A DNA stretch of 64,000 bases from Microbotryum violaceum (taxonomy: Eukaryota): the NCBI GenBank assembly GCA_001244265.2, contig CDLV01000007.1, positions 1,736,001-1,800,000 on the forward strand, in the 5' to 3' direction. Both the position numbers and the translations under genes were made by a program. Under the pieces are notes generated by a model. That model saw only the letters and a list, made by a program, of their open reading frames with translations. It did not search any database and had not been told where the DNA came from. This document shows, one piece after another, positions 1 to 64,000 of this stretch; the first letter of the stretch is position 1; each line of letters opens with the position of its first letter.

Positions 1-164
1 GGACTAACTAAACCGGTCGCGCGCGAAGAAATGAACTCGACCCTGGGCTGTGACATGTGACGCATGTGACGGCTGCTGCTGCTGCTGCTCGTTGTTTTGC
101 CCAGCTCGACCCGACTCGCCCTTTCGTTCGGACGATAGCTTAGCTCACAGACTCTGGACGTGAT

Positions 165-4567
<4,403 letters not shown>

Positions 4568-4813
4568 CTGAGGGAGGACGAGGGGGAGTTACCGTAGTAG
4601 TAGATATATTTGCCTGCCTTTCCTTCTTTGATTGTACAAGCAAAGCTCGTTATTGAATTGAATGTTATCTGCTCAATCGAGATACAGTAGACTCGCCGCT
4701 TTCGGTTTTGTCCGACTCGGAGGCTAGCTGGAATTAATTCTCCATCTGACTCTGTTCTCGTTCGGGCGACATCTCGCGTGTGGTGTCGTCGAGTGGGAAC
4801 CACAACCAACGCG

Positions 4814-7225
4814 ATGCCAACCAGATTACCCACACCACCCCCACCGGCTCCAGCAGCACTGTCGTACGGTCCGTCGCTGATCACTGATCGACAATGGTAC
4901 TTGACCGCGAAGCAAGTCGCCCATCCGCCGTCGTGTGATCGCGCCCGTTTGGGGTCATGGCGAGAACCGATCACCTTGGGGGAAGAACGGTATGCAAGGG
5001 CCACGGCAATGCAGAGGATTTGGAATTTGAGGAACATGATGTCGTGGTCAGTGGGGGTGTCTCTTATGGGGGAGGATTAAATTGCCCGTGGAGCTGATCT
5101 GGCGAATGTCTTGCTTCGGTGCACGCTTGCGCAGTCCGTTGGTCGTCGTTTCGACTAGTGCGATCCTCATGCACCGCTTTTACATGGTCAAGTCCGTACA
5201 GGACTTTCCTCCCGAGGTGGGCACATACTCCGCACCATCTAGATGTGAGGTACAGCAGAGATTCGCTCGACTGACCATTGTTTGCTCGTCAACCCTTCCT
5301 TTCCCTTCCCTTGCCTCCCTCTCATCACAGGACGTCGGCTCAGCCGTCTTCTTCCTCGCCAACAAAGTCGAGGAAAACCCCATCAATTTGCGCCACATCA
5401 TCGGCTACTGCCTCGCGATCGAACGCAAGATCGACCGCGAACACATCCGCTTCGACGCCAAAGGGCGCCCCGAATACGACCCCAACGACGATCTCGCCCA
5501 AAACATCAGCAAGAGGATCCTCTACACCGAGGACGCAATGCTCCATGCGCTGTGCTTTGACTTGACGGTTCAAAGTCCGTTCTTTGCTGTGGTCGAGGGG
5601 CTCAAGAAGGTGTACAAGAAGGATTTGGAAGGGAGGGATCAGATCAGTTTCGTCGCGTGGCAGATCTTGCAGGATGTGTGAGTGAGGGTAATGAGGCGCC
5701 GCCGACTTTGTCACTGGGCTGATGAGCGCTTTTTCGATTGTGGCAACCTTTTCATGCTCTCGTTTAGCCTCGCCACGACGCTCGTCATTAGGTATCAAGC
5801 GTACGAACTAGCCGCTGCTGCGATCCTATGTGCGCTCGCTCAACTCAGTCTGCCCATCCCAAGGCCAATATCACGGCCAAGGGAGTCCACACGAGGAACG
5901 GGGGAGAAGCACGGGGATGTCGAGATGCTCGATGGGGCAGAAGATACATCGAAGGGAGGCCCAGAAGGGGAAGAAGGGGAGGAGGTTGAACAGGACGAAG
6001 ATTTGTGCAAGGTGTTCGAGGTGACCATGGATAGGATGCGAGGTAAGGGTGCAGTGTGTTTGTGCTTCGGACGTATGTTCTGACGGCACTGAAATCGTTC
6101 TTCAAACCCGACTCTTTCAGAGATCGTCAAGCTGCTCGCGGAAACGTGGGAATTGGGGCAAGATCCTTACGTCGTGCACGAAGGGCGGCGGGTAAGTCAT
6201 GCCTCTCTCAAAGGGAGTCGACCTGACTCCAGTGTACCAACTTACACATCGCTATCATGGGACCATCACAGCTACGAAAATACGTCTATCGACTCCTCGA
6301 CATTCCTCACGACTCGTCCATGGATCAAAAACCCCTTCCTCCGGAAATTCCGCGTGTCGAACCCCGACGAAAGCAGGGTTCTTCCACCCCTCGCCTCGCG
6401 CACCCAGCAAGTGGGAAAACACCGAATTCCCATCAGCAGAGTGGAGGGTATTCGACACCGGGGGATAATGGGCCTCAATTCGCTCCGAGTCAAAACCAGA
6501 GGCATGATACGTATGGTGCGCATCGACCGCCTTATGAGCCTCCATCAGGCCAAGGGTTGATCCCTGCTCCTCCACCTCCTCCGTTTCCGGAATTGTATGG
6601 CACGCTGCCGCAACAACAAGGATATAGCAACCAATACAACCAGAATATCCAGCATCACAACAATCAGCAACACAATCAACCCATCCATTACCCGCAGCAG
6701 CAGCATCAGCAACACTTCCCACAACACACCTATCCCAACCAGCCCAATCAAGCAAACCACTTCGCACCGGCTCCCCCATTTCAACCCCCGCAACTATCTT
6801 ATGGGATCCAAAATCCGAACCAAGGCCCACCACACCTCAACTACGGCGCCCGCAACCCCATGCCGACCGGTCCTGCAGCCCAAAGAGTTGGCAGCGGCGG
6901 TTTCGGCTCGTACCCCAATCCAGACGATCGGTTTGCTCCCGCTGCCCCTCCCCAAGCTCCGCCGGTTCAAGCTCGTTTTAGACCGATTGGTGGCGGGCTT
7001 GCGCCTACTCCGTCGGGACCAAAGTTCGCGAATACGATGGAAGTGAGTTATGATGATCGAAGACGGACGCAGGGAGGAGGAGGAGGATGGGCGACGAGTG
7101 GGACCGCAGGTAGCGCCCTACCTCCCAACCTTCCGTACGCAGCATCGACCCTTCCTCCTCGACCTCAATTACAGGCGTACGATGATGTGACTATTCGTTC
7201 GACGAGTATGGGCGGTGCGGCGTGA
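4814..7225 (+). CDS. Transcriptional cyclin (cyclin T/K-like) with Pro/Gln-rich C-terminus, multi-exon
   Basis: N-terminal QWYLT..PS, then cyclin box STSAILMHRFYM..SAVFFLANKVEE..ILYTEDAMLHALCFDLTVQSP, then LAAAAILCAL. GT-AG introns connect the ORF pieces; last exon is in ORF 6257-7225. Confidence 0.8.
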
Positions 7226-7495
7226 CCGGGGAAGAAGGGCCAGAGTCCGCTGTGGAGTTGATGAATGTGTGGCTGTGTGCAGTGATCGCAGTTGTGATTT
7301 CCTGTGATTGGAATACCGTTTCGAAATCGAATTGCGTCTCTATGGGGGACTGTTGTACTTTTTTTTTGTTTTTTTGTTTTTTTGCTCCGACTTTCTCGAG
7401 AATGGATGCGTTGCTCGGACGTGACAAGGTTTCGTTCGGGTTTCGACGTATTACAGGGAGGGAGAGGAAAGGACAAAGGAAAGCATAGAAGAGCA

Positions 7496-8782
7496 CTACT
7501 GGTATTGCGCGTACTGCGCCGTACTCGAGAACTTGCTCCCACTCCTATACACCTTCTCGACCGATTTCAAAAAGTCGGCCTCGCTCGCGACCTTCCTCCT
7601 CGAACGAATCGCGAACATCCCCGCCTCGGTACAGACGGATCTCAATTCGGCTCCGGTGGCGTTGGGACATAATCTGGCGATGAGGTCGAAGCGGATGTGG
7701 CGTTCGACGGACATGGACCTCGCGTGGATACGGAGGATGTGCGCGCGGCCTTCGTTGTCCGGTAAAGAGAATTCGACGCGTCGATCGATACGACCGGGTC
7801 GGAGCAAGGCCGGGTCCAAAGTATCGGGTCGGTTGGTCGCCATGAGGACTTTGATGTTACCTCGTGCGTCGAATCCATCCAATTGGTTGATCAACTCCAA
7901 CATGGTCCTTTGCACCTCGTTGTCCCCACCCGCCCCATCATCGAACCTTGCTCCACCAATCGCATCGACCTCGTCAAAGAAAATGATGCACGCCTTCTTC
8001 GTACGGGCCATCTCGAACAATTCGCGCACCATCCGGGCACCTTCTCCAACGTATTTCTGAACGAGTTCGGATCCGATGACCCGAATAAAAGTCGCGTCCG
8101 TTCGGTTCGCCACCGCTCGTGCGCACAAGGTCTTGCCCGTTCCAGGAGGGCCGTACAACAAAACGCCCTTGGGCGGGTCGATGCCGAGTTCGACGAAGCG
8201 TTCGGGCGACAACAAGGGTGTTTCGACGACCTCGCGCAATTTCTCGATTTGTTCCTTGCAGCCTCCGACGTCCGAGTAGGTCACGTCGGGCTTCTCTTCG
8301 ACTTGCATCATCGTCACCGAGGCGTCGATGCGGGGCGGTAAAGGGATTTGGATCTTGTAGTCTTGTCGGTCGACGCTGTATGCCCACAGTCCAAGGTCAG
8401 CTGTGGTCCGTGAAGGGCGCGTGCGGGCTGAGACGTCCCGAACTGACCCTACTCGCATGCCCTCCTCGATATCGGTCGGTGCAACACGATCGCCGAGGCC
8501 CACGACAAACTTTGCAATCTGCTTGACGTTGATGACGTATTTATCCTGTTCGTTGGCATTGGGTTTCTGGCCCTGAGGGAGGACGGGCAGGGGAGGCGCA
8601 TCGGGACCGGTGGGGAGACGGATGATCTTGGTGCAGCGCGCGACTTGGAGCGGGTGTTCGGAGCCCATGCGTTGCTTGTCTGATGCGACGTCCCATAGAT
8701 TCGGGGGTGCGAGACCGGTGTCGAGTTCCTTGACGCCTGTGGGACGGACAGGGTTAGGTGGGTCGGTTCAGTCAGCGGAGGA

Positions 8783-8825
<43 letters not shown>

Positions 8826-9415
8826 ATGGGAGGTGGCTACGATCGAGGTGGCCGCGACTGACCCATCTTCTCGTTGACGCGCTTTTGAGCATCCTTGATG
8901 TCGTTCTCGACCTTTTTCAGTTGCTTGGCGTACGGTCCTTGGCCCTGTGGATGGAAGGTGTGTGAGGATCAGGTCAGTCGTGGGCTCGCTGGAGGGGCGA
9001 AAAGTACGAGGACGTGCATAGGTTCTCAAAATCTGAATGTCCTCCTCGTCCAGAGCTGTAAAGAAGATCGTGCAGGCCAAGATGTCAGCATGCACAGGTA
9101 CAAGCTAGCGTGCGGGCGCTGGCGAGGCGAGGCGAGGCACGGCGATGACGAAGCGCTTGCTGATCAGTACTATCCGTGCTGACGGGCGACTGACGATTGA
9201 TCTTGTCCTCTTGCTTGGCATCAACCGGCTTCTCGTCTGTGGGCCGGAACGAGACGGTGTCAGTATCGCCGCTTGGAGTCGGACCAGTGCACGGATATGC
9301 ACGCTTACACTTTTCCCAATCACTGAGTGACCCGAGCGGGAGAGCACAAGCCCGTTAGCCACGAGGTGGATACAGGCTCGTCGTGCAGTCTGGGGACGTA
9401 CGCTTTGGGTGGCAT
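7496..9415 (-). CDS. RPT1: 26S proteasome AAA-ATPase subunit 7 (Rpt1/PSMC2)
   Basis: MPPKA|DWEK N-terminus built from micro-exons (ATG 9415). Also [17 protein letters not shown], Walker A GPPGTGKT, Walker [39 protein letters not shown]-terminal KFSSTAQY. Confidence 0.97.
8786..8820. repeat. (GA)n microsatellite in an RPT1 intron
   Basis: Uninterrupted GA run of about 17 units. Confidence 0.95.
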
Positions 9416-9579
9416 CGGGTTGGATCGGGGAGGGTGGAGAGTGGACGAGTGCGGTGGACGTGTAGGGTGGACCAGTAAGTATATTGTTAGGAGGAAGAAA
9501 CGCGCAGCGACGCGCCGAGGTCGAGAGCTCCACACGCAAGCGCAGCACACGCTAGCACACGCTAGTGACACGCCTCCAC

Positions 9580-9745
9580 CCGCGCTTGGACCCGCTTGGA
9601 CGCGTTTGGACCTGCTCTGACCCGCTTGGCTTGGCCCGCTTGGACCTTCAGCGTTACAGCTTCAGCCAGCTTCTGCTTCAGCCAGCTTCAGCCAGCTTCT
9701 GCTTCAGCCAGCTTCAGCCTCGAGCTCGGCTCAGCCTCAGTCCAG
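9580..9745. repeat. Two adjacent short tandem arrays in the RPT1/SCY1-like divergent intergenic region
   Basis: Repeated (c)ccgcttgga-like units at 9580-9645, then cagcttcagc / cagcttctgcttcagc units at 9645-9745. Confidence 0.8.
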
Positions 9746-9862
9746 CTCGGCGCGCACTCGCACACGGCCATTCGCTGCCCCCACCCGCTTCCAGTAGGAG
9801 CTGCGCTACCCGGCTACGTCGACGTCTTCACGCTCCACCTAGCTAGCAGCTAGCACCCAGCC

Positions 9863-12800
9863 ATGAGCTGGCTCAGTTCGCTCGCCGGCTCGGTCGCCCA
9901 CACGGTCATTTCGGCCTCGGCTTCGGCGCTCAGTGGGGGGAACAACGTGCCCGGTCTGCCCGGATACACCCTCGGCGACAAGCTGTACCACTTTGACCGC
10001 CGTAGCATTTGGACCGTATGGAATGCGACCAAAAAGGTGCGTACGCGCACAACCGCGCCCTTCACGTTGATGGTGATCGGCGCACGCACACCGCGTCGAG
10101 TGATCAAACACGTCATGCGAGCGCCTCAGAGCAGCATGCCGACTGATCCACCCCCTTTCGTCTCGCCAGGACGACTCGTCTTCCGTCACCGTCTTTTCCT
10201 TCGACCTCAACGCACCGCAACAACTCAACCCAGGTGCAGCCGGCTACTCCAATGACCGTAAAGCCCAACTCGTCCTGGCCAAGAACGCGCTCCGCAAACT
10301 CCGCGCCCTGCGACACCCACACATCCTCAAATTCCTCGATGGCGTAGACACCGACACGACCGTATGGATCGTCACCGAACCCGTACGCTCTCTGTCCCTC
10401 GAACTGGATAGCGCTGGAACACCCTTGGCCGAGGAATCCAAAGTCTACGGACTCTTGCACCTCGTCACCGCCCTCGCCTTCCTCAACAAGGATGGCGCGA
10501 GCATACACGGCAACATCAGACCCGAGAGCGTGTGGATCACACAGGGTGGCGAGTGGAAGTTGGGTGGCATGGAATTGACCACGCGCAAGGACGACGACTC
10601 GGGCGTCATTTGGGTAAGTTCTTGCCTCACCCTTGCGGCAGGAAAGACTCGACGCTGATGCGGACATACCAGAACTATGCCGGTCTTTTACCCGACGCGA
10701 GGAGCTATACATCGCCCGAGGTTCGAAGAGATGGATGGACAGCTCTGAAAGGGTCAGTTCAACCTCCACCCGTTGACAACAATCAGCTTACCCAAGCGAT
10801 CCCCCCAACCCTTTCAGACACGAAGCCTCGGCCCTCGACTCGTACCAACTCTACCTCCTCATCTTCGTCATTTTCAACGGCGCCCTGCCCCCAATCTTTT
10901 CCTCCTCCTCCTCCTCACCCCCCACCCTCCCCGGTACCCGTGGCCAAACCCCCCAAAACATCTACACCACCTGGCGACGGCTCGGCAACCCCAACCCCAA
11001 AGCCCGCCTTCGCACCGACCTCTTCCTCGAACTCGGCATCGGTTCCGAATCGGGGACACCCGGATGGTGGCCTTCGAATCGACTCGTCAAACTCTCCGCT
11101 GCACTCGAAGGCTTCTCCCTCGCTTCCGAGGCGGAAAAGTTGGAGTTGTTGAAGATGCTCAAAACCGTCAGTGACGCCAACGCCACCGTCGCAGCCGGTT
11201 CGATCAAGAAACGAGCGAGCAACGCCTTACCCGACGAATTCCTCAAATATAAAGTACTCTCTTCGCTCGTCAGGACCTTCGAATTTGGTGGAGGAGGTCC
11301 GGCGTTGTTGCCCATCATATTGAACCTCGCTTCAGGCCTGTCGGAACAGGAGTACGCACAGAGCATCATTCAACCGCTCGTGAGGATGTTTGCGACGCCT
11401 GATCGAGCGACGAGGATGGCGCTATTGGAGGGACTGGACAAGTTTGCAGACAAGTTGTCCAACAAGGATGTGACGGAAAAGATTTGGCCTCATTTGGTAC
11501 GCCCGTAAGGTCCGAGATAACTCGTGAAGGAGAGCTGCTGACACCTCGATCTTTCTATGTACCAGCTCTCGGGCTTTGGAGACGTCGTTCCCGTCATTCG
11601 AGAAGCGACGGTCAAGTCGGTCTTGCTGATCGCACCCAAGGTGTTTCAGAACCGAGTGACATCAATAGTCGAAAATTCTCCTGACTAAAATCTGGGTACG
11701 ACGCTCACAGCTTTCGGATCGAATCCTCAACAACGACCTTCTCCGACTTTTAGCACGTTCGCAAACCGATCCCGAGCCAGGAATTCGCACCAATACCTGC
11801 ATCCTTCTCGGTCGACTCTCTCCCCATCTCCAACCTACCACGAACCGCAAAGTGCTCGTACCCGCCTTTGCCCGCGCCCTCCGAGATCCCTTCATCCACG
11901 CTCGTATCGCCGGTTTGATGGCCTTGATGGCCACCGCAGACGTGTACGAGAAGGAAGATCTAGCCGGCAAAGTCATTCCCGCCATGTCGATCTGCCTCAT
12001 CGATCGGGAGAAGGCCGTTCGTGATCAAGGGTACAAAGCGATCGAATTGTTCATTAAAAAGTGCGAGCAGTTGACGATCAACATGCCCGAGACCGCGGCG
12101 ACGGTGGATGAGAATGGGAACCCCATCATTCCTGGTGGGGTTGCAGGCGCAGGAGGGGCTTCGGCAACTTCGACGACGATGGCGATGAAAGCTGCTAATG
12201 CGACTCAACCTGGACTCGCGACCAATGCTGCTGGAGCGGCGGGGGCGTTGGCAGGCTGGGCCTTTGCGAGCGTTTCGAAAAAGCTGTCGTCGGCCGAAGC
12301 GGCGGCACACATGTCGGCCGGTCCTTCGATTCCAGCCTCGGCACCGATCTTACCTCCCGTAGCTTCGCCACCTAAACCTGCTGGTCGAGCGACGAACGGC
12401 CATGGCCCCCAATCATCGATCCATCGACCATTCCAAAGCTCCTCCCTCGCTCTTCCGGGAGGTGCCAACGAAGCCGACGAAGACGACGAAGACGACGAAG
12501 ACGACGAAGACGGGAGTGCCGGTCCCGAAGATTGGGGTCAAGACCTAATGGATGTCAACGCCGATGAAGATGATTGGGACCAATTCGAATCTGGTTCTTC
12601 AGCACCTCGCAAAGTCGATCCATTAGCCGCTCGATTATCTTCCACCAAACCCAAACCGGTCAAATTGGGTGGCAGTAGTGCGAACAAGGCTTCCAAGATG
12701 GCAATGATGGACTTTGATGCTGCTGCTGACGCGTGGGATGTCGAAGAGGCCTCGGGCTTTGGGGGAATGAATAAATCGGCTTTGTTGGCGAGCGTGAGGA

Positions 12801-13360
12801 AACCGCCACCGAGTTTGATGGCTTCGGCTGTACCGGCGGGTCCGAAACAGGTTGTCTCGCTCGCTCCGAGACCGACACGAACATCAATTGCGGTCAATAC
12901 ATCACCTAGGAAACCTATTCGACCTCTCGTCGGCACTACAGCGGCTAGTCGAACGCCCATGTCCCCACCCCGACCCTCGAACAGCTCCGTTGAATCTTCG
13001 CCTAGGACACGCCAACTCTCCACACCTCAATCACCTCCACCTCCGCCACCTGCACCCAATCCTTTCGCGGATATCATCTCTTCACTCCAACCACGCGTCT
13101 TGAGTCCTCCCCCTCCTGCACCGGTCCTTCCGGAACTCGATTCCGATCCTATCCCATCACCACGCGTAGCGAGTCCTCCGTTACGGACGGCATCGCCTGC
13201 GATCTCAGTGGTCTCGACGTCGAACGAGACGATCAAATCGAACGAAGGAGAAGCTGTAGGTACAGGGGCAACGGTGTGGATGACGAAGGAGGAGAAGATG
13301 GCGCATGCGAGGGAACAGAGGAGGTTGAGGATGGTCCAGGCCAAGGTGGGGGCTAAATAA
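9863..13360 (+). CDS. SCY1-like (SCYL1/Cex1 family) pseudokinase with HEAT repeats, multi-exon
   Basis: LRALRHPHILKFLD, IVTEPV, IHGNIRPESVWITQGGEWKLGGME (degenerate kinase). HEAT segments RMFATPDRATRMALL, DPEPGIRTNTCILLG, FARALRDPFIHARIAG. Disordered C-terminus. Confidence 0.9.
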
Positions 13361-13987
13361 GATTTTCACGAGGGCGCGGGGGTCACTACAAGGTAGTGTA
13401 GATTTTTTTTTGCGAGTAGAAATGAACATCATGACGTTTGGCCATCGTGGACTGTCAATGAAGAGTAGTCTGAACTGGTCGCCGCGCCGGTCGTGAGAGG
13501 ACCTTGTATCCGCGGTCGAATAAGTGCACTACAGTGAGAGCTCAAGCAGCCGAAGCAGCACCCTAGTAAAGCTCTCTGTAGCATCAGAGCATACATGTAC
13601 ATTGGCTTCATTCTCACATACCAATAATATCACCGACTTTCAACGCGCCTTACAGTGCAGGAGTCCGCCTCAGCCTACCTCAGCGCCGACCAACTCACTA
13701 CAGAAGCCTAGACCCTCTTCTAACCCAGCAACCAATCAAACGCCGCCCTCCCCTGAGCCCAAGAAGTGTTTTCTGACTTTCCAGCGCCAGCTCCCGTGGG
13801 GTGTTTGACGTCTCCCAGGAGCAGTCATCATTCTCCCGGTAGCAGTCAGGCCCACCCGCCGGAATCTACCTCTTGCCAAAAAAATTAATAATGTGAAGAT
13901 AGTACATGGTTATACAATTTATGCAAAGACGTGAAACGGGACGTTAAAGAGGACTACAGCCACGAGAATGAAAACCCCAACTTCCGC

Positions 13988-16091
13988 TCAAATCCGAATG
14001 AGGTACGTCCCATTCGCTTTTGTCAAATCTGCGTCGTACCCGGGGGTGAAGAAGTGATCAGTCAAACACCCCACGTCCAAGGTTCTTCCTTCATAACAAA
14101 CTCACATCGGACCCATTTAACACTCGAGTAATTACTCTTCTCAAACACCTTCAAGAACCTGACCAACAACCCACTCGCCGTAAACATGAGGACTTGGAAA
14201 TCGACCGAAATTGGTGGTCTCGACCAAGCCTTTAACACCGTCGTCGAACTGAGACTCGCTTCGGCTGAAAAAGTCGTATCACTCTGTCCTTGGAATCGTG
14301 GGATCTTCCATACGATGACATTCTCCGCGGGAACGTATTTGGCCTTCCCGACCCCGACTTTACAATCGACTTTGGCCGTGTTCAGAGGTGTGGGGATTTT
14401 AATCACGACGTTGTTCGCTGAGAGTTTGGGGGAAAAGTTGGCCTTGATTTGGATCGTGTATTCGACTTTAGTTTTGCCGACTTCGGTGACGATGGGTTGG
14501 ACTTTGAAAGGGAGGTTGACGTGCGTCGTCGAGCGGTACCGCATGAGTTCGAATTCGCCGTCGGGGGGGATGAAGGAGATGGTGCGGTCCGAATCGAACT
14601 TGCCGAGTTTAACGCACTGGTGGAATTGGCAGTCGTCCAGTTCGACCGAAACGGCTTCGGGGTTCCCACTCGTCTTGGGACGGTCACTGAAAGCAGCGCA
14701 GCATGCCACGCACCAGGCCCGAGGGTGATCAGAAGGAAATCCTCCGGGTGCGATCCCATTTTGCCACTTACGATTTGTCAATCACCAGCTTATCGTTCAG
14801 TCCGAACTTGCACTCGGGTGTGCCACTGAGGTAAGCCCGCATCAGGATCTGACCATCGACATCCGCTCTCAGGACCGTTCCTGTGCCACGCGCATTTCGC
14901 AGTAAGTCAGTGACCCCGTCCACACTTCTCAACGGCCGCGCGCGCGAACCTTTGGAGCTCATGGATAAATTGACCGTCTCGACGACGTCGACGAAGGCCT
15001 CGTTCTTCCTATACTTGACGTCGCTCCTCCTCCACGAGATGGCACCGGTGGCCTGGATCGTGATCTTGGACGATTCTTCGCGCACGGCCGCGTCGGATTT
15101 GACGCCCTCGTTGGTGATGTACATCTTGAGCGTGTCGGACTCGGAGTTTTGCGGGTACCCAAAGTCGAGGATTTCTGAGTGCATCAGAGTACAATCCATA
15201 ATCAGTCAAGGGTCGTTTCTCGATCCGGGTTCAGTCGAACGTACCATCGAGTAATTCGTAGATGAGCCTGGGGACGTCTTCTGAATTCAGCCCATGCACT
15301 CATCTCGAGCTAAGCAGGAAACGGATGCTCACACAAAGTTGTTCTTCACGCTCTCCTCGTCTAGCTTGCCAAAGTAGGCCCTGCCGAGGTTGATGAAGCG
15401 GTACGTGAACTCGAACACGAGCGCGGCGTTGGCGTTCTGTGGGGGAGGAGAGTCCAGACGGGGAAAGTATCAGTACGGTGTTGGTGGGACTGAGCAATAT
15501 CACGGGTTTGATGGCGTCCAACTGGCATCGTGTCGGTCCGGAGAAAGTGCGTTGACTTTGATGCGACAATTACTGTGGAGCTGCACATGCGAGCGTGCGA
15601 CGGAACGTTGACGTGCGCCTCGACCCCAGACAAGGCGCCGTCCGCTCTGGGCCGTACTATGTCCGATCCCTGATATGTCCCTCCACGGAACTATGCTACT
15701 GCCATGTGTTTGGTCTCCGCTTACATTCTTACACACCGTGACCAACCAAAGCCCGCCATGTCGTACGTGGAAGAAGGTGGTATTGCCGAGGGTGACGAGC
15801 GGTGAGGTCGGCGGTGTCGACGACGCGATCACGTGGATGCGGAAGATGTCCGAGATGGAACGCCTGCAGGTAGAGTTGAAGAAGTCAGCAAGGAGGATGA
15901 TGTGGGGCGTGCAGATTGTTGTGGCTCACTTGAGGTCGGGTCGGAATAGGCGCGAGATGAGCACCTCGCCTTTGAGGTTGAGGATGAAGCTGCGCGGGGA
16001 GGGGATTGAAAGGAGGGCATAGGGTCAGCTGTAGGGCAGAGTGGCTGAGTGAGGCGGCCCGATACGTGACGGCTTACAATGCCGAGAGCAT
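13988..16091 (-). CDS. APM4: AP-2 adaptor complex medium (mu2) subunit, multi-exon
   Basis: [111 protein letters not shown]. Last exon [12 protein letters not shown] (TGA at 13988-13990). Confidence 0.95.
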
Positions 16092-16302
16092 GATGCCGGT
16101 GGTGGGGCAGGTGCGGCGAAATGTAGTACAAAGCCGAGCTGCGAGCTGCGCGGTGCGACGCGTGACGTAGATCGTGCTCGCCGTCAGTCGCACGGTTGGC
16201 CTCCTTTTTCTTCCCTCACCTCCTAAATTAGTGCTCCTCGGTCCTCAGTCCTCGGTCCTCGCCACACCACCGCGCTTCAAGTAACACCACCTGAACCAAG
16301 CC

Positions 16303-17079
16303 ATGTCCAAAACAAAAGGCACCCCCGTTCTCGAGACATCGATGGGCACGATCTCGTTCGAGATGTACGCCGACCACGCGCCCAAGACCTGTCGCAACTT
16401 TGTCGAGCTCTGCAACAAGGGCTACTACTCGGGCACCGTGTTCCACCGCATCATTGGGGATTTTATGATACAGGTAAGGGAATACTTTATTGCTCAGGAG
16501 TATGAGATGTTTCCGCTGACCCCACAGGTACTTATCCCATTCGCAGGGAGGTGATCCAACGGGGACAGGGCGAGGAGGAACGAGCATCTATGGCGCATCA
16601 TTCGAGGATGAGATCGTGCGTACTATCGCAACACGGTATATCTTCTTATGCATTCTCCCTCCTGACCACTCTGACCCTCCTTCAGCACCCTGAACTGCGC
16701 TTCACCGGAGCCGGGATCCTCGCCATGGCCAACGCTGGGCCGAACTCGAACGGCAGTCAATTCTTCATTACATTAGGTGGGTCAAACGCATATTCTTACC
16801 CTCTTTTCTATCTCATAAACTGACTCCCAACCTATCGCGCTCGTCTTTCAGCCCCTACACCCTCACTCGACAAGAAGCACACCATTTTCGGCCGAGTACT
16901 AACAGGGATGAGCGTCGTACCGAGGTTGGGTTCTGTAGCCGTAGATACAGAAGACAGGTGCGTCTCAACTCGATGTCAGAAATATGCCCCCTCACGGATC
17001 GGGTAGCTGACCTTGGAGGAGGATGAACAGACCGAAGGAAAACGTCCGAGTGATCAAATCCCGCGTTGTGGATCTGTAG
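16303..17079 (+). CDS. Cyclophilin-type peptidyl-prolyl isomerase, PPIL1-like, 5 exons
   Basis: [36 protein letters not shown]..|[46 protein letters not shown]..|PKENVRV..*. Divergent from AP-2 mu with about 210 bp between the ATGs. Confidence 0.95.
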
Positions 17080-17173
17080 CACGCACCAACACAGCATCAT
17101 TATGTTTGTAGATCTCCGAATTGATGTAAGAAAACCAAATACCACCGGGGAGAATCGTCTTGAAACTCGGCCG

Positions 17174-20100
17174 CCCGACCCTATAAAAGCCTAACTTTAA
17201 ACCGAGACCGTCGCTGGTGCGATCCCCAGCAAGAGGCGCATGCGGAAAAACGCACTTTTTTTGGCCTTTTTGTCAAAGTTTTTTACCCTATTTTTGCCCC
17301 AAAATGTCAAAATTTCGCATGCGCCTCGGAAACATTATCAAAATGTGTTCTACATGCTCCAAACATCGCTCAAAAGTTCTCGAAAACGCGTTCCGAGCGT
17401 TTGCGGGCGCGCGGCGGCCTATTGAAAGTGGCTTGCGGCGCGCGTCGCTTCGGCTGGTGTTGCGCGTGGCTCCACGCTTCAAACAAGCCTTCCTTGCTTG
17501 GCTGGCTGGCTCGCTGCTTCGTTGTCAGACTTCCTTTTTGCTGAAGTTGAGCTCCTTGTTTCTGCGGTGGCATTTGTGCGGCTTGTAGAGGTTCTGCCGG
17601 CGGCATCTCGCAGGCCGGGCACGCTCCGAAGGGCGGCAAATCTTTGCTCGGCATGTGCGCTTGTGCTGATCAGGCGCTCGTCCGGGTAACATTAGGTAAG
17701 GTCCGAGGTTGAACGATATGTAGTCGTTGACGGGCCTAATGACTCGATGACCTGTCGACCATCAATCATGGGGAACGGCATAGTGCCATCAATGAGGTGT
17801 GTGGAATAGCGTGTTTTTTTGATGAGGCGAAGCTCCTGTACGACGACCTTTGAGAGTAGAACCAACGAGGCGAGCGTATCTTGGTTGCAGTGGTTTGTTG
17901 TCATTCTGCTGTAGATGTGTCGCAATGTAGGACACAATACTTGTGTCAAACGAGAACTTCCTCAACTGCCACTCAAAACAACGCGCGTACCAATTCCGGT
18001 AGACAGCGCTTCTTCTCCATAAACAGTTTGATCGCAGCTGAGTGAATGCATGCCACACTTGAGGCCAAAGCAGATCAGAGATCCAATCTCCAGTGGTGTG
18101 GCAGCGGTTACAGCTACGCAAATAACTGTGAACGCGAGACTCGCCACCTCGATCTTACTTGAGCTTCGTCCTAGGCGTTCAAACGTTCAATGTCAGTCTG
18201 TGTATGCGCCTTAACAGAATGGAACATCCGAGAAAGAGCCGAAAGGGCTTACGTTCACCATCACCATTCTCTGCGTCCCCTTCGTCCTCGTCGCGGTCTT
18301 TTGGCAAAGAGTGGCCCAATTTGGTTGAACGCGCAAAGAGGAATGTTGAGGTGGAAGCTATCTTCCTCTGCGGGGAAGAGTAGTGGGTAACGGAGAGGCA
18401 TCGCAGACGGATGGAGCGAGCTAACGATTTGGTACTTGGGCCGACCATTGGGACATCGATCATCGTGCACCTGGAGAATAAGGTCTTGAGGTCCACGATC
18501 TCCCGTGTTGGTGTCGGAATCGCAGATAAGCATCGCCATTTCGGTGCTCGACGTAGGAAGGTTGTGGGTGCGTCGGTCTCGGCCAGCTGATAGGCAGAGG
18601 CACGGGACCCACTCTTTGGCCTAACCTGCGCGAGCTTTGGCCGATGCAAATTCCCTCACAAAACGGTTGCCGGTACGCACCGTAGAATTGAGCTTGGTCA
18701 AGGTAGATTTTTGTATGCGACTGTCTGCGCCGTCGGGTCCAAGTTGAGTGTCGGTGGCCTCGGCCGGGCAGATGAGCCATGTTTTGGCAAAGGTTGGGCG
18801 CTGATTGATGGCAGGAACTAGGGCGCCGAGAGTGGGCCCAGTCGATGGTAAAGGCGTCAAAAAATCCGAAACATGGGGGGTCCTTGAGTGCCTAGTCGAG
18901 TCTGGTCAAAGTGGGCAGCGAGCGAAGTGAAGACAGCGCGTTCAACTTGTTGTACGACCGGGCATTCTCGCGGAATGCAACCGCTTCTGTGTGGGTCGAG
19001 CTGTTCAGCATGTGGGCCTACGACGGACTGGAGAGACTGACCGGTATCCGACCCTTCAAGCAGCTGTCGATACTCGGGATTGGACCGGAGAGAGGAGGTA
19101 GCTGCACCTTGCCCTGCGAACAGCACGTGCTGTAGTGTCCGGTCGAATTCGACCTTTTGTACTCCCAGTGTCGAGCTTTGTAGTTGATACACACGGCCAT
19201 CTGGGGCCAAGGTAGTCGCGGATGGGAACGTGGGGCTTGAGTGGTTTGAGCTCAATTCGAGGCCTGCGCACTTGCCTCTGCGCAGGAAGAGGTGGTGGTG
19301 GGGCGAGCTCAGTGTCGGTTCGGCCATCGGGCCATCGCGCTGACCACGCTGTCCGTTCTACAAAGCTGTACGGCGGCGCTTATACGGCAATACCAAGATC
19401 GGTTGAGTTGTTGTCATTGTGCGCGGGGAGCTGATTCTGTTGATCGGAGCGGGACAAAGAGGAGAGTCGAGCAGCGGGCCAAGCAGCAGGCGCTCGAGTA
19501 AGCTCGAGCAGGCCCATTGTCTCCCATGGCACGGCACTGGCACGGCGGTACGCTATCCTCGCGCCAGACTCGGCGCGGTTGTCACAAAAATTCGGTGAGT
19601 GGGAGGGAAAGGAAATAATTAGGGAGAGTATCGCGGGACTATTTACAGCCCCTGGAAGATCCTGTTGTTGTTCAGCCCCTAAAACCGGTGTCGCGATGTA
19701 AACAATACACATCACGTGATTGACGGCGCATCCGTAAGCCGCGCCCGCAAAGACAGCGGGACAACCTCTGAGCTCTGTAGAAGAAGTGTCATGCAAACCC
19801 ACGCGTTTGCTATACATTAAATCCCACACAAACTGCTCAATAGTTGGGCACCCCGCCAAAAATCAACAAAATTTTTCCTCCGGCTGTAGCTCGACTTCTA
19901 TGGTGCAGAAAATGCGAAAAGGGTCGTACATGAATAACACAGGCAGGTGCGGCAGACCCAATACTGTACTGGTACATTCACTATAGGCGGCCCAGAGGGC
20001 CGCAACACAGTCAAAAATAGCGATTTTAGGTACATGGTCGCGGATCGACCTTTTTTATATATATAGAGGTAGTAATCTCGGACCGAAGTGAAGCGGAACG

Positions 20101-20466
20101 GAACCTGCGCCCTTTCAATATCGAATCGGCCTAATCCCTCACAGCCACTTAACTCATGTGATTACCGAAGATTGCTAGTACTAAGTGACTTGTTCAGGCG
20201 CGAGCATCGCTAAACGCGTCTCGAAGCGAAGGCGAACGGGCCCAAAGTCATGCCGAAGGTTGCTCAGGGTAGGCCAAAATTGGGCCGACTCACGGGAAAA
20301 TGTCAAAATCTGGGCATGCGCCTCGGGGGCGAAACGTGTGTTTCGTCCCAAAATGTCAATTTTTTGCAATGCGCCTCGACAATTTCCAGGATTTTGGGTC
20401 CTCAAAATGTCAAAAAAAATGCGCCTCCGGCTGGGCTTTGGGGGGGGGGGGGGGGGTCCTATCGGG
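17174..20466. mobile_element. Degenerate non-coding TIR-type element that hosts Helitron copy 1 (boundaries uncertain)
   Basis: Motif aaaatgtcaa..atgcgcctc occurs at ~17301, ~20297, ~20350 and ~20403. cccagcaagaggcgcat (~17225) is an imperfect inverted match to atgcgcctccggctggg (~20419). Both ends read CCCGA. No TSD found. Confidence 0.35.
17692..20188 (-). mobile_element. Degenerate, internally deleted Helitron (copy 1)
   Basis: Frameshifted Rep-Hel N-terminal remnants: CCSQGKVQLPPL, FDQTRLGTQGPPMFRI, HPSAMPLRYPLLFPAEEDSFH. Colinear similarity to 35630-37385. Termini are tentative: CTAA|T at 17692; TC starts at 20067 or 20188. Confidence 0.8.
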
Positions 20467-20566
20467 ATCCGGGATAAAGGTGACCGGCCGACCTCTTTCG
20501 CACGCGGTGCTCGCTCGGCCTCTCGCCGCGGTGTGCTCGTCTCACAGCGCGATACCTCAACACACG

Positions 20567-22382
20567 ATGCTTTCGACCCCCCTTCGATTCCTGCACATCC
20601 CTCTGACCGAGTTATGCCTGGCCACCGTACTCAAATCGGGCCAATCGTTCAGATGGCAACGCTTCGACGCGATTCAGGCCACACGTCCAGATGCCGCCGT
20701 CGCGAGCACCTCCATATCATCGCTGTCGGGAAATGAGCAAACGCTTAGCGATGAGGTGTCGAGAAAGCAGGGACCGGTAGAATGGGCTTTTGGGTGGGGT
20801 GATCGGACCGTGTGTTTGAGGCAAGATGGTCAGCTGGCAACAGTCGAACTTTCCTCCGTGGCGTGACGCCGACGCGTTTCGATCCGCGTAAATTGCAGCC
20901 GCGTCTACATCGATGGAAAGCTAACAGTCTTTCGCCGCACGCATACAGACCAAGGCATCTACTACCGTGCCTTGTACCCCTACCACCACCGCAACGCGCT
21001 CTTGGTCGATCTCGAAACGAATAGCACTTTGGCCTTGCTGCGCCACTATTTCAACCTCGACTCGACACCGCTTGTCGCTCTTTATGCCGATTGGTCCGCA
21101 AGGGATCCGCACTTCAAGAAGAAGATTGAGAAAGAGTCGGAACGACTCAAGGGGATTCGAGTATTGAATCAAGATCCCTGGGAGAACCTTATTAGGTCAG
21201 CTGTGGTTTATGGGCTGAGACTCTTGTCAGTCGACGCTGAGTCTGACTGCTTTCACGCTCAAACCACGCACCACAGCTTCATCTGCTCTGCCAACAACAA
21301 CATCTCGCGCATCACGTTGATGGTCAACCGAGTATGCGAGGTTCTGGGTGAAAGGTTACCCCACCCCACACTTTTCGACCCCTCGACGGTCTGCGAAAAC
21401 GTGGCTTCGGTGCCCGCAGCCCCGCCAACTTGCCCGTCGACAGCCGAACCCTCGATGTATGCATTCCCCTCTCCGACCTCTCTCGCCCAATCCAACACCG
21501 ACGCTCTCCTTCGCCATCTCGGCTTCGGCTATCGAGCACCCTACATCGCCTGGTCGTCCCAACACCTCTTGGACCATTCCGTCTCCCTCCAACTCACACC
21601 AGACGAATACCTCGCCTCACTCAAGCAAATCAACTTCGAGAAAAAGGGCGGGATCGAAGCTGCTCGAGAGGAATTGTTGAGGTTCAAGGGTGTAGGGAGG
21701 AAGGTGGCGGACTGTGTGCTGTTGTTCTCTTTGGGGTGGACACAGACAGTGCCTATCGATACGCATGTCTTCCAAGTAGGTGTATGCCCTCTTTGAGGAC
21801 CGCCCATGTTCACATCTAACTCCGAACTCACTTTCCTTGATCCAGTTCGCCATCCGCGACTACGCCTTCCCTTGTTCCAAAGCCACAGCACTCACGCCCC
21901 TCCTCCAAGATCAAGTTGCCAACAAACTAGTTCAACTTTGGGGTCCTTATGCCGGCCACGCGCAACAGGTACTCTTCTTTGCCGATTTGAAACCTGCTAA
22001 ACCCGGTGCTGGTGCGGCCAAGGGGGTTAGAAGTGTGCTGGAGTTGAGCAAGTTTGAGGAAGATGTCGTGAAGGAGGATAGGAAACCTACATGGCAGGAA
22101 GAGGTGGATGAACTGACGAGAACACCTGGGATCAAGAGGAGGAGGGTACAAGTTACGACGACGCCGACAACGATGACGATGATCAAGCAGGTTGGAGTTG
22201 AAATTGTGGGAACCAAAGTCAAAGTCGAGGATGCGTACCCTTCACCGGCTTCATCGACGTATACTTCATCATCTTCTTCGAGGAGAGAAGCGGGACTCAA
22301 AAAGAGAGGGAGGAGCAGGAGGGATTTGAAGGAGGAGCAGGAGATGGAGGTCATGTCGAGGAAGAGTCCGATCAAGGGCTGA
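20567..22382 (+). CDS. OGG1: 8-oxoguanine DNA glycosylase/AP lyase
   Basis: ELCLATVLKSGQSFRW, GIRVLNQDPWENLI|SFICSANNNISRITLMV, LRHLGFGYRA, HhH-GPD motif LLRFKGVGRKVADCVLLFSL..VPIDTHVFQ, WGPYAGHAQQVLF. Confidence 0.96.
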
Positions 22383-23002
22383 GCACTTGGGGCTTTCAAA
22401 GTTTCTTGAGAAGGGTTTTTACGTTTTTTTGATTTCTCTTCCTGGGTCGATCCAACCTTTTTCTATAGCCGCTCGACTCTCAAGTCGGCAAACTGATATC
22501 TTGATTCGCTCATTTCGAGAGTCTCCCATACACCAGAGCTGCAGCGACATTCGTCAAATACTGATGTGCCACATCAATAATTTCAAGTTACGAGTAGGCA
22601 GTCAGAGGGGCTAAGGCGAGGTACTCACCTCACACCGTGTGTTAAACTGAGTCGATTAGTCATCGATGGTCTCTGCATGAGCATCGTAGGGACTTCAAGG
22701 GACTTCATGCAGCTTCACGCGATCGCCGCAGCTGTGCGCTCTTGCTCTTCGCTCGGCCCTAGCTTCACACCTCCACTTCGCGCCTTCCCCTATCCTCGAA
22801 GCTCTAGGCGCAAGCCGCAGCCTCACCTTCAGCACCCTCTCCTAATCGATACTCGACGCGCATTCAAAGCAGTCAGCGAATCCGAGTAGTTGCCATCTCA
22901 CAAGCGCTCGCAGGCAACCTAGAACCCGAAGGCCGCCCGACGTCACCTTGGCCGCCTCTGCAGCTCAATATCAGCCCAACGCCCACTACCCGCAGAGTGC
23001 CC

Positions 23003-24231
23003 ATGGCGCCCCACTTTTTCAAGCACAAGTCTGATCATCACCACCATAACCAAAAAGCCGAGGATGATCTGAGCTCGCAACTCTCCCGCTTGACCAGTGG
23101 CGAGGACACAGCCGCGAACCACCCAACCTCGATCCTCTCGACCGGCGGCACCGGCAGTGGCTCGACAACACCATTACCACATGACTCTCTCGACCAGGAA
23201 GACAACGACGATGAACAACCGGAAGGTTGCGGTGGTGTCCCCGGATCGAGTTGCCGTTCCAAGCCACTTCGACCAAAGGAATCTCGGATGCCGAGTAGCG
23301 GCGGATCGTCTTCGAATGGCGGTCCGAGTCTGACCCACTCGGACACGATGAGTTCCACCTCATCCTCGTCCTCTTCTCACCCCACTTCCGGATTAAGCAC
23401 ACATGGATCGTCTTCTTCCTCCTCCAAACACTCCTCCTTGGCTCTCTCTTCCTTCGTCAAAGGCCATCACGGCTCCTCCCACTCGGGCAAACACTCGTCT
23501 TCTCCAGCTCCAGAACCTTTCATCCTCCCGAGGGATCCGATCGCCTTGTGTGAAGCGGCCATGTCCTCGATTCTTACCGTTCCTGGCCCGCCGATCGAGC
23601 AGTTGAAGAAGGAAATTTGGCCCCAGTTGTTCCACATTGCGTGAGTTATCGGGATATTCATTTCGAGAAGATTCTCGAGGTGCTGACTGGCGCAAACGTG
23701 GGATTCGAACAGCTACGAGCATCGTGTCAATACACGAGAAGTCAACTTGGATGGCTTGGTTGAGATCGTTGAATTCCTCCGAGGGCGTTACCAAGTGAGT
23801 AGACCTCCTACTGCCGATCGTCTCGAACCGAACGTGTAAAAACTGATATGCCCATTATCTTATACACAGTCCGCAAGGCTCCGGTTCCGCTCGCACTTGA
23901 TGGACATGGACGGGACAGCGTCGATGAAGCGAGCTGCAGTCGCAATCGTATACGAGATCATAGTCCAAGTCAAACATCCCATCACACCCCATAAGCATCA
24001 CAGTCATATTGACGAAGTGTGAGTGTTCCTTTACCCTGCTGGCTGAACAAGAGAACACGCGCTGATTTGCTCGTCCATCGACCTGATCCTTCCAGTCGTA
24101 CCTCCGCCATGGGCGTCGTCAAGATTTTTGAGGGGAGGTTGGCTCAATCGGATTTGGTCATCGACACGGCGCCTCTGCAAAAAGCGGCCACATCGGAGAA
24201 CCAACCTGATTTGTCCTGCACAATCATGTGA
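23003..24231 (+). CDS. Uncharacterised protein: Ser/His-rich disordered N-terminus, compact C-terminal domain, C-terminal CAAX (CTIM)
   Basis: Four exons splice in frame through GTGAGT..CAG introns (donors at ~23641, ~23795, ~24019). Product ends ...SENQPDLSCTIM*. Confidence 0.75.
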
Positions 24232-25244
24232 TTGATATTCGGGGATGATTTTGAATGCTATCTTTCTAAGCGTGAGATAGAATTCGAATGTACTATTCTT
24301 GTGTCCTATTTCGAGCAAATCAGTTCCGCTGAAGGTGACTGTAGCAAGTCATGTGTACTTGGATAATGAAGCGCGGCAGAGTTGCAGCAAAATGGTTACG
24401 GAAATGGCTGAAGTGCGCGGCATGAGATTGTCGGACGACTATCGAGCTACTCCTGGTGGTCTGAGAATCGCACAAATGGCGAGTTGTTCGATCCAAGACA
24501 GCATGCGGGATCGGGTTTTCGCTGAAGAGGCGCCGCCGAGCCTCTCTCGCTCCGCTTTCAGCCCAACGGACTTATCTTTCAAGGGCACGCCACTCAGACT
24601 CTTGGGACCATTGAAGATTCACTTACTCACTGTACCAATCTCATGGGAAGCGGGCCGGAGGGTGGCGTAAAGTGTGGACACTCCGTAAGGACGGCCGGGG
24701 AAACCGTCTACTATACTTGAACAGAACACTGCAGTCGCCCTCAGGGGGCCTATCAGCATGGATCCGGAGCGAGCAAGATCTTGGCCAATATAAGAGCAGT
24801 AGAAGGGATATGCAAGGAGGGCGAAGGTACTAGATCTACAGTGAATAGCCATTGTGTGTGCGGATGAACTTCCGATGAAGTCGTACGAGAACGTATTGTG
24901 TTTCACGAGCACCGCCGAAGACGTCGCGATTCGTCGCACCCGCCGCAGTTGCCAACGAGTCAACGAGGTTGAACGTTCAGCGGCCGGCATATATTGCCAG
25001 AGATACGAACGAAGGTCATGGTCAGCTTTGTACAAAGGAGCGGAGCTGGTGCTAGTGTATCAAGGGTCCGCATTAGATCTGATCTGATCTGGCGGGGGTC
25101 AGATCAAGTTCAGATCAATCCCTGAAGTTCTCTAGAGCTGAAGGTTTGTTCAACGAAAATTGGGAGCGCGAGCTGAGGAAATTGATGACAATCTCAACAT
25201 TAGTAATTCTCGCTGGCGGGGAGCGGCTCTGGTCGGGCGGGGTG

Positions 25245-26409
25245 GTGCTAGCGGTGATGGACTTTGAAAAGGCTTACGATCGTCTTTTCCACACGTACCT
25301 TGATGCAGTCCTCTGCGCCGTTGGCCTCGGCCCCAAAGCCCGCCAATGGTACCGAGCGACCTACACCAACCAATCCGCTTTGGTCTTCCTCAACGGTTGG
25401 CTCTCTGCCGCTTTCGACATCCTGTCGGGCGTTCGGCAAAGGTGATCCTCTGGCTCCGTCTCTCTTCGTTCTGGCGATCGAAGGTTTTGCCTGTCAGATT
25501 CGATTGAGAGTCAAGGGCATCGACATTGCGGGCCTCCAAAACATTCGAAAACTCCTCTTTGCCGACGACGCTTGCTGCGCACTCCACAACCTCTCGGACC
25601 TCGACCACCTCAATCGAGCGATCGAGCTTTACGAACGGGCAAGTGCCAGCAAGCTCCGCAACAACAAATATTTCCTCTACCCCCTTGGAGCGTTTCGGGA
25701 TCGGCCGATCGCCCCAGATCTCGGGACCTGGCGTCTCAACGATTCGCAGTTTCGCTACCTTGGTATTCAGGTCGGGGTGGAGATCGCCGAGGATGCGGGC
25801 TGGGAAGATGTCAAGGCCTCGACCATCGCTCGGATACGCTCAATTCCGATGTACCATCTCCCATATGCAGCCAAGTGTTCGATCATCAACATCTACTGCT
25901 ACACAAAGATCCTGTACTACAGCCGATTCCTCCCCGCCCCAAGAGCGTTGTCAAGGAGATCGAGGAGGCCGCCATGCTCGCCATTCACGGTCGAGCTTCG
26001 GATGGTACTCAGCGACGTCCGAAAGTCTCCCGGTCGCGCCTCTGCACCCCTCTCGATCACGGCGGCTTCGGCTTGATTGATCTACCTCGGCGTCTAGCGA
26101 TCGATCACGCGAAGTGGGCCTTCTAGCTCCGGGCCCGGACGGCTGCTTCACACGCCACCTCTTCGACATCCGCATCCACCTCCAGGCACCGAACGAACCA
26201 ACCCCTTTCACCTTGTCCAGACCGGCCCCCAACCAGCATCCTCGCCCTTGGATCTGGATCTGGTAGGCATACTTTTTCCATCCTCCCCCAAAGTGGGAAC
26301 ATGCGGTAAGAAAGACGACAAAACTTCTTCCTGCTCGTTGGGTCCAATACTTCGAAGCCTGGGCATTGGTGACCACGCTTAACCCCCGGAACTCTCCAAG
26401 AGCCAGAAC
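25245..26409 (+). mobile_element. L1/Tx1-clade non-LTR retrotransposon 1, 5'-truncated RT portion (frameshifted)
   Basis: DFEKAYDR, SGVRQ/GDPLAPSLF, LLFADD, FRYLGI, GGFGLIDL motifs. Confidence 0.88.
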
Positions 26410-26693
26410 TATTAGAACCTAAAGCCGAGGCACGAGATACGTATAGTACGAGAGCCGAGGATGATAGTAAAGACAGTTCGGTATTGCAAAGTAACTAACC
26501 TAAAGCCGAGGCACGAGATACGTTTAGTACGAGAGCCGAGGATGATAGTAAAGACAGTTCGAGAAAGAAGAGAAGCGCAGAATAGGAGCGCGCGAGGCAA
26601 GCAATAGCCGCGCGAGGCGACTAATATCAACAACTAGTAACTAATCGTGATCGGTAATAGAAGTGGGATGAAACAGCAATATATACTCTGACA
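26410..26693 (-). mobile_element. Copia LTR (solo-type) with an internal ~80-bp tandem duplication
   Basis: Reverse complement of the split LTR at 34970-35038 plus 37425-37558. Starts TGTCAGAG and ends ..CTAATA on the minus strand. Confidence 0.9.
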
Positions 26694-28312
26694 ACGTGCT
26701 CGTGCTGTAGGGCGGGTTCCTTAGAGTGCTGCCAGAACCCGCGTCGATGACCAACCAGAGCCCAGCCCTTCCCTTCGTCCCTCCAGTACAGGTCCGCGAT
26801 CTGCGCAAACTTCGCCACTGCGTCCGCATCGTCATACGCGTACTTGACATCTTCGGCATAGAGTGAAGGGAGGCGAGGCGGAAGTGAGAGCAATTCGGGA
26901 AGCGTCAGGAGTTTGGACTTGATGGTTGGTAAAGTGACCCTGGCCGCTGCAACGACTGCCCCCAGCGCGTCGAGTCGCGGTAAAGCTTCTCGAGCCGAGC
27001 CGTGCTGCTGAAGAACCCTCACGGACTGAAATCGCGGGTCGCAGCGACGAGGGACCTCCAGCTCTCGCGAGCTAGGGGCGCCCAGATCGCCTCGTTCGAG
27101 CCCGCCACAGCATCCCAAAATCGAAGCGCCACCGAATGAACGATGTCGCCGACCGAAATCAAGCCCAAGCCACCGTCCTCCCGAGCCTGGAACACGAATT
27201 CGCGAGCGACGGTATTTCGCCCTGCTCCTCCCCAGACAAAATCCGTAAGTGCTGTCTCCGCCGCCTTAATGAACCATTGAGGCGGTATGTCGAAGGACAG
27301 CACGTGGAGGACCGTCGAGATGATGTGAGCGTTGGCATAGAACACCTTCCCACTCGGCGAAAGTGTCCGGTCTCCAGCGGCGGGGGTCTTGGCCTTGATC
27401 CTGTCAAGAACATGGGTCCAAAACAGTTTCGAGTCACCGTGGCGAAAGAAGGCATAGCCGCACCACTTGAAGCTCTCCCCCTCCTGCACCGTTGGCAGCG
27501 CCTGCGCAGTCTCGTCCCGAAGCCAGTTCGGTCCGAGTGGTAGCACCAGCGTCTTGTCCGTGTTGGTCTTCCCGTTGGTTGCCTCGTACCACGTCTGCGA
27601 CAGCGTTTCCAGCTTCGACAATGCCGCCGGTGACTCCACCACCACCACAGCATCGTCGGCAAACGCGAGATGCGTAAGCTGCGCACGCGGCCCCCCTGGC
27701 CACACCTTCTGCAGGTCGAGCGCGATCCCGCGCCGAACGAGGGCGTCGAGGAAGGGCTGGAACGTGATGTTCCAAACCGGGCACGAGAGGGGATTCCCCT
27801 GACCGAGACTACACAGCAACCGCACCAAGTCCGTGGGGAACCCACTGACAAGGTAGCGCACCCCCAGAGTCTCGGGATCGTAGAGAGCACGCAGCAGCGA
27901 GATGAAACGCTCACCGAACCCAAAAGCCTCAAAAACCTCGAAGATCCAGGCGTGATCGACCCGGTTGTACGCGCTCTGCTGATCCAAAGACAAGAGGGCA
28001 CCCTCGGGGAAAACTTCAGTGCCTAGCGACTTGAGTTTTTCGAGAAGGAGAGTGAGATGACTTCCCGCGTCTGCTGAACGTCTTGATGGCATGAAACCGT
28101 GTTGCGCCGGCGGCAAAAGCTCGCCGAGCACCCCATTGAGTCGCGCCACCAAGACCTTGCTGAGGACCTTGTAGGTCGTCTCGCGCAGTGTGATCGGTCG
28201 ATATGCCCCCAGTGATTTCAGATTGGCCCCCGGTTTGTTCTTGGGCAAAAGCCGCACCAGCCCCTCTGCCAAGGACGCCGTCATTTTACCCCCCTCCCAA
28301 ATCGAGTTGAAC
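26694..28312 (-). mobile_element. L1/Tx1-clade non-LTR retrotransposon 2, RT portion
   Basis: LLPKNK..YRPITL..YKVLSKVL, QHGFMPSR, LDQQSAYNRVDH, GQGNPLS, LAFADD, DGGLGL motifs in ORF 27019-28440. Confidence 0.9.
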
Positions 28313-28339
28313 AACCCTAACCCTCGATTGGGTTGAAGA

Positions 28340-31091
28340 CTGCTGCTGTAACGCCGGACTCGATCCAACTCGTCAAAACCTGTGTTCCCTGTCATTTGGG
28401 AAAAGATGTTGCGCAACGATCCCACGCTGCCGCAGGGCACCGCGCAACCGCTCCCTTTGGTCGAGTCTTCATGGACCTTTGGGGCCCCGGTCCAGTCGTG
28501 GTCATCGCTACCTTTGCGGTGGTATGGATTAGTACTCTTGTTATCGCTGGCTCTGTGGTATCACAGCGAAGAGCAACGCGACACGTGCAATTCAGGACCT
28601 CGTTGCGTTCTCATGCGTTCAGTACCCTGGCTCGTCGTTTCGAACGCTCGTGACCGACCGCGATGGGGAATTCGTCAACAAGCAGTTAGACGGCTGGCTT
28701 GCGTCACGGGGTGTTGTACATGCGCTATCGGCGCCATACAAACACGGTCAGATGGGCTTGCAAGAACGTTCCTGGCGCTCAATCTTTGACAAGGTCCGCA
28801 CCTCTTTGGCCCAATCCGGCCGGCCACTCTTCCTCTGGGAAGAAGCTGCCCACGCCGCCGTGTACGCCCTCAACCTGAAGGCAACCCCTGTGCTTGACAA
28901 CTCAACTCCGGACTTGGTCCTACACGCCTCCGGCGACCCCGTCGCCGAACATCGTCGCCCACGCGGATCCCGCCTCCGTGTTTGGGGCTGCCGGGCGCTC
29001 GTCCCACTACTACCGGAACAGCGCGGGCACAAGCTCGCGCCCCGGTCTCGTCACTGCTTCTTCGTTGGCTACTCGCAGACGTCTCAAGCCTGGCGTTTTT
29101 ACGACCCCGCTCGCCGCAAGGTGTTCGAGTCGTCTCAAGCCACCTTCTTCAAACGGGAATTCGGCCGGTCGCACAACGCGACGGAGATGCGGACGCTACG
29201 ACGATGGACCGGTCCTATGCACAACGACGGTTCGTCCATCGCCGCGGCCCCGAAGACACCATTGACAGTGACGATACAATTTCTGAGGACTCGCTGCCCC
29301 TTCTCAGTCCGCCCCATGTGTCCGTCGCCGAGCAGCCTGTGCCTCCTGTCCACGGCACAGCACCACCACCGCAGGGGCTTGCCTTCAACAACCCGGGACC
29401 AGCCTGGTCAGCTCCGCTCGGCGATCGATCGTCTCGTAATTGTGGACCTCCAGAGCGCCTTGGCGACTTCACGATGGCGGCGACAGCCGTCACCGAGTTT
29501 GCTGTCGAAATCATCGACTTCGAATGGGCCTTCACCACCCGCCCAAGCCCTGACGCCCCGACATATTGGGAAGCAATGTCGAGTAAGGACCGGGAAATGT
29601 GGCTCCTGGCGATCAAGACCGCAAAGGCCGCGCTCGCAGCAAAGGGGACGTTTTCTTTGCTGCTCTTCAATCTGCCACCCGGCACACCCATCATCAAGAG
29701 CAACTGGGTCCTCGCAATCAAACGCGACAGCGAAGGCCGCATTGAGAAATACAAGGCTCATCTCGTTGCTCGCGGCAATATGCAAAAGGCTGGCCGCGAT
29801 TACAAGGAAACCTTCTCGCCCACCGGTCGCGCCGCTTCACACCGGCTCCTGCTCGCTTTGGCTGTCGAGAACGAGTGGGAAACCCGCCAATTCGACGTCT
29901 CTTCTGCATACCTCAATGGGGAGATGGGCAATGTTGCTGTTCACATGGAGCTCCCGGACACGTCGGTTGTCCGCTTGCACAAAACCCTCTACGGCCTGTG
30001 TCAAGCAGGTCGGGAGTGGTACAAGGTCTTCGCGGGCTGGATCGCGTCAATCGGTTTTGTCCGCACCGAAAGCGATCACGCTGTATTTGTCAAGTCCGAA
30101 GGGGCGCGCAAACTGTTCCTCTCCATCCACGTCGACGACGGCCTGCTTACCGGTGATGGCGACCTCGATGGCTTCATCCAACAACTCAAATCTCGTTTCG
30201 AGGCGAAAAGCTCCGACGAGGCGACCTTCTTCCTCGGTCAACGCATTCTCCGGGATGGCAAGACGGGTGCAGCGATCGTTCACCAGCCCCACTTCATCCC
30301 ATCAATCCTGGAAGACCACGACATGGCGGGATGCAGTTCAAGGTCGACACCGATCCCGCTCTACAAGTCACACCTGCGTAAGGACGTCACTTTCGACGCT
30401 TCGACAAAGCCGTGCCGCACGATCGTCGGCAAACTCCTCTTCCTCAGCGGAACTACGCGGCCTGACATTGCCTTCGCTGTATCAAAGGTTGCATCACATT
30501 GCAACAACTTTTTGCAACAGGATTGGGAGGCTTTGTTGCACATCCTCCGATACCTCAAGGGAACCCGAGACGTCGGACTTCTGTTCCGCAAGGCGGAGGG
30601 TGCTCCTCTCCTCAAGGGCTTTGTTGACGCCGATCACGGAGCGGACCCGGAGACTCGTCTAAGTGTCACAGGTTTTGTGTTCCTTTGCGCGGGTGGCGCG
30701 GTCTCGTGGATGTCCAAGCGACAGGCGCTCGTCACCGTATCCAGCACCGAGGCCGAGTACATTGCTATGTCGTTTGCTGCGCGCGAGGGCATCTGGCTTC
30801 GTCGCCTCCTTGCCGAGCTCGGCTTTGCCCAGAGCGAACCAACAAAGCTTCATGGCGACAACCAGTCGGCAATCCAGCTCGCCAAACACCCAGCCTTCCA
30901 TGCTCGTACTAAGCACATCGACATCCACTTTCACTTCATCCGAGACCACATTGCCGAGGGTACGATCGAGATGGTCTGGATTCCCACGAACAAGATGGCG
31001 GCGGATGTCTTGACCAAAGGACTCGGGTCGCGGAAGCACTGGGATTTTGTACACGCGATGGGTTTGGTAGATGCATTGCGTGAAGGGGCGA
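28340..31091 (+). mobile_element. Ty1/Copia pol fragment (integrase-RT-RNase H), frameshifted, no gag or protease
   Basis: CVPCHLGK, VFMDLWGP, TDRDGEF, QMGLQER, LRVWGC, YKAHLVARG, FDVSSAYLNG, LHKTLYGLCQAGREW, IHVDD, FVDAD, SSTEAEY, RTKHIDIHFHFIR, ADVLTKGL. Purine tract at ~31082-31092. Confidence 0.93.
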
Positions 31092-31369
31092 GTTGGAAGG
31101 AGCGACGAGCGGTCGAGGAGGTCTGTGCGGCATACACGCGAGTGCAAGAGGGCCTGAATAGAATTTGATAGGCCTGATCCCGCGCGTGACAAACTGGGTC
31201 TTTTCCTCACGTTTGGCTCTGCATCGGATCAGGTGTGTACTTCGCGTATTCATGCCTCAATGTGTTAAATGATTAACTTTGACATTTGGCTCTGCATCGG
31301 ATCAGTCCATTGTTCAACTCTCGAGACTGAACACACAAAGTGTACCCCGAGTCAGCCTCTATAATAAAA

Positions 31370-32896
31370 GAGAAAAGGGCAAATTGTAAGGCTCGGTTGC
31401 CTTACGCTATTTAACTACCCTTCTGATTTCAATATGCATCTATTGAAATCGTCAGTATTTTGGACCGTGTAACCTAGTTATTTGATCTCTAATGGCTGTA
31501 ACGGATGAATGAACGAACGATAGGGCCATCAGAGATTCGTCTAATCATGCTTAGAGTATCTCTAAGTCTGGTGGTGGCGGGTGTAAGGCTCGGTTGCCTT
31601 ACGCTATTTAAAAGACTGACGATTTCAATAGATTACCCCAGGCCCTTCACAACTAGGTTACACGGTCCAAAAGACTGACGATTTCAATAGATGCATATTG
31701 AAATCAGAAGGGTAGTTAAATAGCGTAAGGCAACCGAGCCTTACACAAATCTGCCCTCGAAAGATAGCGAAAGGACAAAAATGCCCTCGCTTCTTTTCAT
31801 GAGGACAGAAATGCCCTTCTCTAAAGGACCAAAATGCCCTCGGATTCTCGACTTCTGTAATACTTGATATATCAGCTCATAACCACGAAGGTAGGTTCTT
31901 GTAGTCGTTGTGATCAGCACCGTATACTCAGAATCCCCAGAGATGTCGTGAGAAGCCAGTTATCACGGTCGCAAGCCGAAAGCGAGCGATGAGTATAGAC
32001 CGCAGTGAATTTCATATGAAACAGGCCAGCATGCCTTCAACTTGTAGTAACATTGACAGTCCTGACACCTTTTGCTCAGATGCAAATGGTCTATCTATCT
32101 ATCGCATGTAACTCGGTTGTGTCCGGGCCTTTGCAGAGACCACAGATCGTGTCGCGCTTGGACCTCTCGTCCGCACCCTGGATCCTGCGCTTGATCCGAC
32201 GTCGTGTACGCGTGGAGAGATGTGACGGAATGATAATGACACCCTCTTCTTCGCCAGTTGAGTCACTATCGTCCACTTCACCATACCTCATGACGCTCAC
32301 GAGGAAGACAATGCAGCTTCCTTTCGGCCCGAGATGGAACTGGTTGGAGCGGTGTCGCGTAAGTCTGCTCTTGCTGTCGCCGGTGTGCAGCTGCGATCGG
32401 TGACTGTGGGCTTCATTAAAGACAATGATGGTCCAAACACTGCATTCTTCTTTGGAGACAGCAATGGCAGAGAAGGAGCACGGAGGATATTGAACACTCT
32501 TGCTCACGACGCATGTCAGACTTGCGAATGTCGCTGAAACTGGTGATCAAGCGCATATTGATGGCCCGCATCTGTCGATGTCGGGGCGAGAATGCGGAAG
32601 GTGGCCAACGTCGATTCGTGAACTCGCGCGTCTCGACGCGTCGACGATCGATGAGGACCCCTGACTTTGCGACCGTGATAACTGGCTTCTCACGGCATCT
32701 CTGGGGATTCTGAGTATACAGCGCTGATCACAACGACTACAAGAACCTACCTTCGTGGTTATGAGCTGACATATCAAGTATTACAGAAGTCGGGAATCCG
32801 AGGGCATTTTGGTCCTTTAGAGAAGGGCATTTCTGTCCTCATGAAAAGAAGCGAGGGCATTTTCGCTATCTTCCGAGGGCATTTTGTCCTTTTCTC
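31370..32896 (-). mobile_element. Non-autonomous Mutator-like element (MULE) with internally deleted transposase
   Basis: ~230-bp TIRs starting GAGAAAAGG (left TIR 31370-31974, interrupted by the MITE; right TIR ~32667-32896). 9-bp TSD ATAATAAAA (31361-31369, 32897-32905). Internal minus ORF joins a WRKY/FAR1-like CSF..WTIIVFNEAHSH segment to a C-terminal CGLCKG knuckle remnant. Confidence 0.9.
31385..31745. mobile_element. 361-bp fold-back MITE with TG..CA termini, inserted in the MULE left TIR
   Basis: 95-bp TIRs (31385-31479 and 31651-31745, one mismatch seen). 5-bp TSD CAAAT (31380-31384, 31746-31750). A third partial TIR copy at 31582-31611. Confidence 0.92.
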
Positions 32897-33689
32897 ATAA
32901 TAAAATCTAGTAGTAGGTAGGCTGGCCCTCTAGGTCGCTCCGCCGATGGACCACGCGAATCAGTGTCTGCAGCACGCCATTTGGCATTCCTCGAAATCAA
33001 ACGTGGTAGGTGTGGGTACCACGATGTCATTGGCTGTGCTTCGCTTGAGATGTAGCCACTCTCGCATGCTGGACAACGCCCAGCGCATGAAGACAACAGA
33101 ATACCCAAAAATAATTATGTAGTCTTTGATCGCCGAGAGAGTAACCCTGCAAGTTGTGAGTCTGACAAACAATCTGCAGTTGTTCCAAATTAAGTTTGAC
33201 GTTGGACAAGACGAGCTGTTGCAACGAGCACCTGATCACTAGATCCCCGTCAAGCGAATGCGAGGAACCAGATCTGTTCAGTCCATGATAAGTGCACTGT
33301 ACTCGTTCGCCATGTTGGCAAGAGCGACTGCCTCTTGTCAAGCCAAGCTCCCAGATGCTGTCCAATGAGTCGCAATGATGACTCGGCGTCGGGATGCACG
33401 ACTAAGACACGTGAACTTGGAGAGATCGACATCGCCGCAGGGTGGGTGGACATAAATGCCACTTGATACCAATGACTAGTGTGTCGGACCGACTGAGCAC
33501 CGTTCGTGACTGATGAACTACTCCACGGTGGAGGAGGGTTGTACCATGAGCTACTGAGATGTTGATGTTCGCACACAGCTATCAGACGGGCCGAAACGCA
33601 CGCCTAAGTACAGGACTTTGCACTCCGGCCATTCGCCGCCGTTCCGCGCCGGTCTGTGCAGGTCTGTGCCGGCTTTTGCCGGCTGGCTG

Positions 33690-33885
33690 TAATGTTGAGA
33701 CCGTCGTCAATTTCCCAAACGCGTCCCAGGCCGCTCCCCCGGCATTGAGACCGTCGTCAATTTCCCAATCTCGCGGCGCGCCCCCAGGCCGCCCCCCGGC
33801 GCTGAGATCGTCGTCAATTTCCCAAGCTCGCGCCGCCGAATTTTTCTGGAACAAACCTTCAGCTCTAAAGAGATTCAGGGATCTT
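33690..33885 (-). repeat. Repeat block with three tgaga(c/t)cgtcgtcaatttccca units, related in inverted orientation to 25117-25200
   Basis: Reverse complement atccctgaatctctttagagctgaaggtttgttc..gaaattgacgacgatctca aligns by eye with atccctgaagttctctagagctgaaggtttgttc..gaaattgatgacaatctca at 25117-25197. Confidence 0.75.
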
Positions 33886-33899
33886 CGGAAAAGTCGGAG

Positions 33900-34664
33900 G
33901 GAATGCTGTTACACACACTGGCAGAAGCCAGTAGTGTAGGACTCATTGACCCTGAACCAGGATCAACGATACCCACTAAAACCCCCTTTGGTGTCTTACA
34001 GAGACACTAGGCGACCCTTGGACTCCTGAATAGAGGCTCGAAGCCCCTCGAACTCCGTTTCGGTGACCGGTTCCAAAGGATCCGACGAGAATCGGCGACG
34101 GCGACAGAGCTTCCAGATCGAGTGAAAGAACAGCACTCGTAGTTCGACAAGTCGACGTTCCGAGCGAGACACGACCGGACATACAAAGTCCACAAAGACT
34201 GGGTGGGGGGTCGGGGACAGAGCAGACCAGAGACGCCGGGCCAAAGGGGCAGCCGACCGCGAGGTGGGCCAGGCACTCGGGTGCTTCCGAGAGGCACATC
34301 ATACAGGAGGCAGATCGATTGTTGGGGTGCGGGCTGGTTGGGGAGGCGACTTGGCTTCCCGGATGGCGGGACCCCAGGGAGAGAAGGTGGCCGGTATCCT
34401 CGGCGTCCGAGTGAACCCGGCGAACCTTGCGCAAAGCCTTCCACCAAGCGTTCCAACGTTGTTCAGGCAGATCAAATACCTTCTGGTGTCCATTGGGGAA
34501 GATAGGAGGGAAGATGAAGACTTGGTGGCGTTTGGACGCGTTCACAAACGAAGACGGGGCCATCACCTCGCCATCGGGCCCTCGAAAAAGCGTTGGGTTT
34601 ACCGAGAGTTGTATTCCTTGGCCCACTGGGAAGAAGAGTACGTGCGTCGCCCATTGCTCGAGGT
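33900..34664 (-). mobile_element. 3' part of L1-clade element 1 (zf-RVT-type C-terminus and 3' UTR), displaced by inversion
   Basis: CMMC..ECLAHLAVGCPF and FFHSIWKLCRRRRF. After removing the two LTRs the frame continues from 26409: PPELSKSQNL|EQWATHVLFFPVGQG. Confidence 0.85.
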
Positions 34665-34961
34665 TTTCACGGTTTGTTCTCTAGTGGAATCTGATGATGA
34701 CCACGACTCAGTCCAATGAACAGGGACGAGAACAGAGTGTAGGATTCCAAAGGAGCTGACCTGATGATGACCACGACTCAGTCCAATGACAGACTCGCGG
34801 AAGGCTAACTGTTAAAGCGCTGCAATAATAGAGGAACTAAGGAGACAATTAGCTAATAGCTGGGATATTGAAATACCAACGGGCCAAATGAAGGCACGTT
34901 GGGCTCAATCCTAAGAGATGTTGTAATTGGATGAGGACGGTGAAACCAGCTATCCTTGACA
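34665..34961. mobile_element. Solo LTR of another family inserted in L1 element 1
   Basis: Minus strand reads TGTCA...TGAAA (likely TGACA with one change). 5-bp TSD GAGGT at 34660-34664 and 34962-34966. Internal direct repeat ctgatgatgaccacgactcagtccaatga occurs twice. Confidence 0.8.
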
Positions 34962-34969
34962 GAGGTTCT

Positions 34970-43807
<8,838 letters not shown>

Positions 43808-44785
43808 CGTGGCTCCGCCTGTTCCCATTTGGACCCGGAGAACATTCTTGACCTGCCCAATTACAGTCAATGTTATGCCGAGGTCCGGGAGGGGCTTTTT
43901 ACCGGTCGCATGTACGCCAAAGAATATCCCACGCAACTCCCCGTGACTGTTGATGAGCACCCTGGGCAACTTGCACAAGGATTTCCCACACTGGGGAGTG
44001 GGCACCCTGGGTGAAGGTGATCTATGTGCGGTTGTCTGCACCGTCGAGGCTCGCATTTGGAGGCACAGGTCCTCTGGCAAACCTTTTGTGCATATTGCAT
44101 GGGCCTGGTGTAGTTTCCCTGTCTGATGTGCAGCCGATGACACACCAGACCACACCCCCGCCGACAGTCCGCAGTCCCAGGCGGGTCATCACCTCCCCTG
44201 TCAAGTGTTTGGCAATGGACGCCAAGCTGAATGCTGACCTGTGGAGCACCGATGGTCACGAGGATGAGTTCAATCCCGCAATTCCCCACTAAACCTTTCA
44301 TACCAGCTGACGAGTTTGGTTACTTGGGGGTTCAACAGTCACTGACAACAACAATAATCCGGTCCACGCGCAGGCGAAAGAGGCCGCCGACAATGATCAT
44401 GAATGAAGTCTGCTTCGGAACGCGCGGCTGGCTCCTACCGCAGGACCGGAATGGGTCATGCTTGATTGGTCTCAAGCGAATGGCGAGGAAAAAAAGGGTT
44501 CCTGGACCTTGTTTAGACAACGGAAACGATATATATGTCTGAATGAGGATAGACAGAGAAGAAAATTGAAATGAAATGCAGTCAAAATTGAATGTAAGGT
44601 GTATTTAATTTGTTGTTAGAGTCTCTAGCCTTGTCTTGCGGTGGTTATTCGCCTCTAAGTAGGAGGTAGTGCCTATCCTCGGGCCATAGTTGTGAGTGTG
44701 ACTTTATAGAGAGCGCTGGAGGTTCAGGGAGTCGGACTCATCGCCGCCCCGCGGTGCGTTAATCTCAAGCCTTGAGGAAAAAAAA
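43808..44785 (+). mobile_element. Probable degenerate 3' end of a LINE (possibly L1 element 2) ending in an A8 tail
   Basis: Decayed coding-like segment (..VEARIWRHR..), AT-richer UTR-like stretch, A8 at 44778-44785. Orientation fits L1 element 2 once the 8.3-kb inversion is undone. Confidence 0.4.
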
Positions 44786-45069
44786 CCCCAAAAGTAGGCG
44801 GTACCTGAATCCTGGATGCTGCCATCGTGGTTTGGAATGCCAACTGCGGCGCACCTGATCACTGCATTGCCATCTGCCTTCTACCATTGCCGCCGCATTG
44901 GGTGTTGGCCCCGTGCCACAGGAATACTACAGGGTGTGGTCCTCCTCTGATGGGCCTTTGTTGCAGTGTCAGGTGCTGACTCATTGCAAACACTTTCTCA
45001 TTAGGATCATGCGACCCAATCCAGTGATGAAAGCGGGGAGCTCCTCCAAAAAGCGGCGGCTTAGCAAGG

Positions 45070-48000
45070 CCCATAGCAAAAAAGGTGTAAGGCCCGTGCG
45101 CCTCGGCCTTAGGAAGAGGGGACGCGCGCCTGGGCACTCTTAGTCTCTCTCCAGCGACTGATACGAGTGTCCAGGTGAGCACAAGGTGGATCAGAAGGCA
45201 TTGTCATACCAGCGACTGATACGAGTGTCCAGGTGAGCACAAGGTGGATCAGAAGGCATTGTCATACCAGCGACTGATACGAGTGTCCAGTGTCAATTCT
45301 ACATACTTTGGTCCTGTGATCCTTGTCGTCGTCGCTGAGGTGTACACTCCGAAGTCGTCATTGGCGACGTGCTGATCAATCAGGCGCTTCCAGGCTTCCC
45401 GGTAACGGTGTGCCGCTCGATAACCCTTCAAGTTCGGTTTTGTTGCTCCGTCCTTCAGCTCGATTCGGTGTCGGACCGGTGATTCATACGTCGAAACCGG
45501 AGGAATATCCCCCGGGAACCGATCCGCGAACTCGACCCGTAGCTTTGCCTCCCGCCGTCGCAACTCCGTCAACTCCGTTTCCCTTTGCTGGACCCCGTCG
45601 ATGCAGGCAATCACTGCACGCCAGTTGATCCGAGCTTTATCGCTTCGTTTGGCATTCCTCGCCGCGGCTCGCTGGGGGTGGGGTCCGAAGACCGGCGCAA
45701 GAAGGTCGATCTTTACGTCAGGCATGGTCGGATGTGGCACCAGGATCTTGTGTGCCGCGAAGTCGATGGTAACCTTGTGTTTTACAAGGAAGTTGAACCC
45801 CAGTACCACTTCCAAGGGCTCCTGCAGTTTAGCCACCTTCAGAATCGTGTGTCCCGCTTCCCATGCGCCATTCTCGAGCGTGATCGGAATCTTTACAAAC
45901 GAGGTAACATGAAACGCGCGTGCTTGGTCTTTGATTGCAGTTTTGACCAATGTAGGAACAGGGAGACGATGCATGACTAACCCCAGTTTCTCAACCACCT
46001 TATCTGCGATAAAGGAGGAAGAGGCCCCAGAGTCAGCAAGTGCCTGCAACGTCTTTGACTTCGTGTTGTTGTGCAGAGTGATGGGAATGGTGGAGATGAA
46101 CTGAGGGGCGTACTCGTTTTCTTCGTCCGTTGAGATGTCGTCTTCTGAGTTTTCCGCAATTTGATGGAGGGTGTCGTTCTTAGCCGCTTTCGCCGTCTTC
46201 TTTTCGAATTCGGCCCACCCCTCCGGGACATCCGGTGCCTGCTGCCAGTTGGCTGTACAGTCGCTCGCGCGGTGATCCGTGTTGATGCGTCTGCAGTTAA
46301 AGCAACCCTCCTGCTCATCGTCCGAGCTGTCCTCCTTTTCCTCTGGCGCGGATGATGGCGCTGGTTGGGCGGTGGATTTCTTGCCACGCGCCATGTTCGT
46401 CCGTTACCGTTCGTTGTCGTTCGTTCGTTCCGCGGGTGTGTCGCTGGCGCACGTGGCAGTGTGCGTCTTTGACCGGTGTGAAAAAAAAAGTTGCGACGGC
46501 GGGAGGCAAAGCTACGGGTCGAGTTCGCGGATCGGTTCCCGGGGATATTCCTCCGGCTTCGACGTATGAATCACCGGTCCGACACCGAATCGAGCTGAAG
46601 GACGGAGCAACAAAACCGAACTTGAAGGGTTATCGAGCGGCACACTGTTACCGGGAAGCCTGGAAGCGCCTGATTGATCAGCACGTCGCCAATGGCCGCC
46701 TTCGAAAGTCGTCATCAGAGTTCGCGTCCCCGGCGTTTGTCATCCCAAAGAAAGGTATGGATAAGGACCCGTCAATCCAACCACGCATGGTCTGTGACTA
46801 CCGAGTACTCAACGAAGGGACGGTCCGAGATCGCACACCTCTACCACTTCCGGACGAGATTCTGTCGGTCTGCTCAAACGCGCGATTCTGGGGGAAGATC
46901 AACATGACAAACTCCTTCTTCCAAACCAAGATGGCCGAGGAAGACATCCGGAAGACGGCGATTGTGACACCGTGGGGATTGTACGAGTGGACGGTAATGC
47001 CAATGGGACTCTGCAACGCCCCGGCAACGCATCAGCACCGAGTCAACGAGGCACTCGGAGACCTTATCGGGAGCGTGTGTTTCGTGTACCTCGATGACAT
47101 CACAATCTTTGCCGACACCTTGGAGGAACATGAACGACGGGTGCGACTAGTCCTGGAGGCGCTGAGACGGGCGGATCTGTACGTATCGCCGAAGAAGACG
47201 GAACTGTTTGCTGCCGAGTGCTTTTTCCTCGGCCACCAGATCACTCGGGAAGGCATCAAGGTCGATCCTGACAAGGTGGAGCGGATCCAACAGTGGCCGC
47301 GACCAAGGACGGTGAAGCAATTGCGGGGATTCCTAGGTCTGGTGCAGTATCTGCGGAAGTTCATCGACAAGCTTGCGGATTTGACGGCGGTTTTAGTCCC
47401 GCTGACACGGAAAGGGGTGCATGTCGACGAAGGCTGGACGGGAGAGCACGACAAGGCGTTTGAGGCAATCAAGTCCTTGGTGGGCAACCTTCCTTCTCTA
47501 CATCCCATTGACCATTCCGACAAGGGCGACCCATTATGGCTGATGACGGACGCGAGCAATCGGGGAATCGGGGCGGCACTCAGTCAAGGAAAGCAATGGC
47601 AGACGGCCATGCCGGCAGGCTATTGGTCACGACAGTACAACCCAGCGGAAGGCAACTATGCAGCCCACGAGATGGAATTGCTTGCAATTGTGGCCGCCCT
47701 TCATCACTGGCGGGCGGACCTTTTGGGTGTTCGATTCAAGATCCTCACAGACCACCACTCCTTGGCGGGCTTCATGAAGCAACCAAGCCTTTCACGACGA
47801 CAAGCTCGATGGACCGAACGACTGGCCGATTACGACTTCGAGATTGTATATGTACGAGGTCCAGAGAACACAGTGGCTGATGCATTGAGTCGTTACTCTT
47901 TCCCGGAGGAACCCACAGCCGGCCGCCAGGCGAGCGACAATGTCAACGTGCTGGCGGAGGCAACTCTCGATCCTGCCTTCCTTTGCAAACTCAGGGACGG

Positions 48001-51000
48001 TTACCGCAAGGACCCGCAATGTCAACAAGCTATCAAGAACATTGACTCAACACCAGGCTACTCAGTCGACAATGGAATCGCACGGTTCGAAGGACGGATC
48101 CTCCTGCCAAAGACGGGGAACTTTTGGGAGGACGCGCTACATGACGCGCATGATGCCGCAGGCCATTTTGGACTACACAAGACGTATGAACACCTACGCC
48201 GCAACTTTATCTGGTCGGGAATGAAGGATGCATGCAAAGATTACGTTGAGTCCTGTGCTGCTTGTCAGACAATGAAGATGCATGGCACCGGTTTTGCCGG
48301 TCGGATCCACAATTTGAATGTGCCTGACCGGCCAATGCGGGAAGTTGGCCTAGACTTTGTCGGGCCACTTGTACCTAGCAATGGTAATGACGCACTGCTT
48401 ACGGTAACAGATCGCCTTTCAGGCTACGTTTGCCTCATCCCCTGCCGCACGACGGACGACGCGACTACCACGGCGGACCGGTTCTTTGAGGGGTGGCATC
48501 GACACTTCGGCATGCCACGAGTGCTGGTCTCCGACCGCGACAAGCTCTTCACAAGCGAGTTCTGGCGAGCGTACATGGGCCAGCTGGGAACGAAACTGGC
48601 AACATCGACGTCTTTCCACCCACAAACGGATGGCCGAAGCGAGTGAACAAATCGGACCGTGATCCAAGTCCTGCAAACAATGGTCAACCGACGGCAAAAT
48701 GACTGGTCAAAGCACTTGGCTACGGTGGAGTTTGTGATCAACTCCAGTATGAACAGGTCGACGGGGAAGACGCCATTTGAAGTGGTACTTGGGTTCACGC
48801 CGGAGCTGACACCGATCACCCCAGTGGAGGGCTCAACCACGTCACAGGCAGTCAAATCCATCGTGGAACAACGTGAAGCAGCGGTTGCGGAAGCCCGAGA
48901 CAATTTGGCAATTGCAAAGATCCGACAGGCCAACCAGAGCAACAAGGCGAGGAAACCGGAGCCCGGGTTTGCAGTTGGCAACATGGTCTTAGTTGACTCG
49001 CGGGATCGACGACTGCGGTACAAGGCCGATGGGGAAGCACGGTCAGCCAAACTCTTTCCCCGGTTTGACGGCCCCTACGAAGTCCTAGCAGCACGACCCG
49101 AAACCTCAAATTACAAGCTGAAGCTCAAGGCGGGGGACAAGTCGCACAACGTCTTCCACGCCTCCAAGCTCCGACGCTGGGTAAAGAACAATGGGGTGGT
49201 GTTCCCAGGACAAGAGGCAACAGAACCAGCGGCCATTATCGTCCAAGGAAACAAGGAGTGGGAGGTAGAACGGATTGTGGACGAAAAGGGGAAGGGGTCA
49301 AGGAAGAGGTTCTTGGTGAAATGGAAGGGGTGGGCAGACAGCGACAACACATGGGAGCCATGCTCACACCTGGAAGGCACCGCAGCGTTGGAAGAGTGGG
49401 AGAGTGGGAAGGCGGGGGGAGGACAAGGCAAGGAGGGAGGGTGTAAGGAGGGAGGGGAGTTTGGTTTAGGTGGTGGAGAGTGTAAGGCCCGTGCGCCTGG
49501 GCCTTAGGAAGAGGGGACGCGCGCCTGGGCACTCTTAGTCTCTCTCCAGCGACTGATACGAGTGTCCAGGTGAGCACAAGGTGGATCAGAAGGCATTGTC
49601 ATACCAGCGACTGATACGAGTGTCCAGTGTCAATTCTACATACTTTGGTCCTGTGATCCTTGTCGTCGTCGCTCAGGTGTACACTCCAACGGGGTGTATT
49701 ACAAAAGGTGGATATTTTGAGGATGGCTTTGGGACTGGGACTGGGACGGGGCCGGGATGGCTGTGGGGTGGCCGAGGGATGGTTGCCATCCTGGGATGAC
49801 CGTGGACAATCACAGCGCACTACCAGAGTTGGGCGCCTTAACTCTGCGACCATCCCGGGACCGTCCTGGGACCGTCCCCGCGACAGGTGCACCAATGCTG
49901 GGACCGTCCGGGGACCATTCCGGGACCCGCACCGATCCTGGGATGGTCCAGGAATTGACAGCGGTCTGGGCACGGTGCTGGGACGGCGCGGGGATAGTCC
50001 TGGGTCCCAGGATGATCCCGAGATGGTGCCAGGATAGTTGTGGTATCGATTAGTAGACAATTTAAATGTTACTTATGCATACTCGTAATGCTTGATTCAT
50101 TTGTAATCACTTTTGCGGTCGTTCTTTCGCTGGAATCGGGTGCGGTTTTCACATGCAATACAGTACAAGGCTAAACAAAAAAGGCAATATGACATCTGCT
50201 ACTCAAAACTGCTCTAGACGCGCATACAAGGCACCTACCGGAAGTGGTGGCTGCGCCCAATGACGGCCAACGCTTCATTCTGTCTGGGGCCAATAGAGCG
50301 TGTCAATGGCCTGCTCTATGTTCGAGACTTTAGTACTAATAGCTAGCAAGTAGCCGAGAGAGAGCGATTGACCCAGACCTGCTGCTATGGTAAGCTGTCG
50401 GAGACATTGTCAGTGAACCGCGAGCGAGTCAGCTGAGCCCCTGACTCCAAGGCTCTGATGTCGAAAAACGACCGAGCGGCTCGAAGATGAACCGGCGGCG
50501 ACTCACGTTGGGCCATGAAGTGCATTTGTATGATTGGTGTTCTGTACGAAACTAGTTGATGGTCAGTGTATGGCCTTGAGCCGTCAACAGCCTGGCGGAG
50601 GCGTAGGAGGCTCACTATGGTGTCCAAACAAATCTAACTACGACAGAGATGGAGAATTGACAAGCCTCAGCAGGAACATCAGCAAAGCTGGAAGCGAAAA
50701 AAGGAGGGAAGAAGAGCTTCAAACGAGGTCGGAGGTGCTGGGACGAGAGGGAGAGACTAACCCGAATCGGCACAGGGGCTAGCCAGTCAGCCCATCTGGG
50801 GAAGGAACGTAAAGCCCACCAGAGAGCAAGTCAGCTAGGCAAAGTATTGCAATCATGGATAGAAGATTCGTTAAGTGGAGAGTGAATCATACCACACACT
50901 GTACAGTCAACAGTCGAATGGCAACGGGCGGGAGTGCGCAGACAGAAGAAGTCCCGCCCATTGAGACAGGAGAACCGTGCACAACAAGGGTGACGACACT

Positions 51001-51947
51001 CCGGACGGTGGGTCGGGGAGCCCGTAAGGACCTTGCCATTTGCTATTCACCTGATGACTCGGTTGTTCAACCCGTGCCGGTGGGTTTGACAAGTGGTGGA
51101 TAACCAAGTGAGGGTAGTAGCAGCATGCAGGCGAGGTCAAGTCGAGTCAGGTTGACCATGAACGTGGCCCGTCGGTCGCACCATCAAATCGCCCGTACCA
51201 AACATGCCCATGGGCAATAGAGTACGAAGGCAAGAACAGTCCTTCATCATGAGTCAAGGCTAACCGGTGAGTAAGGGTCAGCGGACGTCGCCTCGCCGAT
51301 GATGACTGGGGACCCTCTTGCAACTGGGTGAGCGAGCGCGTGAGTGGAGCAGAGGCAAGGACTGTTAAGACCGACTCGCGTCGGCTGTCTTGTCGTGTCT
51401 TGCTCGGCCTTTCTCCTCCTTTCTCGGCTCGCCCCTGCTCATGCTGGACCCAACCCCAGCTCAACTGCGGCCGTCGTAATTCACGGCAATTGCAATCCAT
51501 ATCTTTCATCTGTACTGCGCATGCATACCGAGCCGTCCTTTGGACCCAAGGGGTAGAATTTCTGCACATGCTATACAAGCCCTACATCATGCCTCTAACT
51601 AGCCGGAAGCCTATGTATTCTGGTACACAGTCAGCACCATCCTGGAATTACCTCCTACTCCCGGTACCATGGGCGATTACACCAGAGTTCCAGAACCATA
51701 CCCGGACTGGCAACCTAGCGCCGCCGGGACCGTCCCGAGATCATTCCAGCGTCCGACTTTCGATCCTGAGACCGTCCTGAAATTCCTTCCTGATCCTGGG
51801 ATGGTCCCAAGAGGGCGAGCGCGTGCCAGGATCGTCCTAGAATTGAGCGCCGAGCGCCGGGATGGTGCTGGGATGGCGCCGGGATCGTCTCGGCAGAGCG
51901 CGCACTCCCAAAGCCATACCAGAAATACCCCCGTTTTTTGCTATGGG
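45070..51947. mobile_element. Non-autonomous CACTA/CMC-like TIR element with subterminal repeats; left TIR interrupted by chromovirus B
   Basis: CCCATAGCAAAAAA at 45070-45083 and its reverse complement at 51934-51947. The left TIR resumes at ~49689 (acggggtgtatt..atggctttggga), matching the right end. Many gggaccgtcc/ccatcccggga-type repeats at 49730-50035 and 51700-51890. TSD not resolved. Confidence 0.72.
45086..49688 (+). mobile_element. Ty3/Gypsy chromovirus B with inverted, partly deleted gag-protease segment
   Basis: LTRs 45086-45350 and 49481-49688. Minus-strand knuckle and protease (LADSGA) at 45358-46490. Plus-strand RT (YLDD), RNase H, integrase, chromodomain [21 protein letters not shown]. 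Flanks differ at one base (aagg vs acgg). Confidence 0.95.
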
Positions 51948-53248
51948 TGACCACTTTGGAGGATGATGAGGATGAGGATGAGGATAATAAGATTGTAGAC
52001 ATGTAGAAGTCTCTCTGTGCCAAATTAGGCAACTTCATGTCTCAGATTAGATCAAGATCAGATCAATCAAGGCAGAATCAGAAAAATCAGATCAGATCAA
52101 ATCCGATCTGGCGGTGATCTGATCTAATGCGGACCCTTGTAGTGTATACAGCGGGTCCGACAGCGCGTAGGAGTCAGGACCGTAGGTACGTACAACTGTC
52201 CAATCGATCACTCGAGGACGCGGCAAACTCACAGTGGGCAGCCGGAGTCCGTCCAGGCTGCGCGAGTCGTGCGGAATCGTCGAGCACGTCTTCGACGGCG
52301 CCGACAGTGCAATTGTGGACCGCCGTCCGGACGAATTCTTCCACCCCGACTTTAGACAATGCTCCTGACCAACGGATGCATAAGCTATGCGCCACGAAAA
52401 GGTCATCTGGAGAGTTGTGGAACAGGTGTAGAAACAAACGATTTCAGCGCTGCAATAGGATGCTAGCGAGACTACTACTGGCCACGAACTTGAAGACGTG
52501 TGACGGCTCGGAGCGATTTTGGCCATGGAGCATGGTTGGTACCTTGTAACACGATGTTCCGTAACAGTAATATGCACCAAAAAGGCGCAACAACCGGTCA
52601 AAAGTGGTAACAATATGCAGACCGTGTTACCGTCGTCGATAGAACACACATGTTGCACACTAAGTTCGGAACCCCACGTAGCACGCAACGATTCTGTTAC
52701 GAATTCGTATCCCGTAACATGTGTCATATGGTTGTGACCCAGATATATTTGGCTGGGCCCAGGACGGGGGGACGGCGTGCGAAGGTTCGCGAACGTCTAC
52801 TTCGCTCTTTGGCCCCGTTTGGGTCCGTGGGCTATTCATATTCAGCCTTTCTGAAGGGACGCCGCGCCTACAACGGCACGCGCCCAAGTTCGCTGACGCT
52901 GGGGAGCGCTGGCGGAAGCTGGCAGCTGCTGGCAGCCCGGCTAACGCCCAGCGATATTACCTCCTCTGGGCCTTGCACCTTCCTTCACCCACTCCATCTC
53001 CTCCACTCACCCCTCCCGACCGTATCGCCTGCATTGTTCTGCCGATCGACCTGTGGTCTCGCGTGCCGCAGCTGGCGTCTCCCAGTCTCGACTCGGATCG
53101 ACTGGGGCTTCATCGCGTCTGAAGATCTGAAGTGTGTGGTCGCGCGTCAGTCGCCGTGTGTGTGTGAGGTGTGTTGGCGTGTGCGTCAGACTTCGGAGGG
53201 AGCTAGCGTCGAGCAGCCTCCTATCGGCCGGTCCTCGTCATCGCCAAC

Positions 53249-56200
53249 ATGTTACCCGTTAACATTGTGTCAACCTTGCCACCGACACCGACACCTACAC
53301 CCTCGGACTCGACCTTCTCATCCGCGCCACCGTCGTCGACCACTTCGTCGCCGCGCTCGAGCTGCGCTGATTCACTGCCACTCGAGGACAACGACCTGCG
53401 ACAAGCACCCCCGCTCACGCTCGCACGTCGTGACTCTGCCTCGCCCGACGCTGCGGCCTCGACCTCTGCCTCTGTCTCGACCTCGTCGTCCTCGGGCCTT
53501 GGGTTTAATTACGAGGGTGATTCGACGGCCTCCAACTCGTCCGACTCGTACGACTCGGGCAATGAGGCGACAACACTAGCCAACTCGTCGAGCGCCACCG
53601 CGCGCACCAGTCCATCATCGAGGCGGTACCACCATGCCCCACCCTCGGCGACTTCGACCGCGGCGGACCATGTCGCTTCCTTCGCAGCTCTATCGCGACA
53701 AGGTTCGAGCTCGTATATGGGCAGCGCCCACCCTTCGTTGGAAACGGGCACACCGCGGTTAGACGCCCCGGGCTACCTCTACGGCTCGCCGAATCTGAAC
53801 CGAGCCGCCGCGCTACAACACTACGCCCATGCGCACTGGACCGACGAGGGCAACTACTTCTCCGCCGTGACGAGTCGTGCGCACAGCCCTGGACCCGACA
53901 TGGATGCGTTCCCGTCGCACCGCGTCATCTCGCAGAATCGCAGCCGAGGGCCTTCCGGCGCGACCACACCTGTGCACGAGGACAAGGAGTCGAGTGAGTA
54001 CAACCTCAAGCCGGTCTTTGTCGCCAGGAGGACCCATGTTGAACCGGTTCATTCTTCTTCCTGTAGTCAACTACAACACACATCATCATCAGACGTCGCT
54101 CCTGCTCTCCGAGTGGGCCGGGACGATAAAAGCCGATGGATCGCCCGTGCTCAGCAGCCAGAAGAAGAGGAGATCGGGGTGGTGGGGCCGAAGATCATCC
54201 GACGCACGGCGGAAGAACAGCGTCAGCGCGAGATCATCCTACAGCAGTGTTGCGACGCCGCCGTCACATTCGCCGAATGCCTCGCTCCTCCCGACGTCGA
54301 CGTCGAAAGCGAATCGAAACCGGACGTGTCTCTCCGCATTCGGCGCCGCGCTACTACGACAGACATGGGTCCCCACGCAGCCACTAACGATTCTCTTTGC
54401 ACTCGTGCTTATCGGATGTTTCGTCGCGAGCCTGACGACCTTTCTCGTGACCATCTTACGCGGCGATCGTGAGCCGCTACCTTACCGCCAATACATACAA
54501 GAGGCACGCCCCTTTCCCCACGACCTGTGCGATTCTCTCAAGCCTGTCTCTGTTTTTGTTGGCATCTTCTCCGTCTCCGCCGCTGCCGATCGACGCAACA
54601 TCATCCGTCAGACCTCGGCCAGACTCACAAAGCCGATTGACCCGAGGACGGGTGGACCATCGACGGACGTGCAGGTCAAATTCATTCTCGGCCGACCACC
54701 CAAGAAGTGGGCCAAACGCATCGCCCTTGAGATGGAGATGTATAATGACGTTGTCGTACTCGATATCGACGAGAACATGAACCGAGGCAAGACATGGAAA
54801 TATTTTGAGTGGGCCGCCGAGAATGCAACCGTGCCGGTGTATTATCGAACGGGGAAGGGCTCGAAAACTCAGATCGGCGTTGGCTTCAAGAAGGTCGACT
54901 ATGTCGCCAAATCGGACGACGACGCGTTCATCAACCTGAGCGAGCTGGAGCGGCATCTCCGCGTGTCACCGAGGGAAAAGACCTACTGGGGCTGTGAGTT
55001 CGAAGCAGGAATCCGTCTGAGTGTTGCCTTGTGCTGACTCTATTCTCCGACAGATCTTATCCGCAACTTATTCATGGCTGGCGAGTTGTACGCCGTGTCG
55101 CAGGATTTGGTGCAATACGTCGCCACTTATGCTCCGATCCGGCAACATACCTTTGGTGCCGAGGACCAGCGCTTCGCCAAGTGGATGCGCATGCACCCGA
55201 ACGCGTCGACCATCAACTGGGTATCCGAACGGGTCTGGATTTACGACTTCCCCAAAGCCCCGACGGTGTACGCCCATGGCTTCTTGTTTCCCGACGAGTT
55301 CGAACGCATTAGGCTTGAAGGACGCCGCGGGATCAGCGAGGAGGAGCGCATTAAGCGTGGTGGAGAGCTCAGCCAGGCTTACTCGACCGTCACCAAGTGG
55401 AGGCAGGAGTACGTTCCTCCGGTCAAAGGCTTGTCGATGGAGGAACAGGTTGAGGCTTTGGTCGAGGGAGGTGGGCGATGGTCGCACCAGGGCTGGCGAT
55501 CCGACAATGGGCGAGGGCCAGAGGCCGTGCGTTGGGATGCGGTCGTGTTCCAGAAGGACGACACTCGCCTCGTCGACTCTCGGATGGATCGACTGGGTGC
55601 TGCTCCTGACTTGAACGCGACGGGCGTTAAAGCTGGCGTGCCGGATGCGACCCAGGTTCTGCCGAGCGTCAGGACGACCAAGTTCGCCAAGGATCTGTTC
55701 CGTGATCCCGAGGGCGTTGCTGCGGTCCAGAAATCGGCCAAGCGCTCGCTCGTTAAGCGCGGACTCGACGTCGACGACGGCGCTCACAGTGTCGACGTCG
55801 AAATTCACAACTCTGTGATCCCGGACGTCGACTGGCTCGCCGAAACCATGGTTTTGTCCCCACCTGCATCCCAAACCAGCGGCGGGGCCACCGCGCCCTC
55901 CGGCTCGACCGTCAACAGCTCTTCACCTTCGTCTCCGTCTGCGCCCTCTGCCCCTGCCGACGCCGACACTACCGCCACGGTGACCTCGGCGGATCCTGCT
56001 GATGATCCTCGCAACGAGCCGACCGAGCAGATCCGCATCGGCGGCCACCACTACATTATCCCGTCTGAGCACCGATTGGTCCCCCCACCGACCCACCGCT
56101 TCGACGCTGCGGCCGTCTCGACGCGTCAAAAGCGCATGCTTGGCCGCGCTCACGGTGGCACTGTTGCCGTTCACTACATCAAGTACAACGAGTGGTTTTA

Positions 56201-56699
56201 CGAGACTGCACTCGCTCTGCTAGGGCGGGAAAAGATGTGGGACCACGGCTACGATACGGCCGCGATGGCGTCGTTTGGCGATGTCACAAGCTCGGAGATG
56301 TCCTCCGTCGCCTCCGTCGAGGTGTCGCGCCTCCCCGTGTGGACCGGAGCGGGCTTGGTCGAACAGGTCGAGTCGTACTGGGGTGGCGCCAGGATGTATG
56401 GCTCCCCGATCGTAGGAGACGATGGCTCGATCGTGGAGGGGCGACCGGCTGAACCAAGGCGCGAGGTTGTGCAGAACTTGCCCGATAGCACGATGGCGAG
56501 TTTCGGCGGGAGGAGGACTACTTCGGCAGTGTCGTTCGCTGTTGCCCTCGAGGAAGGCGTCGAGGCCAAGATTGGTGGCGACGTTCATGAACCGAGTGCT
56601 GTGCTCGAGGTCAAGATGTCCGAGGAACCGACATCGTCATCGCCACCGACCGCTTCAAGCGAACTTGTCGACAACGTACTCGTGCTCCGAGAGAGATAA
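53249..56699 (+). CDS. Glycosyltransferase family 31 (beta-1,3-galactosyltransferase-like) type II membrane protein, 3 exons
   Basis: Introns ~53994-54066 and ~54994-55052 join the three ORFs. TM segment LTILFALVLIGCFVASLTTFLVTIL. GT31 motifs RRNIIRQT, VKFILG, DIDENMNRGKT, YVAKSDDDAF, YWG, FMAGELYAVSQDLV, AEDQ. Confidence 0.88.
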
Positions 56700-57167
56700 C
56701 GGCGTTCGACACCCACCTGCAGATAGGTATATTACGTCAATCTTGGTTTCGGAACATTCTTGTAATGCACTTTCCCACTCGTTCCAAGTAGATATTGTGA
56801 TCGCCTCTCGTGTATATTGTCAACACTTTGCCTATGCCCACTTTTCGAACCTTACGCATCTTCTCCCTTCCGCCCCATTTCCCTTCGAGTACGCATCCCT
56901 AGTTTGGTGTATGTGTGTGTTTGTACAACCCGTAATTTACTCTCGCTCTTGGAAGATGCGTCGTTTCTTCTTCTGATGGTGCTCATCATTGCTAGTATCG
57001 ATTGGCGCGTTAGGCGAGATCACCTTTTCTTGCCTGCGTTCTCCACTCCGATAGCTATCGCGATTCTGTCGAGACGAAATAACGGCTTAAATGACAACAA
57101 AAGTATACCAAGCATGGTCCAAACCATTTCGAACCCAATTCTCCTTCTATCAAGCTGACCGCGCTTT

Positions 57168-57823
57168 CTATGATGAGCTTTCCGCAGGGTCGTACGACGC
57201 CGCGGCTGGATCATCCACTTCGTTCGGAGTCGCGACAGGTATCCTGACCAATCGTTCGGGGAGGAGATTATGTGTCGAGGTTTCACTCGCTTCGGCTTCT
57301 TTGCGTTGTTGTTCCAACGAGGCTGTGTGGAGGGACGGGAAGTGTTTTAGTGTTTTTAGGGGTTAGGGGCTTCTCGGATGAAGGGATCGGGGAGGAGGTT
57401 TCGGGATGAGTCGACCTTACCTAAGGCCAAGTGTGTCGCCCTGAAGGCGGTTTGCCAATGTTCGACGACGTCCCCGACGGCTGGGAAGAGAACGACAGTG
57501 AGCACACCAAAGTCAGGGCGCGCCGCTCCTTTGCCCACACGTCGCGTCGCGTGATCACGTGGGACCCCCAACCAGCAATGTGTCAATGATCGCCACCGCT
57601 GAACCCGTGACTGACCTTCACTGCCCCCATCCAATACCATATACTGATCACTGAACTGGCTCAAAAAATCAAGCAACTGTTGCGACTGCTGATGGATCTT
57701 GTAAAAGGCCTCGTATTCGCGTTGCTTGTCCATCAGCCGCTGCATCGAGGGGGTGAAGCCGGAGGAATGGTGTGATTCGGTCGGGAGGAGCGAGGAGGCG
57801 CGCGGGTGGTGGTGGTAGGACAT
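57168..57823 (-). CDS. DAD2: DASH/Dam1 kinetochore complex subunit Dad2, 3 exons
   Basis: RLMDKQREYE..LDGGSE|AVGDVVEHWQTAFRA..|..LLPERLVRIP fits the Dad2 pattern (DG.EAV..V..NW..V.RA; LP..LVRIP). TAG at 57168-57170. Confidence 0.82.
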
Positions 57824-58102
57824 GATGATGCGAGTGCGAGGGGTGAGGAGGGGAGGGGCTACAGAAAGTACGTGTGGGCGTACGCAGGTGAGTGAACATG
57901 GCTGAACGCGGTCGACGCGGCGCGCTCCGAAAATTGACACGCGTTTGAAGCGAATGCCTTTCTTTGATCACATTATTAAATCGCGCAGTTTGTAACGACG
58001 ACTTAGGGGAGGAACCCACGTCATTCTGGAGCTCGGTCCCATTGTCTGCTCGTCTCCAACCGCTCACTTGTCCCTTTCTGACCGGACACGCCACAGTCCG
58101 CC

Positions 58103-59461
58103 ATGACCACCGCCTCCACTTCTTCCTTTTCCGCCAAAAGGTCCCAGTCTGATGACGTGGACCAGACTCCTGCTGAGCCTTTGAAGTCGATCGCACCAAC
58201 CGATTCACATGCCCCCGCTGAGACCGCCGACAAAGCTTCGGCTAGTAAAGTTGCCAAGGTGGACAAGCATCCGGAACCCGAAGCAACCGAGGAGAAGCAA
58301 GACGGTCTTCACGTTGAAGACGAGGATGAGGACGAGAACGACTCGAATGCGATCGCCCCGTCTCACATCGCCAACCTTACCAAGCTGTACGAGGACGGTA
58401 TTCTCGAAGCCGTCAATGATGGAGAGACGGTCCACTATCCTTACAATGCGACGTACAATCAGATAATTTCCATGTGGTACGCACGCCTTGAAGCTCTCCT
58501 TACACGGGCCGAACAATGAACGCTCCTTAGGCATAACATTGACCTTGGAGCGTCCCTCCCATTGTGATCGTAGGCAAGGCGATATCACAGTTCGTCCGAC
58601 TCCCGCGTCTTTGCTATCATCGCTTCGTTCTGACGGACACCCCTACTCCGACCCACAGCACCTCAAAGTAGACGCCATCGTTAACGCGGCCAACAACTCG
58701 CTCCTCGGAGGCGGTGGCGTCGACGGATCGATCCATCGAGCCGCTGGGCCCAATCTACTTAAAGAATGCAGACCTTTAAAAGGGTGCGAAACCGGTCGGA
58801 CCAAGATCACCAAAGGTCATAGACTGCCCTCCAAACATGTCTTGCACACCGTCGGCCCGATCTACTCGAGGAATGCCCGACAAGAGAGTGAAGAGTTGCT
58901 CAGGGGTTGCTACAAGACGTGTTTGGCCTTGGTCAGGAAGCATGCACTCACCTCGGTGGTGCGTACATCAAATGTTGTCAATACTGTCGCTCGAGTGTGC
59001 TGAGCATGAAGATCATGTTCGTGCAGGCTTTCTCGGGCATCTCGACCGGCGTCTACGGTTACCCCCTGAGCGATGCCGCCCAAGTCGCCCTTGACGAGGT
59101 CCGCCAATTCCTCGACAATGACGAGTATGGATCCAAGGCAAGTCCCACGATACACATACTCTGCTCTGGACTTGAAATTGGGACCAGATGACTAAGGTCC
59201 CTCTCCTCTGCGACTGCGCATCGCTCAGATCAAGCACATTGTCTTCACCAACTTTCGACAGATCGATGTCGATCAATGTAGGCGTCGGTTCTCCCTACTG
59301 CCTCAGCAGTCTCGAGTCGTCCCACTCATGTTCTATCATTGTTGCATCGCTCTCCAGATCTTCGCCATGTACCAGCCTACTTCCCGCCCGCTCCGTCAGA
59401 GGTGCAAGATGAGTTGAAAGAGCCCAGAGAGGGGCCTGATCAGACAGGTTCTTGCTCCTGA
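58103..59461 (+). CDS. Macrodomain protein (MacroD/YmdB-type ADP-ribosylhydrolase / O-acetyl-ADP-ribose deacetylase), multi-exon
   Basis: [68 protein letters not shown], and a late YFP motif. TGA at 59459-59461. Confidence 0.92.
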
Positions 59462-59753
59462 AAGGTCGACGATACAACACCAGTTCAATTCGGCGTGCAG
59501 TGTTCTGCTATGGCATCACAAAGGCTAGTTTGTTGTGCATGGGCAGAGTGCCATGGATGAATCACTTGGTGTGTCGAGGTCGATTCGACGCTCTCCGACC
59601 ATACCTATACAAGCAAGATAGATGCCAGCGAGAGATGCCAGCGGCGGAAACTAAGCAATATGAATGGTCAACACGACCTGCCTCACGTTACAATCAAAAG
59701 CACGAAGAAAGAAGAGTTACAAACAATCTAAAAGCCAAATCCCTATGAAGGTC

Positions 59754-62700
59754 CTAACGCCTGGCACGCTTCGACCTCTTGACATCCGTAAGGCTCACGA
59801 GCGAGACATTGTCATCATCATCTTCGGCAGCCTCATCCCCGTCTTCTTGCATTCGCTCATCCTCCGCATTCTCTTCATCATCTTCGGCGCCTCGCTTCGA
59901 ACTCGTCGGCGACGACCCGACCAAAAGCGACCTCACTTCTTCCTCGTCATCCTCGGCACTTTCTTCTCCCTCCATCCGACGATCAACCTTCCTTCGCTTC
60001 GAAGTCGTCGCTTCTCCCTCCTCCTCATCCCTATCCTCAGCATGGTCACCTTCGTGATCATTCTCAGGCGAAGCACGTTTCTTTCCTTTGCCCTTCTTTT
60101 GGCCTTCTTCAATCACTTCATCCTTAATTTCTCCAGCCGCAGCCTCAGCCTTCTTCGCCGCAGCTAGCTGAATCCGAGGATCCTTCGACATGGCCGTGAC
60201 CAAACGCTTCTTGTACGAGCGTAGCGGTTCCCACGTCTTGGACGTCGGAGAGATCTCGACCTCGTTCTCTTCGAGCAACGACTCGAGTGTAGAGTTGAGC
60301 GTCAGGGCCGATCGACCCTCAACGCCGAGCAAGAGGTGCGCCAGGGCTTTGAAGTAGGAGAAAGCGCGATTGCGAGCCGTTGACTTGCTGGCTTGGTCGA
60401 GGTTCCCGACTTTGCGGATGATGTAGCGTAGAGCGGTCGTGTGCAAGTTTACGAGTTCGTCCGCGGGAAGACGACGGACGATGGCGAGCTGAGCTCCTCG
60501 TACCGCGGTCGCCGTTGCGAGTAATCGACCCACTGCAACGAGCTGCTCGTCCGAGACCTTGGCCTCGCCACCGATCAGCACCTCGCATGCGGTTTGCAGG
60601 CACGTCGTGATGACGGTGACCACAAGTTCGCCCGATCTGGCGTAGATTCCTTCGTCACGAAGATCTTGGACGAGCAATCGACACCACGAGTCGTACACGG
60701 GGCCAAGCCGCTCAAAGTGAGGCAAGATGACGCCGGCGTGCCGCAGTTCAATGACGCCGCTGTGCATCGCACGCACGAAGGGCAGAATAGCACGCTCGAA
60801 CTTGCGAGACGCCACTAGACGGGTCTGCTCCTTGAGTCGTTTGGCTCGGAGCTCGGCGGCGGTCGGCGCGGGTTTGGCGACAGGCGCCTTCTTCTTGGCT
60901 TTTGTGGCCTTGCCACCCTTGCCCTTCTTCTTACCCTTCTTGCCCGGAGTCGTATCCTCGTCGCTGTCCATCTCATCGCTATCTTCATCATCCTCGCCAT
61001 CCGCCTCCTCTTTGTTTTTTTCGTTCCGTTCGTCGTCTTCGGCCCAGAAGGCTTGCAGCTCTTCGCAACGACGCTCGATCTCGGCTTCGACGACGCCGGC
61101 GCAGCGCGACTGCAACTCGTCCGAGCACGTCAGGCGCAGATCAGTGAGTTTTCCGTCGGGATCGGACTTAGCCGAGGTAATGGCGCAAGAGAGGATGTGA
61201 GCATCGAGCAAGATGACGAGCGCCTTCTGTTTGACGCCCTCGGCCGCGTTCGACGTCTGACCAACCGAGAACTCTTCGAGTTTGTCGACCATGTTGCCCC
61301 GTCGTTCAACAAGGGAAGCAATCGCGCCATAGTCGGTTTGGTCGTTCTCCGCTGCCTTCTTCGTCAAGTTGAGCGTCTCCCACATGACGAACGTGCCTTG
61401 GATAGAAAGGGCATGTTGCACCATCGCCGCTTCGTCCTTGTAACCGAGACGACCTCGCTCGACGACAGACTCGACGATTTCCATCACACTATTCTGCTTG
61501 CCTTTGTCGTCATTCTGAAGGGCTTCCGAGAGGTCCACAACCTTGTAGAGACGATCGAACCGGGCAAAGCAGGCAGTGACGGCGTGAAGTTCATCCTCTT
61601 CGAAGCCGTCGGACTCGAGATCCTTGCCCGCAACGACTTCGCGCAAAGTCGAGACCAGCTTCTCTTCCAGACCGGCCATCTTCTCCGTGTTGGTGTTGGC
61701 CAGACTCGAAGCTTTGCGGAGATACATAATCGTCTGTGTGGCTTGATCGAGGACGTCGCTATCCGAGTGCTTGAAGAACTGGGTCGTGACGGCGTCCCAT
61801 AGGCCTTCGTACGCCGTGACCATGCGCAGATCGAGGTAGACATCGAGTAGCAGCAGACGAGGGATAGCAAGAATGTCGATGATCCTCGCCAACACCATCT
61901 GGTGCTTCGCGAACAAGCGAGGCAACGCTTCGATGACGGCACGAGTGACATCGGCTTGAACCTCGTCATCTTGTTCCTTGCCCTACAGCACGGTTGGCCA
62001 GAGTCAGCTGCGACACCAGCGCCATAAGCTGGGATATCGGGGCTCACCTTTTTGGACGTGGCTTGCGCAGCTGCAATCACCCGTGTGATGGAAGCGACGA
62101 ACACCTCGACGAGCAAAGACTCCTCCTCTTCTACGAGCTTGCAGCTTTCTTCGACCTTATCCCCTTCGGCAGGTTGCGTCGCCCTGCCCTTGCCCTTGCG
62201 GCCACCCTTGCCCGAGGCGCCCGAGTGGTCGAGGAGCAAAAACTCCATGATGGACTGCCACTCCTGCACAGTGTCGAGATTGTCCCACAAGGCTTCGACC
62301 GCGAAAGCGACGCGGCCATGGTGGGTCTTGACATCGGCCATATCGGCCTCCTTGGCGGTGTCGCCATCTCCCGAGGCCTCATCGTCATCCTCGCCATCGT
62401 CAATGCCATCGATGGCGTTGCCATACTTGATTAACATCTCCGCCAGGGTCTTGAGTCGGATCTGCTTCTTCGTCTCCTCGGGCACTCCGGACCCCTTCTT
62501 TTTGCCCGCGGCGCTCGGTTCTCGTCCGGTAGAGATTTCCTTCTCGCGTTCCGCGACTTCCTCCGTCCAGACCCTGATGAAAAAGTCCGCCGCAGCGCGG
62601 CGCACGCGTGGCTCGGTCTCAAAGATGAGCTTGGCAATTTCATCACTCTGATCTTCGTCGAGTAGACCGTAGTCCTCGAGCTGCCGCAAGACTTGAATGG

Positions 62701-64000
62701 TCTGAACCCGGATCGTTGTATCAACGTCGCCGATCGCCATCTGGACAATCGGCCCCTTGAAGCGCTCGGTGAAATGTTGAACAGCGCCGATATAGGCTTT
62801 CTTGGCGTAAAGTGAGAACAGAGCGCGTACAGCCTCGCGGCGTGGCTCCTTGGACTACGACGATCGAACAGACGCCACAACGGTCAATATTGATAGTTCC
62901 TTGGCGCTGCGTTTTTGGCCAAAGAATTGACATACCTCATCCGAAAGCACCCAGCCTATGTAGCGCATGTGCATTCCATCAATCCAGTAGTCAGGGTTGA
63001 TCTTGATGAGGACGGAAAACGCGGCAATGCATTCGCTACGGATGCCAGCGTCGGTATCTCGGTATCGATTCACAAATATTCTGAGCAGGGCCGCATTCTG
63101 AGATGGTCAGTGGACACTTTCGTGTGGCAGCAAAGGCCCGACTCACGTATCCCACAACGATTTGATGGTCACTTCAATCTGTTGCTGCTTGTTCTGGATC
63201 GCTTCGACCGTCTTCTTCAGTTCCTTCAGCCGGGTCTTGTCCTTGCGAGCCTTCCTGGTCTCCGCTTCGACTGCTCGGTTCGCCGTCGCGTGCTCCTTCT
63301 TGACCCCCGCATGGGTTGCGCTCAGGCCGGCGACCGAATACATGCCGAAGAGGGTGGCAGTGTGGCGGAACGATCGTATCTTGGAGGATGAAAGGGTGAC
63401 GATCCAAGGTAGTATGACGTTGCTGAAGTCGGACTCGTAAAGAACATCGGACGACGCGGCGGAATGGAAGAGTTTGGAAATGAACGCGGAGAGCGAACCT
63501 CGGAACTTCTTGTACGCCGCCGAGCGAGAAACGACCGGGTATGCCAGACTGGTTTCCTACAAGGAGAAAACTCCAAGGAGGTCAGTGAGACACTCAACGA
63601 GGAGCGCTCATCTTCTCGCCCTACGGTAGCACGCACATTCTTGAACTCGTCCTGGATATCGCTCAACGTCTCGACAACACCATCTTCGTCAACAGCTTGA
63701 TGCTCGTCAACGCTCGAGTTGCAGCCGCAAGACTGATGGGAGACGGGATTGTAGCTCAATCAGCTTTGTTCTGCTCAGCCTTGGCCATCCTGGTAACGAT
63801 CCTAGCCACCACTCACCCTGAGAAGGAAGTTGACCAGCTCGGCCATTGCCGGACCCGGCTCCTCGCTGTACTGCTCGAACCAGTCTTCAACGGTCGTTTC
63901 GAGGGCCGAGTTCCGGTCACGTACAGCATCTGAAAAAGTTCGCAGTTGTTTCGAGAGGAGATACACGTCAAGGTCAGCACAGCACGTCGACTAGTATTGA
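59754..64000 (-). CDS. SCC3: Cohesin HEAT subunit Scc3/Psc3/STAG; 5' end lies beyond the window
   Basis: STAG/SCD motifs RSFRHTAT, FVNRYRDTDAGIRSECI..WIDGMHMRYIGWVLSD, FTERFK..MAIGDVD. Long HEAT-like body and acidic/basic tail. Confidence 0.92.

Follow-up and report, generated by a model that had tools for sequence, protein, structure and literature searches.

The 27-kb transposon nest in the analysed window (the whole 64-kb stretch of DNA) most probably originated from a short, non-autonomous hAT-like transposon that inserted once in an intergenic region, grew to 27 kb in place by nested insertions, and was later reshaped (we assign this reading a probability of about 0.8). The span is bracketed by perfect 19-bp terminal inverted repeats (TIRs) of the sequence CAAGGGTCCGCATTAGATC, which agree at 19 of 19 bases (25061-25079 on the plus strand and 52121-52139 on the minus strand). 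Immediately outside them lies an exact 8-bp target-site duplication (TSD), TAGTGTAT. At least 13 other mobile-element pieces were found inside this bracket. The surroundings were described earlier as gene-dense, and this was borne out by seven housekeeping-type products identified around the nest: a MYST acetyltransferase, a proteasome ATPase, an AP-complex mu subunit, OGG1, a galactosyltransferase, Dad2 and SCC3.

Termini and superfamily of the outer element

Within the window, the 19-mer terminus is specific to the two element ends. When up to three mismatches were allowed, it was found twice in the 64 kb, once at each end, while two or more matches occurred in 0 of 100 shuffled sequences; a search of metagenome contigs gave 0 matches. 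The founder's own sequence left beside the termini amounts to only about 185 bp at the left and 169-192 bp at the right. The tetranucleotide GATC is concentrated there: it occurs 5 times in the first 100 bp and 8 times in the last 100 bp, the window average being 0.59 per 100 bp, and the right terminal 100 bp is the densest 100-bp stretch for GATC in the window.

No transposase domain was found in the 30 ORFs of at least 150 aa, the 147 ORFs of at least 45 aa and the 18 read-through frames, nor was any hAT dimerisation or BED-type domain found in the same set. The name hAT is thus based on the TSD length, the terminal motif and the GATC-rich subterminal repeats. The terminal pattern of hAT elements is Y-A-R-N-G, and their target preference is nTnnnnAn (T at position 2 and A at position 7). 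The TIR begins with CAAGG, which fits the terminal pattern, and the TSD is exactly 8 bp on both sides; whichever strand is read, TAGTGTAT, a single site, agrees with only one of the two preferred target bases. Short subterminal repeats occur at both ends, as in Ac/Ds, whose repeats are transposase binding sites according to the accessible text of PMC3260210; by this analogy, the GATC copies are candidate binding sites. It is plausible from these features that the outer element is a non-autonomous hAT member. The missing transposase, which would decide the matter, and the target matched at just one position leave a small but appreciable probability that the element belongs to another superfamily with an 8-bp TSD, for example a P-like element or an 8-9-bp Mutator/Merlin type. 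The CAAGG terminus, the exact TSD length, and the Ac/Ds-like combination of short TIRs with short subterminal repeats argue against this assignment, which would in any case leave the single insertion and the growth in place unchanged. Of the preliminary description, the perfect TIRs and exact TSD around 27 kb were confirmed; its name hAT agrees with the TSD length, terminus and subterminal repeats, and is plausible though indirect.

Contents and rearrangements of the nest

The pieces of the nest are listed in Table 1. Domains detected in the ORFs are those of LINE reverse transcriptases, Copia, Helitron_like_N and two chromodomain Ty3 elements.

Table 1. Features of the nest, with positions in the window
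Feature	Position	Strand	Remarks
Left TSD copy	25053..25060		TAGTGTAT; identical to 52140-52147
Left end, hAT-like element	25061..25245	+	19-bp TIR (25061-25079) and GATC-rich subterminal region
LINE1a, 5'-truncated non-LTR retrotransposon	25246..26409	+	First part of ORF2; aa 522-882 of homolog P0021
S1, Copia LTR	26410..26693	-	AGAAC on outer side (26405-26409); 81-bp tandem duplication inside
Putative inverted segment, 8.3 kb	26694..34969		Between two inverted Copia LTRs; split LINE1 and swapped 5-bp flanks
LINE2, second non-LTR retrotransposon (RVT_1)	26694..28560	-	Unrelated to LINE1; broken at 26694
Copia2, 5'-truncated	28485..31033	+	Integrase, RVT_2, RNase H; ~30% identical to other Copia family
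Mutator-like element, non-autonomous	31370..32896		TIRs ~197-230 bp, 97% identity; 9-bp TSD ATAATAAAA (31361-31369 / 32897-32905)
Inverted-repeat element, 361 bp	31385..31745		Within left TIR of Mutator-like element; 5-bp TSD CAAAT
H2, probable hAT-like body, now inverted	32906..33882	-	Directly after LINE1 3' end
LINE1b, inverted	33883..34691	-	Remainder of LINE1 ORF2 and 3' UTR; aa 886-1111 of P0021
Y, unclassified 273-bp insert	34692..34964		Between LINE1b and GTTCT flank
Copia C1 5' LTR	34970..37562	+	34970-35038 and 37425-37562, Helitron between; GTTCT before (34965-34969)
Helitron fragment	35039..37424	-	Between A and T; 3' hairpin then CTGG; Helitron_like_N domain
Copia C1 gag	37563..38410	+	aa 1-283 of Microbotryum Copia polyproteins; stops at chromovirus A LTR
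Chromovirus A (Ty3, chromodomain)	38411..43808	+	LTR pair with 3 mismatches
U, non-coding, unclassified	43809..45040		Possibly hAT-like body
Inverted-repeat element, unclassified	45041..51970		Formerly "CACTA-like"; GGGACCGTCC subterminal repeats; conserved TIR core 45070-51947
Chromovirus B (Ty3, chromodomain)	45086..49687	+	In left TIR of 45041-51970; LTR pair with 2 mismatches
Right end, hAT-like element	51971..52139	-	19-bp TIR (52121-52139) and GATC-rich subterminal region
Right TSD copy	52140..52147		TAGTGTAT; identical to 25053-25060

The element types named in the preliminary description were broadly recovered, with the exception of the "CACTA-like" one. All four exact copies of the GGGACCGTCC motif lie inside 45041-51970, and its termini read TCCTCCAAA.../CCCATAGC...; it showed neither a CACTA terminus nor 2-9-bp flanks that match. 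Judged by its sequence, this element does not appear to belong to the CACTA type, of which CACTA termini and a 2-3-bp duplication are expected. Chromovirus B had been placed in its TIR, and the position holds, some 16 bp into the conserved CCCATAGC core; the CACTA identity of the host was not borne out. The insertion of a MITE into a MULE TIR proved correct, in the form of the 361-bp element within the Mutator-like one, and so did that of the Helitron into a Copia LTR. The Mutator-like element, 1.5 kb in length, shows the long TIRs and 9-bp TSD of its class, and a transposase domain was not found in its ORFs of at least 45 aa. The termini of the 361-bp element, TGTAAGG, resemble the starts of chromovirus LTRs. 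A relative of the internal Helitron is located in the left flank at 18117-20035.

The two chromoviruses are each irregular in structure. Chromovirus A has no target duplication (CAAAC versus CGTGG/GTGGC), carries a 60-bp intron-like extra segment in its 5' LTR, and contains a 242-bp insert (38647-38888) between 35-bp direct repeats. The target duplication of chromovirus B is imperfect (AAAGG/AACGG); this element also has an internal inverted duplication (45350-45565 / 46489-46704), with the protease on the minus strand. Their LTR pairs differ at 3 of 175 and 2 of 207 aligned bases, respectively, and this divergence of just 1.0-1.7% argues for growth in place.

Parts of the founder's own body may also be retained in the interior. 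H2, which shares 84% identity over its first 80 bp with 25118-25197, a repeat that flanks LINE1, is probably such a part, and U is possibly another. No protein domain was found in the X-read-through frames of H2, and U was likewise devoid of domains in ORFs of 45 aa or more and in its read-through frames.

LINE1 is split into two halves of opposite orientation: residues 522-882 of P0021 map to 25305-26386 on the plus strand, and residues 886-1111 to 34677-33999 on the minus strand. These halves join seamlessly at the residue level. When 26694-34969 is flipped back, AGAAC is restored on both sides of S1, which then takes the form of a solo LTR, and the LINE1 frame is rejoined. The arrangement points to an inversion of this segment between two inverted Copia LTRs, by which LINE1 would have been split. 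This apparent inversion goes beyond the preliminary description, as do the lack of a target duplication at chromovirus A and the doubt cast on the "CACTA-like" label. The insert Y is absent at that point from three LINE1 homologs.

Several other readings of this part of the nest were rejected. One is that 26409-26694 and 37409-37559 are the TIRs of a long-TIR Mutator element: they are Copia LTRs starting with TGTCAGAG, with gag downstream of the right copy. Another is a second, one-ended hAT element with its terminus at 34010-34020; the 11-mer in question lies within LINE1 ORF2 coding sequence, and about 5.6 such 11-mers with one mismatch are expected by chance. The stretch 37567-38412 is Copia gag and not a continuation of LINE1. 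A single-element inversion of Copia C1 with a longer LTR was also discarded, the stretch 34692-34964 being without a second copy in the window. A partner for the flank GACTCCTG was sought, with chance-level matches only.

Age of the insertion and fate of the cargo

Contigs from four public runs (X1, X9, X10 and X14) were compared with the window over 23800-27300 only. The left flank-to-terminus junction is crossed by contigs of single-copy depth in all four runs. In three of them these contigs show 0 differences from the window, and in X14 the contig (23800-25164) carries 40 differing letters and 18 gap positions in 1365 bases. Run X1 contains at least seven further contigs that start exactly at 25061 and have unlike upstream sequence (agreement 0.48). 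The summed word depth in X1 is 46 in the flank and reaches 981 at 25087-25203, and that in X14 climbs from 29 to 1431 over the left end; the rise across this end is about 20-fold or more in each of the four runs. The junction found in all the runs, X14 being about 3% diverged, and the contigs starting at the terminus establish that the outer element belongs to a real multi-copy family and that its insertion is old. Since the flanks of the other three runs are identical to the window and may come from the same strain or species, the age is supported independently by X14 only. Loose contig ends were also found at the internal borders: those at 25246, in all four runs, indicate that LINE1 family copies extend 5' beyond this point; those at 26409 (X9 and X10) run on as the sequence now inverted at 34691; and those before 26694 (X9, X10 and X14) indicate that LINE2 family copies extend further.

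The history that we propose begins with the insertion of the hAT-like transposon between housekeeping genes of the Microbotryum anther-smut fungus, which would have duplicated TAGTGTAT. The transposon would then have gathered, in place, a LINE, Copia elements together with a solo LTR, and a second LINE, as well as a small Mutator-like element with its own small insert, a Helitron, two chromoviruses and another inverted-repeat element. This collection may be explained by an element that has no gene to disrupt and a site where insertions do little harm. Recombination between the two inverted Copia LTRs would have flipped the 8.3 kb, and recombination or deletion at chromovirus A would have eliminated what remained of Copia C1. 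DNA that stays put for long is expected to show such marks as the inversion and the deletion-type scar of the interior. The preliminary description had proposed either a founder insertion that became a landing pad for other elements or a cargo that could still move; the former, with enlargement in place, is favoured by the single exact TSD, the junction in four of four runs, the two or three LTR mismatches, and the interior inversion and scar.

As for the latter, the two perfect ends would form a competent substrate, and a family transposase acting in trans would move the nest with its 13 other elements as a fungal macrotransposon. The preservation of perfect TIRs with about 170-190 bp of GATC-rich subterminal sequence at each end, the multi-copy nature of the family, and the maize Ac/Ds macrotransposon, which moved about 100 kb of nested retrotransposons according to the accessible text of PMC3260210, are in line with this idea. 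However, a lineage about 3% diverged has the junction at the identical site, neither a second copy of the cargo nor an active family transposase is known, and the interior shows slow decay (the inversion, the deletion scar and frameshifts). Movement of the whole cargo is unlikely, and we give the macrotransposon reading very little credence; the element in its present state is probably immobile. It is scarcely credible that misassembly produced the bracket, or that a pair of same-family insertions mimics one element. Short reads cannot span the interior repeats and the read contigs cover 23800-27300, so that the contiguity and the inversion are read from the assembly alone. Against these readings, two independent insertions would share their 8-bp flanks with a probability of about 1.5e-5, the junction at the left recurs in the four runs with the differences given above, and the interior makes sense as a whole, with LINE1 halves and swapped 5-bp flanks that fit together.

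Comparison with known nests

A single insertion that grew in place has a close parallel in maize. The accessible text of Du et al. 2011 (PMC3260210) describes Ds and Ds-like elements of about 0.4-1.4 kb swollen to 12.7-24 kb by nested LTR retrotransposons and DNA transposons, LTR retrotransposon insertions bringing Ds1 elements to as much as 24 kb. As far as that text goes, the maize elements and the smut element are both non-autonomous, with short TIRs, an 8-bp TSD, short subterminal repeats and enlargement by insertions, the hAT assignment of the smut element being plausible but indirect. Unlike maize Ds, the smut element resides in a fungus, its cargo is more varied (LINE, Copia, Ty3, Mutator-like, Helitron and other inverted-repeat elements), its subterminal motif is GATC-based, and its autonomous partner is not known. 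The Ac/Ds macrotransposon of maize, as presented in the same text (PMC3260210), likewise has distant hAT ends enclosing nested retrotransposons; however, its movement was observed genetically and its ends come from two separate elements, whereas the smut nest has the ends of one element and is a candidate only.

The perfect ends and TSD provide a fixed outer frame, inside which the insertion order, the LTR-mediated inversion and the deletion can be read. Nested transposon clusters between genes were reportedly described by SanMiguel and co-workers in 1996, a study cited in PMC3260210. The smut nest resembles such clusters in its layered insertions into earlier elements and in leaving the genes intact; it differs from them in being framed, as its outermost layer, by a small DNA transposon with ends and TSD still perfect. 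For Microbotryum itself, nested copies of more than 10 kb are mentioned in the accessible part of a bioRxiv manuscript (10.1101/2022.08.03.502670). The present nest offers a clean, datable case of nest seeding in gene-dense fungal DNA, in which a tiny non-coding DNA transposon seems to have become a safe target and to have grown about tenfold. It adds no new mechanism, the same growth being found in maize Ds elements; by this comparison, it appears to be a tidy but ordinary transposon nest, for which maize Ds is the direct precedent.

Ends and age of the founder insertion

The 8-bp sequence TAGTGTAT at 25053–25060 is repeated at 52140–52147 as a target duplication, and directly inside its two copies lie CAAGGGTCCGCATTAGATC (25061–25079) and its exact reverse complement (52121–52139). 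With up to three mismatches allowed, these two sites were the only matches to the 19-mer across the 64-kb window, and two matches did not arise in any of 100 shuffles. Since the 8-bp flanks have a probability of about 1.5e-5 of being identical by chance, both ends can be attributed to one insertion event. Thus, the single element with perfect 19-bp terminal inverted repeats and an exact 8-bp duplication, as claimed in the preliminary description, was found as described.

The contents were searched for Pfam domains in three sets: 30 ORFs no shorter than 150 aa, 147 ORFs no shorter than 45 aa taken from the unexplained stretches, and 18 complete frames in which stops were translated as X. None of these contained a hAT, Mutator, or CACTA transposase domain; therefore, the bracketing element is non-autonomous, and its hAT label rests on indirect marks. 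GATC occurs 5 (left) and 8 (right) times in the terminal 100 bp, versus 0.59 times per 100 bp window-wide, and the right end is the densest 100-bp stretch of the window for this motif. These GATC-rich ends resemble the subterminal short repeats of Ac/Ds, and the element is, judging from its sequence, probably a hAT.

One run search found part of the left junction region in 21 public sequencing runs, and the contigs of four of them (X1, X9, X10, and X14) were aligned to 23800–27300 at a likeness of at least 85%. In all four, contigs of single-copy depth span the flank, the duplication, and the terminus. Those of X1 and X10 (23800–25090) and X9 (24636–25090) show no differences from the window and break off after the first 30 bp of the element, as contigs do when they reach a repeat; these runs may represent the window's own strain or species. 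The X14 contig (23800–25164) shows 40 differences and 18 gap positions and represents an independent lineage diverged by about 3%. The four runs revealed no empty site at the left junction (23800–27300). In X1, the summed word depth climbs from 46 to 981, and in X14 from 29 to 1431; moreover, seven X1 contigs start exactly at 25061 with unlike upstream sequences, which indicates that the terminus belongs to a real multi-copy family.

Because the junction is present in the X14 lineage, the insertion is older than the 3% split. The LTR pairs of two chromodomain-bearing Ty3 elements, chromoviruses A and B, differ by only 3 bases in 175 aligned (A) and 2 in 207 (B), so these elements were inserted later than the founder. 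Together with the shared 8-bp duplication, these observations bear out the proposal of one founder insertion followed by growth in place, which is the best reading (probability of roughly 0.8). The other proposal, that the intact ends could still mobilise the whole cargo in trans, is without support and very improbable.

Elements nested within the founder

The Pfam families inside the bracket include two unrelated LINE reverse transcriptases, two Copia families, Helitron_like_N, and two chromodomain Ty3 elements. At least 13 pieces were recognized, nested up to four layers deep, in agreement with the claim of at least eleven other insertions; the MITE said to lie in a MULE terminal repeat and the Helitron said to lie in a Copia LTR were likewise recovered (table).

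Coordinates of nested features and of the inverted segment
Feature	Coordinates	Strand	Size	Remarks
Mutator-like element	31370–32896		1.5 kb	9-bp duplication ATAATAAAA
Inverted-repeat element	31385–31745		361 bp	In left terminal repeat of Mutator-like element; 5-bp duplication CAAAT
Helitron	35039–37424	−		Between A and T in Copia LTR; hairpin, then CTGG
Inverted-repeat element ("CACTA-like")	45041–51970			GGGACCGTCC subterminal repeats
Chromovirus B	45086–49687			In terminal repeat of 45041–51970 element, about 16 bp into its conserved CCCATAGC core
Inversion	26694–34969		8.3 kb	Between solo Copia LTR (26410–26693, −) and 5′ LTR of Copia C1 (from 34970)

All four exact copies of GGGACCGTCC in the window fall inside the 45041–51970 element. 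The claimed nesting of chromovirus B in its terminal repeat stands, but the "CACTA-like" label is unverified, as this element has neither a CACTA terminus nor a target duplication.

The 361-bp element has 95-nt inverted arms; its termini (TGTAAGGC...) are similar to those with which the LTRs of chromoviruses A and B begin, and its 5-bp duplication looks like the product of an insertion by an integrase. Chromovirus B carries an internal inverted duplication (arms 45350–45565 and 46489–46704, 97% identical). Its protease lies on the minus strand between these arms, its reverse transcriptase, RNase H, and integrase lie on the plus strand, and its gag seems to be mostly missing.

Chromovirus A (38411–43808) has no target duplication, and Copia C1, which ends at the left LTR of this chromovirus, has no continuation on the other side. 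This combination is typical of either a deletion or inter-element recombination. The 5′ LTR of chromovirus A contains an intron-like extra segment of 60 bp (38514–38573), which starts with GTGAGT and has at its end 23 bp copied from the adjacent upstream sequence; exactly this segment is absent from the 3′ LTR. At 38612–38923, the 35-bp LTR end stands as two exact direct repeats around a 242-bp insert, which opens with nine T (poly-A when read on the minus strand). This insert could be a retroposed fragment whose target duplication is unusually long.

The window has a GC content of 52–62%, and its flanks carry eukaryotic housekeeping genes, including the DASH-complex subunit Dad2 (among the 31 ORFs listed), which indicates a fungal host. 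A Helitron relative at 18117–20035, in the otherwise gene-dense left flank, is 81–88% identical to the nested Helitron over about 1.3 kb.

The inverted segment and the probable founder body

A Mutator-type terminal repeat was considered for the long inverted repeat 26409–26694 / 37409–37559 and rejected; the two segments are an oppositely oriented Copia LTR pair. Gag residues 1–283 of Microbotryum Copia polyproteins come directly after the right LTR, and the ORF at 37567–38412, used as a protein query, gave 19 matches, all of them Microbotryum Copia-type gene models (18 from M. silenes-dioicae and one from M. saponariae; up to 95% identical). Close to its 3′ end, the solo LTR carries a tandem duplication of 81 bp (65-nt units 26416–26480 and 26497–26561, 98% identical), which its sister LTR (37425–37562) lacks.

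The inversion divides ORF2 of LINE1, a non-LTR retrotransposon, into one half on the plus and one on the minus strand. When its fragment 25258–26073 was compared with the entire library by HMMER, full-length relatives were retrieved, the best long one being the protein P0021 (1111 aa). Its residues 522–882 correspond to 25305–26386 (+) and residues 886–1111 to 34677–33999 (−), a seamless join at the residue level, and other LINE copies in X9 and X10 contigs run past 26409 into exactly the sequence now inverted at 34691. The 5-bp flanks are swapped, with AGAAC on the outer side of the left LTR and its reverse complement GTTCT on the inner side of the right one; hence, un-flipping the segment yields a solo LTR between two identical copies of the 5-bp duplication. 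We conclude from this arrangement that the 8.3 kb was apparently flipped by recombination between the two inverted Copia LTRs.

The left end of the founder is 185 bp long, since LINE1 starts at 25246, where family contigs extend upstream in all four runs; the right end is 169–192 bp, the range being set by where the neighbouring element stops. In the original orientation, the sequence after the LINE1 3′ end (33882 downwards) opens exactly with 80 bp that match 25118–25197 at 84% identity. The latter copy lies a short way upstream of the 5′ junction of LINE1, and the former (33803–33882) exactly at the 3′ junction; the copy at 33.7–33.9 kb has three 57-bp tandem units. Either the LINE would have left this repeat as an old, long target duplication, or the founder would have carried it internally; whichever its origin, 32906–33882 is probably founder body, now inverted.

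Comparison with known systems

The catalogue in PMC3260210 lists 903 Ds-type elements of maize B73, which have 11-bp terminal repeats and 8-bp duplications. The same source describes ten Ds1 elements of 0.8–24 kb, six of them with inserted LTR retrotransposons, a Ds2 element enlarged to 12.7 kb by an LTR retrotransposon, and a macrotransposon that moved about 100 kb of nested retrotransposons. For Microbotryum, inverted-repeat DNA transposons are given as about 0.42% of bases on average, and annotated copies longer than 10 kb as probably nested (bioRxiv 10.1101/2022.08.03.502670). The value of the present nest lies in its well-framed record of growth, an apparent LTR-mediated inversion, and an apparent deletion. 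The swollen maize Ds elements show the same kind of growth, although the host here is a fungus, and the nest is thus a fungal case of something already known.

Follow-up and report, generated by a model that had tools for sequence, protein, structure and literature searches.

TRIMs, the miniature LTR elements, carry direct terminal repeats of about 100-250 bp together with a primer-binding site and a polypurine tract, and DIRS-like elements insert with no target-site duplication. The long-armed Drosophila FB, Tetris and Tm1 elements belong to cut-and-paste superfamilies that have other termini and make duplications of 7-9 bp, and to our knowledge none of them is built from LTR starts. Two papers on integrase-derived DNA transposons (PMC2836005, PMC6839031) give the Ginger1, Ginger2, TDD and GingerRoot groups TIRs of 40-270 bp and TGTNR..CA ends like those of Gypsy LTRs, with duplications of 4 bp (CCGG or CCGT) for Ginger1, 4 bp at AT-rich targets for Ginger2, 6 bp for GingerRoot and 5 bp for TDD-4 and TDD-5. 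As to aberrant products of reverse transcription, two further papers report that a retroviral integrase can carry out concerted integration with the same LTR end on both sides, giving a duplication of the correct size (PMC2615609), and that a hairpin at the 3' end of nascent DNA acts as its own primer, which yields dead-end fold-back products (PMC6088434). A narrow literature search found no description of a natural genomic insertion of two inverted LTR starts (a U3/U3 mini form); the main text of PMC10502011 does not mention MITE, foldback, Ginger or chromovirus, and that of PMC5381629 does not mention MITE, TRIM or solo.

The 361-bp fold-back element reported here lies in a window of Microbotryum violaceum DNA, by which we mean the whole 64,000-nucleotide stretch that was analysed, and it can be set against each of these systems. 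Like aberrant LTR-retroelement cDNAs, it has TG..CA ends, a target duplication of the size seen at a neighbouring chromovirus, an internal junction of polypurine tract and U3, and short-overlap joints with a strand flip; unlike them, it has U3 starts at both ends and shows neither a U5 nor a primer-binding site nor a coding part. With the Ginger/TDD elements it shares the termini and, at 95 bp, a TIR length within their range, and its 5-bp duplication CAAAT fits, by length, TDD-4 and TDD-5 only, whereas that group is defined by an integrase-like transposase free of reverse transcriptase and RNase H and lacks an internal tract/U3 junction. The resemblance to TRIMs lies in a tiny, non-coding body, in ends of the LTR type, in a 5-bp duplication and in a tract that precedes the downstream repeat, yet the long repeats of the fold-back element are inverted and its direct repeat spans just 30 nt. 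Long inverted arms, inner sub-repeats and the lack of coding capacity are in turn common to the Foldback elements and fold-back MITEs (Drosophila FB, Tetris, Tm1).

The element extends from 31385 to 31745 and is present in a single copy, as judged by a sensitive BLAST comparison of the element with the 64-kb window. Its left arm (31385-31479, plus strand) corresponds to positions 1-95 of a U3-type LTR start and its right arm (31651-31745, minus strand) to the same positions inverted, 95-1; the two arms, each of 95 nt, are paired at 94 of 95 positions (99%), with the sole mismatch at arm position 73 and a spacer of 171 nt between them. The element begins with TGTAAGG and ends with CCTTACA (TG..CA, or TGTAA..TTACA when read further inward). 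The arm is rich in hairpins, as it opens with a terminal one, TGTAAGGC-tcggtt-GCCTTAC in the left arm, and holds a second palindrome with a 10-bp stem. Folded as single-stranded DNA, the 361 nt reach -138.4 kcal/mol against -35.3 +/- 3.7 in shuffled sequences, and 0 of 100 shuffles equalled this value.

A copy of CAAAT abuts the element on either side (31380-31384 on the left, 31746-31750 on the right), both flush with its ends, and the site rebuilt from them aligns with a paralog. The host is a non-autonomous Mutator-like element of about 1.5 kb (31370-32896) with TIRs of about 230 bp and a 9-bp duplication, ATAATAAAA, at 31361-31369 and 32897-32905; the fold-back element lies within this host, 15 nt from the left end, and the host TIRs (31752-31974 against 32881-32667) are 93.7% identical. 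Once 31385-31750 is removed, the left repeat of the host aligns uninterrupted across the insertion point with the right-repeat paralog, and the 20 nt that span the rebuilt point match a local 20-nt sub-terminal tandem unit at 17 of 20 positions. Because the paralogous right repeat is uninterrupted, insertion and duplication are genuine: the 361 bp were inserted as one unit with a 5-bp duplication of CAAAT. An assembly artefact was rejected on the grounds of the imperfect palindrome, the duplication and the uninterrupted paralogous site. The preliminary description of this locus had proposed 95-bp TIRs, TG..CA ends and a 5-bp target-site duplication, and all three are confirmed by the pairing of the arms, by CAAAT on both sides and by the paralog.

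The surroundings are themselves crowded with repeats. The TIRs of the Mutator-like host carry sub-terminal tandem units of 20-30 nt, and in one public sequencing run (X1) six contigs join the outer flanks of this host, which shows unoccupied sites in a host sequence that is itself repeated. Immediately upstream of the Mutator-like element there is a copia-type pol (28533-31168, plus strand), with RVT_1 reverse-transcriptase frames beside it at 27019-28560 (minus) and 25258-26076 (plus). A repeat of about 1.9 kb, unclassified, occurs in two direct copies 17.5 kb apart (18117-20035 and 35619-37384) that are 73-87% identical. Between about 25 and 50 kb the window is a nest of transposons, and as a whole it is eukaryotic and transposon-rich.

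The interior of the element is best followed against a 112-nt LTR start, for which the reverse complement of 31634-31745 serves as the reference. On this scale the order is 1-95, a 102-nt non-coding stretch ending in a tract, 1-30, the reverse complement of 77-54 and the reverse complement of 112-1. At joint 1 (31472-31479, plus strand) the end of the arm and the start of the middle piece, as the latter is found in other genomes, have an 8-nt overlap in common, ACCTAGTT, and the joint is placed there on the basis of contigs from four runs in which the match to the middle piece begins only at 31472/31473. The middle piece proper (31480-31569, plus) is non-coding, with stop codons in six of six frames, and in other genomes it stands upstream of a polypurine tract and has other sequence before it. 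There follows the polypurine-tract-like GGTGGTGGCGGG (31570-31581, plus), which adjoins an LTR start, as the junction alignment with the two chromoviruses discussed below illustrates; this start is an internal third copy of arm nucleotides 1-30 (31582-31611, plus) in direct order relative to the left arm. Both the third copy and the tract before it had been overlooked in the preliminary description. At joint 2 the strand flips over a 2-nt overlap (AA), and the sequence continues with a second, 24-nt copy of 31669-31692, situated at 31610-31633 (plus) as the reverse complement of arm positions 54-77. Joint 3, at 31633/31634, is a slip-back by which these 24 nt are duplicated, and it is followed by LTR positions 96-112 (31634-31650, minus), which are contiguous with the right arm both here and in contigs from two other organisms. 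The longest direct repeat in the fold-back element measures 30 nt, and all of its long repeats are inverted. Inspection by eye found no primer-binding site after the left arm. ARAGORN (30000-33500) and Rfam (31100-32100) returned no matches around the element, and a tRNA- or small-RNA-derived origin was dropped for this reason.

The terminus that opens each arm recurs at the LTR starts of two neighbouring elements, here called chromoviruses A and B. The 8-nt TGTAAGGC occurs nine times in the window against 1.14 expected, a count that 0 of 100 shuffles reach; three occurrences belong to the fold-back element, four to LTR starts (38411 and 43634 in A, 45086 and 49481 in B), and two lie elsewhere. 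These last two, on the minus strand at 4110 and 13647, were set aside as chance-like, having neither hairpin nor repeat partner. At the LTR starts of A and B the terminus is followed within 4-8 nt by its complement, with one mismatch in the stem of the B 5' LTR, and the stems of A and of the fold-back element are identical over 7 bp. Taken one at a time, the terminal hairpins are only modestly better than chance, as equally good folds arose in 2 of 200 shuffles for the element, 26 of 200 for A, 3 of 200 for the B 3' LTR and 28 of 200 for the B 5' LTR. A hairpin common to three families may reflect a selected structure or shared descent, being compatible with both.

The likeness extends across the junction of tract and LTR, which can be aligned among A, B and the fold-back element. 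Positions 31570-31589 are identical at 18 of 20 sites to 49469-49488, the tract and LTR start of chromovirus B. Since the internal copy is preceded by a tract in the manner of the B junction, the arm appears to be the U3 start of an LTR family; the support for the name U3 comes from the resemblance to the junctions of A and of B and from a single contig, which belongs to a small run and crosses a 31-nt repeat. A polypurine-tract/U3 junction inside the element is a mark of reverse transcription and plus-strand priming. The shared 8-nt terminus with hairpins at the LTR starts of A and B had been pointed out in the preliminary description, and the LTR starts are as given there; its account of a non-coding element made of two inverted U3-type ends is likewise supported.

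Chromoviruses A and B are both Ty3/gypsy elements with reverse transcriptase, RNase H, integrase and a chromodomain. In A, pol spans 39258-42851 and the chromodomain lies within 43030-43587, and the 3' LTR (43634 at least to 43808, plus strand) has the same 8-nt start and hairpin. In B, pol spans 46301-48646 and the chromodomain lies within 48647-49507; its 3' LTR (49481-49703, plus) has the same 8-nt start, is directly preceded by GGTGGTGGAGAG and ends in GTATTACA. B, 13 kb from the fold-back element, is flanked by a 5-bp duplication, AAAGG, at 45081-45085 and 49704-49708, and no target duplication was found for chromovirus A. The ends and the 5-bp duplication of the fold-back element are of the kind left by a Gypsy-type integrase, and on this point the preliminary description is supported.

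B is also rearranged. Its 5' LTR is cut at 45350, 16 nt short, and fused to an inverted 216-nt copy (45350-45565) of pol 46489-46704; the protease is encoded by the minus strand (45249-46403). Even so, AAAGG is intact, and the two LTRs agree to 99%. That B is rearranged and still has an intact duplication implies that inverted cDNA rearrangements get integrated in this genome. The gag of B is seemingly missing. In both chromoviruses the 5' LTR has an extra internal tandem unit relative to the 3' LTR, of about 60 nt in A (38411-38646 compared with 43634-43808) and of 58 nt in B (45086-45350 compared with 49481-49703). The LTR homology of A stops at 38646/43808, with a run of T continuing on the 5' side; possible explanations are a truncation of the A 5' LTR like that in B and an origin of the two LTRs from separate insertions.

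Beyond the window, 23 listed public sequencing runs were sampled with 28 words of the element, and the contigs of four of them (X1, X8, X13 and X20) were aligned to 30900-32300. Part of the element is contained in 20 of the 23 listed runs, from four organisms and eight studies, with a maximum word share of 0.61. No second fold-back copy was present among the contigs of the four runs; since k-mer contigs are interrupted at inverted repeats and lose rare variants, little weight attaches to the failure of any run to contain the whole element. The word depth of the arm, in sums that are not copy numbers, is 36,313 in X8 (31652-31698) and 2,253 in X1; long contigs have depths of about 122 and 40. 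The middle piece (31472-31610) forms a separate contig with depths of 566 in X8 and 122 in X1. Across four related organisms the arm is highly repetitive, which fits LTRs or solo LTRs and fits a large fold-back family as well. In a scan of metagenomes the exact 23-nt terminus had no matches, and the 14 loci retrieved with the tract plus the 8-nt terminus (two positions open) were dismissed as chance, none of them having a hairpin or LTR context.

A contig of X13 opens with 87 letters unlike the arm, passes through the middle piece and the tract and then enters the arm, which it follows for 112 nt in direct orientation; an ordinary LTR element has this layout at its 3' junction. In X8 and X20 the middle piece likewise has other sequence before it. 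Regarding the suggestion that the 95-mer might also occur as the 5' end of a direct-repeat LTR, the X13 contig has the arm in direct orientation right after the tract, and a direct LTR pair was not recovered. A contig of X20 matches the element exactly up to 31745 and continues for 249 letters, so that this terminus is a true end at another site as well; the middle-piece contig of X1 ends exactly at 31472. All four runs depart from the window in an identical manner at 31504, 31522 and 31530, and the two arms of the window copy differ from each other at 1 of 95 positions. Judging from these comparisons, the window copy may derive from an unsampled source lineage, may be a changed copy, or may have arms that were kept alike by conversion. 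Contig starts near 31651-31653 were not adopted as structure, as a common variant at 31680 alone explains them. In the run contigs (31680, 31664) many arm copies read A instead of G at 31680, which on the opposite strand turns TCG into TTG, and the arm copy in the window retains all four TCG and five CGA sites. A passage of PMC5381629 ascribes this type of change to a RIP-like defence of Microbotryum.

Taking these observations together, the 361-bp element is on balance probably a by-product of the replication of an LTR retrotransposon that led no further: an aberrant cDNA, bounded by a U3 end on either side, which a chromovirus-type integrase inserted. Supporting this reading are the 5-bp duplication at a checked site, the tract/U3 junction, the X13 contig, the joints, the duplication and rearrangement of B, the presence of one copy in 64 kb, a word share of at most 0.61 in any of the 23 listed runs, and the published evidence for concerted insertion of two identical LTR ends and for self-priming by hairpins. 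The internal junction and the microhomology joints argue for an origin by reverse transcription rather than by cut-and-paste transposition. Both outer ends stop at LTR position 1, as if synthesis had begun at such an end and later run off one, and the 8-nt overlap, the second pass through tract and U3, the strand flip and the 24-nt slip-back resemble template switches. The enzyme, the order of the switches and the single occurrence are inferred. The source would be a third chromovirus-type family, absent from the window, whose LTR begins with the 95-nt arm. A plus strand primed at the polypurine tract, with its 5' end at LTR position 1, could have jumped back at the 8-nt overlap, recopied the tract and the U3 start, and flipped at the 2-nt overlap, with copying then continuing in reverse until the 5' terminus of a plus strand was reached. 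In a variant of this route, two incomplete cDNAs with one U3 end each could have been joined inside by the host. A Gypsy/chromovirus-type integrase would finally have taken both identical TG..CA ends and inserted them into the Mutator-like terminal repeat, making CAAAT. Counting against this scheme, three joints are a lot for a single event. For the putative source family, neither a full-length element, nor a direct LTR pair opening with the arm, nor an arm-linked integrase was recovered.

The preliminary description favoured a different account, in which the locus is a member of a mobile, non-autonomous, MITE-like fold-back family whose TIRs are U3 ends and which has been moved repeatedly by a Ginger/TDD-like transposase or a borrowed chromovirus integrase, and which we regard as unlikely. 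The TGTAA ends, the 95-bp TIRs and the 5-bp duplication do fall within the Ginger/TDD range as given in PMC2836005, the arm depth is very high in the contigs of four organisms, the X20 match gives way to other sequence at the last base of the element, and the middle-piece contig of X1 ends at 31472 as if two contexts met there. Ordinary LTRs, however, predict the high arm depth and the shared terminus equally well, and a second fold-back copy was seen neither in the window, nor in the run contigs, nor in the metagenome scan. A cut-and-paste element would not be expected to contain a tract/U3 junction and microhomology joints; the integrase of a retrotransposon is unable to excise DNA, and the fold-back element has neither a visible primer-binding site nor the direct LTRs needed for a second round through RNA. 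No Ginger-type gene was found in the window by a Pfam scan of 22 of its 48 stop-to-stop frames of at least 200 aa: an integrase gene free of reverse transcriptase is missing from these frames, and rve matches in the window occur only together with reverse transcriptase, in the pol of A and B. In PMC2836005 the sole fungal case of Ginger is one vestige in Malassezia. It is unlikely that the arm is the TIR of a multi-copy fold-back family spread across several Microbotryum species and moved repeatedly by an integrase-type enzyme. MITE in the sense of a repeatedly moving family has found no support so far, given one copy in the window, a word share that never exceeds 0.61 in a run and the marks of retrotranscription inside; a one-off aberrant cDNA integration, the very case that the preliminary description had named as speaking against its proposal, is now the better reading, short of proof.

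Two further explanations start from known retroelements. The locus could be a miniature, TRIM-like LTR element or a solo LTR whose ends are by nature long and inverted, and it could be in its original state or have undergone an inversion or a deletion once inserted. In keeping with this, the 164 bp at 31582-31745 begin right after the tract, have perfect 30-nt inverted ends and could pass as a small LTR. The direct repeats, however, amount to just 30 nt and a primer-binding site was not seen; in X13 and X20 the arm continues beyond position 30 as the arms of the window do and not as the 164-bp unit does; and a later inversion would require a breakpoint exactly at the border between element and duplication, all of which makes this explanation improbable. 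A derivative of a DIRS-like tyrosine-recombinase element, with inverted terminal repeats and an internal region that repeats the termini, is suggested by the inverted ends and the internal copy of the terminus, which recall the DIRS layout. We consider it very improbable, as the clean 5-bp duplication and the TG..CA ends are unlike an insertion by recombinase and as the internal copy follows a tract in common with chromovirus B.

The consequences differ with the origin of the element. Should the fold-back family be real after all, it would be a living link from LTR retrotransposons to integrase-derived DNA transposons and a new way of moving for non-autonomous elements, and its terminal hairpin would be both the recognition site of the enzyme and the cause of the fold-back. 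If instead the element is an aberrant cDNA that was integrated once, it is a natural and datable case of an integrase inserting DNA that bears the same LTR end twice, an event that, as far as we found, is otherwise apparently confined to test-tube assays. For annotation it would follow that tools label as a MITE what is in truth retrotransposon debris. On the same reading, accidents of reverse transcription would supply raw material for integrase-derived DNA transposons such as Ginger.
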